IMG/VR virus record: IMGVR_UViG_3300039216_000106
Span: 1 to 64,000 of that record
From: a virus
DNA length: 64,000 nt
Reading direction: 5' to 3' (one strand)
Shown one piece after another: positions 1-64,000 of this stretch; positions within the stretch are counted from its first letter, which is position 1, and every line of letters begins with the position of its first letter. A program made the translations under genes and the position numbers. The notes beneath the pieces were generated by a model. It saw only the letters and a list, made by a program, of their open reading frames with translations. It was not told where the DNA came from and ran no database searches.

Positions 1-1
1 G

Positions 2-535
2 ATTCCGCAGAACATCGCCGTGCTGGTTGATGGCCACTTTGCCAAATACGCAGTGCAGATCGGCGACACCCTGAATTCGATTGCGACTGCAGTCGCCGCC
101 GCCGTCAATGCGTTCGAGCCCGCTTATGCCGTTGGTCCCGTCGTTCATATCGACGGCGCGCGCGAGCTTTCGGCGCGGGTCGGCGGGGCCGGGGTCAGTT
201 TCAAGGAAGTGATGCGGATCGAGCGCCGGTTTCAGGTCACGTTCTGGTGCCCGACTCCAGCGTTACGAACGGCTGCGGCGAAAGCGGCGACGTTGTATCT
301 CGCTCAACAGAATTTCCTCACCCTTGCCGATGGCATGGGATCACGATTGATCACGGTGGGCGAGCACGAAAGCGATGAACAGCAAAAGCCGCTACTCTAT
401 CGCCGCGACGTGATCTATTCCGTCGAATATCCTGTAACGGATGAGGAAACCGATACACAAATCACGGTTGGCGTTGTAAGTATGTCGGGCGGAATAGATC
501 CGTCTGCGCCGCCGATTGTAACGCAGCCGATGTGA
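2..535 (+). CDS. virion structural protein, 5' end cut by window edge (neck / tail-completion region)
   Basis: Frame is open from base 2 with no stop before the GTG at 20. It lies directly upstream of the sheath gene and carries a YAVQIGDTLNSIATAV signature shared with other virion proteins here. Confidence 0.55.
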   Translation: MPQNIAVLVDGHFAKYAVQIGDTLNSIATAVAAAVNAFEPAYAVGPVVHIDGARELSARVGGAGVSFKEVMRIERRFQVTFWCPTPALRTAAAKAATLYLAQQNFLTLADGMGSRLITVGEHESDEQQKPLLYRRDVIYSVEYPVTDEETDTQITVGVVSMSGGIDPSAPPIVTQPM

Positions 536-545
536 GGTAAGAGCC

Positions 546-785
546 ATGGCATACAATTTGGTCGTGAACGAGCCGTTTGTCATCAAGAACGCGACCGGGG
601 ATAAGGTGCGTTACGACAAGGGGCAGATCGTGGATGACGCGGCGCAGGTTGACGCCATTCTGGCATCGCCGCAGGCTCACCACGTCGTCAAGATCAACGC
701 GCCGGACCCGGTGGTCATTCCTGCCTCGCCCATCACCGTGCCGTCGCCCCGTGCCAAAACTCCTGACGTTGGAGAAAAATCGTGA
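546..785 (+). CDS. hypothetical small protein in tail module
   Basis: 79-aa ORF with an ATG start. Its stop overlaps the sheath GTG start (GTGA), suggesting translational coupling. Confidence 0.45.
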   Translation: MAYNLVVNEPFVIKNATGDKVRYDKGQIVDDAAQVDAILASPQAHHVVKINAPDPVVIPASPITVPSPRAKTPDVGEKS

Positions 786-2641
786 CCCAGATCATCGCCG
801 CAAATTCCCCGACGCCTGTCGTCCCGGACGCCTATATCGCCATCGTTCCGCCGCAGAACCAGTTGATCGCGGGCGCCGCTTACGGGCGCCTCGGCATCGT
901 CGGCACTGCAACGTGGGGTCCAGTTGGCGTTCCCGTAATCATCGGCGGCAACGATCAGCAATTGGCGTCGTTCGGCATCATCCAAAACCGCGAATACGAT
1001 TTGGGCACCGCCGTCGCCGTATCCATTCAGCAAGGCGCGTCCGACATGCGCTGCGTCCGCGCCACGGACGGCACCGATACCGCGGCCACGGCCACGATTG
1101 CGGCCAGCACCGCGATTGAAACCGCGACCATCGGCGGCACGATCACGGCGGCGGACAAGGTCCAGTTGATCTTTACCCCGACCTACGGCGCGGCCATCAC
1201 CGTTTCCTATACCGTGATCGGCACGGACACGACCACCAGCACCGCGACCGCACTTCTCGCCCTGCTCCAAGCCAATGTGGCCCTGACCACGGCCGGTTTC
1301 ACCTTCACGTCGAGTGGCGCCGTCATCACAATGAACGGGCCTGCTATGGGCTGGACCTACAACAAGAACGTCACCGGTGCGGCCACAGAAACGGTCACGC
1401 TGGCTTCCGGCACCGCATCGCCGACGCAATTGACGGTGACGGCCAAGTACACCGGCTCCGCGGGCAACGGCTTGACCATCGCCATTTCAGCCGGCAGCAA
1501 GGCCAGCACATTCAAGGCGACGGTTTCCATTCCGAACCTCGGCATTCCGGCTGAGATTTACGACAACATCGCCGGTCCCGGCAATCTGTTCTGGACCGGT
1601 TTTGCCAGCGCCATAAACAGCGGAATTTCCGGGCTTCGTGGCCCGTCGCAGATCGTCACGGCCACGGCTGGCGTATCGAGTGCGACGCCAACGGTTGCCA
1701 CCACGACGCTTTCGGGCGGTGCTGACGGCGTGTCCGGCGTCGCCACCCAGCAATTGGTCGGTGTTGATACCGCGCCGCGCAAGGGCATGTACGCGCTTCG
1801 TGGCCAGCAATGCCAGATCGTCAATCTTACCGACGCCTGGGACGATACTTATTGGTCCGCGATGTCTGCCTTTGCCGACAGCGAGGCGTGCATCGTCGGC
1901 ACGTCAACGCCAATCGGCGACACCATCTCCGCCGCGGTCGCCGCGCTTTCGAGCGAGGGTGTGGACGATTACAACTTCAAGCTCCTGCTCGGCGATTGGG
2001 TCTATTGGCAGGATCAGGTCAATGGCGTTACCCGCCTCTTAGCCCCGGCCACGTTCTGGGCCGGGCTCCGCGCCGCGACGCCGCCGCAGAATTCGACGCT
2101 GAACCGAGCGGTTCAGGCCGTGGTCGGGACGCAAAAAAGCACGTCGGGCGCCAGCTACTCGACCGCGGACATTGCGGCGCTGGTTCAGGGCCGCGTCGAT
2201 GTCATCTGCAACCCGGTTCCGGGCGGATCCTACTTCGGGCCTCGGATCGGGCGTAACAGTTCGTCCAACGGCGCGACCCGCGGCGAGAATTACACGATGC
2301 TGACCAACTTCATTGTGGCCAGTCTGAAACCGGTGGTCGGCAAGGTCGTGGGTCAGTTGCAGAACCCGACCCAGCGGCGCCAAGCCAAGTCCATGCTGGA
2401 CGATTTCTTCTCCGGCCTCGCGTCGGAAGGTGTGATCGGCACGGCGGACGGAAGCCAGCCATGGCAGGTCACGCTGAACTCGACCAACAACCCGCCTTCG
2501 CAGGTCGCGGCCGGTATCGAAACCATCGCAATCAAGGTCATCTACCAGAGCGTGATCGAATTCCTGATCGTCAATCTGGAAGGCGGCCAGACCGTCACCA
2601 TCGAAAGCAGCGGCGCGCAGCTTCTGTCCAACGCGGCTTGA
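782..2641 (+). CDS. contractile tail sheath protein with an inserted extra domain
   Basis: 619 aa. The N-terminal GIVGTATWGPVGVPVIIGG..QLASFG and C-terminal VICNPVPGG..GPRIGRN regions match the sheath family from memory. It is followed by tube, chaperone and tape measure genes. Confidence 0.8.
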   Translation: MTQIIAANSPTPVVPDAYIAIVPPQNQLIAGAAYGRLGIVGTATWGPVGVPVIIGGNDQQLASFGIIQNREYDLGTAVAVSIQQGASDMRCVRATDGTDTAATATIAASTAIETATIGGTITAADKVQLIFTPTYGAAITVSYTVIGTDTTTSTATALLALLQANVALTTAGFTFTSSGAVITMNGPAMGWTYNKNVTGAATETVTLASGTASPTQLTVTAKYTGSAGNGLTIAISAGSKASTFKATVSIPNLGIPAEIYDNIAGPGNLFWTGFASAINSGISGLRGPSQIVTATAGVSSATPTVATTTLSGGADGVSGVATQQLVGVDTAPRKGMYALRGQQCQIVNLTDAWDDTYWSAMSAFADSEACIVGTSTPIGDTISAAVAALSSEGVDDYNFKLLLGDWVYWQDQVNGVTRLLAPATFWAGLRAATPPQNSTLNRAVQAVVGTQKSTSGASYSTADIAALVQGRVDVICNPVPGGSYFGPRIGRNSSSNGATRGENYTMLTNFIVASLKPVVGKVVGQLQNPTQRRQAKSMLDDFFSGLASEGVIGTADGSQPWQVTLNSTNNPPSQVAAGIETIAIKVIYQSVIEFLIVNLEGGQTVTIESSGAQLLSNAA

Positions 2642-2654
2642 GGAGATTTAGGCC

Positions 2655-3092
2655 ATGCCTATCAACAGCTTTTCCGTTGGCAAAGACGTAACGCTGGACT
2701 TCGTTTCGCCCCTGACCGGCGGCTTGGTACAGTTCTCGAACATCACCGAGTTCAGTTTGAACCAGATGAGCACTGAGCGTAACAGCCACGGGATCGACGG
2801 CGAGAACCGGTTTCTGGAAATTCCTTCCGGCTGGGAAGGGACGTTCAACATGGACCGCAACAGCGAAGTGTTCGACCTCTACATTTCGGCCTATGAAGCG
2901 GCCTATTACGCCGGCCAAGCGCTCACGGCCAGCCGCATCATGGAAACCATCACCGAAGCGGACGGCACCATTTCGCAGTTCGTCTTTACCGGCGTCTCAG
3001 TCAAGTTTCCGAACGTCGGCAAGTGGCGCGGCGACGACAAGGTCGAACAACAGATGACGTTCAAGGCGTCGAAGCGTCAGCAACTGATCTAA
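2655..3092 (+). CDS. tail tube protein
   Basis: 145-aa ORF immediately after the sheath and before the chaperone pair. Position and size are canonical; there is no strong motif. Confidence 0.65.
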   Translation: MPINSFSVGKDVTLDFVSPLTGGLVQFSNITEFSLNQMSTERNSHGIDGENRFLEIPSGWEGTFNMDRNSEVFDLYISAYEAAYYAGQALTASRIMETITEADGTISQFVFTGVSVKFPNVGKWRGDDKVEQQMTFKASKRQQLI

Positions 3093-3100
3093 GGTAGACC

Positions 3101-3565
3101 ATGACCAAAGTCACAGTAAAACGCGGCGTGACGGCGCCGGTCGGTGAAGCGGAGAAAATGCCGGATACGGAAACGTCCGGCGCGGCGCCGGGCGACAAGT
3201 ACGCGCCGGACGCCAAGGGCGTGATCCGTTTCGAGGACAGCACCGGCCGCACAATCGGCGTGAAAAAGCCCAATCCCTTGGAGCGTGTCAGATTGGCGGA
3301 AATCCTCGGAGAATCCGCCAGCAACCAAGTCGTCATGCTGAGCGTGATGCCAGCCTACTACGTGATCGAACTCGACGGCGAGATGTCCCCGCGTGTGCGC
3401 AGCCGCCGCGAACTCGACGCGATGCTTCTGCGTCTTGGCGACGAAGGTATCGACGCGGTCGAAGCCTATATCATGGAAGACTTGGCGCCGAAGATTAAAG
3501 CCGCCATGGATGAGCAGGCACGCCTCCAGGCCGATGAGGAGGATCGGGCCGCCACAAAAAAATAG
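3101..3565 (+). CDS. tail assembly chaperone (G-like, zero-frame product)
   Basis: 154-aa acidic C-terminal protein between tube and tape measure. It ends in a run of seven A that forms a slippery heptamer. Confidence 0.65.
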   Translation: MTKVTVKRGVTAPVGEAEKMPDTETSGAAPGDKYAPDAKGVIRFEDSTGRTIGVKKPNPLERVRLAEILGESASNQVVMLSVMPAYYVIELDGEMSPRVRSRRELDAMLLRLGDEGIDAVEAYIMEDLAPKIKAAMDEQARLQADEEDRAATKK

Positions 3566-3738
3566 TCTGCGATCCGACGTTCAGGGAAATCATCATCCTT
3601 GCCAAGAATGGGATCGCGCCAGGGTTTGACCAAAACGAGATGACCGATATGGAGCGCCAAGCTGCTATCATCGTCATCGGAGAGTGCGATGGTGGGGAAT
3701 TTGATTTCGCTACCATGCGCTGGAAGAAACAGACGTAA
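3101..3738 (+). CDS. tail assembly chaperone frameshift fusion (GT-like product)
   Basis: Hand translation after a -1 slip at 3556-3562 gives ...KKIVCDPTFREIIILAKNGIAPGFDQNEMTDMERQAAIIVIGECDGGEFDFATMRWKKQT. This fills the otherwise gene-free gap before 3750. Confidence 0.5.
3556..3562 (+). promoter_or_regulatory. A_AAA_AAA slippery heptamer for programmed -1 frameshift
   Basis: Codons are aca aaa aaa tag. The -1 frame stays open for 58 further codons, to the TAA at 3736-3738. Confidence 0.55.
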
Positions 3739-3749
3739 GGGCTTTTGAT

Positions 3750-4265
3750 GTGCGAGAATTTAGCGGCCTGGGAGCATTCGGAGAGTTTCTAGACACGCTC
3801 GTTGGCGTGATGACCGCTAACGTGATCGCGCTCGATAAGGCCACCAAACTCGTTCAGAAGACCGCCAAGGCCAAGATTGGCGAGTACCAGCCCCAAGCCG
3901 GACCATTCGCGGCGTGGGATCCCCTCAGCCCCGCAACGCTCTACGGCTTCATGCACCCGGCTGGGTTCTATATCCCCGGCAAGGTCCAATTGGGTTATGC
4001 GCCACCCGACAATCCGCTGCTTCGTACTGGCGAGATGCGCGCCACGATTGAGCGCAAGTTCGACAACCGTGAAGGCCACGTCGGCTCTGACGATCAAGTG
4101 ATGGTGTGGCAGGAACTTGGAACGCGGTTTATGCCGCCCCGCTCTGTTCTGGGCGGTGCTGCGGTTGAAACCAGCGATAGGGTTGCTGTGATTATCGGCG
4201 ATGAAATAGCGGTGTCCCTTGGCGCCGAAAGCGTCCTCGGTAGTTCTCGAATTGCCATCGCGTGA
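3750..4265 (+). CDS. HK97 gp10-like virion morphogenesis / tail completion family protein
   Basis: 171 aa with a GTG start. TGEMRATIE...VWQELGTRFMPPRSVLGGAAV resembles the gp10-family EfGT..pPRPFl signature from memory. Confidence 0.45.
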   Translation: MREFSGLGAFGEFLDTLVGVMTANVIALDKATKLVQKTAKAKIGEYQPQAGPFAAWDPLSPATLYGFMHPAGFYIPGKVQLGYAPPDNPLLRTGEMRATIERKFDNREGHVGSDDQVMVWQELGTRFMPPRSVLGGAAVETSDRVAVIIGDEIAVSLGAESVLGSSRIAIA

Positions 4266-4276
4266 GGTACTGAGTA

Positions 4277-6244
4277 GTGGAAAATTATCGCATCGGCGTC
4301 GGAATTTACCTAACGAACCGGGTCTCCGGTGCGCTGGGCATGATCGCCGGTCACTTCGCCAAGACGGAAAAAGAGGCCGCGAAGCTTCGCAAGACGCTTC
4401 AGGAAATCAAGCTTCTTGGCCTGTCCGGCCTACTGATCGGCGGAGCGGGTTTTGCTGGGCTATACGCCATGAGCAAAATGGTGAACCATGCTAAGGAGTA
4501 TGCGCACCAGCTCAACATTATGAAAATGGCTGGCCTCTCCAATTTGGAGATGGCAGAGGCCACGGCGGCGGCGTGGAAAAACACGAAAGATGTCGTGATC
4601 TCGACGGCAACCGGAAATCTCAGCATATTGATGGACATGCGCAATGTGTTGAGCGGCGGCATGAAAGAAGCGCTGCCGATGCTCCCTATTGTGTCGAAGA
4701 TCGCGGCAGTCATGGCGGCGTCGGGTGAGACCAAAATATCGTCCAACGCTCAAGGCATCGCTTTCGACGTGACCAAAGCAATGGACATCATGGGCCTCAA
4801 CACTTTCGCGCAGATGCAGCATGGCGCGGAAATGATGACCAAGGTCGTGACCGCATTCCAGAACCGTATTTCGCCATCGGCGATTGGCCAGACCTTGTAT
4901 TACGCTCGGCAGGCCAGATACAGCCCGGATGATTCGTTCACCTATGGTGTTGTCCCAACCATGATGCTGGAACGGGTCGGTGGCGGCGGGGCGTCTGGCA
5001 GCAAGGGTATCGGTCCCCAGTTGGCTGCGGTCAATCGCGTAGCTGTCATGGGCATCATGAACAAGAAGACGCAGGCGTGGTTCCATGATCTTGGTCTTTT
5101 GCACGGAAAGTCAGTCCGTACCACGACTACAGGAACGATCACGGCCGGCCTAGACCACAAACAGGCTTGGCAGAATAACCAATTCTTTGCGACGTGGCGT
5201 GACTTGGTGCCCGCAATGGGGAAAAAGTTTGGCGAGGCGATCCTTAAAGACCCTGCCAAACTGCGAATGGCGATTACTGGCAGCAGTATGCAGCAGACCG
5301 CCATGTCACAGCTTATGGAATACGTGACAAAGCCGGGCAACTTCCTTCGCGACATGTCGAATGTCGGCGTCATGCCAGCGCTCAAAGACTTGCCGCCGCT
5401 GCTTCAGGCTATCGCACAGAAGATGGGATTGCGTTCCGGCGGCGGAGCAATGGGGTATGAACAAGCCTATAAAATGGCCCTTTCAAACGACCCGCAAACG
5501 CAATTGTTGGGGCTTCAGTCTCAATGGAATAATCTGCTCACAGACATGGGTTTCCACCTCATGCCAACTCTGCTACCAATGCTTAAAGATTTCGTAAGTT
5601 GGCTTTCCGACTTAGTCCAATGGATGCGGCAACACCCATCCATTGCGAAGGCTCTTATGTGGTCATTTTTTGGCCTCTCTGCCTCTATGATGTTTGGTGG
5701 CGTGGTGATGGGGCTAACCGCTGCATTTAAGGCATTAAGCCTTGTCCTTATCGGAAACGCTGGGGGTGGAATTGTTGCGGCGACATGGGCAGCGCGCGGA
5801 GGGCTACTTGGTCTTTTGGCGCCATTAGCGGCCGTCGCAGCAATTGTGGCTGTGTTTCAGCCAGGGAGGATTGGTTATGATCCGAAAGACCCTAAGAATA
5901 TGAAGGAACAGCTTGATATTCGTGGTGGCGATCCGCAAGGGCACCCCAAGGGGCCGCTCTGGTATTTCTTCCATGACATGTTTTACGGCAAGGGCGTCGG
6001 CTCTCCTGCGACGAACACTCCGGGATGGACAACAAACACCGGAAAATATTTCAATCAGTCATCGCAAACACAGTCCCCAGACGCGCTTGCCGACGCGATC
6101 AAAAAGGCACTGAACGGTATGACGGTCACCATGGACGGTCGCAAGGTGGGTTCCGTCGTTGCTGGTGGCATGGCAAAAAATGGCGGCAGCGTTTCGTTTG
6201 CGCCGTCCGGCTTTAACCCCGCACTCTCACCGGTGTTGCCATAA
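4277..6244 (+). CDS. tail tape measure protein
   Basis: 655 aa, helix-rich with Gly/Ala-rich hydrophobic segments. It follows the chaperone pair in the canonical position. Confidence 0.8.
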   Translation: MENYRIGVGIYLTNRVSGALGMIAGHFAKTEKEAAKLRKTLQEIKLLGLSGLLIGGAGFAGLYAMSKMVNHAKEYAHQLNIMKMAGLSNLEMAEATAAAWKNTKDVVISTATGNLSILMDMRNVLSGGMKEALPMLPIVSKIAAVMAASGETKISSNAQGIAFDVTKAMDIMGLNTFAQMQHGAEMMTKVVTAFQNRISPSAIGQTLYYARQARYSPDDSFTYGVVPTMMLERVGGGGASGSKGIGPQLAAVNRVAVMGIMNKKTQAWFHDLGLLHGKSVRTTTTGTITAGLDHKQAWQNNQFFATWRDLVPAMGKKFGEAILKDPAKLRMAITGSSMQQTAMSQLMEYVTKPGNFLRDMSNVGVMPALKDLPPLLQAIAQKMGLRSGGGAMGYEQAYKMALSNDPQTQLLGLQSQWNNLLTDMGFHLMPTLLPMLKDFVSWLSDLVQWMRQHPSIAKALMWSFFGLSASMMFGGVVMGLTAAFKALSLVLIGNAGGGIVAATWAARGGLLGLLAPLAAVAAIVAVFQPGRIGYDPKDPKNMKEQLDIRGGDPQGHPKGPLWYFFHDMFYGKGVGSPATNTPGWTTNTGKYFNQSSQTQSPDALADAIKKALNGMTVTMDGRKVGSVVAGGMAKNGGSVSFAPSGFNPALSPVLP

Positions 6245-7122
6245 TGGCTGTCTTTGGACCAGACTTTGTCGTCAAGATCGGGGATGTGGAACTCTCCAAC
6301 CTGGAGATTCCGGCCACCATCAATTTCGGCGGCAAGCAGAAGATCGGCAAGCACCAGTTGCCGGGTGGCGCCCGCATTCTCGACGCCATGACGCAGGACG
6401 ACGACGACATTACGTGGGAGGGCATGTTCACCGGCCCCGATGCGTTCGCCCGCGCGCGTCAATTGGACGGCTACCGCAAGACTGGCGAACAGGTCACGCT
6501 AAGCTATCACACGCTGAGCTACACCGCGATTGTTGCTGAGTTCGTCGGCAATTTCGAGCGCTATTATCAGGTTCCGTACCGCATCGTTTTGATGGTGGTG
6601 GAAGATTTGTCTCTGCCGCCCGCGTTGTCGCCGGGCAACAGCGTCTTTGACCTCCTCAATTCCGATTTGGCGCAGACCCTGGAAACGGCGCTGGCGCTCG
6701 GCATGGGCATTTCTTCTGCTATCCCAGGCCCCGTAGCGTCGTCGGTTGGCGTCAATCCGCAAACGCCCGGCATAACAGCGCCCGTCCTCACCTATGGCAT
6801 GTCGCTTGACGACCTGGCCGCTGCGCTGACCGTGGTTCGCGAGGACACCGACGCCATTGTGACGCCAAGCGGCGTTACTGTCGCCAGCGTGGCGCAACTT
6901 GTGGCCGCGTTACAGGTGGCGCAGAACCAATGCGCCGCGCTCATGGCGGAATCCGAAACGGTTTTGGGCGTGGCCACCGTGCCGGGCGGCGTCACGGCAG
7001 GCAGTCCTGACCCGGCGGCGTTTCTGTCGTACCTCGCAACATGTGACCAAGCCGTTCAGATCAACCAGCAAGACGATTACCTGACCCGCATGAACCGAAA
7101 CACCTCTTCGGGAGCGCTGTGA
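6244..7122 (+). CDS. tail protein (gpU / DNA-circulation-like position)
   Basis: 292 aa with a start overlapping the tape-measure stop (TAATG). It lies between tape measure and the X/D-like genes. The family call is weak. Confidence 0.45.
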   Translation: MAVFGPDFVVKIGDVELSNLEIPATINFGGKQKIGKHQLPGGARILDAMTQDDDDITWEGMFTGPDAFARARQLDGYRKTGEQVTLSYHTLSYTAIVAEFVGNFERYYQVPYRIVLMVVEDLSLPPALSPGNSVFDLLNSDLAQTLETALALGMGISSAIPGPVASSVGVNPQTPGITAPVLTYGMSLDDLAAALTVVREDTDAIVTPSGVTVASVAQLVAALQVAQNQCAALMAESETVLGVATVPGGVTAGSPDPAAFLSYLATCDQAVQINQQDDYLTRMNRNTSSGAL

Positions 7123-7334
7123 TGGCCGCAACACAACAGGGCGCACCTCTCAAGACGGTCACGGTGGCGGGCGGCAACCTTTTTTCGATTGCGCTTCAGG
7201 TTCTTGGCGACGCGACGCAATGGAACCGGATCGCGCAACAGAACGGCATGACAGATCCGTGGTTTACCGGCGTGGTCACACTGGCCATTCCGCCCACCAA
7301 TTCAGCGGCGGGGGGTGGGATTTATGGCAGTTAA
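7119..7334 (+). CDS. LysM-type tail protein X
   Basis: 71 aa. VTVAGGNLFSIALQVLGDATQWNRIAQQNGMTDPW is a LysM-like signature, and the gene directly precedes a D-like gene as in P2-type tails. Confidence 0.65.
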   Translation: MMAATQQGAPLKTVTVAGGNLFSIALQVLGDATQWNRIAQQNGMTDPWFTGVVTLAIPPTNSAAGGGIYGS

Positions 7335-8454
7335 CAATCCGTCGCCGCAATCGCAAGTCCGTTTTCCCTACGCCCGCGTTTTGCTGAACGGCAAGCCGGT
7401 GCAGAACTGGGAAACCGCGATGGTGACCAAGAACGCGCACTACGTTTCCGATAATTGGTCGGTCGAACTCCCGATGAATGGCTTGGTCGCGCCCTTCGAC
7501 GCCGCCTATTTCGGAACGCAAACCGACTTGCAGATGGAAATCCAGGCCGGGTTCAAGAATGCGGATGGCACGCTCGGGTCGCCGACTTCGCTGATCATCG
7601 GTGTAGTCGATGAAATTGACGAAGATTTCCTGCGTGAAGACGGCAGTCAGATGATCGTGATGCGCGGGCGAGATTACACCGGCGCCTTGATCGATTCCAT
7701 CGTCACGTTCACGTACAAAAACATGACCTCAAGCCAAGTCGCGGCCAAGATCGCCGCAAACCATCCCGAACTGAAACCGAAGATCACGGCGACACACAAG
7801 AAGGTCGGTTCGTATTTCAACAACGAAACGAACCTGGAAAGCCGGAAGATTTCGGAATGGGATTTGCTGACGCAACTGGCACAGGACGAAGGTTTTGTCA
7901 TCCTGATCCGTGGCACTCAGCTTTACTTTGGACAGCCGGAAAAGCCAAACGAGACGAACCCGTACATCTTCAAATATGTGCCGCGCGATGCTGGGCAAGT
8001 GCTCCAATCGAACGTGTTGACCCTGAAATGCACGCGCGCCCTAACCGTCGCGCGGGACGTGAAAGTCGTGGTGCAAAGCTTCAGCCGCGCCACAGGAAAG
8101 AAGGCAAAGGCAGAGGCCAGCGCCCTCAACCCGCTTCGCAACAACAGAACCGGCAACAAGGCGGGGACACAGATTTATTCGTATAACATTCCGAACAAGA
8201 CGCACGCCCAATGCCAAGATTTGGCAACTGCCTATCTCAAGCAGATCACAAAGCGGGAACGCGTCATCGAAATTTCCGCTCCCGGCGATCCGCTGCTCAC
8301 TGACGATACTGTTATGAGCCTGACGGGGACAAATACGGCGTGGGACCAGTTTTATTTTGCAGACAGGATCGAGCACGAACTGAACGCCAACAGCGGATGG
8401 CTTATGCGGGTCAGGGCCAAGAACCATTCCACCAGTTCAACGCTTCCGACGTGA
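7324..8454 (+). CDS. late-control D / baseplate hub family tail protein
   Basis: About 376 aa from the ATG at 7324 (an upstream GTG at 7315 is possible). Size, position and the ..MTSSQVAAKIAANHPELKP.. segment resemble the P2 gpD family. Confidence 0.65.
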   Translation: MAVNNPSPQSQVRFPYARVLLNGKPVQNWETAMVTKNAHYVSDNWSVELPMNGLVAPFDAAYFGTQTDLQMEIQAGFKNADGTLGSPTSLIIGVVDEIDEDFLREDGSQMIVMRGRDYTGALIDSIVTFTYKNMTSSQVAAKIAANHPELKPKITATHKKVGSYFNNETNLESRKISEWDLLTQLAQDEGFVILIRGTQLYFGQPEKPNETNPYIFKYVPRDAGQVLQSNVLTLKCTRALTVARDVKVVVQSFSRATGKKAKAEASALNPLRNNRTGNKAGTQIYSYNIPNKTHAQCQDLATAYLKQITKRERVIEISAPGDPLLTDDTVMSLTGTNTAWDQFYFADRIEHELNANSGWLMRVRAKNHSTSSTLPT

Positions 8455-8922
8455 AAGACGTGCTTTGTCCGCTTTTTTCAACTTCTCTTTTTTCATCATA
8501 GCTTCGGCACCGCGGACTGCTTTGGCAATAACGTCCGCCCTTAAAAGCTGTGGTGGTATAACGGTAGTCACCGCCTGTGGTTTGGTCTTGCCGTGCTTTG
8601 CTTTAAGCGCACGATAGCGCTTTTCCCAGCGTGCTGCCGACAATTTGGCGCGCAGAATGATCGCCAGCAATTTCTTGTACGCCTTGATGTAGTGCAGTTT
8701 CTTGTCGCCGATGCGAGATGCGTTATAGATCACATCAACAAACTCTTCGTCTGTTTGTCTCTTGGCCTTTGGCGCAACTGGTGCTTTTGGTTTGGGGCGC
8801 ATGAGTTCAATATCTCCCTCTCTCAATGGTTCTACCCTGACGAGAAACTGCTTGTCGCCACGCATAATGTAGGCAAATTCTGCCGGCTTGCTCGGGTTTT
8901 GTTCGGTCACAACACGCACCAC
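8437..8922 (-). CDS. hypothetical Lys/Arg-rich protein (antisense moron, gene 2)
   Basis: 161-aa ORF on the opposite strand inside the tail operon. GC is lower by eye and its 3' end overlaps the gpD-like stop by 18 nt. GTG start at 8922, or alternatively ATG at 8865. Confidence 0.5.
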   Translation of the reverse strand: MVRVVTEQNPSKPAEFAYIMRGDKQFLVRVEPLREGDIELMRPKPKAPVAPKAKRQTDEEFVDVIYNASRIGDKKLHYIKAYKKLLAIILRAKLSAARWEKRYRALKAKHGKTKPQAVTTVIPPQLLRADVIAKAVRGAEAMMKKEKLKKADKARLSRRKR

Positions 8923-9497
8923 AGAATGATTACCAAGTTGACGACCGTTAAAGCGCTTCCGATGAGAGTGAGGCGTTTTGCCATACGTATTCTTCTGTCG
9001 TCATTGGTCGGTTTGACCGATTGGGTGTGGCTGTGTTGTAGCTGCCTTTCCTCAATTTTACTTATTCTTTGCTCGAAGTACGATTCCGCACCGAAAAGAG
9101 TTTTTTTCATCCGTTCAAAAACCTCGTTCTGATTTGCAGGGTTGCTTTTCGCTTCCTGCGTGGCCTTGGCGAACGCGGACGAAATCCATCTCTCCATGTC
9201 GCACATTTTCGTGTAGATCATGTTTTCGACCGGGGATGGCTTGCGATCTTCCTGGGGCTCTTCCGGCGCCATTGGCAATCGCTCAAGTTCCGAACGTGCC
9301 GTCCGCTTATCATTCTTGTTGGGCAGCGGAATGACGTGTTTTCTGACGCGACCGTTTTGCCACGTCGTGATGATGCGCGCCGCTGGGTCGGCCTCCGTTT
9401 GCCGAATGACGCAAATCTCTTTGATTTGCGCGTCACCGATGGCTTGACCAAATCGGATGTGTGTCGTCAGGAAGTCTTGGAGTTTCACGCCTGTCAT
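8907..9497 (-). CDS. hypothetical tail-anchored membrane protein (antisense moron, gene 1)
   Basis: 196 aa with an ATG start and a single C-terminal hydrophobic helix (LTLIGSALTVVNLVIILWCVL). No family recognised. Confidence 0.55.
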   Translation of the reverse strand: MTGVKLQDFLTTHIRFGQAIGDAQIKEICVIRQTEADPAARIITTWQNGRVRKHVIPLPNKNDKRTARSELERLPMAPEEPQEDRKPSPVENMIYTKMCDMERWISSAFAKATQEAKSNPANQNEVFERMKKTLFGAESYFEQRISKIEERQLQHSHTQSVKPTNDDRRIRMAKRLTLIGSALTVVNLVIILWCVL

Positions 9498-9529
9498 GGT
9501 GTCTTCCGCCTAAATTTTCCCTCGCAAAC

Positions 9530-9569
9530 GTAACGCTCTGTGCGGTGTAACGCAAGGAAATTGTAACGC
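9530..9569 (-). promoter_or_regulatory. three direct copies of the GCGTTAC(A) box upstream of the antisense moron
   Basis: On the minus strand the boxes read GCGTTACA (9569-9562), GCGTTACA (9553-9546) and GCGTTAC (9536-9530). Spacing is 16-17 bp, 33-72 nt upstream of the ATG at 9497. Confidence 0.4.
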
Positions 9570-9600
9570 ACGGGCGCACTTTCGTCCCCGTCGCCCGTGC
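9568..9600. other. perfect 9-bp inverted repeat (hairpin) flanking the moron control region
   Basis: GCACGGGCG (9568-9576) pairs with CGCCCGTGC (9592-9600) around a 15-nt loop. It overlaps the distal box copy. Confidence 0.3.
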
Positions 9601-9667
9601 CAAATCGGCTTTGTACAAGGTGTTCTATTGGCTTATGGTCAGGACACAATCTCTGGGATGATGCGCC

Positions 9668-10327
9668 GTGTCCGGTGGTATGGAGGATTTAGCCAACTAT
9701 AACCGCCAGCAAATGGAGCGGAATTCCCGCAATTACCAAGAGCCGCGCATGGGCTTGGTCACGGCGTGGGACGGCAACGCCATCGCGGCCAAGGTCAAGA
9801 TACAGCCTGAAGATTTTGAGAGTGGATGGCTTCCGGTCGGCGTCGATTGGATGGGCAACGGCTGGGGCTTTATCGCGCCGCTGGCCGAAGGCGATCAGGT
9901 GTTGGTCGTTTTCCAAGAGGGGGACCGCGATTCCGGCATTATCGTGAAGCGGATTTTCGACCAACGCAACCCGCCGCCCGGCGCGGCCGCGGGTGCAGAG
10001 TCCGGAGAACTTTGGCTGGTCCACAAATCCGGGTCCATGCTGAAACTCACCAACGACACCAATGTCACCATCATCAGCGCTGGCGACCTCGACGTAACGG
10101 TTAGCGGTGCCGTGAATTTGACCGTTACCGGAGACGTTTCCGTTGCGGCTCAAGGTGATGTAAACGTGACGGCGCAGGGCGATGCGAATGTAACGGCGCA
10201 AGGCAATGCTGCGATCACGGGCGCGACGGTTCTGCTCGGTGGTGGCGGCAAGAAGGTGGTGCTTGACGGCGATTCTGTGGTTGCCGGTAAGGTGGTGGCG
10301 AGTTCAACCAAGGTAAAGGCGACGTGA
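9668..10327 (+). CDS. baseplate assembly protein V / central spike
   Basis: 219 aa. GLVTAWDG..AKVKIQPEDFESGWLPVG...GDQVLVVFQEGDRDSGIIV plus C-terminal GDVNVTAQGD repeats are typical of the gpV/Mu gp45 family. Confidence 0.7.
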   Translation: MSGGMEDLANYNRQQMERNSRNYQEPRMGLVTAWDGNAIAAKVKIQPEDFESGWLPVGVDWMGNGWGFIAPLAEGDQVLVVFQEGDRDSGIIVKRIFDQRNPPPGAAAGAESGELWLVHKSGSMLKLTNDTNVTIISAGDLDVTVSGAVNLTVTGDVSVAAQGDVNVTAQGDANVTAQGNAAITGATVLLGGGGKKVVLDGDSVVAGKVVASSTKVKAT

Positions 10328-10689
10328 TGCCAGACCTCGACGCAACTTGGAGCCAAGACCTTTCCACCACGCCCAGCGGTGACCTTGCGCTGGTCGATGA
10401 CATCGCCTTGACCGAGCAACGCATCATCCGCCGCTTGCTCACCAACCCCGGCGATTATTTGTGGCACCCGGAATACGGCGCCGGACTTCCCCGTTACATC
10501 GGGCAGGCCGTGCCGCCAAGCACAATCGAAATGGCGGTTATGGCCCAAATTCTCCAGGAACAGACCGTGGCGCGCAGCCCGGCACCGAAGGTCACGGCCA
10601 GAATAGCGCCGGATCAGATCAGCTTGACCATCAATTACTGGTCCGCCACGTCCGGGGCGCCACAACTGCTTGAATTTGATGTCAGCTAA
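10324..10689 (+). CDS. baseplate wedge protein W / gp25-like
   Basis: 121 aa. DLALVDDIALTEQRIIRRLLTNPGDYLWHPEYGAGL matches the GPW_gp25 signature from memory. Its start overlaps the gpV stop. Confidence 0.65.
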   Translation: MMPDLDATWSQDLSTTPSGDLALVDDIALTEQRIIRRLLTNPGDYLWHPEYGAGLPRYIGQAVPPSTIEMAVMAQILQEQTVARSPAPKVTARIAPDQISLTINYWSATSGAPQLLEFDVS

Positions 10690-10731
10690 TGTGGATTTGT
10701 TGTAGGCTCGCGCCCAGAGGTTCGTAACGCA

Positions 10732-11874
10732 ATGCCAGCGCCCAACACATACAGCTTTTCGCAACTGGTTGGCCAATGGACCGCTGCGGCCCAGGCCAAG
10801 GCGTCGGCGCTGCTTGACTTCACGGTGGGCTCAACTCTCCTCGCATTGGCGGAAGCCTGTGCCGGCGTGGCGCTGTGGCTCCAAGCCCTTGTTCTGAACC
10901 TCCTTGCCGTGACCCGCGCCGCGACCAGCCAAGGCACCGACCTCGATTCCTGGATGGCCGATTTTGGCCTGACCCGCCTCCCCGCGGTAAAGTCCGTGGG
11001 CGCCCTCACCGCGGCTCGGCTCAATTCCAGCACACGCGCCGTGGTTCCAATCGGATTTCAGGCCGGAACCACGGACGGCACCCAGACCGTAACCGTGACG
11101 CTGGACACGAGCAACCCGCACTATTCGGCCCCGGATAACGGCTATGTCCTGCCGATCAGCACGGCTTCGATCAGCGTGCCGGCGCAGAACACGACAGGCG
11201 GTGCGGTCGGAAACGTCCAGGCTAACACCGTTACGGTGATGCTGTCCTCGATTTCTGGCGTGGACACCATCAATAATCCGGCTGCGTTTACCGGTGGTCT
11301 CGACGCTGAAAGCGCTCCGGCGTTCCGCGTCCGGTTTGTGCTCTACCTGCAAAGCCTGAACACGGCCAACGTCGCCGCGGTCGAATATGCTATTACATCG
11401 GTTCAGCAAGAAATCCGATATGTGATTGTGGAAGACCTAACCTATCCGGCTTTGGTGGCCCGCGCCAATTACTTCTTCGTCGTGATTGATGACGGCAGCG
11501 GACATCCATCGCAAGGCTTGATCGATGCCGTGACCGCGGCGATTACGATCATTCGCGGCTGTGGCGTGCAGTTTGGCGTGTTTGGCCCTACCGTGGTCAC
11601 GGCAAATCTCGCCATGACGATCAAGGTCGCTTCGGGCTATGATGCCACGACGGTGCAGACCAATGTTGAGACGGCGCTATCCTCCTATACCCAGGCGCTG
11701 CAACTTGGTTCTACCCAACTTGCCATTACCCGCCTGATTTCGGCCGCGAACGCGGTAGCCGGATGCGAATACGTGGTGGACAACACGACCACGATTAACG
11801 GCGTCAATTCCGATCTTGCTCTAACCACGTTCAACCGGGTGCTGCCCGGAACCATTACGGTGACGCCAACATGA
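10732..11874 (+). CDS. baseplate J-like protein
   Basis: 380 aa following the W-like gene. The FTVGSTLLALAEA..ALWLQ and later regions resemble the Baseplate_J family. Confidence 0.7.
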   Translation: MPAPNTYSFSQLVGQWTAAAQAKASALLDFTVGSTLLALAEACAGVALWLQALVLNLLAVTRAATSQGTDLDSWMADFGLTRLPAVKSVGALTAARLNSSTRAVVPIGFQAGTTDGTQTVTVTLDTSNPHYSAPDNGYVLPISTASISVPAQNTTGGAVGNVQANTVTVMLSSISGVDTINNPAAFTGGLDAESAPAFRVRFVLYLQSLNTANVAAVEYAITSVQQEIRYVIVEDLTYPALVARANYFFVVIDDGSGHPSQGLIDAVTAAITIIRGCGVQFGVFGPTVVTANLAMTIKVASGYDATTVQTNVETALSSYTQALQLGSTQLAITRLISAANAVAGCEYVVDNTTTINGVNSDLALTTFNRVLPGTITVTPT

Positions 11875-12551
11875 GCACGGGCGACACCAATGACATCCTG
11901 GCACGGCTCCAAACCCTGATACCGCAGGCTTGGTTTGAAAGCGCGCCGCCGATCTTGCAAGGCGTGCTCACCGGTAGCGCCGCGATCGACGCCAATATCT
12001 ACGCGCTGGTCGCTTATGCCAAGCTACAGACCCGCATTAGAACCGCAACAGGCGGCTGGCTGGATCTGATCGCGCTCGATTTCTACGGCAACGCACTGCC
12101 GCGCCAGACTGGCGAAAGCGATACGAACTACCGCACCCGCATCTTGGCCGGGCTGTTCTCGAAAGCCAACACCCGCGCCGTGATTTCGGCAGCGCTTGCC
12201 GATCTTCTCGGTTCTGTCCCGGTCATCATAGAATCGTGGTCCTTACTGGATACGGGTATGTGGGACGGCACCACGGGACAAGTATTTAGCTTCTGGGGTG
12301 TGAACCGACCATCCAACCCGTTCGTCTGGACAAATCCCGGAAGCTTTTTCGTTAAGATCACGCTACCGACCGGATCGCCCTACACAAACGAGCAACTGGC
12401 AGAACTCGCGACTTCGATTGTGGCGCGGCTCAAGGTGTGTGGTATCACCGCCTTTATGCAGGTAATATCCGGCACGGAAATAGGCGGTCCATTTAGCTGG
12501 GACGTGACATCGCAACACTGGGATAGCACTTTGACTTGGGACGCGCACTGA
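11871..12551 (+). CDS. baseplate / tail protein (gpI or Mu gp48-like position)
   Basis: 226 aa with an ATGA overlap on the J-like gene. The position matches P2 gpI / Mu gp48; sequence evidence is weak. Confidence 0.5.
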   Translation: MSTGDTNDILARLQTLIPQAWFESAPPILQGVLTGSAAIDANIYALVAYAKLQTRIRTATGGWLDLIALDFYGNALPRQTGESDTNYRTRILAGLFSKANTRAVISAALADLLGSVPVIIESWSLLDTGMWDGTTGQVFSFWGVNRPSNPFVWTNPGSFFVKITLPTGSPYTNEQLAELATSIVARLKVCGITAFMQVISGTEIGGPFSWDVTSQHWDSTLTWDAH

Positions 12552-14188
12552 TGACCGACAGGCCCATAGTTTACACTGGCGAACAGGCCCGCGACTACGA
12601 TTTCCTCAGCTTGGCGCGCGACACGCTGATCGGGCTTGGCCTGATGACCAACGACTTTTTGGGCACGGGCGCAACCGTTGTGTTTGGCCTCGCCGCGACG
12701 CCGGACGCGCCGGCCGATCTCAAAGTGAACATCGCGGCCGGCCGCATCTACAAGGTGACCCAGGTTGACGCTACGCAATACGGCGTATTGGGCCAAGATA
12801 CCGACCTGATCGATCAACAAGGCATCGCAGCGGCGCAGCAATTGACGCTGACCACGGCGGGGCTTTCGTCTGGCCAGTCGCAATGGGTTCTGATCCAGGC
12901 CACATTCACGCAATCCGACAACGTGCCCAGCGACGATCCCGAAGGCGGCATCCTCAATTTCTGGAACGTTGACAACGCGAACGTGCCGCTGCTCGGGCCG
13001 GGTGGAACCGGAACGGCACTCCCGACACGGCGCAGCGCAGTTTGTACGCTTCAAGCCGTCTACGGCGTTGCCGCCACGACCGGCGCCGAGGTGCCGCCGT
13101 CGCCGACCTCCGGCTATGTCCCGCTCTACCTGATCGATCTTGCCTACGGCCAGACCCAAATCACGGCACCGGAAATTGTTGTCGCTGGACCCTCTGTCGG
13201 CACCAATGTGCCGTCGAACTATCCCGCCGCGCCGTTCCTGGCCGGGCTCTTGGCATCGCATCATGGCGGCGTGCCGGGGCAGGCTCCACAGATCAATCTC
13301 GCGTCTGAGGTGCAAGGATTACTTCCGTTCTCGTATTTGCCGTTGCTTTCTGCGATGCCTTCTGGTCAAGGCATTTTGCCGTTCGTAAATCTTCCGAGCA
13401 TCAGTTCTTACCTCGATTATGCTGGGAATACCGCTGGCGATATTCCATATCGCGCATCTGGTGGCTGGACCGTTCTGGCGCCTGCGGCGGATGGAACTGT
13501 ACTGCAGCTCAGCGGCGGCGTTCCGATATGGGGCAGTAGCGCTCCAAACGCAAACAAGCTGACTACGGCAAGAACCATTGGCATCTCTGGCGACCTGACA
13601 TGGTCTGTCAGTTTCGACGGTTCAGGAAATGTCAGCGCCACAGGCACGTTGGCCACCGTCAACTCATCGCCTGGCGCCACTGGTGACGCCACTCACGTCT
13701 CTGCTGTTACCACAAACGCCAAAGGGCTGGTGACCAGCAACACATCCGTTGCCATCCAGTCTGGCACCGTTTCTCAGCTTGGTCTCGTTCAACTCGTAAG
13801 CACTTCGGTTGATACCACTCTTGCCGACGCCACGAAGGCGTTAACCGCGGCCGCCCTCGGGACGCTAATGCCGAGGACGGCAAACAGCATTGTTCTTCCC
13901 GGTAACATAAAATTTCAGTTCGGGTTGAAACCCGTTACGGTGGCTGGTGAAGCGTTTGGTTCTGATACTGTCACACTGCCTAGTTCTTTCGCGACTTCTA
14001 CATATTTTGTTTCTGCCACGACGGACACCAACGCCGGAGGGAATCCAGCAAATTCAGGTGGCAACTACACCGCAATCGTTTACGGAAAATCCGCGAGTGG
14101 ATTTTCGATCAGAATCGATAACGAAAGCGGTGCCAGCGAGAGCCGAACTATCTTCGTGAACTGGATTGCAATCGGGATTGGGCCGTAA
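12551..14188 (+). CDS. tail fibre protein
   Basis: About 545 aa from the ATG at 12551 (the ORF opens at a TTG at 12536). It is Gly/Ser/Thr/Ala rich and lies downstream of the baseplate genes. Confidence 0.65.
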   Translation: MTDRPIVYTGEQARDYDFLSLARDTLIGLGLMTNDFLGTGATVVFGLAATPDAPADLKVNIAAGRIYKVTQVDATQYGVLGQDTDLIDQQGIAAAQQLTLTTAGLSSGQSQWVLIQATFTQSDNVPSDDPEGGILNFWNVDNANVPLLGPGGTGTALPTRRSAVCTLQAVYGVAATTGAEVPPSPTSGYVPLYLIDLAYGQTQITAPEIVVAGPSVGTNVPSNYPAAPFLAGLLASHHGGVPGQAPQINLASEVQGLLPFSYLPLLSAMPSGQGILPFVNLPSISSYLDYAGNTAGDIPYRASGGWTVLAPAADGTVLQLSGGVPIWGSSAPNANKLTTARTIGISGDLTWSVSFDGSGNVSATGTLATVNSSPGATGDATHVSAVTTNAKGLVTSNTSVAIQSGTVSQLGLVQLVSTSVDTTLADATKALTAAALGTLMPRTANSIVLPGNIKFQFGLKPVTVAGEAFGSDTVTLPSSFATSTYFVSATTDTNAGGNPANSGGNYTAIVYGKSASGFSIRIDNESGASESRTIFVNWIAIGIGP

Positions 14189-14193
14189 CCGCC

Positions 14194-14631
14194 ATGGCAA
14201 GCACAATCGACCGCAACGTCCCCGCTAACAACGCAGCCGTGCTTTCGCCTGCGGTGCGAAACAATTTTGGCGCCGCTGCAAACGATATTGAGGCGCTGCA
14301 GAAAGGCACGCCGACCGGAAACGCGCCGTCGTCTCCGCTTACTGCGCCAGCGACTTTGACCGCCAATGACTTCGAAATCCCCTGCAACACGGCGTCGGCC
14401 GGATTTCGGCTGACCATACCGCTCAACCTCGGCACCGCGACAAAGCCGAAGTGGTTTTTCATCTTCAAGACTAGCACGGACAAAACAAATTCGGTCAGCA
14501 TTTCGACGGATGGCGCGACCGATCTTCTGTTTTTGACAAGCCCCGTGTTTACCGCAACCGGCGAGTATCGCGGCGGCGGCCTTTGGGTTCGTGTCGATGG
14601 GACGCGGCTGTCCGCGTTTGGTGTGTCATGA
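14194..14631 (+). CDS. tail-fibre-associated protein (second short fibre or assembly factor)
   Basis: 145 aa directly after the fibre gene. The N-terminus PANNAAVLSPAVRNNFGAAANDIEALQ is fibre-like; function is unproven. Confidence 0.4.
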   Translation: MASTIDRNVPANNAAVLSPAVRNNFGAAANDIEALQKGTPTGNAPSSPLTAPATLTANDFEIPCNTASAGFRLTIPLNLGTATKPKWFFIFKTSTDKTNSVSISTDGATDLLFLTSPVFTATGEYRGGGLWVRVDGTRLSAFGVS

Positions 14632-15176
14632 TCGATTGGGGATTTATCACGGAATTGGAAGGCCGCAGCCTCACCGGATACTGGCCGAAAGGATTCCAGG
14701 CGTCCGGCGTTACCGTGGCGGGCGGTGTTGACCTTGCCTATCTGTCGCCCGCGGAACTGGCCGCGCTGCCGCCCGATCTTCAAGCCAAGCTCAAGCCCTA
14801 CCTTGGCGTCCGCGGCGACCGTGCCCAGCACTTGCTCAGCGGCCAGCCTTTGGTCCTGACCGCGGCCGAAGCCGACGCGCTGGAGGGTCCAAAGCGCAAG
14901 AGCATCATCACCTCCTTAATTCTTCACTATTTCCAAGCCACAGGAACGCCGTTCAACAACCTTCCCGACGCGGCCCAAACCGTTTTGGCATCCGTGGCCT
15001 GGCAGTACGGCAGGCCGGAAGTGCGCTGCCCGGCCTTTTGGAAAGCGGCTTGCGCCCAAGACTGGCACGCCGTAATCCTTCAGCTATGTGATTTTGGTGA
15101 TGCGTTTCACACGCGGCGCTGCCGTGAGGCCGACTATCTCGAAACCAACATTGTAACGCAAGAGGTAACGAAATGA
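14628..15176 (+). CDS. endolysin, lysozyme-like (pesticin/T4-lysozyme-type muramidase domain)
   Basis: 182 aa from the ATG at 14628 (ATGA overlap). ELEG..SGVTVAGGVDLAYLS...LKPYLG pattern, followed by a holin-like membrane protein, a further small membrane protein and two spanin-like genes. Confidence 0.55.
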   Translation: MIDWGFITELEGRSLTGYWPKGFQASGVTVAGGVDLAYLSPAELAALPPDLQAKLKPYLGVRGDRAQHLLSGQPLVLTAAEADALEGPKRKSIITSLILHYFQATGTPFNNLPDAAQTVLASVAWQYGRPEVRCPAFWKAACAQDWHAVILQLCDFGDAFHTRRCREADYLETNIVTQEVTK

Positions 15177-15361
15177 GTATCATTCAAAACTTGACCGCAG
15201 AAAAGCAGAAGATCGTCGCCGACGCGCTGAAAATCTACACCACGGCCGATGATGACGTGAAGGCTGCGATTGCCAAAGGCACATCGTGGGCGGCGCGGAA
15301 CATGTGGTACGTGGTGCTTGGCACTGCGGTGGTTTTCTTCGTGATTGGGCTAATTGCCTGA
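15173..15361 (+). CDS. small membrane protein (holin/antiholin candidate)
   Basis: 62 aa with a C-terminal transmembrane helix (WYVVLGTAVVFFVIGLIA). ATGA overlap with the endolysin. Confidence 0.45.
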   Translation: MSIIQNLTAEKQKIVADALKIYTTADDDVKAAIAKGTSWAARNMWYVVLGTAVVFFVIGLIA

Positions 15362-15369
15362 GGTAAGCC

Positions 15370-15717
15370 ATGAGTGAAGGCGGTATCGGCAGTATCGTGT
15401 CTAAAGCCCAAGAGTTTGTGACCGCTCTGGCGAGCGCGCCACAGCCGGAAGAAACGCGGTTTGTCCGCAACGCGCGACCGTTTGCGATCTATTTGGGTAT
15501 GGTTGCGCTAACCGCAATGGGAATTTTGGCCGTCTACCTCAAGGATATTGGATCGTCGCTTGCCGTAGTTGCTGCTATCGGTGGTGTTTTACAGCAATTT
15601 GGTGCCCAGCGCAGCGCTGATGCAAGGGCAAAAATTGCAGCCGCAACCGAGGACAAGAAGACGATCACGGGCGCTGCGACGGCTGACAAGCAGATAGCCG
15701 CAGGAGGGCAACCGTAA
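15370..15717 (+). CDS. holin candidate
   Basis: 115 aa with two hydrophobic helices (FAIYLGMVALTAMGILAVYL and LAVVAAIGGVL) and a charged C-terminus, within the lysis cassette. Confidence 0.45.
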   Translation: MSEGGIGSIVSKAQEFVTALASAPQPEETRFVRNARPFAIYLGMVALTAMGILAVYLKDIGSSLAVVAAIGGVLQQFGAQRSADARAKIAAATEDKKTITGAATADKQIAAGGQP

Positions 15718-16157
15718 TGTGGGCAACCATAGCCTCGTGGGCAGCAAACAAGCTCCTAGTAGCCGTCGTGGCTGTTCTGGCGCTCTGTGGCGTCATCTTC
15801 ACGCCCGTTGCCATCTATCAGGCATTCGAAATCAACGGATATCAGATCCTTTGGTGGGGCGCGCCTGGCCTCAAGGCCAAGCTGAAGACGGCGACGGACA
15901 GTCTTGGACAGTGTCACGGAAACGTCAGCGGCCTCGAAACCGCAGTGGCGAACCAAAACACCAAAATCCTCGCCCTCGGCAAGCAGGGCGATGCGCTACG
16001 GGCATCCCTGGTCGCCGCCATAGCCAAGAACCAGACCGAAAGAGAGGCGCTACTGGCCCGCTTGGCGGTTCTGGCGGCGGCCAAACCAGCCGGCAAGACT
16101 GAGTGCGAGCGGGCCGTATCCGCCCGTGCGCAGATCATAGAGGACCGCAGTCGATGA
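15717..16157 (+). CDS. i-spanin (Rz-like)
   Basis: 146 aa with an N-terminal TM helix then a coiled-coil periplasmic region. An overlapping lipoprotein gene follows immediately. Confidence 0.55.
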   Translation: MWATIASWAANKLLVAVVAVLALCGVIFTPVAIYQAFEINGYQILWWGAPGLKAKLKTATDSLGQCHGNVSGLETAVANQNTKILALGKQGDALRASLVAAIAKNQTEREALLARLAVLAAAKPAGKTECERAVSARAQIIEDRSR

Positions 16158-16459
16158 AACGATACCTCGCCATGTCCGCGCTTGCCGTATTGCTTTCCGC
16201 GTGCGCCGATAAGCCATCCGAGCCCGTCGTCAACACCGTGACGGCCGACGTTCCGACGCCAGTATCTTGCGTCCCTGACACCGTGACCTCGGCGCCGAAC
16301 TACCCCGACACGCTGGACGCGCTCAAATCCGCGGCCGAACTGGCAGACTTCGAAAAGCTATTGGACTCCGGGGCGCGGTTGCGCGCTAAGCGGCTTGACC
16401 TTCTCGAAACCGTCGTCGCCAAGTGTCGCGATGTCAAACCTACCGCAGTGGCGAAATGA
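16154..16459 (+). CDS. o-spanin lipoprotein (Rz1-like)
   Basis: MKRYLAMSALAVLLSAC carries a lipobox (LSAC). 101 aa with an ATGA overlap on the i-spanin stop. Confidence 0.6.
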   Translation: MKRYLAMSALAVLLSACADKPSEPVVNTVTADVPTPVSCVPDTVTSAPNYPDTLDALKSAAELADFEKLLDSGARLRAKRLDLLETVVAKCRDVKPTAVAK

Positions 16460-16890
16460 CCGAATCCGAAAACTCAAATCTTCGTCGCATCGAAAGCAGC
16501 CTGCGTGAGGTTCTATCGGGCAATGGCGCGATCCTTGCCGAGATGCAAGGGTTCCGCCGAGAGATTGACGAAGAAAAGACCATCCGCAAAGATCACTCGG
16601 AACACAACCGGGCGGATTTTCAGAGAATCCTGGATCTATTCGATGCCGAGCGCAACGCGAATGATAAGCGGTTCGATGACCAGACAAAAGACCGTCAGAT
16701 GCATCTTGGCGAGCAAGACGTGAAGATAGACGCGATCAAGGCCAATGTTTCGAAATTGAGCGGCGATATTTCCACGGCGAAAGGCGCGGGATGGGCCGTT
16801 GTTGGATTACTCGGCTCCGGTTTCTTGTTTGTTGTGGGGACCATCGTTGAATATCTGCGTGGCGCCATTCACATAAAATTTGGCGGATAG
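16456..16890 (+). CDS. coiled-coil protein with C-terminal membrane anchor
   Basis: 144 aa from the ATG at 16456 (ATGA overlap). C-terminal GWAVVGLLGSGFLFVVGTIV helix. It is the last gene of the plus-strand late operon. Confidence 0.4.
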   Translation: MTESENSNLRRIESSLREVLSGNGAILAEMQGFRREIDEEKTIRKDHSEHNRADFQRILDLFDAERNANDKRFDDQTKDRQMHLGEQDVKIDAIKANVSKLSGDISTAKGAGWAVVGLLGSGFLFVVGTIVEYLRGAIHIKFGG

Positions 16891-16925
16891 CCCCTGCGGC
16901 TGTCACCGTGTCGGCCCTTTGCGTC

Positions 16926-17384
16926 TCAGCCATTGCTCTTGTCCTCCAGCGCCGGAACGAGACCGGATTGCATGAGGTGTTCGACCACGGGGCGGCCGTC
17001 GCTCGCCAGCATGTAAGGTAAAAACACCGCGTTGAACGACAGCATCCCGGTTTCGACGGCGGTAATCTGGCCTTTGACCCAATCGCGAAGGATTGAGTTC
17101 ACGGCGATCAGCCCTTGCGCAAGGGCTTTGCGTTCGTCCTCGCGCACTTTCTGCGGGCCGCGATGGTTTTTGTACTTCTGCGCTTTGAGGTACATCGCGG
17201 CCCAGCCCTGCGCCGACGCCCGCAATTGGACCGGCCGGCCGTGGTGTTTGAACGCCAGGATCACGGCGCCATTTTCAAAGTCATCCATGAAGCCAACGGA
17301 TTCACACCCGAAGACCCGCAGCATCTTCACGACTTCGTCGCGGGCCTTGGCGCCGCTTGTGGCGGTGGCGTAGGGGATGCTCAT
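16926..17384 (-). CDS. hypothetical protein downstream of XRE regulator
   Basis: 152 aa from the ATG at 17384, which is 2 nt after the XRE stop. No family recognised with certainty. Confidence 0.5.
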   Translation of the reverse strand: MSIPYATATSGAKARDEVVKMLRVFGCESVGFMDDFENGAVILAFKHHGRPVQLRASAQGWAAMYLKAQKYKNHRGPQKVREDERKALAQGLIAVNSILRDWVKGQITAVETGMLSFNAVFLPYMLASDGRPVVEHLMQSGLVPALEDKSNG

Positions 17385-17386
17385 GG

Positions 17387-17815
17387 TCAATCCTTGCCAG
17401 CGAGCTGGCACGCGAGGTCAAGAACGGCTTTGCGCTGGCCTGTTGAGATGACACTGAATGCCACCAGAAGGTTTAGCGCGCCCGGTTCGTTGAGTGCTTT
17501 AAGGGCATCCATAGCGACGGGCTTGCCGGACTGATCGTTGTCGAGGTCACTGATAAGCGACGACACTGAGCATTGCAGCGTGGCCGCAATCTGAACGAGC
17601 CGTGAAAAGCTCACGCGGTTCGCGCCATGCTCGTATTTTTGCACCTGTTGAAACGTGATGTCACCGCAGAGTTTTCCGAGGTCTTCTTGCGACAGACCAA
17701 GTTCCTTGCGGCGCAACCTGATCCGCGCGCCCAGCGCAACATCAAGCGGGTGTGGACCATTTTCCTTCGCGGTGATACGTGTTCTTGCAGCCATCGAATT
17801 GCCCTCCTGTGGCAA
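17387..17815 (-). CDS. XRE-family HTH transcriptional regulator (repressor candidate)
   Basis: LGARIRLRRKELGLSQEDLGKLCGDITFQQVQKYEHGANRVSFSRLVQIA is a classic HTH_3 pattern, with an added C-terminal domain. Confidence 0.75.
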   Translation of the reverse strand: MPQEGNSMAARTRITAKENGPHPLDVALGARIRLRRKELGLSQEDLGKLCGDITFQQVQKYEHGANRVSFSRLVQIAATLQCSVSSLISDLDNDQSGKPVAMDALKALNEPGALNLLVAFSVISTGQRKAVLDLACQLAGKD

Positions 17816-17894
17816 ATCTTGGTTAGGGGCGGCCAGCGTTTCCGGCGCTGGCCTACCCCGTATATTCTACCAAATCGCGAGCGCGTCAAGTGTG

Positions 17895-18323
17895 CTATTT
17901 GGATTTCCGAAACGGCCGCGACCCCTTCGGTGGCCACTTCCGGGCCTGGATTTTGGCTTTGCTGTTGGGAAATTTGCAGATGCGGGCAGTTCCGGCGCGC
18001 TTTTTGTCCCGGTGGCGCTCTTTTTTGATGGCGCCGATGTCTGATCCCGCGACAGTGGCACCGGTCCCGTGCGTCCGGCGGTGGTGCTCGGCATCGCAGA
18101 TTGCGTCCAGATGCTCTACGGAGTGCTGCGGCGGGGTGTAATCCGAGCCGTCCGGAAGCACGTCACGAAGGCGCAAAGGAGGCCGGTGGTCGTATTTGGT
18201 TCCAGAGTGTGGATTTACTGAAACCCACATCCCACACCCACATTTGCAGAAATTGCCCTGCCGGGCGCAGACCGCGCGTTTCACGGCAACGGGGATTGCG
18301 CGTCGGCGCGGCCGATCAGTCAT
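17895..18323 (-). CDS. HNH endonuclease
   Basis: CKCGCG...YDHRPPLRLR...HLDAICDAEHHRRTHG gives the HNH/zinc pattern. The ATG at 18323 makes an ATGA overlap with the upstream gene. Confidence 0.7.
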   Translation of the reverse strand: MTDRPRRRAIPVAVKRAVCARQGNFCKCGCGMWVSVNPHSGTKYDHRPPLRLRDVLPDGSDYTPPQHSVEHLDAICDAEHHRRTHGTGATVAGSDIGAIKKERHRDKKRAGTARICKFPNSKAKIQARKWPPKGSRPFRKSK

Positions 18324-18523
18324 ACCCGATCCTCGCAAAGCGACCCGCGCTCAGGTTCCAACCGGCCGCCGCACGCCGGGCAGCCGTCATCGCTCGTTTC
18401 CTTCGGCGCCGCGAACAGGTCAGACCGTGGCTTTGTCGCGCGGCCGCGCTCATAGTCCAGGCTGGCCGCGTGCCATTTCCGGCCACAGGATGCGTTCTGG
18501 CAGCGGAAAAAATCCGAACTCAT
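18320..18523 (-). CDS. small zinc-ribbon protein
   Basis: 67 aa from the ATG at 18523, with CxxxC...CxxC (CQNASC ... CPAC). ATGA overlaps at both ends. Confidence 0.45.
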   Translation of the reverse strand: MSSDFFRCQNASCGRKWHAASLDYERGRATKPRSDLFAAPKETSDDGCPACGGRLEPERGSLCEDRV

Positions 18524-19257
18524 TGCGCTGCCTTCTGGGTTCGGACCTTCAGCCAGTGCTTCGCGTTGGCCTTGATATCGCGGTCCATGTCGCTCTTGTC
18601 CACGATCCACGATAGGTAATCGAGCGGGACATCATCCCACTTGGCGCCCTTGTGCTTGCCGAAATTCACGCGCGGGAGCAGCGCCGGGCCGTTCGACCAT
18701 CGAACCATGTCATCGATCGAGACTTTCCCCGATTCCAGTTCCATAACCAGAAGGTGCGCCGTAACATAGGCGTCGGGGCCGGCGCGGTGCGGCGGCATGG
18801 CGAGCGTTTCGTCATCAATCTGTAACGGGAGGAAGTAACGCAGGAATTGGTTGCTGTGGTGGCTGGCGTCGGGCCAAAGGCGTAACGCGACCTTGAAAGT
18901 GCAGATCCATTTCACGTCGTTCGTGATGAACTTGCGCTCAAAATCGGCGTTGTGGGCTGCGAAGTAATTTGCGCCGCCGCCCATCACATTGGCCAGAACA
19001 TCGGCGGCCGTGGGCATCGCGGCAACTTCCGCGTCTCGGATATGGTGGACCGCCATGGCTTCCGGCGGGATCGGGCGCCCTGGGTTGCAGAGTTGCGATC
19101 CCCACCGGCCCGGTTCAATCCAAGCCCGCACCGCACCCGGAACCGGGTCATCCAGTTTGACCGCAATATCACACCAGCCGATTTCGACAATTTCGGCGCC
19201 GCCCTCGGCTTCCGGCATTCCCGTCGTTTCACAATCGATCGAGCGTATCCTGATCAT
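18520..19257 (-). CDS. DnaQ-like DEDDh 3'-5' exonuclease with C-terminal DUF3820-like tail
   Basis: IDCETTG, AAHNADFERKF and HRAGPDAY motifs, then FGKHKGAKWDDVPLDYLSWIV. Confidence 0.75.
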   Translation of the reverse strand: MIRIRSIDCETTGMPEAEGGAEIVEIGWCDIAVKLDDPVPGAVRAWIEPGRWGSQLCNPGRPIPPEAMAVHHIRDAEVAAMPTAADVLANVMGGGANYFAAHNADFERKFITNDVKWICTFKVALRLWPDASHHSNQFLRYFLPLQIDDETLAMPPHRAGPDAYVTAHLLVMELESGKVSIDDMVRWSNGPALLPRVNFGKHKGAKWDDVPLDYLSWIVDKSDMDRDIKANAKHWLKVRTQKAAQ

Positions 19258-19484
19258 TTCACCCGCACCCCTTTGACCATGTCCGCCAGTTCACACCCGA
19301 CCGCGCCAGCAATCCGCGCCAGTTCAAACAGCGGCACCGGCCGCTCCCCGCGTTCGTAACGCGAGATTTCCGAAAAGTCCCTGCCGGCGCATTTGGCCAG
19401 CGCTTCAAGGGTAAGGCCAGCGCTGATGCGCCGCGCCCTGATTCTGGCGCCGATCTCGGTGTAGAATTTGGCTTGCTTGGTCAC
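19254..19484 (-). CDS. small XRE/Cro-like HTH protein
   Basis: IGARIRARRISAGLTLEALAKCAGRDFSEISRYERGERPV. The internal GTG at 19484 has a GAGG 6-7 nt upstream; the longer ORF to 19652 overlaps the next gene. Confidence 0.55.
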   Translation of the reverse strand: MTKQAKFYTEIGARIRARRISAGLTLEALAKCAGRDFSEISRYERGERPVPLFELARIAGAVGCELADMVKGVRVK

Positions 19485-19578
19485 GACTTCACCTCGAATG
19501 CCTGCAATGGCGTCCCCGTTTTGATGTAGAGTGGGTGTTTCGGCGCGGCGGCTTCTTGGGGTGCATTGGGCAATCTGC

Positions 19579-19797
19579 CTAAAAAGGGATTTCTCCGTCG
19601 TCCATAACGTCGTCACCCGTCTTGTGCCAATCGACATCCCGCTTGATGGCAAAGCCTTCGCTGCCGAGAACGAAGAACGCGACGGCCGGGTTCATACGAG
19701 CAAGGCGAGCCGCTTCTGTTCGCGCCGCCTCGAATGAATCGTGCCGGTATGTTGTGATGTTGCTGTTGTTGGCGAGAACCATCCAGAATTTGTTCAT
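19579..19797 (-). CDS. hypothetical protein
   Basis: 72-aa ORF co-oriented within the early-left operon. Confidence 0.45.
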   Translation of the reverse strand: MNKFWMVLANNSNITTYRHDSFEAARTEAARLARMNPAVAFFVLGSEGFAIKRDVDWHKTGDDVMDDGEIPF

Positions 19798-19798
19798 G

Positions 19799-20002
19799 TT
19801 AACCTCCGTTCGAAGCGGTGAAGTCGCCGCACCAATCGCCTGCGTTTGTATCCGGCCAATTGAGATTTGGCATGTATGTGATGGGATGCTGATTATCCAA
19901 AGGCCATGAAGCCCACTGCGGGGGATGACGGCGACACTGGCCTTGATACCACCATTTGCATTTACCGCACGCTATGCCGTCTGGGCTCCATGTTTCAGCC
20001 AT
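19799..20002 (-). CDS. hypothetical Cys/Trp-rich protein
   Basis: 67-aa ORF packed tightly between neighbouring genes. Confidence 0.4.
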   Translation of the reverse strand: MAETWSPDGIACGKCKWWYQGQCRRHPPQWASWPLDNQHPITYMPNLNWPDTNAGDWCGDFTASNGG

Positions 20003-20390
20003 TTTTAACCTCTTTCGGGTCAGACCATTTTACGTCATGTTCTGCGCCAAATGCACCGATCAATTCAAGCAAATCCGACAACTCAGACTTTGTCATCTTC
20101 GACGTGCTCATGCCGACCGGAACGAATGAGCCGGTGTCGATTCCGGGAACAACGCGCGTCTTGCGGAGCGATGCGGTAAAGATCGTTTTCCAGTCATCTG
20201 ACGACAGTTTCGTGCCGTACCAGACCACCTGCTCGGAAACGTCGTTCAGCATCGCCCACAACTTCGCGTTTTGGTCGAGGCTTCGCGTTGGTTCCTTAAT
20301 CTCGACGCGGTAACCGTCCGGCGCTAACCGGATCGCGGCGCATGCCCGCTCGCGGATTTCTGGCGATCTGAGGTATAATATTTGCCGCAT
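19995..20390 (-). CDS. ninB: NinB/Orf-family recombination mediator
   Basis: 131 aa from the ATG at 20390. RSLDQNAKLWAMLNDVSEQVVWYGTKLSSDDWKTIF matches the NinB signature from memory. Confidence 0.6.
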   Translation of the reverse strand: MRQILYLRSPEIRERACAAIRLAPDGYRVEIKEPTRSLDQNAKLWAMLNDVSEQVVWYGTKLSSDDWKTIFTASLRKTRVVPGIDTGSFVPVGMSTSKMTKSELSDLLELIGAFGAEHDVKWSDPKEVKNG

Positions 20391-20391
20391 A

Positions 20392-20628
20392 TCAAATGAA
20401 GCCTTTGTCCTTTGCCAGCCACTCAGGCATCGCGAATGTGCCGTCGCCGTTGTCTTCAACCTGAGACTTCGGAACCCATTCCGTCTTGGCGCCGTCAAAC
20501 AGGCGATATGCCTTGTCGGTCTCGCCCTTCACTTCTGCGGAAATGTCGATCAGGTCGGACTTGCGACATTCGTTATCTCGGCTCATGGCTTCAGCTTTCA
20601 TCATCGTCATCTTCTGGGTCTTCGTCAT
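20392..20628 (-). CDS. hypothetical protein
   Basis: 78-aa ORF whose stop abuts the NinB start. Confidence 0.45.
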   Translation of the reverse strand: MTKTQKMTMMKAEAMSRDNECRKSDLIDISAEVKGETDKAYRLFDGAKTEWVPKSQVEDNGDGTFAMPEWLAKDKGFI

Positions 20629-20896
20629 GATCCAAAACGCTCTGGGTCATTCCAATGGCGATTACGGTGCTGGCCGTGATAATGCCATACGGGTGAGGTG
20701 GTGTAGGAACGGGACGGGCGTCGAATGCTGCCTGCCGTTCCTTGTCCACGTCTGCAAAATCGCGCCGCCACAGCCAATATGCGCCCGGCATGGAACATGT
20801 TTCATTCCATCCGAACCGCTTCAAATAGGCTCTCTGAGCCTCCACAACGTCGTCTTCTGCATCGCAGATGGCTGCATGGGTTCCAAGTTTTCGCAT
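20591..20896 (-). CDS. hypothetical acidic-tailed protein
   Basis: 101 aa from the ATG at 20896, 2 nt after the RecT stop. The longer ORF-track version overlaps RecT. Confidence 0.4.
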   Translation of the reverse strand: MRKLGTHAAICDAEDDVVEAQRAYLKRFGWNETCSMPGAYWLWRRDFADVDKERQAAFDARPVPTPPHPYGIITASTVIAIGMTQSVLDHDEDPEDDDDES

Positions 20897-20897
20897 C

Positions 20898-22160
20898 TTA
20901 CCGCTTCGCCTTCCTGCTGAACACCTTTTGCCGGGCGTAAAAGGCCGCCTTCCAGATAGACCTGAGGTCTTCACGCCCGGCTTGGTCGCATTCCATCGAA
21001 ACCTGATCGTCAAGCGCGTTCAGCGGATCAAGGTCAAGCATCTCGGATTCCTTGATCTGATCGCGAACCCAATCGGCGAGCTGGTCAACCGTATTGATGT
21101 CAACGGGTTTCGGTGGCTCCGGCGCCTTCGGTGGCGAAGGAGGTGACGGCGGCGATGGTGGAGAAGCGGGGGCTTGCGGGGGGACGCTTTCCGCTTCTTC
21201 CTGGGGCTCATCGCCGCCGCCGTTCAGTTCCCGAAGCGCGACGCGATCAAGTTGCGCGTCTACATCTTCGGGGATAGGGTCGATTGTGTTGAGGGCGTGG
21301 CCCGGATTGTTTGTGATAGCCTTGGGCGCCGGTGGTGGACTTGGCGGTGATGCCAGCGCAGCGGGTTCGGCAACGCGCTCACGGCCAAAGTTGAACATCT
21401 CGTCATCGCGTGTCACGATGCGGTCCAGGCCGTCGCTTACTGGGACGGTTTTGATACCCCTGCGCAGAACCGTCTTGCGCCACGCCTCCGTGGTGAAAGT
21501 CCCCCACATCAGCCCGTCAGGGTCCTTGGATTGGGCGCGGACATCGGCGATTTCAAGGTCGTACATAACCTCACGGTGCAGAATTTCTCCGGTGCCTTCC
21601 CGCTTGAAAATGGCATAGGCGCCGATCATAGCACCGCGCGGCGCGTTCAGCTTCTTGGGCGGCCGGTGCGTGATATGGGGGTTGTCGCCTTCCTCCCGGT
21701 CCCATTCGTCATTTTCGTAGACGACTTGGGTGTTGATGATAAGGTGGTCGAGTTCGCGGGCGCGCTTGCGAATGCCGTGCGTCATCGGAATATATTGCGC
21801 GGTCGGCACCCACTGGTCTTTCTGACCAAACTTGCCTTTGACCTTCGTCTTGTAGACGTTGATCACGGCTTCTTTGCCGTCCGGGATAAGACCGTCTTGG
21901 GCAGACTTGGTGATGGCGGAAAACAGGGACCGCGGCGATGCGTTGAGGACTTCCGGCTTTTGCCGGACGGCGGCCAGAACCGAATTCATAAACCGCTGAC
22001 GACTGACATCGCTGGGCAGCATCGACATGATGGCCGTCTCGCGCGATTTCAGTTCAGATTCGAACGCCTCCCACGTCGCCAGCGCGCGGCTCTGGCGCGG
22101 CTGATCGGCTGGCGGGGGTGACGGCGGGCCGGCCTGTTCGGTGGTTCCGGTGTCGCTCAT
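20898..22160 (-). CDS. recT: RecT-family single-strand annealing protein with Pro-rich C-terminal extension
   Basis: SVLAAVRQKPEVLNASPRSLFSAITKSAQDGLIPDGKEAV...MWGTFTTEAWRKTVLRRGIK is the RecT core. The C-terminal tail contains SPPSPPSPPSPP. Confidence 0.75.
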   Translation of the reverse strand: MSDTGTTEQAGPPSPPPADQPRQSRALATWEAFESELKSRETAIMSMLPSDVSRQRFMNSVLAAVRQKPEVLNASPRSLFSAITKSAQDGLIPDGKEAVINVYKTKVKGKFGQKDQWVPTAQYIPMTHGIRKRARELDHLIINTQVVYENDEWDREEGDNPHITHRPPKKLNAPRGAMIGAYAIFKREGTGEILHREVMYDLEIADVRAQSKDPDGLMWGTFTTEAWRKTVLRRGIKTVPVSDGLDRIVTRDDEMFNFGRERVAEPAALASPPSPPPAPKAITNNPGHALNTIDPIPEDVDAQLDRVALRELNGGGDEPQEEAESVPPQAPASPPSPPSPPSPPKAPEPPKPVDINTVDQLADWVRDQIKESEMLDLDPLNALDDQVSMECDQAGREDLRSIWKAAFYARQKVFSRKAKR

Positions 22161-22450
22161 TTGCGTGATCCAATGTTGTGTTGTTCGTCAAATGGGCGTT
22201 GGTCGCCAGTCAAGAGGCCGATCATCACGGCAGGAATTCGTTTTTTCTTCGAATTCTTGGGCAATCCTTCGGTGTCTACGTATTCGCCAAACCCCTTTTT
22301 CCGAGGGTATGGGTTTGGGCGACGAACAACCAGCGTCAACCGACAGGCGCCCAGCACCTCGTAATAGCCGTCTTCTGAGGCCATATTCACGACAATAGCC
22401 TCCGGTGGAAGTTGCTGTAGGCGGGTAATCAAATCTGCAACGGTAAACAT
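22157..22450 (-). CDS. hypothetical protein
   Basis: 97-aa ORF between the FEN-fusion and RecT genes, overlapping the RecT start. Confidence 0.45.
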   Translation of the reverse strand: MFTVADLITRLQQLPPEAIVVNMASEDGYYEVLGACRLTLVVRRPNPYPRKKGFGEYVDTEGLPKNSKKKRIPAVMIGLLTGDQRPFDEQHNIGSRK

Positions 22451-22460
22451 GACAATCCCT

Positions 22461-24350
22461 CTATCGAACGTCCATTTCTTCCGTCACCGTGACGCCGGGT
22501 ACGGTTGACCCGGCCTCGCAGAACCGTTTCGCAGCCTTGGCGATGGCTTCGACCACGCCCGCATCGTTACGGACGAAGGCATAGGCGGCGTCTTGGTCCG
22601 TTACCGAATAAACCTTGATCATCTTCTTGGTCGCGGCGCGTCCATAACCTCCGCGTATTGTCGCGCTAGGCGCGGGCTGAGGTGGCGCGGGCGGCGGTGG
22701 CGGGGGAGGAGGCGGCACAGGCTTGCCAGCCTCAATCGCGGCCAGACGGGCTTGCTCTGCCTTCCTGGCGGCTTCCAGCGCCAGCCGCTCGGTCTCGCGC
22801 TGCTTGGCCAGCTTGCGGTTTTCGTGGTCGCGGATCGCGACGCGGATCGCGTCGGCGGCGGCTTTCGCGGTATCGCGGAGCGGGAACCAGCGCTTGTCAA
22901 CGGCGCGGCCAGCCTCAAGGTGAGGCGCCTTTTCCTTGTCGTGCTGCTTATCAGCTGTACCGGCCAATTCGAGCAGCCGCGACCGGGCGCCTTGTGCCTT
23001 CGCCGCCGTTTCGTCGTCGGTGATGGTCTTGTACGCTGTCGCGTTTTTCGAAGCGGATTCGATTTGCTCGCGAAGCTCTTCGGCTTCGTCTTTCGGCGGA
23101 TTGTTGGCACCGGGCTCGGTCGAGGCTTCCGGCGCTTCCAAGGATTCCAGGACACCAGCGTCATCGTCGGGCCACTTGCCGGTCTGTTCCCAGGTGCGGT
23201 AAAATTCCTCGGTCACGGGATACCGCACAACCCAAGTCCATAAGCTGAGTGCGTCGGTGATGGTTGGCGGGTTGCGGCCGATCATGGCCACAAGTTCGTC
23301 GCTTTCTCCGGGGAATATCGCCACCCCCGTGAACGGGCCGCCCTTCGACATGCGTTTGCGCCAAAATCCGCATTCCGGTTCCGTTTCATGGATTGGGCCG
23401 ACATTACCGGCAAGCGCGTTGCGCCAGAATTCGTAGAGGTCTTTTCCCATTGCGTTCTCCTTGGTGTCTGGATACACGGCTTCAACCTGCCTTGTCAACA
23501 TGGCAAACTCCATATTTCGGAGGAATGCCAAAAGCGCCACAGGGTCGGGGCCACGGACGGCGAAGGTATCAGGCCGAACCGTGACGGCAACGTGATCATT
23601 GAGCGTGACCAACCGGAGCGACAGGCGCGCCTTGTCGGCGTTATCCATCACGGCGGCGCGGCGCTTGGGTTGTTTGATCTCGCCAGCGCGGGCAAGCAGC
23701 GTTTCCAGATCGCCATAGGCGTTGATCAGTTCAGCGGCGGTCTTGATACCGATACCCGGTACCCCCGGCACGTTGTCGGTGGAATCGCCCGCTAGCGATT
23801 GCACGTCCACCACCTTGGACGGCGGCACGCCGAATTTTTCGATCACTTCGGCCGAGCCGATGGCCTTGTTCTTCATGCCGTCGAAGAGTTGCACCTGGCC
23901 ATCGACGACAAGCTGCATCAGGTCCTTGTCGGACGACACGACGGTGACGCGGGCACCGGCCTCGCGCGCCAGCCGTGCATAGGTGGCGATAAGGTCATCC
24001 GCTTCGAACCCGGCCAATTCGACGCAAGAGACGCCAAAGGCCCGCGTAGCGTCTCGCACCAGCGGAATTTGCGGTCTAAGGTCTTCCGGGACCGGCGGCC
24101 GATTGGCCTTGTACGCGGGGTAAATGTCGTTCCGGAACGTGTGTTTTCCGGCGTCGAAGATTACCGCAACGTGCGTGGGCCGGTCGCCGTTTTGCATGTC
24201 GGCAAGTAGGCGCCACAGCATGTTGCAGTAGCCGGAAACCGCGCCGGTCGGAAGCCCATCGGACTTTCGGGTCAGCGGCGGCAAGGCATGATAGGCCCGG
24301 AACAAATATCCGGACCCATCAATGAGGTAGAGGTGATCGCCGCGGGTCAT
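22461..24350 (-). CDS. 5'-3' exonuclease (FEN / Pol I N-terminal domain) fused to a ~335-aa uncharacterised C-terminal region; no polymerase domain
   Basis: LYLIDGSGYLFRAYHA, FEADDLIAT, VSSDKDLMQL and GDSTDNVPGVPGIGIKTA motifs lie in aa 1-295. The remainder has a W-rich domain, a coiled coil, a poly-Pro run and a terminal alpha/beta-like domain. Confidence 0.8.
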   Translation of the reverse strand: MTRGDHLYLIDGSGYLFRAYHALPPLTRKSDGLPTGAVSGYCNMLWRLLADMQNGDRPTHVAVIFDAGKHTFRNDIYPAYKANRPPVPEDLRPQIPLVRDATRAFGVSCVELAGFEADDLIATYARLAREAGARVTVVSSDKDLMQLVVDGQVQLFDGMKNKAIGSAEVIEKFGVPPSKVVDVQSLAGDSTDNVPGVPGIGIKTAAELINAYGDLETLLARAGEIKQPKRRAAVMDNADKARLSLRLVTLNDHVAVTVRPDTFAVRGPDPVALLAFLRNMEFAMLTRQVEAVYPDTKENAMGKDLYEFWRNALAGNVGPIHETEPECGFWRKRMSKGGPFTGVAIFPGESDELVAMIGRNPPTITDALSLWTWVVRYPVTEEFYRTWEQTGKWPDDDAGVLESLEAPEASTEPGANNPPKDEAEELREQIESASKNATAYKTITDDETAAKAQGARSRLLELAGTADKQHDKEKAPHLEAGRAVDKRWFPLRDTAKAAADAIRVAIRDHENRKLAKQRETERLALEAARKAEQARLAAIEAGKPVPPPPPPPPPAPPQPAPSATIRGGYGRAATKKMIKVYSVTDQDAAYAFVRNDAGVVEAIAKAAKRFCEAGSTVPGVTVTEEMDVR

Positions 24351-24631
24351 TCTGGTTCGCGCAGTTCTTCCGGCAGTTCCCGCTTTTCGAACTGGTATGG
24401 CAGAACGCCGTTGAGCGGCTTGGTCACGAACTTGTAAAGGTATGAGCCGATGGAATCGGCGTTTTGCAGGTGTTCCCAGGCGTCGATGCCGAAGCCGGAA
24501 TAGACGTACAGTGCCGGGGTGCGGCGGAACACGATGGATAGTTGCCTAGTTTTGAAGTTGTATTCGACGTAGCGAACCTGAGACGACTTGGCGATCTTTT
24601 CGGCAAAGGTCAGGGAGGTGGGTTCAGACAT
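24347..24631 (-). CDS. KTSC-domain protein
   Basis: SSQVRYVEYNFKTRQLSIVFRRTPALYVYSGFGIDAWEHLQNADSIGSYLYKFV fits the KTSC pattern from memory. Confidence 0.55.
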   Translation of the reverse strand: MSEPTSLTFAEKIAKSSQVRYVEYNFKTRQLSIVFRRTPALYVYSGFGIDAWEHLQNADSIGSYLYKFVTKPLNGVLPYQFEKRELPEELREPE

Positions 24632-24665
24632 CAGAATGGTTCCTTTGATGGGATTTCGGAATCGA

Positions 24666-25217
24666 TTATTGGTTTGGCTTGCAAACCCACTTCGGATCGA
24701 TAGGTGATGTCTTGGTGAAGACCTGCGGCTCGCTGTAGCTGACTTCGTTCTTGCCGGTTGTCGGGTTGAGTTGCATCAGCCAAGTGGCGTCTTCCGAGGC
24801 CGGTTTGAATGTGGTGTCGGGATCAGCCTGCGACATGAGTTCGTAGCAGTAGTGGCCGGAAATGTCGCGGCAGATATCCACGGCCTTTTGGGGGTTGGTC
24901 ATCTGCGTGGCGCCGGGGACAGGGTAACCGAACGTGTGTTCATCGCCGCCGAGAGGGACGTAGCAATTGTGCATCTGAGAGAAGTGGTAGGAGTAGGTCG
25001 GGATTTGCTGGTCCTGGGCTTCATAGGCCGCCTTCAGGGTCCGGCGAGTAGCGAAGTGAGTGATGGTAGGCAACGGAACTTGAGCGACCGCCTGGGCCGT
25101 GATGTCTTCCTGCTCATGTTGGTCTTGAACGTCGGCAGTGTTTGTGGGTGCCTTATCGCAAGCGGCGAGAGTGATGCTGCCCAGGGCGAAGATTGCAAAG
25201 ATTGCAGTGCGGTTCAT
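24666..25217 (-). CDS. lipoprotein (moron-like, envelope targeted)
   Basis: MNRTAIFAIFALGSITLAAC has a signal peptide and lipobox. 183 aa with six further Cys. Confidence 0.6.
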   Translation of the reverse strand: MNRTAIFAIFALGSITLAACDKAPTNTADVQDQHEQEDITAQAVAQVPLPTITHFATRRTLKAAYEAQDQQIPTYSYHFSQMHNCYVPLGGDEHTFGYPVPGATQMTNPQKAVDICRDISGHYCYELMSQADPDTTFKPASEDATWLMQLNPTTGKNEVSYSEPQVFTKTSPIDPKWVCKPNQ

Positions 25218-25241
25218 GGCTGGTTCTTTCTGGTTTATGGT

Positions 25242-25556
25242 TCAGTTGTAGGCCGCGGCGCGCACGTCGGCCGGTACTGGAAAGTCTGGCGGAAGGTGAT
25301 TGATTTTGTCGCGAAGAGCAGCCTGTGAGGAGGCTTTGGCGGCAGGATCGGAAGCGCGGTTAATCTGGTCGCGCATGTCGCGAAGGTCGGACAGATTGCC
25401 GTTGATGTAGCTTGGCGTCTGTTGATAGACGTTCCGCTCAACGGTTTTGAACTTCGGTGCCCAAAACGCATAGGTGCCGTAATTGATGGCTATGCCGGTC
25501 CATGTCACGGCGACGAAGCAGAGAAGGGCAAGAATACCAATTCCAAACGCTTTCAT
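25242..25556 (-). CDS. membrane protein with N-terminal TM helix
   Basis: MKAFGIGILALLCFVAVTWTGIAI, 104 aa. Confidence 0.45.
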   Translation of the reverse strand: MKAFGIGILALLCFVAVTWTGIAINYGTYAFWAPKFKTVERNVYQQTPSYINGNLSDLRDMRDQINRASDPAAKASSQAALRDKINHLPPDFPVPADVRAAAYN

Positions 25557-25589
25557 GTTGGTTTCCTTCTACCGATGGGTTGCGGATTG

Positions 25590-25691
25590 TTAGTTTTGTT
25601 CGATGGTTTGCGGCGCCGTCTGTTCGTAAACCGCGCTCGCAACGCAGAGCACGACGACAGATAGCGCCATGAGTAGGATGGACAGGTACAT
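25590..25691 (-). CDS. possible 33-aa hydrophobic peptide
   Basis: MYLSILLMALSVVVLCVASAVYEQTAPQTIEQN from the ATG at 25691. It fills a gap between membrane-protein genes but is very short. Confidence 0.25.
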   Translation of the reverse strand: MYLSILLMALSVVVLCVASAVYEQTAPQTIEQN

Positions 25692-25720
25692 GCTGAGGCG
25701 GTGGCAGCGGTGTGCGCGGG

Positions 25721-25987
25721 TCAAAGCACAAACCTCCAGAGGAAGCAGGCCGCTGCGATGAACACGACCAATCCGACCGCCGCCGCGACAGTCTTCCGAA
25801 GTGGCTCGGTCGGGCAGATCGGTTCGCACTGTGATATTTCGCAGTGGTAGTTGTTTTTTATGGGAACAACATCGCTGTTGATGCGATCTTCTTCCGCCAT
25901 CTGCTCGCAAATGGCGATTCCGGCGGCGGTGTAATCAGGCTTGGTGCCAGTGAGGCCGAAGTGTCTCGGATCGTTTTGAATGCTCAT
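25721..25987 (-). CDS. tail-anchored membrane protein
   Basis: 88 aa with a C-terminal AAAVGLVVFIAAACFLWRFVL helix. Confidence 0.45.
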   Translation of the reverse strand: MSIQNDPRHFGLTGTKPDYTAAGIAICEQMAEEDRINSDVVPIKNNYHCEISQCEPICPTEPLRKTVAAAVGLVVFIAAACFLWRFVL

Positions 25988-26298
25988 TTTGCAGCCTTTT
26001 TCTTGCGCGCGTTGGCGAGAGATTCGACGTTGTCGAGTTGCACGACTTCAACCTTCTTGGCCTTCTCAGCGGTTTTCGCCGCCCGTGCCATGGCGATCTT
26101 GCCGCGCCGCATATATTCTTTCATCGGGATAGAAGCGCCATCCTCGGTCACCTCGGCGACCAACGCGGCCGGGTCCATGGCTTGTGCCGCCAGATGTTCC
26201 AGTGCTTGCTTGACGGCATAGGCAAAATCTTGGTCATGGCCAGCAGTGACGATGGTGCGGGTGCCGGAAGCGGTGCGGACGCGGATCGAGAGTTTCAT
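25984..26298 (-). CDS. hypothetical protein
   Basis: 104 aa with a Lys/Ala-rich C-terminus and overlapping stop/start codons. Confidence 0.45.
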   Translation of the reverse strand: MKLSIRVRTASGTRTIVTAGHDQDFAYAVKQALEHLAAQAMDPAALVAEVTEDGASIPMKEYMRRGKIAMARAAKTAEKAKKVEVVQLDNVESLANARKKKAAK

Positions 26299-26582
26299 TC
26301 CACCGTCTCCGTTGCGGCTCGGATCGCAGTTGCGCCGCGCTCCGTCATCCAGGTTTCATCCGAAAGCGCGTCGGGTAGAATACCGTCCAGCGCGTCGAAA
26401 AGTTCTTCCATGACGACGGAGAACGCTTTCGCCATGCACTCACGGTCGCCGCAGTTATCAGTGTCATGTCCCCAGCGGTCGCGAACGTAAATCACCGGAT
26501 CAACGCCGTACACGAGAGATGCGCCACACACCGCGCATTGCCGCTGGTTGGCTTCAAAAGGGATCGGGGCGCCGTAGCTCAT
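26295..26582 (-). CDS. hypothetical Cys-containing protein
   Basis: 95 aa from the ATG at 26582 (ATGA overlap), with CAVCG ... C..REC. Confidence 0.45.
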   Translation of the reverse strand: MSYGAPIPFEANQRQCAVCGASLVYGVDPVIYVRDRWGHDTDNCGDRECMAKAFSVVMEELFDALDGILPDALSDETWMTERGATAIRAATETVE

Positions 26583-26959
26583 GGCAGCACCTCGACGGTA
26601 ATCCGATACTTGCAGCCCGCTTTGTCTGTGACATCGATGGTCTTTGTCAGAGATTGAAGCCATCCATCGGCGTGCAGATCGGATTGGACGCGGCTTATCT
26701 CCGCAATGTGGCGCTCAGGATCGGCGGAAAGGCCGTCGCGAACGATCTTTGCGACGTATGGGCCGATTGGGATCGAATGCGGGCGAAGCGCGGCGACGAT
26801 TTGGTTGGTTGTTTCTGACACTGTATTGTCAGGGGCCGTTTTCTCCGGCGACATACCGAGTTCGGCGCGCTGATACGGCAGCAACTCGCCGTCCATCAGA
26901 AGTTCTTCGCAGTGGCTCGATGCACAATTCATATCCGGGTCCTCGTGACTGACAAGCAA
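26579..26959 (-). CDS. hypothetical protein, first gene of early-left operon
   Basis: 126-aa ORF. The start is uncertain (26959 or the ATG at 26932). Confidence 0.45.
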   Translation of the reverse strand: MLVSHEDPDMNCASSHCEELLMDGELLPYQRAELGMSPEKTAPDNTVSETTNQIVAALRPHSIPIGPYVAKIVRDGLSADPERHIAEISRVQSDLHADGWLQSLTKTIDVTDKAGCKYRITVEVLP

Positions 26960-27058
26960 GCGTTACACCCGGCTTGTCGCGGTGGCAAGAGAATAATTCG
27001 CCCGTACCGAAATTATTTTGCTTGCGTCGGACACCGGCCCCGCGGTATTCATAATGGC
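26960..27058. promoter_or_regulatory. divergent early control region
   Basis: 99-bp gap between divergently oriented operons. It contains GCGTTACA at 26960 and a CATAAT 4 nt before the ATG at 27059, so a leaderless start is possible. Promoters were not mapped. Confidence 0.35.
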
Positions 27059-27334
27059 ATGATGCTACGAACCTGGCGCAAAGAGCGCAAATTGACCTTT
27101 GAGAAAGCGACAGAAGCCCTTGGCGTCGGCTCGCAAAGCAGCGTCTACGACTGGGAAAACGGTATATCTCTGCCAAATCCTGAAACGATTTCCCAGATTG
27201 AAGGCGCGACGGACGGCTTGGTTACTTTCTTCGACCACTTTACCGCGTGGTGCCTCGCACACAAGGGTTTGCGCCGCGAAAGGCTGGCCGCCGGTCGGCG
27301 CGCGGCGAAGGAATGGGAAGACGCACATGGCTAA
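27059..27334 (+). CDS. Cro-like small HTH protein
   Basis: 91 aa. LRTWRKERKLTFEKATEALGVGSQSSVYDWENG is HTH-like, and it is the first gene of the rightward operon. Confidence 0.5.
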   Translation: MMLRTWRKERKLTFEKATEALGVGSQSSVYDWENGISLPNPETISQIEGATDGLVTFFDHFTAWCLAHKGLRRERLAAGRRAAKEWEDAHG

Positions 27335-27509
27335 GCGTAAGGCACGCAATCCCCTCACTCCAGAGCAGAAGAAGGCCATCTGGGCGCCGATTGAAGCCAA
27401 CGCTGGCGCTGGCTGGCATAGCTACAATGAGCGCCACGTTGACGGCAGAGATTATGAGAACGGCGGCAAGCCGTTGGCGCCAACAATCGATCTGGACAAA
27501 CCAGAATGA
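27327..27509 (+). CDS. hypothetical protein
   Basis: 60 aa from the ATG at 27327, overlapping the preceding stop. Confidence 0.4.
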   Translation: MAKRKARNPLTPEQKKAIWAPIEANAGAGWHSYNERHVDGRDYENGGKPLAPTIDLDKPE

Positions 27510-27697
27510 TTCACTTCCGCCCCGTCCGCCCCGATCCAAGAACCGCCATCGAGCGCATAGCGCAGCGGCGTAAGGTGGAGATTAACGAGGCGTTACGCGA
27601 GGCGGTCGAGGAAGATCGAAAACTGAAGCATGAGCGCGCACTGCTAGAAGCATTTGGCGGCAGGCGTGAAAATGAACCTTGGTACATAGGAGAATAG
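27506..27697 (+). CDS. hypothetical protein
   Basis: 63-aa charged helical ORF with an ATGA overlap. Confidence 0.4.
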   Translation: MIHFRPVRPDPRTAIERIAQRRKVEINEALREAVEEDRKLKHERALLEAFGGRRENEPWYIGE

Positions 27698-27698
27698 C

Positions 27699-27938
27699 AT
27701 GACAACAGGATTCGCCAAAGACAGGCTTCGTTCGTTTTGCGAACGGGTCGAAAGACTTGAAGAGGAAAAGAAGGCGCTTTCGGATGACATCAAAGAGGTG
27801 TTTTTCGAAGCCAAAGGCGAGGGATTTTTGGTCAAGAATCTCCGCAAGGTGATCCGCGAGCGCAAGATGGACAAAGCCGACTTCCAGGAATTTGAAGCGG
27901 TTGACGATCTGTACAAAACCGCTCTCGGTATGCGGTAA
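27699..27938 (+). CDS. gapR: GapR / DUF2312 (UPF0335) nucleoid-associated protein homologue
   Basis: LRSFCERVERLEEEKKALSDDIKEVFFEAKGEGFLVKNLRKVIRERKMDKADFQEFEAVDDLYKTALG closely matches the alphaproteobacterial DUF2312 consensus from memory. Confidence 0.75.
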   Translation: MTTGFAKDRLRSFCERVERLEEEKKALSDDIKEVFFEAKGEGFLVKNLRKVIRERKMDKADFQEFEAVDDLYKTALGMR

Positions 27939-28264
27939 TGCTACCTAAATCCAGCAAGTATCGCGCCATCAAAACCGAAGTTGACGGCATCGTCTTCCCA
28001 AGCAAAAAGGAGGCGAAGCGCTACGGCGAGTTGAAGCTTTTGCAGCGCGCCGGTCGGATCGAAGGTCTGACGTGCCAGCCGAAATACGAGCTTGTCGTGA
28101 ACGGCAAGAAGGTCGGGCGCTACACGGCTGATTTTTCTTACTTCGACCGCGACGTGCGGAAGATGGTTGCGGAAGAGGTCAAGGGCTACCACGTCCGCGA
28201 CTACGCTCTGCGCCGCAACGTGTTTCGTGCGCTCAACCCAGACATCGAACACCGGGAAATATAG
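27938..28264 (+). CDS. DUF1064 endonuclease-fold protein
   Basis: SKYRAIKTEVDGIVFPSKKEAKRYGELKLLQRAGRI..L..QPKYEL...YTADFSY...EEVKG is the typical DUF1064 pattern. Confidence 0.7.
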   Translation: MLPKSSKYRAIKTEVDGIVFPSKKEAKRYGELKLLQRAGRIEGLTCQPKYELVVNGKKVGRYTADFSYFDRDVRKMVAEEVKGYHVRDYALRRNVFRALNPDIEHREI

Positions 28265-28265
28265 A

Positions 28266-28556
28266 ATGGCAACGCCGTGGGGAATTATCCCGTCTGCAAA
28301 GGTTTGGATACGTGTCGCGTCCGAAGAGGCTGTGGCGGCTGGGCTTGACCCGGTGCGGCTCATGGCAGGCGACAAGGCGCGGCCTTATGTGAAGGCGCGC
28401 TGGCGGGCATGGGCGCGGCTGAGAGAAGAAAACCCACGTTACTCGTTAATCGGCATCGGTCGCCGCACCGGCCACGATCACAGCAGCGTCAGATATGGCC
28501 TATTACGGCTACGTGGTTTCAGTTCAGACCAAGTCAAGCGGAGCGCGTTGGCGTGA
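28266..28556 (+). CDS. DnaA domain IV-like HTH protein
   Basis: 96 aa. ARPYVKARWRAWARLREENPRYSLIGIGRRTGHDHSSVRYGL resembles the DnaA C-terminal DNA-binding motif. Confidence 0.5.
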   Translation: MATPWGIIPSAKVWIRVASEEAVAAGLDPVRLMAGDKARPYVKARWRAWARLREENPRYSLIGIGRRTGHDHSSVRYGLLRLRGFSSDQVKRSALA

Positions 28557-29950
28557 ACGAATATCAAAAGTTTCTCGCACACAAAGCGCAACTCGGTTCC
28601 AATGATGGGTTTAAGCCTATCGTAATGCCGTCGTTTTTGTTCAACTTTCAACAAGCACTAGTCGAGTGGGCTATCCACAAGGGACGTGGCGCCATCTTTG
28701 CCGACTGCGGCATGGGCAAGACGCCGATGCAATTGGTATGGGCTGAAAACGTCGTTCGCAAGACGAATAAGCCTGTGTTGATCTTGACGCCGCTGGCCGT
28801 CGCACAACAGACCTGCAGAGAGGCGAAGAAATTCGACATTGAGGCTCATGTTTCGCAAGACGGAACAGTACATCCCGGCATCAACATCGTAAATTATGAG
28901 CGCCTACACTACTTTGACCAATCCGTTTTTGCTGGCGCCGTATGTGACGAAAGTGCCATTCTCAAATCGTTTGACGGCGCGAGGCGGCAAGAGATAACCG
29001 AATTCATGCGGCGGATGCGGTATCGTCTTCTTTGCACGGCAACGCCATCACCGAACGAATACATCGAGTTGGGAACGAGTAGCGAGGCTCTTGGCTATCT
29101 CGGTTACATGGATATGTTGAGCCGGTTTTTCAAAAACGACCAAGGCAATTCGATCAAGGCTCACATCATCCGGCACAAAGGGAAGTCTTTCCGGGCGTTG
29201 GATGAGGGGGCAAAATGGCGCTTCAAGGGGCACGCCGAAGGTCCGTTCTGGAAATGGGTTTGCTCGTGGGCGCGCGCCATTCGCAAGCCTTCCGACCTCG
29301 GATTTGATGACGGCGCATTTATTCTCCCGCCGCTGATCGAACGTCAGCACATGGTTGACGCACAATCGCTTCCTGACGGAACTCTGTTTGCGCTTCCCGC
29401 TGTTGGCTTACAAGAGCAACGTGAGGAGCGGCGGCGCACCATTCAAGAGCGATGTGAAAAGGCCGCGTCCCTGGTCAATAAAACCGGGCGGCCGGCGACT
29501 GTGTGGTGCAGCTTGAACGACGAAGGAAATCTGCTCGAGAAGTTGATCCCGGATTGCGTACAGGTGAGCGGCGCCGATAGCGACGACGCGAAAGAGGTGA
29601 AGTTTCTGGCCTTTGTCGATGGTAGCGCGCGGGTACTGGTAACGAAGGAAAAAATCGGTGCATGGGGGCTGAACTTCCAGCACTGCGCACATTCCGTCTC
29701 GTTCCCAACCCACTCGTTTGAAGGATACTACCAAGGCATTCGGCGCTTCTGGCGCTTCGGACAGAAAAACCCCGTCAGATCCGATATTGTTGCGACCGAA
29801 GGAGAAAAAAACGTGCTGGATAATTTGCAGCGCAAATCAAAGGCTGCGGACAAGATGTTTGCGGGGCTTATCGCATACATGAACGAAGCCCAGGGCGTTG
29901 ACCGCAGCGTTAAATTCACCAAGAAAGAGGAGTTTCCGTCGTGGCTATAG
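28553..29950 (+). CDS. SNF2/DEAD-like superfamily 2 helicase
   Basis: GTG at 28553 (GTGA overlap). ADCGMGKTPMQL Walker A, LLCTATPSPNEY, and a helicase-C region ending QGIRRFWRFGQ. Confidence 0.75.
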   Translation: MNEYQKFLAHKAQLGSNDGFKPIVMPSFLFNFQQALVEWAIHKGRGAIFADCGMGKTPMQLVWAENVVRKTNKPVLILTPLAVAQQTCREAKKFDIEAHVSQDGTVHPGINIVNYERLHYFDQSVFAGAVCDESAILKSFDGARRQEITEFMRRMRYRLLCTATPSPNEYIELGTSSEALGYLGYMDMLSRFFKNDQGNSIKAHIIRHKGKSFRALDEGAKWRFKGHAEGPFWKWVCSWARAIRKPSDLGFDDGAFILPPLIERQHMVDAQSLPDGTLFALPAVGLQEQREERRRTIQERCEKAASLVNKTGRPATVWCSLNDEGNLLEKLIPDCVQVSGADSDDAKEVKFLAFVDGSARVLVTKEKIGAWGLNFQHCAHSVSFPTHSFEGYYQGIRRFWRFGQKNPVRSDIVATEGEKNVLDNLQRKSKAADKMFAGLIAYMNEAQGVDRSVKFTKKEEFPSWL

Positions 29951-30939
29951 CGAACAGCGACATCACAAATCGGTGGGCCATCTATAACGGTGATTGCATC
30001 GAGGTTATGCAGAAAATGCCAGCGGAAAAAATACACCTGTCGGTCTATTCTCCGCCATTCGGCGGCTTGTTCCAATATTCAAGCTCTGACCGTGACCTGT
30101 CAAACTGCCTGGACTACGACAAGTTTTTTGAGCATTACGCCTTTGTCGTTCGTGAGTTGGCGCGACTGACTTTGCCGGGGCGTATGACGGCGGTTCACTG
30201 CATGGACGTTCCATCCGGCAACACTGGAACAGATTACCTTGTCGATTTCCCCGGTGACATCATCCGTCTACACCAAAAAGAGGGGTGGAATTTCGTCGCC
30301 CGTTACGCCGTGTGGAAGGAACCTCTTGCGGTGCGCAATCGCACAATGGCAAAAAACTTGGCCCACCGATCCTTGGTCGAAGATAGCTCGAGGTGCAGTG
30401 TAGCATCCGCCGACTATTTGCTCGTGTTCCGGCGCAAGGGAAAAAATCCAATCCCCATCACGCACCCCACCGGATTGATGGAATACGCAGGCGAGCGGCG
30501 CCCACCAAACGACGTTCTGCAATGGCGAGGCCATACGGGAAACCAGATCGAAAACCGTTTCTCACATTGGATTTGGCGACAATACGCTTCGGCGTTCTGG
30601 GATGACATCCGCATCGGTCGCGTGCTGCCGTTCCGGGATTCTAAGGATGAGATGGACGAAAAGCACGTCCACCCGTTACAGCTTGACGTGATCGATCGCG
30701 TCCTTGTCCTTTGGAGCAACCCCGGTGAAACTGTGTTCACGCCTTTTATGGGTGTCGGTTCCGAGGTCTATTCTGCCGTCAGGAACGGCCGGAAGGCGCT
30801 TGGCGTCGAATTGAAAGCAAGCTATTACGAACAGGCTGTTCGCAACATGCGCGCCGTTGATGTTCCAGAGGCAGACCAATCGATATTCGAGTTTGCGGAA
30901 GACAAACCGATGGACGAAGAACTTGAAATAAAACCGTGA
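29941..30939 (+). CDS. beta-class DNA methyltransferase (N4-C or N6-A), SPPF motif
   Basis: Motif IV VYSPPFGG lies N-terminal, and AdoMet motif I FTPFMGVGSEVYSA lies C-terminal (N6_N4_Mtase architecture). It overlaps the helicase gene by 10 nt. Confidence 0.8.
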   Translation: MAIANSDITNRWAIYNGDCIEVMQKMPAEKIHLSVYSPPFGGLFQYSSSDRDLSNCLDYDKFFEHYAFVVRELARLTLPGRMTAVHCMDVPSGNTGTDYLVDFPGDIIRLHQKEGWNFVARYAVWKEPLAVRNRTMAKNLAHRSLVEDSSRCSVASADYLLVFRRKGKNPIPITHPTGLMEYAGERRPPNDVLQWRGHTGNQIENRFSHWIWRQYASAFWDDIRIGRVLPFRDSKDEMDEKHVHPLQLDVIDRVLVLWSNPGETVFTPFMGVGSEVYSAVRNGRKALGVELKASYYEQAVRNMRAVDVPEADQSIFEFAEDKPMDEELEIKP

Positions 30940-31193
30940 CCACGAACCGCCGCCAGCACATAGCCGAGAAGATCGGCAAAGAGGTAACGGGGTTACGCGG
31001 GGCGCTGTTTGTGCATGTCGATTATCTGGAGGTTGGCGGCCGGCGCCAGGTTGTCGATGTCCGGGTAAGTGAAAAGCGGAAGGACGGCAGCACCATGGAC
31101 ATCGTTTTGAACGCGGTGAGCGACACGATCACGCGCATCATCCGGGAGGAAATCAACCCGTCGAATGTGGTCAAGATTGAGGTTAAGCCATGA
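30936..31193 (+). CDS. hypothetical protein
   Basis: 85-aa ORF with ATGA overlaps at both ends. Confidence 0.45.
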   Translation: MTTNRRQHIAEKIGKEVTGLRGALFVHVDYLEVGGRRQVVDVRVSEKRKDGSTMDIVLNAVSDTITRIIREEINPSNVVKIEVKP

Positions 31194-31633
31194 GCCCACG
31201 CAATACAATCTGGGGTGAGGCTCAAGTCTCAACCCTGACGATATTCTGGCCGCACGCCAGCGCGGTTGAAATTGCCGGGATGCTAGGGCCGCAGTTTACC
31301 AAAAACGCGGTGATTGGGAAGGCGTTCCGGCTTGGCCTGCCAAAAATACCGGCCGCCGAGCGCCAGCGGAGGACATCCGAGGGTAGGAAGTCCGATCGGC
31401 CGGCCGATGAAACGCCGTGCGACGAACCAGATCCCCAACAACCCGCCGCGACGGTAACCTACCAGGGCCGCGAAATGCCCGTCTCAGAAGCCCACAGGCT
31501 ATCAGGCACGGCAATTGCTCTGTCGGTGGTAAAGCAGCGGCTTGGCATGGGGTGGCCACTCATGCGGGCGCTGACGCACGGATTGGGGTGTCGGAAGGGT
31601 AGTTGCTCGGTTCGGCCGTTGGTGCGGGACTAG
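31190..31633 (+). CDS. gcrA: GcrA-like protein (N-terminal DNA-binding domain conserved)
   Basis: WGEAQVSTLTIFWPHASAVEIAGMLGPQFTKNAVIGKAFRLGLPK matches the GcrA N-terminal signature. The C-terminal part is divergent. Confidence 0.65.
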   Translation: MSPRNTIWGEAQVSTLTIFWPHASAVEIAGMLGPQFTKNAVIGKAFRLGLPKIPAAERQRRTSEGRKSDRPADETPCDEPDPQQPAATVTYQGREMPVSEAHRLSGTAIALSVVKQRLGMGWPLMRALTHGLGCRKGSCSVRPLVRD

Positions 31634-31848
31634 CGGCAGTTTCCGAGCGCGCCAAGGTGGCCAAGGCCGATACCGCCGATTGATCCGGTCAACATGCCAA
31701 TAAGGACGATCACAACGATCACCGCAAAAATGACCCGCACGACCATTCCGAACGGCGCCGGTAGCGGGATTGTTGAGATTGCCCACCAGATGACGGCAAA
31801 GATCAGCCCGACGATCAGCAATGTTACAAGCAGCGGTACGAGTGCCAT
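31630..31848 (-). CDS. small integral membrane protein
   Basis: 72 aa from the ATG at 31848, with two or three hydrophobic helices. It is convergent with the GcrA-like gene. Confidence 0.45.
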   Translation of the reverse strand: MALVPLLVTLLIVGLIFAVIWWAISTIPLPAPFGMVVRVIFAVIVVIVLIGMLTGSIGGIGLGHLGALGNCR

Positions 31849-31947
31849 GGGTGTGTACCTATGATTTCGTCGGCAGGCTATGCCAGGCGTCGGCCGCATA
31901 GCGACGGTTGTTGAGACGAAGGAGGTGTTAGGTCGGGTTGCTGGTTC

Positions 31948-31988
31948 ACTCCCGTGACTCGGCCCGACCGGCACCCACTCACGGGAGT
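31948..31988. other. perfect 10-bp inverted repeat at the boundary of a low-GC HNH island
   Basis: ACTCCCGTGA (31948-31957) pairs with TCACGGGAGT (31979-31988) around a 21-nt loop. Confidence 0.35.
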
Positions 31989-32001
31989 AATCAACAGAGC
32001 T

Positions 32002-32550
32002 ATGAGAAAACACATCGGCTGTCTCAATGATGAGGCTATTCGAGCGTTAGCTTTTGCTACGGTTGTCAGTCATCTCAAAAAAATAGGCTTTATTTCTAAG
32101 GAAAAAACCACTCCTTATGAGGTTTGCGAGGCCATATATCGACAACTTGGATGGAATTTACCGTCCATCAAACGTCATTGTAATCGTATAATCATACGAT
32201 ATTTGATGCAGGTTATTCCTCATGAAAGCCGGAAAATAGTAAAGACGTTAACAATCCTTCCTGAAATAAGAACCGTATCGGCTCCAAAACAAGATAGCTT
32301 CTACGCGACAGTGGAGTGGAGGCGCCTCCGCTATAGGGTATTCAAGGAGCGCGGGGCAAAATGCGAACTCTGCCAACAGACTGACGGTCCACTGCATGTA
32401 GATCACATAAAACCCAGATCGCGGTTCCCAGAACTGGCACTCAACGAAGATAACCTCCAGATTCTGTGCGAGGAATGTAATTTAGGCAAAGGAACTTGGG
32501 ACCAGACAGATTGGCGGCAAGAATCTAAAAACAAAGAGGCGCGCGAGTGA
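32002..32550 (+). CDS. free-standing HNH endonuclease (homing-endonuclease-like)
   Basis: CELCQ...LHVDHIKPRSRFPELALNEDNLQILCEECNLGKG. The region is markedly AT-richer than its flanks by eye. Confidence 0.7.
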   Translation: MRKHIGCLNDEAIRALAFATVVSHLKKIGFISKEKTTPYEVCEAIYRQLGWNLPSIKRHCNRIIIRYLMQVIPHESRKIVKTLTILPEIRTVSAPKQDSFYATVEWRRLRYRVFKERGAKCELCQQTDGPLHVDHIKPRSRFPELALNEDNLQILCEECNLGKGTWDQTDWRQESKNKEARE

Positions 32551-33554
32551 TGGCCGATCCGCTAACGCCTCCGGGGTGTGATCTTCGGGATTACCCGTAC
32601 CTCGGGATTGATATTGCGCGACTATTCGATTCTGAGTTTCATGCCAAAGCGACCGACGCCGAATGGCGCGCTGGTGTCACTCTTTGGCTTAAGAGTTTTC
32701 ACCAAGTCCCTGCCGCATCTCTTCCCGACGATGACGCATCGCTGGCACGCCTAGCCGAATTTGCAAGAGACGTAAAGTCTTGGCGCAAAGTGAAGGATAT
32801 GGCGTTGTACGGATGGCAGAAGGCTTCTGACGGCAGACTATACCACCCTGTCGTAGCGGGAAAGGCGCTAGAGGGATGGGTTGAAAAACTTCGCCAACGA
32901 AAAAGCAGTGCCGCTGGCAACGCGAAGCGTTATGACACTGAATACGATCCACAGCCATTTGACGACGCAATATCGGCCGCCGTGGTGATGCTGGCGACGC
33001 TTTCTCCGCACTCCCGACTACTACGCAGCCGCGCTCCCACCGGGACACCCACCGGGAATTCCGAAGTCATCCCGCCGGGGTCCCAAGAGAAGGGAAGGGA
33101 AGATAAGGAAAGGAAAGTAGAAGCAGCAACACCCGTAAACCCGAATCTTACAACAGAAGAAAGTAACTTTGTTGTTGTTGATTTTAAGAAAGACGGGACG
33201 GGCAGGGATTACGAGCCGGGGACGGTGACAATTGAAAACCCGCTCGAAAGAGTGAGTATTTTTCAAAGAAAACTTTCAGCATTTATGGGGCACAAGGGAT
33301 ATGAAGTTGTTACAGCATCGATGAATTTGGACGATCCTACCCGAGATTACGCTTACGGAATTTGCAAAGAAAACGCTTTGAAGATGGGGGCGAAGGGGAT
33401 GCCGATCGAGTGGCCAAGGCTACATTTGGGAAATCCAAAAAACGCGCACGACGTTCTTAAGGCTGCGGCCGAAAAAATGCGCGCAAGAAATTCTAAACCG
33501 GTCGCCCGCCGTCTAGGCGCCGCGTCGCTGGAAACTACGAGGAGTAGCACATGA
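32547..33554 (+). CDS. DUF1376 (YdaU-like) replication-associated protein
   Basis: The N-terminal LFDSEFHAKATDAEWRAGVTLWLKSFHQVPAASLPDDDASLARLA fits the DUF1376 pattern. The central region is low-complexity and purine-rich. Confidence 0.6.
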   Translation: MMADPLTPPGCDLRDYPYLGIDIARLFDSEFHAKATDAEWRAGVTLWLKSFHQVPAASLPDDDASLARLAEFARDVKSWRKVKDMALYGWQKASDGRLYHPVVAGKALEGWVEKLRQRKSSAAGNAKRYDTEYDPQPFDDAISAAVVMLATLSPHSRLLRSRAPTGTPTGNSEVIPPGSQEKGREDKERKVEAATPVNPNLTTEESNFVVVDFKKDGTGRDYEPGTVTIENPLERVSIFQRKLSAFMGHKGYEVVTASMNLDDPTRDYAYGICKENALKMGAKGMPIEWPRLHLGNPKNAHDVLKAAAEKMRARNSKPVARRLGAASLETTRSST

Positions 33555-33772
33555 CTGACCGCGAAGAAAAACTTGAAGCCGCACTTCGCGAAATCGACCA
33601 ATGGGCGAAAGCATATCCGCTAGAGATGTTTCCAGAAGTTGATTTGGTGGAGGCTCAAGCCGTCCTTGAACACGCCAACATCAGCATGGGCGCAATGCAT
33701 GCAAAATGGGCGCGCCATATCGTATCCGGTATTGGATCGATTGCGGCCGCCGCGTTGGAAACAGGAAAATAG
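33551..33772 (+). CDS. hypothetical protein
   Basis: 73-aa ORF with an ATGA overlap. Confidence 0.45.
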   Translation: MTDREEKLEAALREIDQWAKAYPLEMFPEVDLVEAQAVLEHANISMGAMHAKWARHIVSGIGSIAAAALETGK

Positions 33773-33776
33773 GGCG

Positions 33777-34019
33777 ATGGTCATTCCTGACAAAGACCTG
33801 AAGATAGAAATCACGGAAGATCGCCCGAACGGGATGCACACCAGCCCAAATCCGTACTGGATTACGATAACGCACATTCCGTCAATGGCATGTGTACGGG
33901 CATATTCCGGCGAAGCGCGTAGCCAGAACAAGGTGAAAGAGGCGGCCTTACTGTGCCTTGAAATGCTGGTGGATTATTGCGGCGGAGAGTGCGGCTATCC
34001 TGAGAGATTGAAGCCATGA
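33777..34019 (+). CDS. release-factor (RF-1 domain)-like protein lacking the GGQ motif
   Basis: DLKIEITEDRPNGMHTSPNPYWITITHIPSMACVRAYSGEARSQNKVKEAALLCLEML aligns by eye to dl.ie..RasGaGGQhvNk..savritH.PtGi.v.cq.eRSQ..Nk..A...L. GGQ is replaced. Confidence 0.45.
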   Translation: MVIPDKDLKIEITEDRPNGMHTSPNPYWITITHIPSMACVRAYSGEARSQNKVKEAALLCLEMLVDYCGGECGYPERLKP

Positions 34020-34840
34020 GCGATCTTCTAACGCCAAAAGAGCCGAGACGGAGCTACACGGCTGAGGATGTCAAATCGGCGCTGCGCGATCACTACCCGG
34101 CAGCTGAATACGGCATGGCGTTTGAGGTCGCGCAAGGGACTGGATTTGCGGCGCACCGTCACCTCGACGTGCTGGTTATGAGCCTATGGCCTTCGCGCGG
34201 GCTGACCATCATCGGCATTGAGGTCAAGATTTCACGAGGCGATTGGCGGCGTGAAAAGTCCAATCCTCAGAAGGCGGAAGAGTTGGCGCGCTTCTGTGAC
34301 TATTTTTTCGTGGCGGCGCCGAAGGATGTAATACCGGTCGCTGAAGTACCGGAGGGGTGGGGACTGCTAGAGGTCTGTGGCGAGAAAATCAGACAGGCTA
34401 AAGCCGCGGCAAAACACCAAGCCGAGCCTATCGGGCGACCGTTTGTAGCATCGCTATTCCGATCCGCATCGCGGCCGGCCGACAAAGACGACGCAATCAA
34501 AACTCGGAAGATCGATGAACGGCTGCGCAAGGAATACGACGAACGTGCCAAGCGTGATCTTGTGACGAGGGAGCGCGGCGCCATCGCAGATGCGGAGAAG
34601 TGGCGCGAGTTGGTTTCAGGGCTGGGGCAAACCTATATCGACGTAGCGAGTGTGAAGTCAGCGCTCGCATTGGTGTATAAATCCGGCATCGTTGGGCCAT
34701 ACAATATCGTCGAAAATCTTCGCAACACGCTTGCGTATATGCTCAAGTGCGCCGACGATGCAATGGCAGCGTTCAAGGCAACGGACGATGTTCCTGCCGC
34801 GCCAGGAACACAGGGGAGACAGGATGTCACCAAAACTTGA
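34016..34840 (+). CDS. MmcB-like PD-(D/E)XK nuclease domain protein with C-terminal extension
   Basis: HRHLDVLVMS...IIGIEVKISRGDWRRE....FCDYFFVAAP...PEGWGLLEV matches the MmcB/DUF1052-type pattern from memory. Confidence 0.55.
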   Translation: MSDLLTPKEPRRSYTAEDVKSALRDHYPAAEYGMAFEVAQGTGFAAHRHLDVLVMSLWPSRGLTIIGIEVKISRGDWRREKSNPQKAEELARFCDYFFVAAPKDVIPVAEVPEGWGLLEVCGEKIRQAKAAAKHQAEPIGRPFVASLFRSASRPADKDDAIKTRKIDERLRKEYDERAKRDLVTRERGAIADAEKWRELVSGLGQTYIDVASVKSALALVYKSGIVGPYNIVENLRNTLAYMLKCADDAMAAFKATDDVPAAPGTQGRQDVTKT

Positions 34841-34997
34841 ACTGGCCCTAGAAGTCCTCGACATGGCCCACGCCGAGCAGCGCAAGGCTGGACGGTCTAC
34901 CGGTGCCAACGTCGATTACCACATGAGAGAGGCGCAGATTTTGCGTGATCGGTCGCGGCGGCTTGCCGCTGAGGCGCACAAGGCTGACGGAGGGTGA
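34824..34997 (+). CDS. possible small protein
   Basis: 57 aa from the ATG at 34824, preceded by GGGGAGACAGG. It overlaps the upstream gene by 17 nt. Confidence 0.3.
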   Translation: MSPKLELALEVLDMAHAEQRKAGRSTGANVDYHMREAQILRDRSRRLAAEAHKADGG

Positions 34998-35013
34998 TCG
35001 TCGCACTCCCTTT

Positions 35014-35241
35014 CTATCTAGGCATTCCAAATTCTGCGTCATCCGCACCGAGCGGTTTGTTGCGTCCGTCATCATCAAACGGAATTCCTGCGATGTCAGC
35101 AGCAGCGACGAATAGATGTGACGCGAATAGTCCGCTCATGTCGTGAAGCTCAACCATGCCGTCGTCGGCCACCAGAACTATTCTATGGACAGGGCCGCCG
35201 TTTTGCTCGTGTGCAAAGCGAACAAGAGTTCCTATTTTCAC
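35014..35241 (-). CDS. hypothetical protein
   Basis: 75-aa ORF, last gene of the minus-strand cluster. Confidence 0.4.
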   Translation of the reverse strand: MKIGTLVRFAHEQNGGPVHRIVLVADDGMVELHDMSGLFASHLFVAAADIAGIPFDDDGRNKPLGADDAEFGMPR

Positions 35242-35259
35242 GTCGGTTTCCCTTCCTAA

Positions 35260-35907
35260 CTATGCGGTCTTAGCCGCTTCGATGTGATCGAGCGCCGCGC
35301 GCCCGATGTATTCCGAGTATGCGGGTGGGACTGCTTCCCGAAATTTGTCGCGAGGCATCCAGTCAATTCCCATCGCTTCACGCGCCTGATCGACGCCGGA
35401 GAAATTTCCGACAACATGCATAAAATCCCCAGGCTGCGGGCGGCGCCCCATCTTGCGGACTGGAGCGATATGCGGCGGGTGGGCGGGTTGGTCGATCGGG
35501 AACGAGCATTCGAAAATGCGATGGCGATACGTCTTTAGGCCAAACATCGCGCCGCAAAGTTCAAGCGGGTTAATGAGTGGCGCACCCGGCACATTTTCAA
35601 TTACGTGGGGAATATGCGGAAACCATAACAGGCGGCTGCGCAATTCCTCAATCAAGTCTGGATGTTCGCGACCACGAATGCGCTGTGCGTTGGTGTATGC
35701 CTGACACGGAGGGCTCGCCCAGATAAAATCAAACCCTTGCGGGTCGAAGTCCATGGCGTTGCCTAGTTGAAATTGAAACGGGTAGTGCGGCTGAGGTTCG
35801 ATGTCGATCCCAACGACTTGGAAGCCAGCGCGGAATAGGCCCATCGCAGAGCCACCAGCACAGCAAAAAAGATCAAGCGCGCGAGGTTTCACCAAATCGC
35901 TCCTCAT
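35260..35907 (-). CDS. DNA (cytosine-5) methyltransferase, compact
   Basis: Motif I DLFCCAGG, motif IV ASPPCQAYT and motif VI VIENV, in only 215 aa. Confidence 0.8.
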   Translation of the reverse strand: MRSDLVKPRALDLFCCAGGSAMGLFRAGFQVVGIDIEPQPHYPFQFQLGNAMDFDPQGFDFIWASPPCQAYTNAQRIRGREHPDLIEELRSRLLWFPHIPHVIENVPGAPLINPLELCGAMFGLKTYRHRIFECSFPIDQPAHPPHIAPVRKMGRRPQPGDFMHVVGNFSGVDQAREAMGIDWMPRDKFREAVPPAYSEYIGRAALDHIEAAKTA

Positions 35908-36062
35908 TTTCTCAGGTGGTGGGGAAAATAAACGACATAGCCGTGAGCCTTCAGAATCCTCCCAGCCGCCAGAAGCATTTCGTTTTCGGCGTGCTCCTTG
36001 ACGTAGGCATCGCTCGCCCGCAAGTCGGCCGCCGCCAGAATCTCGTCTCGTATGTCACGCAT
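35904..36062 (-). CDS. possible small protein
   Basis: 52 aa from the ATG at 36062. The longer version to 36149 would overlap the upstream gene. Confidence 0.3.
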   Translation of the reverse strand: MRDIRDEILAAADLRASDAYVKEHAENEMLLAAGRILKAHGYVVYFPHHLRK

Positions 36063-36093
36063 CTTTCCGAATGACGGCACGGAGGCGCCTTTC

Positions 36094-36285
36094 TTAGTGA
36101 GTGTTGAGATAACGCAAACCCTTGGGCGCAAGAGACATAAGTCCGTCACGCCCTTGGTCTGATATGTAGCCGTGCTTGCATAGAAAATCGCAAGCTGTAA
36201 GGTCTCGCGCCGACTTAAAGCGAGTTGCGCCGTGGTCGTTCAAGATACTCAGGACTAAATCCTGGTCGTCGGTCAGTTGTGCCAT
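36094..36285 (-). CDS. hypothetical protein
   Basis: 63-aa ORF with a possible winged-helix feel; there is no motif proof. Confidence 0.4.
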   Translation of the reverse strand: MAQLTDDQDLVLSILNDHGATRFKSARDLTACDFLCKHGYISDQGRDGLMSLAPKGLRYLNTH

Positions 36286-36301
36286 CTCTTCGGTTCCTCA
36301 G

Positions 36302-36469
36302 TTAAACGCCTGCCATCTTGAACAGCTTGGCCTTGGCGATGAAATAACTGGTTCCGGCTTTTTGCAACCGCGGCTGGGTATCAGCCTCGATTGCTCGGTG
36401 ATACTCGACGTGGGCGCGCTTGAGGACTTTGATTGCCTTCAGGAGTTCGGCTTTTGTTGTGACCTTCAT
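36302..36469 (-). CDS. hypothetical protein
   Basis: 55 aa from the ATG at 36469. Confidence 0.35.
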   Translation of the reverse strand: MKVTTKAELLKAIKVLKRAHVEYHRAIEADTQPRLQKAGTSYFIAKAKLFKMAGV

Positions 36470-36482
36470 CGGCCTGTGCTCC

Positions 36483-36635
36483 CTATCTGCCCAGCGCTTC
36501 GTTGCGCATGGCCTGAATTTCAATGAAGCGGTCCCACATGGCCTGCGAGATCGTCAGCGTGCCGTTCTTCCACGCGGCATTGTATTCAATCAAGTCCGCC
36601 TCCCAGCGCTCATAAGCTTCAAGCGTTGCTCGCAT
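36483..36635 (-). CDS. hypothetical protein (or 3' part of a frameshifted gene)
   Basis: The frame encodes MRATLEAYERWEADLIEYNAAWKNGTLTISQAMWDRFIEIQAMRNEALGR. There is no SD, and it overlaps the 36590-36778 ORF. Confidence 0.3.
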   Translation of the reverse strand: MRATLEAYERWEADLIEYNAAWKNGTLTISQAMWDRFIEIQAMRNEALGR

Positions 36636-36778
36636 CTTGCCGTTTTCGGCTTCTGCTCTGGCGGCTTCACGTACTGGCATACCGGCCGCCGCTCGACCAC
36701 GCCGCCATGAGACCAGATTTGATGATAGGCGTCCTTCATCGTCGGCGACAGATCGTTGGTAGGCAACGCTTTGAGCAT
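36590..36778 (-). CDS. hypothetical protein (or 5' part of a frameshifted gene)
   Basis: The ATG at 36778 is preceded by GGGGAG. GC3 is high until about 36640, where coding potential appears to switch frame. Confidence 0.4.
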   Translation of the reverse strand: MLKALPTNDLSPTMKDAYHQIWSHGGVVERRPVCQYVKPPEQKPKTARCEQRLKLMSAGRRT

Positions 36779-36789
36779 CACGGTCTCCC

Positions 36790-37356
36790 CTACTGCTTGC
36801 ACTTCGGGCCACTGCGCCGAAGTTTTATGTGAATTTTGCCTTGTTTCGCCAGCCGCGTCACGAGCGACGGATACCACTTCCGTTTGAACTTTTTGCCGTC
36901 CGCATTCCGCGCGTTATTGATGACATGGTAAGCGATGGGCAACGTCGGATATGTCTCGTGGTCGTTCAGGATTTTCTCAGCCATCTCGACGGGCAATCGT
37001 TCGTTCGATTTGGATTTGGTAACGGGCGATGCTTTTGCCCCAAGCGCTCCAAGCCGCTTCGCCTCGGCAGTCGTCATGCCGTTGCGGGCGTAGAACGTAC
37101 GGGCTTCATCCACCATGTCGGCCAAGTCATCTGGGTTGTCGCTGCGTCGGTCAGTGTCAATTTCCAGAACAACCACACAGAACGCCTTGAGCCGATCACG
37201 TACCGCCTTCAAGTCCTCTGCGTTGCTTGCCAGCCGGTGATAATATGGCACACCCACAACATCACGTGGGCGCATTTGGCTGATCCACTCGTTGATGTTC
37301 TCGTAGGGAATAACCTTGCCGTCGAACTTCTCAGCGACAGATTGTTGCCGCGTCAT
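36790..37356 (-). CDS. hypothetical protein with weak resolvase-core-like segment, no catalytic Ser region
   Basis: The ORF opens at 37536, but the first ~60 codons are AT-rich with low GC3, so the ATG at 37356 is preferred. RPRDVVGVPYYHRLASNAEDLKAVRDRLKAFCVVVLEID loosely recalls resolvases. Confidence 0.45.
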   Translation of the reverse strand: MTRQQSVAEKFDGKVIPYENINEWISQMRPRDVVGVPYYHRLASNAEDLKAVRDRLKAFCVVVLEIDTDRRSDNPDDLADMVDEARTFYARNGMTTAEAKRLGALGAKASPVTKSKSNERLPVEMAEKILNDHETYPTLPIAYHVINNARNADGKKFKRKWYPSLVTRLAKQGKIHIKLRRSGPKCKQ

Positions 37357-37614
37357 GGGGCAGCGAGGTTCTGGCCGAAAGTAGGTTCTGATAGTCTTTT
37401 GCACTTGAAATCCTAACCGATGAACAAAGTTCAAATACGCTGTTGCAAATTCAAAGTCAAGCGCGTACATAGGCTGACCAGCTTGTTGTGGCTGTTGGCA
37501 GCTCATTGGCGGCTTTAGTAATCGTGGGCGCGGCATTTATCGGCGTGAGTTACGCTATCACGTTTTTGGGTTGGTCCTTCGGGATCAGCGGATAACTCAG
37601 AAGAGGCCGCAGCC
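37357..37614. promoter_or_regulatory. AT-rich divergent control region ahead of the long plus-strand operon
   Basis: Low-GC stretch with repeated TTGCA/TTGAA/TTCAA elements around 37400-37460, lying between oppositely oriented gene blocks. Confidence 0.3.
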
Positions 37615-37848
37615 TTGGAACACCTAACGCAGCCGCAGAAAAAAGCCCTTGCGTGGTTGTCAGCCGGTAACTGGGAAACCTCTTTTTGGGGTGGCAAGCC
37701 GTGCGGCGGATGGCCAGATCAGATGCGTTTGAGGACGTTTAATGCGCTCCGCGCGGCGGGGTTAATCCGAGCGCAGCGTGTCGGATGGTCCGGCACCGTT
37801 GTGTCAATAACCAAAGTCGGGCGCGCTGCGCTCACTTCCAGCATATGA
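37615..37848 (+). CDS. hypothetical protein
   Basis: 77-aa ORF with a non-ATG start in the track. First ORF of the rightward block. Confidence 0.4.
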   Translation: MEHLTQPQKKALAWLSAGNWETSFWGGKPCGGWPDQMRLRTFNALRAAGLIRAQRVGWSGTVVSITKVGRAALTSSI

Positions 37849-37855
37849 GGCCACA

Positions 37856-38023
37856 ATGGAGACCGCACTCCTCGCGCTCTACATCGTCGGTGTTATCGCG
37901 TTCGCGCTGATCGCAAACCGGCACTCACGGTCGCCTCTGGCGATCATCACCATAGCGGCGGCTTGGCCTGCGGCGGTGATTTTGTTTGCGATAGAGGTTG
38001 TAACGCGGCGAAAGCTGGTGTAA
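37856..38023 (+). CDS. small two-helix membrane protein
   Basis: Hand-translated as METALLALYIVGVIAFALIANRHSRSPLAIITIAAAWPAAVILFAIEVVTRRKLV (55 aa, below the ORF-track cutoff). Confidence 0.35.
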   Translation: METALLALYIVGVIAFALIANRHSRSPLAIITIAAAWPAAVILFAIEVVTRRKLV

Positions 38024-38120
38024 CGTGAGAATTGCCGTGGGCCGATGCGGCGCGCGCGTAGTAATTATTGATGGCATCCAAACATGCGCAGTTTGGCGCT
38101 TAGTCTGATAGGACACTCTG

Positions 38121-38594
38121 ATGCCCATCCCTCCCACCTGTCGCAAATGTGGTCACCACCACTGGTCCAACATGCCATGCAAACGAGATTCGGCGCCGGC
38201 CAAAGCCGAGGCGCCATCGAAAGTGTCGGGGGAAACTCCGGGCAGGCCAGCGGTGCGGTCAGCCCCCAAATCCGCGAGGAAGAGGATGACAAAGAGGCCA
38301 GATGCCAAACCCGCCCCTGACCCGGATCGTGCATCCGGACATTTGCCGGGCCAATCCGACCGAGCACCGCAACAAACCACCAACAAGACGGCCCAGCAGA
38401 TCATAGCGGAGGGCATGGCGCGGGCCAAGGATGCCCCTGTCGAGCCCAGCTCGACACCCCGCAGCGGCCGCCCGCTGGCCGTCAATCCCGACCCCATCGA
38501 CCCGACCGAAATCCGCAAGGCCCATATCCGCGAACTAACGCTCAAGCGGGTCAGGCGCTTTCGTGAGCGGCAGGCCGCCAGGGCGTCGAAATAG
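38121..38594 (+). CDS. hypothetical, largely disordered basic protein with N-terminal CxxC..H
   Basis: 157-aa ORF. It is Pro/Ala/Lys-rich and has an Arg-rich helical C-terminus. Confidence 0.45.
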   Translation: MPIPPTCRKCGHHHWSNMPCKRDSAPAKAEAPSKVSGETPGRPAVRSAPKSARKRMTKRPDAKPAPDPDRASGHLPGQSDRAPQQTTNKTAQQIIAEGMARAKDAPVEPSSTPRSGRPLAVNPDPIDPTEIRKAHIRELTLKRVRRFRERQAARASK

Positions 38595-38604
38595 AGGGGT
38601 TATC

Positions 38605-38724
38605 ATGCCAGCATGGGAATATTGGTTGGGAACTTTTCTTCTGGCATGTGGTATTGTCTTAATTCCGATGGCGCCAGTCCTGATAGGTATTTTCTGTGGT
38701 TGGTTGTTCGATAGGCACCGCTGA
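38605..38724 (+). CDS. possible 39-aa membrane peptide
   Basis: MPAWEYWLGTFLLACGIVLIPMAPVLIGIFCGWLFDRHR, preceded by GAGGGG. Confidence 0.35.
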   Translation: MPAWEYWLGTFLLACGIVLIPMAPVLIGIFCGWLFDRHR

Positions 38725-38731
38725 GGACCAT

Positions 38732-39061
38732 ATGCGATCAATCCCCACCATTCTATTCCTCGCTATGTTCGCCATTGGTCCGGCCATGGCCTGGGACGCC
38801 TACGGCACGCTGCGGCTCAAGGCTGACACCACGGTCTGCTTCCGCACCCCGACCGAGGTTCAGACCGCGGCCGGATCGGTTGAACTCGGCAAGGATCAAT
38901 GCCTGACGGTGCGCGCCGATGCGCCGCCGCAACCGGTAACCACTGGATTTTCCGATGAATTTCTGGCGTCAATCGGGTTCCACCGCTGCGGCGACGGTCC
39001 CAGCGGCAATCTCTACTGCTACGCGCCGCCGGCCGCGCCCCGCCCAAAAGAAAAACCGTAA
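38732..39061 (+). CDS. secreted protein
   Basis: MRSIPTILFLAMFAIGPAMAWD signal peptide. The ATG at 38732 is preceded by GAGGA. 109 aa. Confidence 0.45.
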   Translation: MRSIPTILFLAMFAIGPAMAWDAYGTLRLKADTTVCFRTPTEVQTAAGSVELGKDQCLTVRADAPPQPVTTGFSDEFLASIGFHRCGDGPSGNLYCYAPPAAPRPKEKP

Positions 39062-39543
39062 TGTCGGTTTGGACCCAGGAACTCTGCGACGAAGCCAAGC
39101 GAATCTATGTCGTTGACGGTTATTCCGCGAGTGTCACGGCCAGGATCATCAACACAGCTCACGGCACCACTTTCAGCCGCAACGCTGTGATTGGGAAACT
39201 TGCGCGGCTCGGCATTCTCGGCACAATACCGGAAAGGTCCCGCACTTTCAACCGTTTGCACCGTCCAAAGCAGGTTAAAGACCGCCCGACCCAGCGCATC
39301 ACCTACAGCCCATCCGAGTTACGCGGCGTTACCGATCTTGAGCCCACCGGCCCTGTCCGGGATTTTCCGCCGCGCGGTGGTTGTCAGTTCATGACCGGCG
39401 AGCCCGGAGAACCTGACTGGCGCATGTGCGGCCGCCCCGGCTATCCATGGTGTCCAGAGCACCGTAAGATCGTCTTTCAGCCGCAGTCGAAACAGGCCAG
39501 TGTCAGTGCCGACCCTGCGCCGGCACAATCGGAAGCGGCGTAA
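39061..39543 (+). CDS. gcrA: GcrA-family cell-cycle regulator homologue
   Basis: N-terminal W..E....A..........SA...A..IN....TFSRNAVIGKLARLGI and the C-terminal CQFMTGEPGEPDWRMCGRPGYPWCPEHRK match GcrA architecture. Confidence 0.75.
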   Translation: MSVWTQELCDEAKRIYVVDGYSASVTARIINTAHGTTFSRNAVIGKLARLGILGTIPERSRTFNRLHRPKQVKDRPTQRITYSPSELRGVTDLEPTGPVRDFPPRGGCQFMTGEPGEPDWRMCGRPGYPWCPEHRKIVFQPQSKQASVSADPAPAQSEAA

Positions 39544-39553
39544 CGGGCACCAC

Positions 39554-40186
39554 ATGTCAGTCGCCACCGTTCACAAACGCCCAAGGCCGCCGGAATTTGA
39601 GCCCGGCACCGTTCCGCCCGATTTTATCCCGGCGCCAGACCTCGCCAATTGGGCTATGGCCTCGTTCGTGGTGGACGGCGCCCCACTCGAAAACCCAGAT
39701 CACCAGCACCTGAGAGACGCCATCATCGGTTGCCTTTGGGCGACTATTCCAAACAGCCGGCATATGGTCCAGGTCGTTGGTCAGGCCGAACGATCGCAAT
39801 TTCAAGGCGGCAAGTGGATCAAGGCCCGCCAAGAGCAGCAGATGCGTGACTGGTTTGGGGAGCTACCGGATTTTATCCTGACGTTCGACGCCGGTTATGC
39901 CTCGGTTTGCGACGACGGCAGCTTCTGCGCGCTGGTCGAACACGAATTGGCACATTGCGGCCAAGCGCTTGACAAATTTGGAGGCCCAAAGTTTACCCGT
40001 GACGGACAGCCCGTATATGTTCTAAAAGGGCACGATGTGGAAGAGTTTGTCTGCATCGTCCGTCGTTACGGTGCTGGCCGCGGCGCTGGAAAGACGCTAG
40101 ACCTTGTCCAAGCCGCCATGCAGAGACCAAGCGTTACAGCGGCAGCAATCACCGGAGCGTGCGGAACCTGCCGGACGAAATTCTAA
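39554..40186 (+). CDS. putative phage metallopeptidase-like protein (HExxH)
   Basis: 210 aa from the ATG at 39554. LVEHELAHC motif, upstream of the terminase genes. Confidence 0.5.
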   Translation: MSVATVHKRPRPPEFEPGTVPPDFIPAPDLANWAMASFVVDGAPLENPDHQHLRDAIIGCLWATIPNSRHMVQVVGQAERSQFQGGKWIKARQEQQMRDWFGELPDFILTFDAGYASVCDDGSFCALVEHELAHCGQALDKFGGPKFTRDGQPVYVLKGHDVEEFVCIVRRYGAGRGAGKTLDLVQAAMQRPSVTAAAITGACGTCRTKF

Positions 40187-40206
40187 GAAAATCAGAGGAA
40201 ATCAAT

Positions 40207-40578
40207 ATGCGAGGCGGCAAACGAACGGGCGCCGGACGAAAAAAGGGAGCAATTACAGCGGCTACGCGGCGCCGGAAGGAAATCATAGAAGAGGCGACAA
40301 ATGCCGGGATTACCCCCCTTGAGCTGTCGTTACGGCTGATGCGGGCGCTTTGGGCTAAGGCGATCAACCCCAAGGGTGAAATAATCAACGACGGCAAGGC
40401 GATGCAGGCGCACATTATCGCGAAAGACGTGGCGCCATTCGTACATCCGAAGCTGGCCACGATTGAAATGGGCGGCAAAGGTGGGGGCGCGATTGAAATG
40501 CACCACCAAGTCATCACCGCCGAGATGACGGCGAAGGAGGCGGCCGAAGCATATGCAGCCTCCTTGCACAAGAAGTAA
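40207..40578 (+). CDS. terS: terminase small subunit candidate
   Basis: MRGGKRTGAGRKKG basic N-terminus with GAGGAA upstream. It lies immediately upstream of, and overlaps, the large terminase gene. Confidence 0.5.
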   Translation: MRGGKRTGAGRKKGAITAATRRRKEIIEEATNAGITPLELSLRLMRALWAKAINPKGEIINDGKAMQAHIIAKDVAPFVHPKLATIEMGGKGGGAIEMHHQVITAEMTAKEAAEAYAASLHKK

Positions 40579-42304
40579 GGAAAACTGGCCGCCGGATTAC
40601 GTTGCGGTCTACGCTTGGCGGCAGCAACAGGTATTGCACCTGCGCGCCCACCCAGAGCTTATCGCGGGCGCGAAAGAATATTACCGAACGCGGCCGGCCG
40701 AATTCATCAACCACTGGTGCGACACCTACGACCCGCGCGCCGCAGGGTCAGATGTTCCGACGCGGGTGCCGTTTATCCTGTTCCCGCGCCAGGACGATCT
40801 AGTCGAATTTCTCTATGCCTGCCTCCGTGGCGAGGCGTCGGGGCTGATCGAGAAGTGCCGCGACATGGGCGCGACGTGGGATTGCTGCGGCTTCTCGGTG
40901 TGGCTGTGGCTGTTTTGGGAGGGCGCCGCGGTTGGCTGGGGAAGCCGCAAGGAAGAGCTGGTCGATAAGCTTGGCGACCCGAAGTCGATTTTCGACAAAA
41001 TCCGCACGCTGGTGTTCAACCTGCCGGACTTTTTTCTGCCGAAGGGGTTCAACCCGCGAATTCATAGTGGGTTCATGAAGCTGATCAACCCGGAAAATGG
41101 GGCGACGATCACGGGCGAGGCGGGCGACAATATCGGACGTGGTGGGCGCACGCTCTGTACCTTCAAAGATGAGTCTGCACATTACGAGCATCCCGAAGCG
41201 ATTGAGGCGGCGCTGTCCGAAAACACCCGCGTTCAGATTGATCTTTCATCGGTTAACGGCGTCGGTAACGTGTTCCACCGGCGCCGGGAAAATGGCGTCG
41301 AGTGGGTACGTGGCGCGCCGGTGGTTAAGGATCGGGCCAACGTGTTCGTGATGGACTGGCGCGACCACCCGACCAAGACGAAAGAGTGGTACGACACCCG
41401 CAAATCCAAATTCGAGAGCGAGGGGCTGGGCCACATTTTCGCCCAAGAGGTGGACCGGAACTACGCTGCAGCCGTCGCCGGCATCATCATCAAATCGGAC
41501 TGGGTCAAGGCCGCGATCGACGCGCATATCACGCTCGGTATTCCGGAAACCGGGGCATGGGGTGCCGCGCTGGACGTGGCCGATGACGTCGAGGGCGGTG
41601 GTAACGACCGTAACGCGCTGATCAAGCGCCGCGGTATTGTGCTCAAAGCCGCCGACGAATGGGGCGAGATGGACACCGGCAAGACGGCCAGGCGCGCCGC
41701 CTCGTTTTGCGATGGGCATGGCCAGATCGCGGTCCAGTACGATTGCATCGGGGTAGGCGCCGGGGTCAAGGCTGAGGTCAACCGGCTGATCGAAGACAAG
41801 TTGATGCCGCCGTACATCCGGTTTATCCCTTGGAACGCCGCGGCCAGCCCGCAACACCCCAAGCTGCGCGTGATCAAGCAGGAAGACGACAGCGAGGACA
41901 AGGATAGCCCGACCAACGAGGATTTTTACGCCAACCTGAAGGCGCAGGGCTGGTGGGAGCTGCGGTTCCGGTTCTACCGCACCTATCAGGCGGTGATGGC
42001 CGGCGCCCGCTACGACCCGCGCCGCAACCGCGTGATCGGCCCGCGCATCAATTTCGACCCGAACGACCTAATTTCGATCGACGGCACAATCCCGGTGATA
42101 CGCCAGATCGAAAAGGAACTCAGCCAGCCCACGGCCGGGCAGTCCACCAAGATGAAATTGCTGGTCAACAAGGCGCCGGACGGCACCAGATCGCCGAACC
42201 TGGGCGACGCGATCATGATGGCGTATTTCCCGATCGATATTGCAATCCCAGACTGGCTTAAGCCCAAAGGCCCCCCTCCCGTGGTGTCGATATATGGGAG
42301 GTGA
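40553..42304 (+). CDS. terL: terminase large subunit
   Basis: 583 aa. FINHWCDTYDPR...VPFILFPRQDDLVEFL...IEKCRDMGATW ATPase region and a C-terminal nuclease-sized domain. Confidence 0.8.
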   Translation: MQPPCTRSKENWPPDYVAVYAWRQQQVLHLRAHPELIAGAKEYYRTRPAEFINHWCDTYDPRAAGSDVPTRVPFILFPRQDDLVEFLYACLRGEASGLIEKCRDMGATWDCCGFSVWLWLFWEGAAVGWGSRKEELVDKLGDPKSIFDKIRTLVFNLPDFFLPKGFNPRIHSGFMKLINPENGATITGEAGDNIGRGGRTLCTFKDESAHYEHPEAIEAALSENTRVQIDLSSVNGVGNVFHRRRENGVEWVRGAPVVKDRANVFVMDWRDHPTKTKEWYDTRKSKFESEGLGHIFAQEVDRNYAAAVAGIIIKSDWVKAAIDAHITLGIPETGAWGAALDVADDVEGGGNDRNALIKRRGIVLKAADEWGEMDTGKTARRAASFCDGHGQIAVQYDCIGVGAGVKAEVNRLIEDKLMPPYIRFIPWNAAASPQHPKLRVIKQEDDSEDKDSPTNEDFYANLKAQGWWELRFRFYRTYQAVMAGARYDPRRNRVIGPRINFDPNDLISIDGTIPVIRQIEKELSQPTAGQSTKMKLLVNKAPDGTRSPNLGDAIMMAYFPIDIAIPDWLKPKGPPPVVSIYGR

Positions 42305-42396
42305 CTTGTAACGCAATTTAATGTTTCAGACATGTAATCAGTCTTGCGTTACCGGCCCGGCGGGCCTAGTCTCTTGTCATCAAACGGGAGACGGCT

Positions 42397-42582
42397 ATGG
42401 CCATGAAAATCGACATCACGTTGGAAACCACGGACGATTGGACGGTCTTTTCCGAAGCCAACAGTGACGCTCTTCTTGAGATTTACCCCAACCTCGACGC
42501 GGCCATGAAAGCGGCCTGCGACGGCGGTATTCAGATGGGCGGTGGCGCGGCGCCGGAGTTTTTCATCCACTTCGCAGGCTGA
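42397..42582 (+). CDS. hypothetical protein
   Basis: 61-aa ORF, first of the accessory island. Confidence 0.4.
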   Translation: MAMKIDITLETTDDWTVFSEANSDALLEIYPNLDAAMKAACDGGIQMGGGAAPEFFIHFAG

Positions 42583-42584
42583 TC

Positions 42585-42770
42585 ATGGACCGCAAGCAAA
42601 TCGACCAATGGCTTAATCCGCACGTTCTGAACGTATGCCTTGCGGCTCACAGTCGCGAAGAAAACGACCTAAGCCTTGCGATTGAAATGCTGTACCAGCG
42701 GGTAGAATTGCTCGTTAGGCAGGCAGTCCGCGAAGCCCCCACCAACCAAACAAAACGAGGGCAGCCGTGA
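42585..42770 (+). CDS. hypothetical protein
   Basis: 61-aa ORF lying 2 nt after the previous stop. Confidence 0.4.
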   Translation: MDRKQIDQWLNPHVLNVCLAAHSREENDLSLAIEMLYQRVELLVRQAVREAPTNQTKRGQP

Positions 42771-42997
42771 TGGGCATTGACCCGGACGAGAAATCCGCAT
42801 TCAAGGCTTATGTCATAGATCGCGCCCGTGATCCTGGTGAGACGCCAAATGCGCGCCAGCGGGCAATGATGGCCTGCCTCGTAATCCCGGCGCCGATCCA
42901 GAAGTGGATGATCGAAGCAGGCGCAATAGAGCCGCTTCTTGATTCCATCGAAAAAACCATAATCGCGGCGGAAAAGTACGCTCGCGAGAATAGATAG
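42767..42997 (+). CDS. hypothetical protein
   Basis: 76-aa ORF with an ATGA overlap. Confidence 0.4.
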   Translation: MMGIDPDEKSAFKAYVIDRARDPGETPNARQRAMMACLVIPAPIQKWMIEAGAIEPLLDSIEKTIIAAEKYARENR

Positions 42998-43011
42998 GGA
43001 CGGGCTTAGAC

Positions 43012-43170
43012 ATGCCTGTTTACGATTGCGGAGACCCAGAATGTACCGAATGCCAAAAAGCGTTCGGGCCTAATCGCTCCAAAGCTATCGCCAATTTCAA
43101 GGCGCGGGAACGTGAGTACGATCGGATAGCGCGCGAAAATCGGGAACTCGCCAACAATGACGCCCGCTGA
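43012..43170 (+). CDS. possible 52-aa Cys-containing protein
   Basis: Hand-translated as MPVYDCGDPECTECQKAFGPNRSKAIANFKARERE.... Its end overlaps the next start. Confidence 0.35.
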   Translation: MPVYDCGDPECTECQKAFGPNRSKAIANFKAREREYDRIARENRELANNDAR

Positions 43171-43369
43171 CTTCAAATCCGGCCGGAATGCGCTTGGCCT
43201 GTCCATTGCCGAACTGGCCGTGGCCCTCGATACTGACCCGCGCACCATCCGCAAATGGGAGGCTCTGCACGGTAACAGCGCGCGGCCACCGAACCCGATT
43301 GCGTGCCGGGTGCTCGGTTGGATGCTGGCCGGTTTTCGGCCGCCTGAATGGCCGGAAGGCAAGCGGTGA
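43157..43369 (+). CDS. HTH (XRE/antitoxin-like) protein
   Basis: FKSGRNALGLSIAELAVALDTDPRTIRKWEA. Confidence 0.5.
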   Translation: MTPADFKSGRNALGLSIAELAVALDTDPRTIRKWEALHGNSARPPNPIACRVLGWMLAGFRPPEWPEGKR

Positions 43370-43496
43370 TCAACATTACCGCCGCATTAAATCGCGTTAC
43401 ATAGCGGCGAGATCGCTTGCCGGAATTACGGACGTGCGTTACAAGACTGCATACCGCTTGAAACGGTTCCGGGCGAGAGGTCAAGAGGGCCAGAAG

Positions 43497-43796
43497 ATGT
43501 CGAAGAAATCCACAGTCACCACCGAGACCATCCAGTGCGTCCGTGAAATTCCGGGCGAGTACGTTCACGCTGGCACGGTCTACAAGGTCACGCGGAACGA
43601 ATCCAATCGTGGCATGAAGGCCACCGCGTATTTCCACAACATCCTGCGTGGCAGCGGAACGTCGATGCCGGAATGGCAGGTTCGCCGCGCCATCGCAAAC
43701 GGGTCGCTGAAGGTTTTCACCGCGGCTGATCCGGCAGTGCTGGTTGGCATGGTCGAAGACGGCATGGCGCTCTACGCAAACGTGGCGCTGGGGTAA
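43497..43796 (+). CDS. hypothetical protein
   Basis: 99 aa from the ATG at 43497. The upstream part of the tracked ORF is non-coding-like and holds two GCGTTACA boxes. Confidence 0.4.
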   Translation: MSKKSTVTTETIQCVREIPGEYVHAGTVYKVTRNESNRGMKATAYFHNILRGSGTSMPEWQVRRAIANGSLKVFTAADPAVLVGMVEDGMALYANVALG

Positions 43797-43800
43797 GACG

Positions 43801-43992
43801 ATGACGGCGTTTCGTGGCAAGGCGGCCAGAGAAGCAAGGTGGCTAAAGCGGGCGGAATACATCCACCGCATATCGCTTTCGCTTGCGGAAGAAATTGAGC
43901 GCGCTACAGGAGAACGCTCGATAGAAACTTCTCTCGCCTATGGGATCAATCTCGACGCGCGCCATTTGATAACGACGCTCGGCGGAAAATAA
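43801..43992 (+). CDS. hypothetical protein
   Basis: 63 aa from the ATG at 43801. Confidence 0.35.
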   Translation: MTAFRGKAAREARWLKRAEYIHRISLSLAEEIERATGERSIETSLAYGINLDARHLITTLGGK

Positions 43993-44004
43993 GGAGACAC
44001 CAAT

Positions 44005-44229
44005 ATGTCGAAATCAGTCAAACCCGCAATGTACACTTACAACGGCCACAAAATCACCGTGCGCGGCACGGAAGATTTGCCGGAGGTTGCGGTATTCGAT
44101 GCGCGCTTTCCAAAAAATGATGCGCTCTACAAAACTACGTCGCTTGATTTGGCGATGCGGTGGGTCAATGCTTATCTGGCTGGCGAGCAGTGGGCCGTTT
44201 CCGAAAAGCTCGAACCTGCGACCGCCTGA
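44005..44229 (+). CDS. hypothetical protein
   Basis: 74-aa ORF. Confidence 0.4.
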   Translation: MSKSVKPAMYTYNGHKITVRGTEDLPEVAVFDARFPKNDALYKTTSLDLAMRWVNAYLAGEQWAVSEKLEPATA

Positions 44230-44325
44230 CCCTGCAGTCTGAGGGCGAGTAGCGCCGCCTTCTAATGTGTGATCAGATTGTACGGCGCGCCTCAGCCACA
44301 GATAGGGGCAGGAAAGACCAAAGAC

Positions 44326-44715
44326 ATGACCAACCACCCGAACAGAAAGAAGACCGCGGCCCCGCTGCACTGGCGGCAGGGCGACGTACTGCTTGTCGCC
44401 ACGGATCGGATTCCGGCCGACGCCGCGCCGGTCGGACGCGACGAACACAACCGCTTGGTCCTCGCCAACGGCGAAGTCACCGGCCACGCCCACGTCTTCC
44501 GCGGCAAGGGCATCTGCGGTTTCACCAAACTCGACAACAAGGACATCGAATACCTTCTGGTCGAGACCGGTGGCGGTTCCGGCGCCACGCTCAAGCACGA
44601 GTTGGTCAGCGGCGCCAAGGCCGACCATGATCCGCAGCAAATTCCGGACGGCAAATATCTGCTTGGCCAGCAGGTCGAGTATACGCCGGCAGAACTTATC
44701 CGTGCGAGCGACTAA
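44326..44715 (+). CDS. hypothetical beta-rich protein (GEVTGHAH motif)
   Basis: 129 aa from the ATG at 44326, ending 1 nt before the repeat-protein start. Confidence 0.45.
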   Translation: MTNHPNRKKTAAPLHWRQGDVLLVATDRIPADAAPVGRDEHNRLVLANGEVTGHAHVFRGKGICGFTKLDNKDIEYLLVETGGGSGATLKHELVSGAKADHDPQQIPDGKYLLGQQVEYTPAELIRASD

Positions 44716-44716
44716 C

Positions 44717-46009
44717 ATGGCACAAAAACTCGAACTCACAGACGAGCGAAAAGCCATCATCACTGCTTCGCTCGAAGAGTGGATGGCAGCTGGACTGTCC
44801 ACTGCGCCGGCTGATTTTGGTGCGGCAGAGGAAGCCATTGCCGTCCTCTATAGCCACATCGGCCGTAAGCGGCCCCATTTTGTTCGGCTCAGTTCTCCGC
44901 TCGGTGCAGAACTTTACATAAACTTGCTTTGTCAAACTTGGCCCAAGGTTGATTTGAAGTCGCTCAGGGACCAGCTCAGGGACCAGCTCGGGGGCCAGCT
45001 CTGGGACCAGCTCGGGGACCAGCTCGGGGACCAGCTCGGGGACCAGCTCGGGGGCCAGCTCGGGGACCAGCTCGGGGGCCAGCTCAGGGACCAGCTCGGG
45101 GACCAGCTCTGGGACCAGCTCGGGGGCCAGCTCGGGGACCAGCTCTGGGACCAGCTCGGGGGCCAGCTCGGGGGCCAGCTCAGGGACCAGCTCGGGGACC
45201 AGCTCTGGGACCAGCTCGGGGGCCAGCTCGGGGACCAGCTCTGGGACCAGCTCAGGGACCAGCTCGGGGGCCAGCTCAGGGACCAGCTCAGGGACCAGAA
45301 ACTGAACTATATGGGAACGTGGTTCTGGGGCCAATGGGATTATTTATGGGCATGGCTGGATGGTGGTCGCCGGATTGGCGCTCATTACGATGACAAGCAG
45401 AACGCCATGCTTGATGCACACTGCACACTAGTCAAATCGTGCGGCTGGTTTTATCCGTTCGATGATTTCTGCATCATCACGGATCGACCGGAAATTATCG
45501 CGCGTGATGATCGTGGGAGGCCGCACTCTGACAATGGCCCTGCACTACGTTATCGTGACGGCTACAGTCTGTACGCGTCACATGGCGTGCGGGTCCCGAC
45601 CGATCTTGGCGTTGACCACTCCAAGATCACGGTAGCGCGGATCGACGCGGAACAGAATGCCGAGGTCCGTCGAGTTTTGATCGGCTGGTTCGGCATGGAC
45701 CGGTATTTGCGGGAATCTGGCGCTACGGTTGTGCATGAGGACTTTGACGCGCTGGGCAATCCGCGGCGCCTGTTCCGGCGTGAACAGCCGGACGACGAAG
45801 CGATTGTCGCCGTTGAGGTGACGGATTCGACACCGGTTCCGGATGGTGAGGCCAGAAAGTATGTGATGCGCGTTGATCCGACCAAGTATGACGGCCGCGC
45901 TGGCCGGGAGTGCCACGCTGCGATTGCATCGACGTGGCGGCGCAAGGATGATCTGTCCAAGATGATGTTTGCACGACCCGAGGATTATGCACCGGTAGGC
46001 GAGACGTGA
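44717..46009 (+). CDS. tetrapeptide-repeat protein: N-terminal helical region, 28 x L-x-[D/G]-Q repeats, W-rich C-terminal globular domain
   Basis: 430 aa from the ATG at 44717. The repeat block LRDQLRDQLGGQLWDQLGDQ... is followed by GTWFWGQWDYLWAWLDGG...DNGPALRYRDGYSLYASHGVRVP. Confidence 0.65.
   Translation: MAQKLELTDERKAIITASLEEWMAAGLSTAPADFGAAEEAIAVLYSHIGRKRPHFVRLSSPLGAELYINLLCQTWPKVDLKSLRDQLRDQLGGQLWDQLGDQLGDQLGDQLGGQLGDQLGGQLRDQLGDQLWDQLGGQLGDQLWDQLGGQLGGQLRDQLGDQLWDQLGGQLGDQLWDQLRDQLGGQLRDQLRDQKLNYMGTWFWGQWDYLWAWLDGGRRIGAHYDDKQNAMLDAHCTLVKSCGWFYPFDDFCIITDRPEIIARDDRGRPHSDNGPALRYRDGYSLYASHGVRVPTDLGVDHSKITVARIDAEQNAEVRRVLIGWFGMDRYLRESGATVVHEDFDALGNPRRLFRREQPDDEAIVAVEVTDSTPVPDGEARKYVMRVDPTKYDGRAGRECHAAIASTWRRKDDLSKMMFARPEDYAPVGET
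44963..45298 (+). repeat. 28 tandem copies of a 12-bp unit CTC-NGG-GRC-CAG, in frame
   Basis: Counted directly: 336 nt equals 28 x 12. Units 11-18 and 19-26 show a higher-order 8-unit (96-bp) pattern. Confidence 0.95.
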
Positions 46010-46245
46010 CCATGACACTCAGCGCAGAAGACTTTACCGCGATTGGTGTTCTGCTCGCCGGCCCAGACTGGAAACTACCGGTATCGAAAATGCTCGGCAT
46101 CAACGAGCGGACGGTGCGGCGCTGGGCGAGCGGCGAGGCTGCGGTGCCGTCTGGCGTTGTTCCGCAACTTGAGGAACTTTGCCGGTCTCACGCGACCGAT
46201 CTGTTGATGTCGGCGCACCGGCTCAAGGCAATAAAGGTGAAGTGA
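46006..46245 (+). CDS. HTH-like small protein
   Basis: VSKMLGINERTVRRWASGEAAVP. ATGA-type overlap with the repeat-protein stop. Confidence 0.45.
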   Translation: MTMTLSAEDFTAIGVLLAGPDWKLPVSKMLGINERTVRRWASGEAAVPSGVVPQLEELCRSHATDLLMSAHRLKAIKVK

Positions 46246-46299
46246 TGGCAAAAACACACATCGTCGTTGATACCGCGAACCGAAAACAAAGGATTGACC

Positions 46300-46713
46300 A
46301 TGGGCTGCGAAGAAAACACGGCGCACGGCGAGAGACCGGAGAATGACCCGGCTGACATACGCAGTGATGTTGCTGAAGGCTTGGCGTTTATTGACGGGCT
46401 CTCATCTGATGAGCTGCGCGCCTTCCTTGGCCTGTTCGCAGGCGCCAGATTTCCATGGACCAGTTTTAACGGCGAAGCGCCCTTTATCGGTAAGGCGGAA
46501 TGTGAGTGGGTTCCTGACTGGCGTGACTTTTACGGCAAGAGGTTGAAAGGTGCCGGGTTGTTTCGCTTTAAGGAAGGATCACCACACCCAGCGCTCGGTA
46601 TGTCACCAGGGTCGACGTTTGTCGATATCGACTGCGGGCCTACCGCTCTGGGGTATGATGTGCGAGAAGCTTGGTGGAACAGATTAAACAAAGAAGTAAA
46701 GGGTAAAATATGA
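46300..46713 (+). CDS. hypothetical protein
   Basis: The ATG at 46300 is preceded by AAGGA; the tracked TTG at 46267 is less likely. Confidence 0.4.
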   Translation: MGCEENTAHGERPENDPADIRSDVAEGLAFIDGLSSDELRAFLGLFAGARFPWTSFNGEAPFIGKAECEWVPDWRDFYGKRLKGAGLFRFKEGSPHPALGMSPGSTFVDIDCGPTALGYDVREAWWNRLNKEVKGKI

Positions 46714-46895
46714 GCGATGTTCCAACCATCACCACGTTCATGGGCAAAAACGTCGAGGACATGACGCGAGATGAGTTGATCGACGCCGTGAAGTGTTTGG
46801 GCAATATGGTTCAGTCGATGAGGCGCTGCCAAGAAATTCAGCGTGAGATTGATGAACATCGGCGCCAGCGCTCGGCCGAATATGTGGGTTTGTAA
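46710..46895 (+). CDS. hypothetical protein
   Basis: 61-aa ORF with an ATGA overlap. Confidence 0.4.
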   Translation: MSDVPTITTFMGKNVEDMTRDELIDAVKCLGNMVQSMRRCQEIQREIDEHRRQRSAEYVGL

Positions 46896-46952
46896 CTCCC
46901 GCCCAACCGGTTTACATTCTGCATTCCGCGTTACAACCATCGGGCGCCCCGC

Positions 46953-48680
46953 ATGTTCAAAAAAATTGCCGCCACCGTTCCGGCCTATGACTGGGCGCCA
47001 GATGGCTCCCGCTTCCGCAAATTGGATCTGTTTGACCGGTTGCTGGACGGCACTTTTTACGACGGGCTGAAGCACTCGTTTTACGATGAGACCGAGGGCA
47101 TGGGCCAAGCCGCGGTCCCGATCCCGATCGATCAGCGCCGCCCGTCAACACAATACCGCCTTCCCCGCATGGTGGCGCGCTGGTCCAGCCGCAAGCTGTT
47201 TTCGGGTCGCCACGTCCCCCGCATCAAGCACGATGACCCCAAGGCTAAGGCACGGGTGGAGGCCCTCATCGTCTCGACCGGGCTTTACCGCAAGATGATG
47301 GAAATTGCGTTTCGCGGCTCTGTGGGCTCGGTGGCGGCGACGTTCAGGGTCGAGACCAACCCCGCGGCGGACGGCAAAAACGAGGATGTGCGCTGCGGCG
47401 TGAACGTGTGGAAGGCCAAATGGTGCTGGCCCAGCTTTGACACGATGGGCGAGTTGTCCGCGTTACGCATTGCCTACCTGACGTGGCCCGCCGCGTTCGC
47501 CGCGATGAACCTCCCCGACCTCAAGCCGATGGAACCGAACCGGCAATACTGGTTCATCCGCGATTACCTGACCAACTCGGAAGTGACGTTTCAGCCGGTT
47601 CTGAAAGAGGACTGGGACCCCTGTAACGGGTTCAAAGAGGGCGCGACCGAGCACGAATTGACGCCGTGGGACACCCACACGCACGATTTTGGCTTTGTGC
47701 CGGGGCATTGGTTCAAGAATTTGGCCGGCGGCGAAGACCCGGACGGGGCCTGCACATGGGAAGATGCAATCCCGGATTCGATCGAACTTGACTATGTTTT
47801 CAGCCAGGTCGCGCGCGGCACCCGTTACAACTGTGCTCCGCAGCCGGTCATCATCGGAAACCTGATGAACCCCGGTGACATGACGCGCGGGCCTGCCGTG
47901 GCGCTGTTCCTGGAGCCTGGGCGAAAGGACCCTGAAGGTAACGTAATCAACGCGGGCGACGCCAAGCTGCTCGAAATGACCGGCAAGGGGATCGAGGCCG
48001 GATTGATGGTGGTGGACAAGCTCCACGACCACGCGCTCGAGCAAATCAGCGCGGCCCGCAAGGACCCTCAGCGCATGAAGGGTGTGTTGTCCGGCCGCGG
48101 CATGGAATTCCTGGACCAGGACAGCCACGACCTCGTTATGGAACTGCGCACCGCCTACGGCGACGAAGGCTTGCTGCCGCTGCTCCGCAAGATGTGCGTT
48201 GCGGTCTACGACGGCGAGATTGACGCGGCCCGTATCGCGTTACAGTGGCCGCGTCTCAACCAGCCGGAAGCGGCCGACATATCGTCAATGGCGGACGGTA
48301 TCAGCAAGTTGCTCAATCCGCTCCAAGCCGCCTATGCCCCGGCCCGGCCCGCGTCCAGCGAAAAAGGCCCGGACGGCACCACGACGCCGGTCCCGGCCAG
48401 CGAAGAGCAAAAGCCGCCGGAAGACTTCATGTTGGTCACGCCGGACCAAGCCAAGCTGTTCGTCTCGACCTATCTCGACCTGACAACGCTGGAACTGGAC
48501 GGCGCCGCCGTGGCGGAAGTCGAGGAACAGTCCACCGCCGACCTGCCGGGCGAGCCGATTGAGACCGCGCCGGCCGCGCTTGGGCCGGAAGACCAAGAAG
48601 TAATCGAGGGCGAAGGCGAGGCGCAGACCGATCCTGTCGCGGACGCCATGCAGAATGTCATCAATCGGATGGGGATGTAG
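46953..48680 (+). CDS. portal protein (putative)
   Basis: 575 aa with an acidic C-terminal tail. It is the only portal-sized ORF between terminase and capsid genes. The call rests on size and context, not motif. Confidence 0.6.
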   Translation: MFKKIAATVPAYDWAPDGSRFRKLDLFDRLLDGTFYDGLKHSFYDETEGMGQAAVPIPIDQRRPSTQYRLPRMVARWSSRKLFSGRHVPRIKHDDPKAKARVEALIVSTGLYRKMMEIAFRGSVGSVAATFRVETNPAADGKNEDVRCGVNVWKAKWCWPSFDTMGELSALRIAYLTWPAAFAAMNLPDLKPMEPNRQYWFIRDYLTNSEVTFQPVLKEDWDPCNGFKEGATEHELTPWDTHTHDFGFVPGHWFKNLAGGEDPDGACTWEDAIPDSIELDYVFSQVARGTRYNCAPQPVIIGNLMNPGDMTRGPAVALFLEPGRKDPEGNVINAGDAKLLEMTGKGIEAGLMVVDKLHDHALEQISAARKDPQRMKGVLSGRGMEFLDQDSHDLVMELRTAYGDEGLLPLLRKMCVAVYDGEIDAARIALQWPRLNQPEAADISSMADGISKLLNPLQAAYAPARPASSEKGPDGTTTPVPASEEQKPPEDFMLVTPDQAKLFVSTYLDLTTLELDGAAVAEVEEQSTADLPGEPIETAPAALGPEDQEVIEGEGEAQTDPVADAMQNVINRMGM

Positions 48681-48681
48681 G

Positions 48682-48891
48682 ATGAACGGTTGGCAACCGA
48701 TTGAGACCGCGCCAGATGGGTATACCGATGGCAAGTTTCACTACGTCCTGTTCCTTGGCGTCAGCGTTTCTGGCGCGTTCAGCCACCCCGTGGTCGTAAA
48801 TGGCTGGATGGATAGCGACCGCAAACCAGTGCAATGGTATCACTATCGCCTGAAAATTACCCACTGGATGCCAATGCCGGAACTGCCATGA
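48682..48891 (+). CDS. DUF551-like protein
   Basis: MNGWQPIETAPDG....ITHWMPMPELP is the typical DUF551 start and end. Confidence 0.55.
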   Translation: MNGWQPIETAPDGYTDGKFHYVLFLGVSVSGAFSHPVVVNGWMDSDRKPVQWYHYRLKITHWMPMPELP

Positions 48892-49520
48892 TTGCGGCGT
48901 TGTTTGTCGAGACGAACGGCTGCTACTTCGGACTTGAAGGCGTGGACCCATGGGACGAAACGCGAGACGCGCGGCTCTATCCCGGCCCGCACCCCGTCGT
49001 CGCGCATCCGCCCTGCCAGCGATGGGGGAGGTTCTGGCATGGCAGCACGCGCAAACCGCATCAATTCAAACTTGGCGATGACGGCGGCTGCTTTGCCTCT
49101 GCGCTGGCTTCTGTGCGGCACTGGGGTGGCGTGCTTGAGCATCCGGCAGACAGCCGGACCTGGTCGGCGTTCAACCTCAACGCCCCGCCGCGCGAAGGCG
49201 GGTGGATCGCCGCCGATATGTCAGGCGGCTGGACGTGCTACGTTGAGCAGGGATTTTACGGTCACCCTTCACGCAAGCCAACTTGGCTGTACGCCCATGG
49301 CGTCGATCTGCCGGCGCTTCACTGGGGCCGCGGCAATCAGCGCTTGCCCGAATGGATGATTGAGCGTTACGGTTACGAAAAGGCGCGGCGCATCGGCGTT
49401 GTTGCTATGATCGGCGGTAAGGACAAGACGAAGATCCGCAACGCCACGCCGCCGCAGTTCCGCGATCTTTTATTGTCGATTGCGCGGACCGCGGCCGTCG
49501 CACAAACCAAGGCAGCCTGA
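48888..49520 (+). CDS. C5-methyltransferase-like protein with PPCQ and E-x-P motifs but no recognisable AdoMet motif I
   Basis: VAHPPCQRWGRF and GGVLEHPADS resemble motifs IV and VI. The N-terminus ALFVETNGCYFG lacks FxGxG. Confidence 0.55.
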   Translation: MIAALFVETNGCYFGLEGVDPWDETRDARLYPGPHPVVAHPPCQRWGRFWHGSTRKPHQFKLGDDGGCFASALASVRHWGGVLEHPADSRTWSAFNLNAPPREGGWIAADMSGGWTCYVEQGFYGHPSRKPTWLYAHGVDLPALHWGRGNQRLPEWMIERYGYEKARRIGVVAMIGGKDKTKIRNATPPQFRDLLLSIARTAAVAQTKAA

Positions 49521-49524
49521 CCCC

Positions 49525-49944
49525 ATGCGTGACACCATCATCCGCCGCATCCGCCTCCCCCAGCCCAAGATGGGCGGCAAGATGTTCCTTATCCAGGAGC
49601 CTGGGCTTTACGTATTCGAGGAAGGCCCGGCGACGCTTATCACGCTGGCCGTAACGCACGCCGGGTCAGGGACCATCCTTGGTTACGACGGCGTGCCGGA
49701 CGAAAACGGGCGGTTCCCGGACGAGGAAATGCAGGAATGGATGCCGGACGGCAGCCGCAACCCGGACTACGACACCCGCAACGGCCGGGCGATCTACCGC
49801 GCCACACCTGCAGTAATGGGCTCTTGGATGGCGTCAGGCGGCTGTTTTCACGGTCTGGTCATCCATGCGGACGGCGGCGGCCATTCGGTCTGCCCGTTCG
49901 CCACTGTAGTCTGGAACGCATACAAGGCGAGGGAGAAGACATGA
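49525..49944 (+). CDS. hypothetical protein
   Basis: 139 aa from the ATG at 49525. It may be a distant paralogue of the 52290-52643 product. Confidence 0.4.
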   Translation: MRDTIIRRIRLPQPKMGGKMFLIQEPGLYVFEEGPATLITLAVTHAGSGTILGYDGVPDENGRFPDEEMQEWMPDGSRNPDYDTRNGRAIYRATPAVMGSWMASGGCFHGLVIHADGGGHSVCPFATVVWNAYKAREKT

Positions 49945-50834
49945 GCAAGTCGATTTGCATCTATCACGGCGGCTGCGATGACGGGTTTGCCGCGGCATGG
50001 GCGCTCCGCACATCAATGGTGCCTGACACATTCGAGTTTCACCCCGGCGTCTACGGTAACGCTCCTCCTGACGTTTCTGATCGGCACGTTGTTCTTGTCG
50101 ATTTCAGCTACAAGCGCCCAATTCTGACCGAAATGGCGAAGGCAGCAAAGTCAATTCTCATTCTCGACCACCACAAGACGGCGGCCGAAGACCTCGCCGG
50201 AATGCCGCACCCCGGCACCCGCGACGAATGGTGTTTCAGTAAGGCGCCGGACGGCGTCGCGGCGATCTTCGATATGACCCGAAGCGGCTCCGGTATCGCG
50301 TGGGATTTCTTTCACCCGTATCAGGCGCGCCCTGCGTTCATCAATTATGTCGAGGACCGCGACCTTTGGCGCAAGGCGCTTCCGAACGGCGACGAATTTA
50401 CCATCGCTCTGCGGTCACATCCACAAGACTTTGAGACGTGGGACAGGCTTGTCGCCGCAGGCCCAGCGCCCCTGATCGAAGAAGGCCGCGCAATTCAGCG
50501 CTATTATCGGCTTCGCGTCGAGGAACTGAAGCAAAGCTCCTATCTCGCAAAGATTGCTTGGGGCCATGACACCAGAGACCTTACGCGGTCCACCATCGCC
50601 ATCGCGAACGCGCCATATTTTGCGGCGAGTGAGGTTGCGGGCGAACTATGCGCCGTCGATGGTGCCGAGTTTGGGGCAAGCTATTTCGAGGTACGGCCTG
50701 GACAATGGCAATATTCGCTACGATCCCGTGGTGATTTCGATGTTTCGGCGGTCGCCAAGTGCTTCGGTGGCGGCGGGCACAAGAACGCAAGCGGTTTCAC
50801 CATGCCATGGCCCGTTCACGAGAAATTGCCGTGA
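49941..50834 (+). CDS. DHH/DHHA1-family phosphoesterase
   Basis: IYHGGCDDG (motif I region), VLVDFS, ILDHHKT (DHH) and the C-terminal GGGHKNASGF (DHHA1 GGGH). ATGA overlap. Confidence 0.7.
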   Translation: MSKSICIYHGGCDDGFAAAWALRTSMVPDTFEFHPGVYGNAPPDVSDRHVVLVDFSYKRPILTEMAKAAKSILILDHHKTAAEDLAGMPHPGTRDEWCFSKAPDGVAAIFDMTRSGSGIAWDFFHPYQARPAFINYVEDRDLWRKALPNGDEFTIALRSHPQDFETWDRLVAAGPAPLIEEGRAIQRYYRLRVEELKQSSYLAKIAWGHDTRDLTRSTIAIANAPYFAASEVAGELCAVDGAEFGASYFEVRPGQWQYSLRSRGDFDVSAVAKCFGGGGHKNASGFTMPWPVHEKLP

Positions 50835-51061
50835 AGCAGCACCGCACCACCGGCCGCCCCGTGAACAACTCCGTCAGGCACAGCCGGTGCCAGAAGATCA
50901 CACGTTACGCCATCGCGACCGCTTTTGCGATTGCACACACCGAACAGTTGCCGGAAACTCTACCCTGCGCATGGTGTGACGGCGATTTCCCGTTGGACGA
51001 ATTTAGGTGGGTAAACGGCGAGAAGATCGGCGACACCAAACCCAAAGAGGAAGTGGCATGA
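50831..51061 (+). CDS. hypothetical protein
   Basis: 76 aa from the GTG at 50831 (GTGA overlap). Confidence 0.35.
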   Translation: MKQHRTTGRPVNNSVRHSRCQKITRYAIATAFAIAHTEQLPETLPCAWCDGDFPLDEFRWVNGEKIGDTKPKEEVA

Positions 51062-51351
51062 CCGGTCCCAAAGTCGTCACGCTCAGCGGCGAGCCCATTG
51101 AACACGCAATTGAGGGCAACACACCGCTGGCCACGCTGAAGCGGCTCGTCGAGAAGGTCGAAAGCGGCGATATTGTGCTCAAAACCGTGCTGATTTTGGG
51201 GGAAAGTCCAAGTCCAAAAGACCCAAGTTGCGTTTTCACGAAGGCATGGGACAGCGATATCACGGTGGAGCGGATGATTACGATCATGGAAATGACGAAA
51301 TTCGACCTAATCGCCAAGTCGATGGGCATTATCCGGGAGGACGACGCATGA
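51058..51351 (+). CDS. hypothetical protein
   Basis: 97 aa with an ATGA overlap. Confidence 0.4.
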   Translation: MTGPKVVTLSGEPIEHAIEGNTPLATLKRLVEKVESGDIVLKTVLILGESPSPKDPSCVFTKAWDSDITVERMITIMEMTKFDLIAKSMGIIREDDA

Positions 51352-51953
51352 TCAAGACGCGCTACGAGATGACTGAATTGACCACGTACAAAATTGGTGG
51401 AGCATCAGCCGACGAAGCGCTTGTGGTTGTGGATGGCCAGCAAATATTGACCCAGTGCCTTGAGGCCGATACTGCGGCCGGCACCGCCTTGGTCTACGAG
51501 ACCGACGAACACGGCCATTTCGTCCGCGACGGCGTGAACCGCAAGACCAAGATGATCCACAGCGCCAGCCTCCGCATCATGCGCCGGATCGATCCGAAGC
51601 CCAACACAGATCCCAGCGTTGAGGCGATCATCGCGGCGCAGAAAGCGCATTACCGGCGCCGGGCCGACGAAGCGGTTGGCGCTGAGGGCAAATTGTGGGC
51701 CAAATTGATGCTTGGCCTCTGCGACCCGCTGGTGCGATGGGTCAATAGCCATGCCGTCCGCGCCGCCAAGGGCGACGTGCTCCGCGCCGTGACATGTGCT
51801 GCAGCCTGCCTGGCGGCCCAGGCGATCAAAAATACCGGCGACACCGACGACATTGCCCAGCGAAAATACGTCGAGACGCTGTTTACCGACGAATTGTCGC
51901 GGCTTTTGAAGCAGCAAGTCGCGGGCCAGACCATCACCCGCACGGATGCGTGA
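51348..51953 (+). CDS. hypothetical protein
   Basis: 201 aa with an ATGA overlap. Confidence 0.4.
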   Translation: MIKTRYEMTELTTYKIGGASADEALVVVDGQQILTQCLEADTAAGTALVYETDEHGHFVRDGVNRKTKMIHSASLRIMRRIDPKPNTDPSVEAIIAAQKAHYRRRADEAVGAEGKLWAKLMLGLCDPLVRWVNSHAVRAAKGDVLRAVTCAAACLAAQAIKNTGDTDDIAQRKYVETLFTDELSRLLKQQVAGQTITRTDA

Positions 51954-51964
51954 AGGAGAAAGAC

Positions 51965-52297
51965 ATGGATTTTACCCAAAGGGTTTCGCTACTACGACGT
52001 GAAATGATCGAAAACGTGCATCCTCTGGAAAAAGAGGTTTTGATCGGGGCTTCTGACGCGGCCAAAGCCGGGGGAGCGGAAACACTATCAGAAACTGAGT
52101 TTGTGGAAGGATATAAGATTGGCGACGATCTTGCCGACGTGGCCAACAGCATGATTCGAGATGCTCGGAACTTTGGCGTTCGTATTGGCCAGACGATCTC
52201 TCCAGACGCGGCGAAAAGATTGGTGGTTGATGCCGTTTTTATGAGCTTTTCTGAAAAAAGCGACATCATCCTCTTGAAATTGACGGCTAATGCTTGA
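51965..52297 (+). CDS. hypothetical protein
   Basis: 110 aa. The ATG at 51965 is preceded by GAAGGAGAAAG. Confidence 0.4.
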   Translation: MDFTQRVSLLRREMIENVHPLEKEVLIGASDAAKAGGAETLSETEFVEGYKIGDDLADVANSMIRDARNFGVRIGQTISPDAAKRLVVDAVFMSFSEKSDIILLKLTANA

Positions 52298-52643
52298 ACC
52301 CCCCGAAATCGACATGCGCACGGTGCGGGACATCTACACGCCGCCCGCGCCCGGCACGTTGATGCGCATGGTCAGTCTGCACAAGAGCGGGCTGTACCGG
52401 CTGGCGAGGCGTTCGAGTGAACTCTACTCGGTTTTGATCGTCGGGCAGGGGGCTTGGGCGAAGGCGCGGATCATGACCGGCACCGGTCGGCCGGTCTGGG
52501 AAATGCCTTCGGCCTTCAGTGGTTCATTTCTCCTGCTCGGGTATTGCGAAGAAGGTATCATCGCCCACCTTCACGCATTCGAGCAAGGCGACAGTCTCAA
52601 TTTCTCGGTCCAGTTCAGAGAACCGGACGCCAAGCTGGTTTGA
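52290..52643 (+). CDS. hypothetical protein
   Basis: 117-aa ORF overlapping the previous stop by 8 nt. Confidence 0.4.
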   Translation: MLEPPEIDMRTVRDIYTPPAPGTLMRMVSLHKSGLYRLARRSSELYSVLIVGQGAWAKARIMTGTGRPVWEMPSAFSGSFLLLGYCEEGIIAHLHAFEQGDSLNFSVQFREPDAKLV

Positions 52644-52717
52644 TAACGCGTTACATCATTCCCCGTTTGTAAGTTCCGCCGGTTGCGATAAACTGCGCAC
52701 CGAAAGGTTCGTAACGC

Positions 52718-52942
52718 ATGGCGCGAATTCCCATTCCGTCACCAACGTCTGGCATTCTGTCGTCTCAGGCGGCGGAAGACGGGGCTTTGATGGAAGAGGG
52801 CGAATCCATCGGTCAGGTTGAGGTCATGAAAATGTTTACGGATGTCATGTCCCCCGCGACCGGCCGCATCAAATGGCTCATTGGCCTTGGTGAATGCGTG
52901 GAATACGACGACATCCTTGCCGAAATAGAAACTGAGGGCTGA
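52718..52942 (+). CDS. stand-alone biotinyl/lipoyl-carrier-like domain protein (BCCP-type MKM motif)
   Basis: 74 aa. SPTSGIL....GALMEEGESIGQVEVMKMFTDVMSPATGRIKWLIGLGECVEYDDILAEIE matches the biotin carboxyl carrier consensus, including E-x-M-K-M. Confidence 0.65.
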   Translation: MARIPIPSPTSGILSSQAAEDGALMEEGESIGQVEVMKMFTDVMSPATGRIKWLIGLGECVEYDDILAEIETEG

Positions 52943-52947
52943 AGCCT

Positions 52948-53652
52948 ATGCGCAATCTCGTAGATTACCAATCCGCGCCGTACAATGGGCCGTTTTCCAT
53001 CAGTGCGGCGCTGCTCACCGGGGTTGCTGCGGCGCCCTACGAGGGCCTTTGGGTTCCGATCCAATGGGCCAAGTCCGGAAGCATCGAGTTGAGCGGCACG
53101 TTCAGCGCCATCGATGTTGACCTCTATGTCAGCAACGCGGAACAGGCGCCGGCCAACCAGTATGTTGCGACGTTGGGCGGTTCTGCAACTGAGGCGGATC
53201 ACGTCGGCATCACATTTACGTCTCCGCTCATTTCGGGCGGCAAGACGGTAAGCTACACCGTGGCGAACGGAAACGACTTGACCGCGATCGGCGCTGGCCT
53301 CGCCGCCGCAATCAACGCGGACACCACATTGGCTGCGCTCGGCATCACGGCTGGAGCCGCGTCTGGCGTCGTCACCGTCTCATGGCCCAGCACGTCACCG
53401 ACCGAAGGCGCAGGGCAGTTCTCGTCGCCATCGTCGCCGTCCCAAGCCAACGACCTCAGCCTCGCCTCAGCGCTTTCCGCAGGCGCCACAGAGACGATCA
53501 CATTCACGACCGGCACCAGTGGGCTCAAACTCGGTTCGACCATAAGCGCCGCCGGTCTGACCTCAATCGCCACATCGTATCGCTGGATCAAGGCTCGCCT
53601 CACCAGCATGACCGGGTCATCCGCCGTCGCCAACTACGCCGGGGTCGCGTAA
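52948..53652 (+). CDS. virion protein carrying one copy of the dispersed repeat module
   Basis: 234 aa. ATLGGSATEADHVGITFTSPL..KTVSYTVANGNDLTAIGAGLAAAINADTTLAALGITAGAASGVVTVSWP. Confidence 0.5.
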   Translation: MRNLVDYQSAPYNGPFSISAALLTGVAAAPYEGLWVPIQWAKSGSIELSGTFSAIDVDLYVSNAEQAPANQYVATLGGSATEADHVGITFTSPLISGGKTVSYTVANGNDLTAIGAGLAAAINADTTLAALGITAGAASGVVTVSWPSTSPTEGAGQFSSPSSPSQANDLSLASALSAGATETITFTTGTSGLKLGSTISAAGLTSIATSYRWIKARLTSMTGSSAVANYAGVA

Positions 53653-53737
53653 CCGCGCTTTTCTAATTCCGAGGACACCATGCGTAAATTCCTGATCGCA
53701 CTTCTCGCCGCTAAAGCATCCATTGGAGTTGCATAAC

Positions 53738-56700
53738 ATGGCTGTCTATTTCACGCGAGTGGCGACCCTTTCCGACCTTGCAGCAAAAAATGCAGCCCAA
53801 TGTTCAAGCGTTGGCGGTTTTATCTGCGATGAAACAGGCCATTCATACGAGTGGGAATCAACATCTACAAAAGCGGCCGCGTCGGCTTCTTTTCCACAAG
53901 GCGTTTGTCCGACAGTCATCATCCCGGTGGGTAACCCTGCATCCGGCCGGTTGGAAATTATACTTGCAGATTCCGACGTTGCTGCAGTTCAGGTGATAGC
54001 AACAACCGGTCGCGTTCCAGATCTTGCAAAAGTTGCGTCGGTATCGACCACAAATATCACCTTATCCGGCGAGCACACCATCAATGGATTCACAACAAGC
54101 GCATCTCGCGTCTTGCTGATTGCACAGACCACACAAAGCCAAAACCGTGTTTGGATAACCGGGTCGGGCGCATGGACCACCGCGACAGACGCGGATAGCG
54201 CTGCGGAACTCGGGCTTGCTACCGTCGAAGTTGATGCGACTACATCAACGCTTGCAGGTCAGCGGTATCAATGCCCACTCACCGCCGCGCAGATAACGGC
54301 CGGTGGTGGTGTCGGCACGGTAGCAATCCCCCCATGGGTCAACATTGGAACAAACGCAGCGGCTGCCGCTGTCGCCGCCGAGGCTGCTGCCCGCTCTGCC
54401 GCGGATGATATTTTACGCGGGGAGTCTATAACGGGCGGCGTGACTGCTCCGGGTGCAGGTTATGGTGGGTGGGGCCCTGGTGCAACCGTATTTTGTAGCC
54501 AACCCTTCACTGCAACGGGTCTGCTTCAGACATTAAATTTTTATTTAGATTACGCAGGTCCAGTGGTACTGACTTTAGTTGAACTGAACGACGCAGGTAC
54601 CTCTATCGTGCAACTGGGAGATACTCTTACCCTCCCAAATGCAGTTGGCGGACTCAATACTGTGACGACATGGAATCCTGTCGTCACTCAAGGGTGGTAT
54701 GTAGCGGTTCAAAACGTCTATCACAATGTCAGATACGATAATCAGGCAGGATCATACCTGATTAGCACAAGTCAGGCAATAACGATAGCTAGTACACTCT
54801 CTAATGTTGGAGGGGTTATTTCTGAAATTGGTTGGAAGATTATTACAGGAATTGCTGCTGAGGCCACTATACGTAGTACAAATGATGCTGCTGAAGTCGT
54901 AGCGCGCAACGCGGCCATCGCTGTTGAGACTGGAAATCGTGAAGATGCAATCAATGCTGAGGCTGCGGCTCGCCAAGCACTTGCAGGCGCGGTGCTTTCT
55001 GGCGGAGAACTCAACCCAACCGCAGCCTATGGCGCTTGGACTCTTGGGAACACCGTATTTTGCAAAGATCCCTTTGCGGCCACTGGACCAATTAAATCAA
55101 TCCCAATATATATGCCTGCGGCAGGGTGCATTGAACTTGCACTGGTAAAATTAATTGCTGCAAATACGTTTACGTCTGCGATCTGGACGTCAGGTGTTCT
55201 TACGCTAACTACCGCCGCCGCACATGGAGTGCCGTCAGGTTCTGACGTAACAATCTCGGGGCTAACTAGCTCAAATAGTGTGACGGTGAACGGGACGTTT
55301 GCGACGGCCTCTGGGACTACAGGATCGACTATCAATATCCCCATTTCTGCCGATCCTGGAACGGTGGGGTATTCTTCTGGCGCGCTCGCTGCGGGGATGG
55401 TTGTTGGAGAGACTTACGAATACACCGCCGCGGCTGGTACATCGGTCATCACCACATGGCATCCAGTCGCCGCGCCGGGGTGGTATTTGACAGCCTATGC
55501 GGAGGGGGGAAACCATATTCGGTATGCTAATACTGTCGGTCAGAACAGCTATGCAATGCTGGGGCGTCCTGGTGAATTGTCTGGTGCAGTTGTAGACTAC
55601 AGCGGTATTGTTTTTCAATTCGGCTGGACGATGACCTGTGGTCTAGTGGGGGAAACCATAGCCAGTGGAGGAGCGGCGGAGGCACTATCCGCAGCAATTC
55701 TAGATCAATCAACAAGCACCCCAACCACAGTCTCGGCCGCGACAGCACTGGGAATTAAAAAAGCATTTCTTGTTACTGGCTATAGTGACGCCGACGCTAC
55801 GGCGGCGGTCAATAACACGATTATTCCAGACACCACTCCTGACTACATTTCGGCCATACAGTTTGTGCAGCCTGCTTGGGCTGATCGTAACGGCAATAGC
55901 GGTTATGCACAAAGCAATGAGTTTTCCGGAACTGGTGGGGCGCCCGTCCTAACCACCCAGCCGTACTACAACAAAATGCCGGACTCGACGTATGCGGACT
56001 TTGTAGCAAACCCAGGGCCGGATGTGAATCACATCCGCTATGAAATAACCGATACAGGTACAATTACCGGTGAACGGCCACTACTGATTGGCGGTGACGC
56101 AGTAATAAACGTTGTGCCTGAGACTACTTTTTGTGAGTCGTCAAACTACGCGGTAGAGTGGGCCTCCGACAATTGGGGTGTTAATCCTGCGAAAAACATC
56201 GTCTACGCTTTTTGTGGTGGACGTGGTGGAGAGCCACTCAACCACTTCATCAAAGGTACCGATCCATATACAGTATTTATGGACTTCTTTGCGCAGTCAC
56301 AAACCTATTTCCATTCTCAAAATCTGAGCTACAACGTCCAAACGATACCCTATATCGGACACGAGAACATTGATACCGCTGCCACGCCTGATGCCTATTC
56401 TTGGGCGGAGATGTTTAAGAAGTTAGCGCACGATAGATCGGGAGATATTGCAAATCTCACCGGACAGCAAACTCCGGCCTACACTCTCGGCGTACCGACT
56501 TGCGTCGGAGTTTTGCAGGGGCAGGCACAGCAGGGCATGTTGAAGGCTTGTCTGGAAGACTCGATTTGCTGCTACGTTACACCTGATTACGACATAGTGA
56601 GAAACACGGTAGACGCTACGCACTATATTCGCTCAGGGGCTCTCTACTTAGGAGCAAAAATTGGTCGGGCTCGCGCTCAGATAATGGGTTCTCCAACTTA

Positions 56701-57292
56701 CGGAATTCGTGGCAGAAAACCAGATTTTTTGAAACCAATAAACTTTATTTATTATGGCATAAGCAAGGGCTCAAAAGTCATCCTTACATTTCAGGCTCCC
56801 GGCGTACTTGAGTTTGCACAGCTTACCTTGGCCGGAGCAACGGGTTGGTCAAACAAACCTAGTGGCGCAAATGGTTGGGCGCCTCGCGGATTGAACCTGC
56901 AAGCCAAGGGTATTGGGTCTCTTTTCTCCTCGGATAACACTACAGCTTATAATCAGATGATCATCGGCAGTAATACCGTTTCGATTGAATTTACTCTTGA
57001 TCACGACCTTCCATCTGCGGGTAATGGTCCGGCCCTCATCAGTATCTCAACAGGCGGCTGCGGAGATTTGTACGGACAAGTAGTGGCTCCTGGAATTAAC
57101 GTTGCCAACGGCGGAAGTTGTGACTTGCGCGCCCATAGCACGGATGTCTATCATAATCCAGCGGACGGCATTGATTACCCCATGCACCACCTTTGTCCGC
57201 TGTTTTCTATGATTGCGACTCCAGCCCCTTCAATTCCATTTTCACAGTACCCGGACAATGAAGACTGGTTGCGGATGATGGGATTAGTGTAG
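53738..57292 (+). CDS. very large fibre / spike-like receptor-binding protein with internal duplication
   Basis: 1184 aa from the ATG at 53738 (GGAG upstream). The N-terminal SRVLLIAQTTQSQNRVWITGSGAWTTATDAD is spike-like, followed by two coiled-coil plus beta modules. GC is lower by eye. Confidence 0.65.
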   Translation: MAVYFTRVATLSDLAAKNAAQCSSVGGFICDETGHSYEWESTSTKAAASASFPQGVCPTVIIPVGNPASGRLEIILADSDVAAVQVIATTGRVPDLAKVASVSTTNITLSGEHTINGFTTSASRVLLIAQTTQSQNRVWITGSGAWTTATDADSAAELGLATVEVDATTSTLAGQRYQCPLTAAQITAGGGVGTVAIPPWVNIGTNAAAAAVAAEAAARSAADDILRGESITGGVTAPGAGYGGWGPGATVFCSQPFTATGLLQTLNFYLDYAGPVVLTLVELNDAGTSIVQLGDTLTLPNAVGGLNTVTTWNPVVTQGWYVAVQNVYHNVRYDNQAGSYLISTSQAITIASTLSNVGGVISEIGWKIITGIAAEATIRSTNDAAEVVARNAAIAVETGNREDAINAEAAARQALAGAVLSGGELNPTAAYGAWTLGNTVFCKDPFAATGPIKSIPIYMPAAGCIELALVKLIAANTFTSAIWTSGVLTLTTAAAHGVPSGSDVTISGLTSSNSVTVNGTFATASGTTGSTINIPISADPGTVGYSSGALAAGMVVGETYEYTAAAGTSVITTWHPVAAPGWYLTAYAEGGNHIRYANTVGQNSYAMLGRPGELSGAVVDYSGIVFQFGWTMTCGLVGETIASGGAAEALSAAILDQSTSTPTTVSAATALGIKKAFLVTGYSDADATAAVNNTIIPDTTPDYISAIQFVQPAWADRNGNSGYAQSNEFSGTGGAPVLTTQPYYNKMPDSTYADFVANPGPDVNHIRYEITDTGTITGERPLLIGGDAVINVVPETTFCESSNYAVEWASDNWGVNPAKNIVYAFCGGRGGEPLNHFIKGTDPYTVFMDFFAQSQTYFHSQNLSYNVQTIPYIGHENIDTAATPDAYSWAEMFKKLAHDRSGDIANLTGQQTPAYTLGVPTCVGVLQGQAQQGMLKACLEDSICCYVTPDYDIVRNTVDATHYIRSGALYLGAKIGRARAQIMGSPTYGIRGRKPDFLKPINFIYYGISKGSKVILTFQAPGVLEFAQLTLAGATGWSNKPSGANGWAPRGLNLQAKGIGSLFSSDNTTAYNQMIIGSNTVSIEFTLDHDLPSAGNGPALISISTGGCGDLYGQVVAPGINVANGGSCDLRAHSTDVYHNPADGIDYPMHHLCPLFSMIATPAPSIPFSQYPDNEDWLRMMGLV

Positions 57293-57299
57293 CTGAAAC

Positions 57300-57383
57300 A
57301 TGAACAACATCGGTGACGCGGTATCCAAGGAGCAAGAGTTTGTGACGGCTCTGGCGTGCGCGCTGCAGACGGAAGGGATGTGA
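57300..57383 (+). pseudogene. truncated copy of the 5' end of the holin-candidate gene
   Basis: MNNIGDAVSKEQEFVTALACALQTEGM compared with MSEGGIGSIVSKAQEFVTALASAPQPEE (15370). Nucleotides 57333-57375 match 15409-15451 at 38 of 43 positions. Confidence 0.3.
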
Positions 57384-57522
57384 CATGAGTGAAATCGGCC
57401 AAACTGTCTCTGACCTGCTCAAGATCAACGCCAGCGCCAACCAAATCGAAACGAAATGGCTGCTTGAAGTTGCCTCGCGTAACGCCTAGAATTACAAACC
57501 AACGATTTGAGGACATTGACCT

Positions 57523-58158
57523 ATGTCGTCACCCGGATCAGAACCGGTAACGCCTCCGAACCCAGCACCGACACCAGCCGCACCCGTAACGCCGCCCACT
57601 CCGACGCCAGCTACGCCGGTAGAGCCGCATGAGACGCCGGAACAGGCTCGGTCTCGGCTCAACGCTGAGGCCGCTGCATACCGCATTCAGGCCAAGGATG
57701 CGCGGGAATTGGCGAGGGACGCAGAAGCCAAACTGGCGGCGCTGAAAACCTCCGCCGAAACAGACAAGCAATCAGCCATTGCGGCGGAAAGGTCAAAAGT
57801 GGACGCGTTGAAACCTCGGATCATCGAAGCGGAACTCAAGGCGGCGCTGGTCGGCGAAGGCGTGCTCGATCCCGAACTGGTTGGCCTTGTCGGCCGCGAC
57901 GGCATTACGGTGGACGAAAACGGAGCGGTTACCGGTGTGACAGAGGCTGTGGCGAAGTTCAAGGCGGCGAAGCCCAATTTCTTCCGCGCGCCCGCGGCGC
58001 CCGCACCGGCCCCAGTTCCGGCCCCAACATCCAGCGGCAACCCGTCAGCCCCGCCGGCCAATCCCAATCCGAGCCCGACGAACGTCAAAGACATGTCGGC
58101 GTCTCAGTACCGAGATTACAAGTCCGGCATTCGGCGCCGGTTGCGTGGCGGGCGGTAA
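57523..58158 (+). CDS. capsid scaffolding protein
   Basis: 211 aa with Pro-rich ends and a long central coiled coil (RSRLNAEAAAYRIQAKDARELARDAEAKLAALK). It lies upstream of the major capsid gene. Confidence 0.65.
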   Translation: MSSPGSEPVTPPNPAPTPAAPVTPPTPTPATPVEPHETPEQARSRLNAEAAAYRIQAKDARELARDAEAKLAALKTSAETDKQSAIAAERSKVDALKPRIIEAELKAALVGEGVLDPELVGLVGRDGITVDENGAVTGVTEAVAKFKAAKPNFFRAPAAPAPAPVPAPTSSGNPSAPPANPNPSPTNVKDMSASQYRDYKSGIRRRLRGGR

Positions 58159-58190
58159 TGCATTGAGTTAGGCGCAAGCCGGAGGTGGTG

Positions 58191-58228
58191 GGCGGGCTGG
58201 ATGTTGCGCTAACAACGTCCGGCCCGTC
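58191..58228 (+). terminator. 16-bp plus-strand-specific hairpin after the scaffold gene (terminator/attenuator candidate)
   Basis: 58191-58206 pairs with 58213-58228, including 3 G-U pairs that would be C-A mismatches on the other strand. It is followed by TGCTTTAATT. Confidence 0.35.
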
Positions 58229-58437
58229 TGCTTTAATTGGCGAGGTGGTATCTGGCGATCTGTACCAGGACATCCGAGACACGCGACCCCATGGTCCGAA
58301 CAAAGATGCGCGGTGGGGTGGATGCTTGAAGCGGTGCGAAAGCACGGGAGCAAGGGAAGTGCCGATCCTAGCGCGCAAACGGCCCGTACCCGACAGCGAA
58401 GCGTAGGCCGAGGGCAGTCTGGACCACCCGCCAACAT

Positions 58438-58713
58438 TCATCCGCCAAAGACCGCCACACCAACCGCCCATAGCACCGATCCCACAAACGCAGCGGCGAA
58501 CGGTGCGATGAACCAAAGCCAGAAGCGGACGATGCGACCGGCGGCTAGGGCGCCGTCTTCTATTTCATCGGGGTCACGCGGCGGCCGCACGTAAATGTAA
58601 CGCGGATGCTGCCAGCCGAACGTATCGGACAGCGTTACAACGGCTCTATGACGAAATCTCATGTCGAACATATTGACAGAAAATGTTCGCGAGGGATATC
58701 TATTGATTTGCAA
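58438..58713 (-). CDS. possible antisense small membrane protein
   Basis: 91-aa ORF (shorter starts are possible) with a C-terminal FWLWFIAPFAAAFVGSVLWAVGVAVFGG. GC3 is fairly high in the 3' half. It overlaps GCGTTACA boxes, so it could be spurious. Confidence 0.3.
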   Translation of the reverse strand: MQINRYPSRTFSVNMFDMRFRHRAVVTLSDTFGWQHPRYIYVRPPRDPDEIEDGALAAGRIVRFWLWFIAPFAAAFVGSVLWAVGVAVFGG

Positions 58714-58853
58714 GCGAGATGCGAGCCGCGCTGGGTACTGTGCGCGTTACAAGAAGGTACTCAAAGGGCCAGGTGCCCCGCGCCGGTAAACAAGTCCGGG
58801 ATGGCCAGGGGCCGCGAAGTCTACAACCGCAACCGCCATTTTGAGGACTTGCC

Positions 58854-60227
58854 ATGGCCAACTGGACCGGCTTCCCGGCCGCGCTCGCCGCCGAACTTCA
58901 GACCGGATTATTGGAACGCGAATTCGAAGAGGGTTTGGATTCCATCCTCGGCTACCGCCGCGAAGCGATGCAGGAGACCATTCCGGCCCGCATCGGTGAA
59001 TCGATCACCCGCACCCGTACCGGCCGCAAGGCGCCGGTCACCACACCGATGAACGCACAGTCCTCGTCCTCGCTGGACAACGGCTTGAGCGCGTCGGACG
59101 CGGCTCTTGAGCAATATACACTCGCGACCTACGAATACGGCGACGCCACCGACGTGAACCTCATGCAGGATCTGGCGTCGATCGCGAACAACATGACCCG
59201 CGTGGCCCGCAACAACGGTGTGCAGTCGGCGCAGTCCTTGGAGCGCTTGGCCCGCTCGGCATTCTTCAGCGCGTATCTGGGCGGCAACACTCGTGTCCGC
59301 GTTGACCTTGGCGCACCTGGCACCACGAGCTGCTACGTCGATGACATTCGTGGCTTTCAGACCGTCCTGGTCAACGGAAGGCCGACGCCGGTCGGTTCTG
59401 GCACGAACATCACAGTGCAGGAAATCCAGGCGTCATCCTCCGGTGTAACCCAGACCCTGACCGTGACTTCCGTGGTTGCGGAAGGAACCAACCACTCCAA
59501 GACGCCAGACGGCATTTCCGGCACGCTCACGTTCTCGGCCGCCACCACGCCGGTCAACGGCGATGCCTTGGTTGCTTCGAACGCGCCGCAAGTGTTGCGC
59601 CCGATGGGGCGTTTGTCCACCGCGTCTCTTCAGGGCGGCGATGTGATGACCCTCGGCATTTTGCAGGACGCCACCACGATCCTGAAAAACAACAGCGTTC
59701 CGCCCACCGACGACGGCAGCTATCACGTCATCCTCGACAACACGTCGATGCGCCAGTTGTTCGCCGATCAGGACTTCAAGGTGCTCTACGCCGGTCGCTA
59801 TCAGTCGAAGGAATGGGAGACAGGCGATATCGTCCGCCTGCTCGATATGACCTTCATTCCGACGACGGAAGCCTATGTGCAGACCGCATCCACGACCACG
59901 GCAAACGGCGCCACCGACAAGATTGGTGTCACGGTTCGCCGCCCGCTCGTGATCGGCGCCGAAGCGCTGATCGAAGGCGACTTTGAGGGCTTGGACACTT
60001 GGCTGGAACGTTCGGGCATGAACAACATTTCCGACGTGTTCCTGGTCGACAACATCGCGCACATCGTCCGGCCGCCTCTCGACCGCCTCGCGCAGTGGGC
60101 ATCATTCGCCTGGACTTTCATTGGTGGCTACGCCGCACCTTCAGATTTGACCGCCACCACCAGCATCATTCCTACTGCCAGTAGTGCGCTCTACAAGCGT
60201 TGTACGGTGATCGAGCACGCAGGTTAA
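58854..60227 (+). CDS. major capsid protein, N4-gp56-like family
   Basis: 457 aa. The N-terminus LAAELQTGLLEREFEEGLDSILGYRREAMQETIPARIGESITRTRTG resembles the N4-gp56 MCP family from memory. Confidence 0.75.
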   Translation: MANWTGFPAALAAELQTGLLEREFEEGLDSILGYRREAMQETIPARIGESITRTRTGRKAPVTTPMNAQSSSSLDNGLSASDAALEQYTLATYEYGDATDVNLMQDLASIANNMTRVARNNGVQSAQSLERLARSAFFSAYLGGNTRVRVDLGAPGTTSCYVDDIRGFQTVLVNGRPTPVGSGTNITVQEIQASSSGVTQTLTVTSVVAEGTNHSKTPDGISGTLTFSAATTPVNGDALVASNAPQVLRPMGRLSTASLQGGDVMTLGILQDATTILKNNSVPPTDDGSYHVILDNTSMRQLFADQDFKVLYAGRYQSKEWETGDIVRLLDMTFIPTTEAYVQTASTTTANGATDKIGVTVRRPLVIGAEALIEGDFEGLDTWLERSGMNNISDVFLVDNIAHIVRPPLDRLAQWASFAWTFIGGYAAPSDLTATTSIIPTASSALYKRCTVIEHAG

Positions 60228-60232
60228 TTCGT

Positions 60233-60373
60233 ATGCTGACTAAAACCGGCCATAAGAAGTGCCCCGCATGTGGTGAGATAAAACTCGCCGCGGAGCATTT
60301 CTATGCCGTGACGGTAGAAGAATACGCGCCATTGCTGGCGCCGACGATCCGAGAACTCGCGTTGCTCAACTGA
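60233..60373 (+). CDS. possible 46-aa CxxC protein
   Basis: Hand-translated as MLTKTGHKKCPACGEIKLAAEHFYAV.... Confidence 0.3.
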   Translation: MLTKTGHKKCPACGEIKLAAEHFYAVTVEEYAPLLAPTIRELALLN

Positions 60374-60385
60374 AAGGGCAAAATT

Positions 60386-60619
60386 ATGAAAAGTCCCTCC
60401 AAGAATGTCTCGGCTTCCCTTCACAGTCAGAAGGAAGCCGGTCGATCCGCGATCAAGCCGACCGTTTCGGGTCTGAAAAAGGGCGTTTCGATGACGGTTC
60501 CCGGTGAGGGTGGCGTCGAGAAACCGGCAGGCGCTGGGCGCGGCTCGCAAGCTGGTCGTTCCGCCGCGGTCTACGCCGATGCGGTTTCCAGCAAGTTCGG
60601 CGGAAAGAAATCGACGTGA
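60386..60619 (+). CDS. hypothetical basic Gly/Ser/Lys-rich protein
   Basis: 77-aa ORF with low-complexity composition. Confidence 0.35.
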   Translation: MKSPSKNVSASLHSQKEAGRSAIKPTVSGLKKGVSMTVPGEGGVEKPAGAGRGSQAGRSAAVYADAVSSKFGGKKST

Positions 60620-60804
60620 CGACGCGCCGCGTCAGCGGCGGGACGAAGACAGTCGGTTCCATGGACACTTCGCTTCCGCAAGCCTTTCATCCTGGCTGGG
60701 ATGCGAGACCGGGCTTGGCCCAAGCGCATGACCACGTTTTGCGCCGCGAGGCCATGGGCAAGAAAAAGACGCCCATTGGTTCGGGCGTGATGAGGAAGAA
60801 ATAG
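60616..60804 (+). CDS. hypothetical basic protein
   Basis: 62-aa ORF with a GTGA overlap. Confidence 0.3.
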   Translation: MTTRRVSGGTKTVGSMDTSLPQAFHPGWDARPGLAQAHDHVLRREAMGKKKTPIGSGVMRKK

Positions 60805-60807
60805 GCC

Positions 60808-62391
60808 ATGGTGAATATTCCGCTTTCCGGCACGCCCGGCTCGTTCGATCCGCGCAACCCGACGCTGGTCCCGAACTTCGACCGCCCCGGCAATAGCGGG
60901 TACGGCACATTGGACCATATCTCACCAGCTCAATTCCTGATCAACAACCCGCGCACCGATGCGAGCGCGGTAGTGACGATCGGTGAAACCGTTACGACCG
61001 GCGATGTCAGCACGTTGCGTGTCGCGCACGGCCTGTTCACCGGTGGTTACCTCGAAAAGTCGCATACATCGATCGGCGGCGATACCGTTTCCACCATCGC
61101 CGATGCGCTCCAAACCGCGTTCAACGCCGATGCACAGGCGAAAGCCGTTGGCCTTGTGGTCAGCGCCGCCGCGGGCGTCTTGACCTTCGCATGGCCTTCC
61201 GCGCTCGGCAACATGGCCATTCTGTCCGGCTGGGCCGAAGCCGCGGCCGAAACCATCACGATTGGCGGCACCGCGACCGCAACCGATACGCTCAACGTCC
61301 GCTTTGCGGGTGGTGCGCTTTCCACTCCCGTCATTGTCGCCGCAACGGTGACTGGCGGCGAAAGCACGACCGACATGGCGACGGGCGTCAAGAACGCGAT
61401 CAACGCCAGCGCAACCCTCACCGCGGCTGGGATCACTGCCACGTCGTCAGGTGCCGTTGTGACCCTGGTCACGACGCCGGATTCCGGCGCAAACACGGTT
61501 CTGGCCTGGGCCAATGGTCCAGCCGAAACCGGCACCGTCGCCAACATGACGGCGACCGAAACGGCGACGATTGGCACGGGTAGCGCTCCGGCCGCGCTTG
61601 ACACTGTCGCGCTGACCTTCACCAATTCTGGTGTGACCGGCCTTCCCGTCACCAAGACCTACACCGTGATCGGCGGCGATACCGTCAACACGATTGCGGC
61701 CGGGCTCAACGCGCTGATCAACGCCGACGCGGTTCTGGCCGCAGGGTTCATCACGTCCACGGTTTCCAACGCGGTTCTGACCTTCCACCAGCCGCAGGCC
61801 GTTGGCAACTCGACTGTCGTGACCCGTACCGTTACAGAGACGGGCGGCGGATCTGAAACCGTCACGTTTGGCAACGCGGGAAGCCTCGCTGGTGGCGTCG
61901 GTGCCGTGGGCAACACCGTCGCGCTCACCGTCACAAACTCGCTTTTGACCGGTAGCCCGATCACGAAGACGTACACCGTGGTCGCTGGCAATGACGCCAC
62001 CGCCGTTGCGGCAGGGCTCAAGGCCCTTGTCAATGCCGACACCGTACTGGCCGCCGCAGGTTATGCCGCCACCAATTCTGCGAACGTGCTGTCCGTGACC
62101 AATCCGGCCGTGGCTGGCCCCACCGCGTATTCGCGGACTTCGGCCGTCATCACGTTCACGCTGGCCGGTGACCCGACCGAGACGCTGACCATTGCCGCGG
62201 GCGAGACCGAGACGTTTACGCTCAACCCGCTCACCGGCATCTTTGCCGGCGGCGACGGCCCGGTTATCCCGTACAACAACTTCAGCTATGTCTGGCACAG
62301 CGCGACCATGAATTTCTGGATCGGCCAGCCCGTCATCGTGCCTTACGACCTCCTGGCCGCACTGGTCGCCGATGGAGAACCAATCGTATGA
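60808..62391 (+). CDS. virion (decoration-like) protein with four tandem ~100-aa repeat modules
   Basis: 527 aa directly downstream of the capsid gene. Module cores lie at aa 86-128, 178-222, 284-327 and 388-432. Confidence 0.6.
   Translation: MVNIPLSGTPGSFDPRNPTLVPNFDRPGNSGYGTLDHISPAQFLINNPRTDASAVVTIGETVTTGDVSTLRVAHGLFTGGYLEKSHTSIGGDTVSTIADALQTAFNADAQAKAVGLVVSAAAGVLTFAWPSALGNMAILSGWAEAAAETITIGGTATATDTLNVRFAGGALSTPVIVAATVTGGESTTDMATGVKNAINASATLTAAGITATSSGAVVTLVTTPDSGANTVLAWANGPAETGTVANMTATETATIGTGSAPAALDTVALTFTNSGVTGLPVTKTYTVIGGDTVNTIAAGLNALINADAVLAAGFITSTVSNAVLTFHQPQAVGNSTVVTRTVTETGGGSETVTFGNAGSLAGGVGAVGNTVALTVTNSLLTGSPITKTYTVVAGNDATAVAAGLKALVNADTVLAAAGYAATNSANVLSVTNPAVAGPTAYSRTSAVITFTLAGDPTETLTIAAGETETFTLNPLTGIFAGGDGPVIPYNNFSYVWHSATMNFWIGQPVIVPYDLLAALVADGEPIV
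60970..62218 (+). repeat. four tandem ~300-nt coding repeats (protein-level module array)
   Basis: Recurrent T(I/F)GG..A...D.V.L.F......P(V/I)TKTYTV..GD(T)...IAAGL.ALINAD.VLAA.G...T....VLT. The copies are diverged at nucleotide level. Confidence 0.7.
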
Positions 62392-62765
62392 CGCGGGGTG
62401 CCAACCTCAAGAAGACGTGCGCGCGGTGCGGCGCTGAGGCCCATATCAGGACCAAGGTCTGCAAGACGTGTCAGACGCCGTTCCCTGGCATGGCCAAGAA
62501 AGCTTCCGCTACGGCAGAAAATGTTTCTGTGAAACATTCCGACCCGAACGCGCCCACGGTTTACGCCGCAATCCGTGACTTCCGTCATGTCATCGGTGGC
62601 GCCACCGTGGCGTTTACCGCGGGCAAGCCGATCACGGACGAACGCATTTTGGCCGCTCTGATCCAGGCCGAAGCCCCGATTGCGCCGCTTGACCCGAGCA
62701 AAGAACTGGTGCGATGCCCGCATTGCGGCGTCCTTTTCGTGAACGAGAAACCCGCGGAAAACTGA
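62388..62765 (+). CDS. double zinc-ribbon protein
   Basis: CARCG...CKTC near the N-terminus and CPHCG near the C-terminus. 125 aa with an ATGA overlap. Confidence 0.45.
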   Translation: MTRGANLKKTCARCGAEAHIRTKVCKTCQTPFPGMAKKASATAENVSVKHSDPNAPTVYAAIRDFRHVIGGATVAFTAGKPITDERILAALIQAEAPIAPLDPSKELVRCPHCGVLFVNEKPAEN

Positions 62766-62766
62766 T

Positions 62767-63603
62767 GTGCTCACCGAAGCCACAAAAGCGAATGTTCGTA
62801 GGCATTTGCAATTTCCCGCCATCGGGTTGCTGAGGGTATCGGCTGGCGGTCAAACGCTGGGCAGCGCTGCGGCTGGCTATCGGTTTTTCGAAGTATTCGG
62901 ACAGTTGGAATGGCGGCTGAACAATTTGGCCGGCAATGAAGAGGCCATGCTGACCGGCGCGAGTTATGGTTCCGTGATCCTGGTCGGGCCTCAACCGGCG
63001 CAGGGCGATACGGTTTCGATCACGGTTTCTGGCGGCTTGATCCCGAGCCCGGTTACAGTCACCGCGACGGCCCCGGCCCCATCGGTTGACGCATCTGGCC
63101 AGCCCACTGACACCCGCATCAACCTCGTGAACGGCTTGGCCGCGGGCATCGCCGCAAATGCCGTGCTTCAATCCCTTGGCGTCTACAGCGCGGCGCCATA
63201 CGGCACCGGCCCCTATTCGCAGAACGCCGCGGCCGTGCCGGAAATCAGCATCGTGTCACCGTTCGATTTTGCCATTTCGGCCACGGGCTCTGGCGTTCTG
63301 AAGCCCCAGGTCACGGCCAACGGGGTGAAACTGCCGCCGAGCGCGAGCCTGGACGGCGGAACGACCACGCTTTACGGGTATCTCGGAATTCTCGACGGGC
63401 TTGAAAGTGCGTTCGCCGGATCGAGCGACAATTTAGATACTAAACGGGCAGCCGTTTGGGAACATCATTCCCAGGAACTTGCCATGAGGCAAAGTTTGTA
63501 TCAATCCTGGGTTTCTCGCCTTTCCGACTTTCTGAACATCCCTGTCAATCCGCGCCGCACCGGCACGCCCGCAACCCACCTTGGCGTCATGAGGTTTTCA
63601 TGA
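62767..63603 (+). CDS. virion protein with one degenerate copy of the repeat module
   Basis: 278 aa with a GTG start. GDTVSITVSGGLIPSPVTVTATA...INLVNGLAAGIAANAVLQSLGV. Confidence 0.5.
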   Translation: MLTEATKANVRRHLQFPAIGLLRVSAGGQTLGSAAAGYRFFEVFGQLEWRLNNLAGNEEAMLTGASYGSVILVGPQPAQGDTVSITVSGGLIPSPVTVTATAPAPSVDASGQPTDTRINLVNGLAAGIAANAVLQSLGVYSAAPYGTGPYSQNAAAVPEISIVSPFDFAISATGSGVLKPQVTANGVKLPPSASLDGGTTTLYGYLGILDGLESAFAGSSDNLDTKRAAVWEHHSQELAMRQSLYQSWVSRLSDFLNIPVNPRRTGTPATHLGVMRFS

Positions 63604-64000
63604 GAGCCGAGGGCATCGCAAAGAAGATTTGGACGGGGTACGGCCGCGCCGGCAAGAAACTCGGTTTTCCGACGAACGTGTATCGCCCATCGTCCGCGAC
63701 CAACCCGTTGGCGCCGGGAAATCTCGTTACCACGCTCAAAGCCAGCTTTGCCCACAACGAAGAATTCACGTCGATGGACAAATACGGCCAGCCGATGTGG
63801 CACACCATCATCGACGGCAACAAGGTAACGGACGGCGACTATCTGGTCTACACCGACTTGCATTTCGACGGGACGCGGACCTTTTTTCTGGCCTGCCGCT
63901 GGCCCGATTTGCCTATGCCCTCGGTCTACTGCAACTCGGTCATCAACGTGATGCGACCGGCGCAGAATGCGGGGACAGGGGTGCAGGGCTATGGCGGCAA
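63600..64000 (+). CDS. structural-module protein, 3' end cut by window edge
   Basis: ATG at 63600 (ATGA overlap). Hand translation is open to base 64000 (MRAEGIAKKIWTGYGRAGKKLGFPTNVYRP...). Confidence 0.5.
   Translation, partial: MRAEGIAKKIWTGYGRAGKKLGFPTNVYRPSSATNPLAPGNLVTTLKASFAHNEEFTSMDKYGQPMWHTIIDGNKVTDGDYLVYTDLHFDGTRTFFLACRWPDLPMPSVYCNSVINVMRPAQNAGTGVQGYGG

Follow-up and report, generated by a model that had tools for sequence, protein, structure and literature searches.

Four tandem copies of the tail-sheath D3 domain in a predicted accessory surface protein of a myovirus

We begin with the decoration proteins and tail sheaths to which the protein studied here can be compared. T4 Hoc and other Ig-like decoration proteins consist of tandem small globular domains with a docking segment, are dispensable, and have a proposed role in weak adhesion. 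The gene of the phi29 head fibre, gp8.5, follows the capsid gene. Phage particles in general often bear small accessory domains, of which the Ig-like ones are the classical example, and these adjust adsorption and environmental persistence. Contractile tail sheaths, too, may carry added domains, which are placed clear of the tube contact and deemed non-essential, adhesion or stability being their proposed functions (PMC9230969); in the sheath of φTE, the region that concerns us is named external domain D3 (PMC11972413).

The subject of this study is a 527-aa protein with four tandem modules, encoded in a 64,000-nucleotide stretch of virus DNA (the window). It shares with the Hoc-like proteins the use of tandem small domains together with separate termini, a variable build and a promiscuous domain that recurs on other virion proteins. 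It differs from Hoc and phi29 gp8.5 in that its module is α/β, in place of an Ig-like β-sandwich or a helical fibre; no sequence relationship exists, and the protein has no match to Ig-family models of Pfam or PHROG.

The repeat gene and its surroundings

The gene lies in the following setting.

57523..58158, + strand: scaffolding protein gene (PF06810, E 2.2e-15; phrog_194)
58854..60227, + strand: major capsid protein gene (phrog_1357, E 1.2e-24)
60386..60804, + strand: two small basic conserved ORFs in the gap between capsid and repeat genes, one of 77 aa (60386..60619), the other of about 62-70 aa, ending at 60804
60808..62391, + strand: open reading frame of the 527-aa repeat protein

A reading made earlier from the sequence only had described the repeat protein as capsid-adjacent. 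The gene is indeed downstream of the capsid gene, but the two small ORFs intervene, and these are conserved: aligned with their counterparts in three relatives (L009, L003, L005) they score 127-263 and 81-142, and the second is also found by tblastn (E 1e-17). The ATG of the repeat gene is located 3 nt after the stop of the preceding ORF, with a GAGGA Shine-Dalgarno sequence about 10 nt 5' of it, and its stop is overlapped by the next start.

Homologues of the protein number 77, and the closest ones are 70-73% identical to it. Both termini are kept in 53 retrieved homologues, whose lengths range from 310 to 978 aa in steps of about 100 aa, that is, roughly 2 to 8-9 modules. The order of scaffold, capsid, two small ORFs, repeat gene, neck-region genes and sheath is shared in five independent contexts. 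The capsid protein of the window is 48% identical to that of the Ralstonia phages Hyacinthe and Raharianne, and the repeat gene is missing from the nearest cultured phages as judged by the capsid protein (Ralstonia phage Hyacinthe and Komagataeibacter phage phiKX1). A tblastn search of 50,697 phage genomes with the protein and with the module consensus gave no match, to which the low-complexity filter may contribute; the tie to structurally characterised virion proteins therefore runs through the sheath domain alone.

The protein itself (52 kDa, pI 4.3, no cysteine, A+T+G+V+S making up 60% of the composition) can be divided as follows.

60808..60963, + strand: conserved N-terminal non-repeat segment (aa 1-52), motif GTPGxFDPRNPTLxPNFD
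60961..61251, + strand: repeat 1 (aa 52-148), unit HMM E 1.3e-27
61243..61542, + strand: repeat 2 (aa 146-245), unit HMM E 1.1e-25, GGES replacing GDT
61546..61845, + strand: repeat 3 (aa 247-346), core TKTYTVIGGDTVNTIAAGLNALINAD, unit HMM E 2.7e-30
61849..62151, + strand: repeat 4 (aa 348-448), core TKTYTVVAGNDATAVAAGLKALVNAD, unit HMM E 4.2e-25
62152..62388, + strand: conserved C-terminal segment (aa 449-527), motif GGxGPVIxxNNF...G-P...PI

The four consecutive modules of about 100 aa that the sequence-only reading had proposed are well supported, both of the core sequences it quoted are found in the translation, and the span it gave (60970-62218) is close to that of the HMM units (about nt 60961-62151). 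The repeat HMM finds four full units (aa 52-149, 146-242, 249-346 and 361-447). Smith-Waterman alignment between the segments aa 53-145, 146-245, 246-345 and 346-450 gives scores of 94-191 against 35-54 in shuffles (z 5.7-19.2), and for every pair none of 200 shuffles reaches the observed score, so that a lack of similarity among the repeats, which that reading had named as grounds for dropping its proposal, is not what we find. A BLASTP of the protein against itself returns the identity match alone. The repeats are 25-48% identical to one another, with repeats 3 and 4 at 48%, and no DNA-level tandem repeat is found across the region; these two observations indicate that the duplications are old and rule out a recent duplication of the DNA.

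According to the AlphaFold2 models, every repeat has an identical order of secondary structure, β-β-β-α14-α5-β-β-β, with core pLDDT of 80-95, and repeat 3 modelled singly shows the same order (E-E-E-H14-H5-E-E-E; pLDDT 85, pTM 0.79). The pTM of the full-length model is low (0.48) although its domains are confident, which suggests independent, flexible domains in a bead-chain architecture. The N-terminal segment has pLDDT below 50 and is predicted to be disordered or extended; its invariant columns are P5, R16, P18, T19, L20, P22 and N23 (alignment A1). The C-terminal segment has pLDDT of 53-69 and invariant columns G481, G482, G484, P485, N491, F492, G506 and G523. An HMM of either segment matches only the family of the 527-aa protein, and neither segment has a known match in Pfam, PHROG, NCBIfam or the PDB sequences. 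The whole protein likewise gives nothing usable in Pfam, PHROG and NCBIfam, in which no enzymatic or toxin domain is detected, and no phmmer match among the PDB sequences; weak matches to Enas and BON (E 0.3-0.8) are noise.

The module in tail sheaths and elsewhere

We turn to the identity of the module, for which the sheaths of known structure provide the answer. A profile of the repeats matches the φTE sheath (E 8e-4) from profile position 4 to 82, chain residues 89-162, followed by those of A-1(L) (0.016), 7-7-1 (0.038) and Milano (0.14). These are modest matches, each to a single PDB chain, and the comparison of predicted structures leads to the same domain. Foldseek finds the A-1(L) sheath with a probability of 1.0, 26% identity and a TM of 0.55, the Milano sheath with 24% identity and an rmsd of 4.1 Å over 129 columns, and the 7-7-1 sheath with an rmsd of 4.1-4.5 Å. 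Both the profile, over the whole module, and the structure thus agree with the external domain of sheaths. The module is the external, non-essential D3 or additional domain of contractile tail sheaths.

The same α/β module of about 95 aa is therefore present in the 527-aa protein and in the sheaths (PDB accession codes: 9cb9 and 9cba for φTE, 8kee for A-1(L), 9hz7 for 7-7-1, 8foy and 8fop for Milano), and in both settings it would be a surface-exposed accessory domain. In the sheaths, however, it is a single insertion into a conserved core, whereas the 527-aa protein has four tandem copies between unrelated termini. We considered whether the protein is a sheath paralogue; it lacks the sheath core, with no match to the sheath PHROG (phrog_23) or to a sheath Pfam model, and this possibility is ruled out.

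The module is also used by other virion genes of this phage, at the following places in the window.

1115..1393, + strand: module in the tail sheath (ORF 782..2641, aa 112-204), E 2.2e-20
53164..53436, + strand: module in a 234-aa protein (ORF 52948..53652, aa 73-163), E 1.6e-26
62977..63195, + strand: partial, diverged module in a 278-aa protein (ORF 62767..63603, aa 71-143), E 4.7e-8
44..112, + strand: partial module core YxVxxGDTxxxIAxxxxxxxNA in a 285-aa protein, E 8.3e-8

The sheath ORF is identified by phrog_23 (E 2.2e-39), and its copy is 24-39% identical to repeats 1-4. The gene of the 234-aa protein precedes the scaffold gene, and its product is conserved in the relatives L003 and L009, with no match in Pfam, PHROG or NCBIfam. 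The 278-aa and 285-aa proteins are the two of the neck region. The copy in the 278-aa protein, whose C-terminus matches phrog_14539, spans HMM positions 5-69, and does likewise in L003, L009 and L011. The gene of the 285-aa protein is truncated by the start of the window, which leaves its C-terminal 171 aa as ORF 20..535; in L011, where the gene is complete (6464-7321), it covers HMM positions 3-56, and Ralstonia phage Hyacinthe has a homologue (CDS 8819-9661) with a module match of 1e-10. This reuse across virion genes is repeated in the divergent relatives L003, L005 and L009. Nor is the fold peculiar to the capsid-adjacent protein, with the module also in the sheath and in at least three further virion genes.

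Beyond this phage, about 2,000 protein clusters carry the module, for which Pfam, PHROG and NCBIfam have no model. Arrays of 3-16 copies, with strong E-values, are found in giant cellular RHS-repeat proteins, and an array is present in one tail-fibre-region protein; a search of genome contigs gave three loci, all of them giant cellular proteins. The giant RHS/YD-repeat proteins of bacteria resemble the 527-aa protein in having arrays of an identical module type, but they are cellular proteins that have RHS shells and presumably carry toxins, and they lack the N- and C-terminal segments of the phage protein.

Flagellin outer domains also resemble the module in structure. Foldseek finds FliC of P. 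aeruginosa (PDB accession code: 4nx9) with a probability of 0.99, a TM of 0.55, an rmsd of 4.4 Å and 23% identity, and FlaA/FlaB of V. cholerae at 0.7-0.75. These outer domains are of a similar fold class and, as with the module, are inserted at the surface of a protein that forms polymers. At the level of sequence, however, the repeat profile finds no flagellin among the PDB sequences at E<=10, and the terminal domains of flagellin are absent, with no Pfam match to Flagellin_N, Flagellin_C or Flagellin_IN on the protein.

A local resemblance to LysM

The next question is the relation of the module to LysM (PF01476), which the sequence-only reading had heard echoed in the first half of each core. 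The likeness is a β-strand, G-D-T and I-A helix motif, YxVxxGDTxxxIA, of about 19 residues, which falls on the third strand and first helix of the module. The N-terminal LysM motif YxVxxGDTLxxIA can be recognised, in degenerate form in repeats 2 and 4, and GDT is replaced by GES in repeat 2, by GND in repeat 4, by TDT in the sheath copy and by GND in the copy of the 234-aa protein. Aligned by hhalign to a profile of 18 canonical LysM sequences, the module scores a probability of 48% (P 1.8e-4) over 19 columns, while the reversed profile scores 0.4% and 30 column shuffles at most 1.9%. The echo is thus above the controls for the strand and first helix, and the same reading was right that the second half of the core departs from LysM, the similarity being limited to these columns or so. 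What does not hold is LysM as the domain: the unit of about 95 aa aligns over its full length to sheath domains.

The differences are considerable. The predicted unit is not the compact βααβ LysM fold of about 45 residues; it is twice as long and six-stranded, with 3 extra strands before the motif and 2 after it, and its helix lengths are unlike those of LysM. Pfam LysM matches 8 of the 53 repeat units of the family (best E 1.7e-5); on the homologues its matches usually cover profile positions of about 1-16 of 43 and rarely extend up to 32-37, instead of across the domain of about 43 positions, and it gives no match at E<=1 on the 527-aa protein or its four repeats. A Pfam scan of single repeats and a Foldseek search with the AlphaFold model of one repeat had been proposed as checks; the window's own units have no LysM match in the former, and no LysM is among the best 50 PDB matches in the latter, nor among those of the full model. 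We conclude that the module resembles LysM locally and is itself not a LysM domain.

It could still be argued that the repeats are divergent LysM-type domains that bind peptidoglycan or another GlcNAc-glycan multivalently from the capsid, an explanation that we regard as quite unlikely. In its favour, several whole homologues pass the Pfam LysM gathering score through summed partial matches, the repeat profile matches the LysM effector Ecp6 (E 2.6e-5, restricted to profile positions 28-54), and the hhalign probability of 48-54% (P 1-2e-4) is far from its controls. In LysM, the GDT-bearing loop that joins strand 1 to helix 1 forms part of the sugar-binding groove. Without realignment, hhalign can even place the whole LysM on module positions 36-78 (43 columns with one single-residue gap). 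A deeper LysM profile reduces the 43 columns to 19, however, and on this account we retain the idea of a complete LysM core with strands added to it only within this alternative. The loss of GDT from two repeats and from the sheath and 234-aa copies, the helices of 14 and 5 residues where LysM has two alike, and the full-length match to sheath D3 all count against LysM-type domains, as does the comparison with the window's own LysM-like protein X (7119..7334), which the repeat profile fails to match (hhalign probability 0.6%). To call that protein a canonical LysM tail protein X was an overstatement: among the PDB sequences it weakly matches a "LysM domain-containing protein" (E 0.012), and it has no Pfam match at E<=0.01.

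Proposed role and its alternatives

The 527-aa protein would be a virion surface protein of a fairly ordinary, though unnamed, sort. On balance we favour an accessory structural component of the myovirus virion's outer face: a Hoc-like chain of beads, dispensable, that stands as a fibre on the head or neck and probably acts in weak adhesion. The architecture agrees with this, with four confident domains, conserved termini, length steps of about 100 aa and absence of the gene from the nearest capsid relatives, and so does the extracellular use of the module in the giant RHS proteins and the tail-fibre-region protein. Incorporation into the virion, the location and the adhesive role are inferred. 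Dispensability is suggested by the missing gene in those relatives. Synteny is what points to the outside of the capsid as a putative binding site; the gene order does not separate capsid, neck and tail, and a module on sheath and neck proteins would fit the neck or tail equally.

In the proposed mechanism, one or both conserved termini would most likely dock the protein onto the capsid or neck lattice, which is a guess since these segments match nothing known. From there the four modules would reach out from the particle in a flexible fibre, like T4 Hoc or the phi29 head fibre, and might contact host surface polymers in a multivalent, low-affinity manner, and possibly one another as well. The modules on the sheath, the neck-region proteins and the 234-aa protein of the head block would carry the same surface to all parts of the particle. 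A tail fibre or receptor-binding protein is judged less likely from the gene order and from the other fibre-like genes in the window (a 1189-aa ORF and the baseplate block).

The protein might instead be a structural stabiliser and no adhesin (a cement, a collar or a neck-to-sheath brace) whose modules bind neighbouring subunits or identical modules. Added sheath domains have stabilisation as one of their two suggested functions (PMC9230969), and this phage has the module on its sheath and two neck-region proteins. Conservation within the module concerns chiefly core hydrophobics, glycines and helix-capping Asp, Thr and Asn, so that a clear conserved ligand site is absent and a structural role fits as well as an adhesive one. 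The outer domains of flagellin, which share the fold class, can dimerise on filaments. We nevertheless consider a stabiliser unlikely, because a brace matched to a lattice should keep a fixed length and the homologues with both termini do not; close capsid relatives manage without the protein, and the low full-length pTM suggests flexible, independent domains. Far less probable still is a protein outside the virion, such as a secreted or cell-surface factor that bears the module in a late operon for another purpose. The giant RHS proteins do show the module in non-viral use, but the gene is tightly packed and translationally coupled within the head-to-tail structural block, its position is kept in five divergent phages, the phage's own sheath bears the module, and no enzymatic or toxin domain accompanies it.

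A bolder extension of the adhesive fibre, which we hold to be rather doubtful, is that the module is an unnamed adhesion domain used over the whole particle, in four copies on the head or neck fibre, on the neck proteins and on every sheath subunit, and grips a host filament or polymer at many sites. Of the four solved sheaths with the module, three belong to flagellotropic phages (φTE, 7-7-1 and Milano); together with the likeness in fold to flagellin outer domains, this makes it possible that flagellar filaments are bound through mimicry of outer-domain contacts. That is one possibility; another is that the LysM-like strand and helix are the remnant of a glycan-binding site. Were such a particle-wide domain real, it would play, with an α/β fold, the part that Ig-like domains have on phage surfaces, and would connect LysM, sheath D3 and flagellin outer domains in evolution.

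Whichever function applies, a further virion surface module is defined. In one phage lineage it stands in tandem in a protein whose gene comes shortly after that of the capsid, as a single copy on the sheath, and reduced on two proteins of the neck region; bacteria deploy it in RHS-type giant proteins. As an adhesin, it would lend itself to the modular engineering of host range or to display; otherwise it is merely one more decorative domain. Naming and modelling the family would improve the annotation of many "hypothetical" virion proteins and end mislabels as "LysM repeat protein" or "YgaU". Homologues of the 527-aa protein carry these two names on the basis of a 16-residue partial match.

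Four modules in the 527-aa protein

The gene that lies 3' of the major capsid gene encodes a protein of 527 aa, and the features immediately around it are:

60386-60619 and ~60586/60616-60804, + strand: two small, strongly basic ORFs that separate the capsid gene from the repeat gene
60808..62391, + strand: ORF of the 527-aa repeat protein
62388-62765, + strand: 125-aa protein with two zinc-ribbon motifs (PF12773/PF13248, E ~1e-4, under the curated cut-offs)

The translation of 60808..62391 contains both core sequences picked out by an earlier sequence-only reading, and the four tandem repeats that it placed at 60970-62218 are real, with approximately correct coordinates. Local alignments among the four suspected segments, judged against 200 shuffles per pair, score well beyond chance for all six pairs (z 5.7 to 19.2), and no shuffle reaches the observed score. 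A repeat-unit HMM finds four full copies at aa 52-149, 146-242, 249-346 and 361-447 (E 1e-25 to 3e-30), with identities between repeats of 25-48%. BLASTP of the protein against itself returns nothing beyond the trivial self-match. Tandem Repeats Finder detects no repeat at the DNA level, and the duplications must therefore be old.

The N-terminal 52 and the C-terminal ~77 residues show no likeness to the repeats in local alignments against shuffles, and HMMs of the two ends (aa 1-52 and aa 449-527) match nothing else in the window or the retrieved loci. Among the homologues retrieved, both terminal segments co-occur in 53 proteins, whose lengths fall into classes ~100 aa apart (310-334, 410-429, 503-549, 633-672, 763, 844-862 and 954-978), or approximately 2 to 8-9 modules by HMM counts. 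The repeat types are orthologous between homologues, with their order partly changed (homologue alignment A1). Constant ends combined with a bead number that is free to vary are what would be expected of a projecting fibre, not of a component confined to a lattice. The protein is acidic (pI 4.3) and cysteine-free, and Ala, Thr, Gly, Val and Ser make up 60% of it.

Fold of the module and its likeness to LysM

The whole repeat protein is unmatched by any Pfam, PHROG or NCBIfam model or PDB sequence. In an AlphaFold2 model from a 19-sequence alignment, the repeat domains have pLDDT 80-95, the N-terminus is disordered and the pTM is 0.48; confident domains together with a low pTM mean well-defined beads whose mutual arrangement the model leaves undefined. 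A single-repeat model from 53 diverse units (pLDDT 85, pTM 0.79) runs in the order three strands, 14-residue helix, 5-residue helix, three strands. Searched against the PDB with Foldseek, the full model and the single repeat alike match the surface domains of contractile tail sheaths, namely those of A-1(L) (probability 1.0, identity 26%, TM 0.55), Milano (identity 24%, rmsd 4.1 Å) and likewise 7-7-1 and φTE. The outer domains of flagellins are matched too (P. aeruginosa FliC, probability 0.99, TM 0.55; Vibrio FlaA/FlaB).

The 53-unit HMM, run against PDB sequences, finds the φTE sheath at E 8e-4 over profile positions 4-82, which is nearly the whole unit, and also aligns nearly the whole unit with the A-1(L), 7-7-1 and Milano sheaths (E 0.016-0.14). 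In the φTE sheath the matched part is the external domain D3, which is added to the conserved core D1/D2/D4 (PMC11972413). In the A-1(L) sheath, flexible loops between domains I and III lead to poor outer density (PMC10966104). The best-conserved positions among 114 non-redundant units are G9, D15, Y35, T36, D41, T42, A47 (100%), L50 and I54, followed by N55, D/N57, L60, G64 and A67, and they are mostly core, glycine and helix-cap positions. The repeat protein is a four-bead protein built from the sheath D3 module, which it shares with other outer virion proteins.

The sequence-only reading had taken the repeats for LysM-like. Their local likeness to the LysM motif does rise above controls, but the repeats are not LysM domains, and no LysM structure is found among the 50 best Foldseek PDB matches of either the full model or the single repeat. 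A canonical LysM profile built from LytE and 16 viral LysM domains aligns with the unit at probability 48% (P 1.8e-4, score 23.5), but the alignment covers just 19 columns; in reversed and column-shuffled controls the probability stays at or below 1.9% and the score at or below 14. With a thin four-sequence LysM profile and no realignment, the alignment runs through the whole LysM domain (43 columns), so that the module may still hold a LysM-like core. The Pfam LysM model has no match on the window's protein or its repeats and matches 8 of the 53 units (best E 1.7e-5), and the unit profile matches the LysM effector Ecp6 (E 2.6e-5). These matches take in just the strand, GDT and first helix of LysM, from position 1 to 16 of 43 and in rare cases on to 32-37. 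GDT is not retained in repeats 2 and 4 or in the module copies of the window's sheath and of a 234-aa protein.

Several whole homologues exceed the Pfam LysM gathering score, and this accounts for the names "LysM repeat protein" and "nucleoid-associated protein YgaU" that sit on two of them (P0005, P0022). Both names derive from partial matches to the first ~16 LysM model positions, added together, and are probably misleading. A further gene had been labelled a canonical LysM protein:

7119-7334, + strand: 71-aa "tail protein X" (PDB "LysM domain-containing protein" 9gtp_P, E 0.012)

With no Pfam match at E<=0.01 and a 9gtp_P match at E 0.012, that label goes too far; protein X is probably a divergent LysM-fold baseplate wedge protein. 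It does not match the repeat profile in profile-profile comparison.

Distribution, gene context and proposed role

The unit HMM was run against all six reading frames of the window, and two full module copies lie outside the repeat protein:

aa 112-204 of the window's own tail sheath: E 2e-20
aa 73-163 of the 234-aa protein, whose gene lies 5' of the scaffold gene: E 2e-26

Partial diverged copies occur in the 278-aa and 285-aa proteins, encoded between the repeat gene and the sheath. The other copies in the window are 24-41% identical to the four repeats, as similar as the repeats are among themselves. Three divergent relatives (L003, L005, L009) have the same module distribution, and in L005 an extra 407-aa gene adjoining the sheath gene (11016-12239) has two copies. 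A partial copy is carried by a 280-aa protein of Ralstonia phage Hyacinthe, and two copies by a class of ~800-aa phage proteins from a tail-fibre region. Outside phages, cyanobacteria, Rhodospirillales and Obscuribacterales have giant proteins in which arrays of 3 to 16 copies are combined with RHS repeats. An exhaustive profile search gives 2,017 representative clusters at E<=1e-3, including 259 at E<=1e-30. Among predicted viral structures, Foldseek also picks up the fold in proteins that carry the annotations tail tubular protein B, tail knob, baseplate and sheath. The module is a promiscuous extracellular and virion-surface unit.

The repeat protein has 77 homologues, three of them full-length at 70-73% identity. 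Its gene has a GAGGA Shine-Dalgarno ~10 nt 5' of the start and is tightly packed, the preceding ORF ending 3 nt before the ATG and the next beginning within its stop codon. Upstream, PF06810 identifies a scaffolding protein (E 2e-15) and phrog_1357 the major capsid protein (E 1e-24). On a contig with an identical protein the order is scaffold, capsid, 46 aa, 77 aa, repeat gene, 125 aa (zinc ribbon), 278, 223, 285, 79 and 619 aa, the last being the tail sheath (phrog_23); the post-capsid position recurs in four further, divergent contexts. The capsid protein shares 48% identity with those of Ralstonia phages Hyacinthe and Raharianne, and 41% with that of Komagataeibacter phage phiKX1. These myoviruses encode nothing equivalent to the repeat protein, so a head of this type can do without it. 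The repeat gene belongs to the structural operon, 3' of the capsid gene, and the number of modules in its product varies among homologues.

The window begins inside the 285-aa gene (its first ORF, 20..535, is the C-terminal part) and stops inside the 223-aa gene (63600-64000). From the gene order with the sheath at its end, and from comparison with the related locus L011, a circularly permuted myovirus genome of ~64.6 kb is implied, of which the window is nearly the whole.

We consider it probable that one or both conserved ends dock onto the capsid or neck and that the beads project outward as a flexible fibre, which would make multivalent, weak contacts with host surface polymers. The phi29 head fibre offers one comparison. 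A similar adhesion logic has been proposed for Hoc and Ig-like phage domains, as cited in a survey of sheath evolution (PMC9230969). The same survey regards added sheath domains as non-essential, with a proposed role in adhesion or stabilisation. A stabilising role would make the repeat protein a brace, which we hold to be unlikely given the freely varying bead number. A LysM-type glycan binder could draw on the local motif likeness; with LysM structures missing from the 50 best Foldseek matches, it seems somewhat less likely still. That the protein is not in the virion at all, encoded as it is in a structural operon, is very improbable.

The repeat protein belongs to a known kind, that of the accessory domains on the surface of phage particles. 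Several solved sheath structures show the module, which has neither family name nor model; in the literature we found no account that treats it as a family or connects it with tandem-repeat proteins, RHS proteins or flagellin. Of the four solved sheaths with the module, three come from flagellotropic phages (φTE, 7-7-1, Milano), which raises the thought of flagellum binding. On a wider and unlikely reading, perhaps connected with such binding, the module would coat the whole particle for adhesion and would be linked in evolution to LysM and to the outer domains of flagellins.

Other genes of the head block

The two small basic ORFs are kept in all relatives examined, with the motifs MTVPGEG and KKTPxGPG, and may be internal or cementing head proteins; the second (end 60804) is missed by the gene finder in the window's lineage. 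The zinc-ribbon gene, whose start codon overlaps the repeat-gene stop, is conserved in L009 (124 aa), and a zinc ribbon is unusual amid a head-to-tail structural block. Further features are:

49737-50834, + strand: 365-aa protein with phosphoesterase domains DHHA1 (E 2e-6) and DHH (E 2e-3)
53723-57292, + strand: 1189-aa protein (phrog_4201 "tail fiber protein", E 3e-22; phrog_24595 "virion structural protein")
L003 3947-4195 and L009 4384-4608: 74-82-aa protein with a Biotin_lipoyl-like Pfam match, marked weak in L009

The DHH/DHHA1 gene separates the head genes from what is presumed to be the portal region. The 1189-aa gene lies inside the head-morphogenesis block, flanked by the scaffold gene and the gene of the 234-aa module protein; in L009, a close relative, a 158-aa gene alone occupies this slot. 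The 1189-aa gene could encode a head fibre or be cargo acquired recently. In both relatives the gene with the Biotin_lipoyl-like match comes directly before the ~234-aa module gene and, like it, lies 5' of the scaffold gene; its product could be a small decoration protein.
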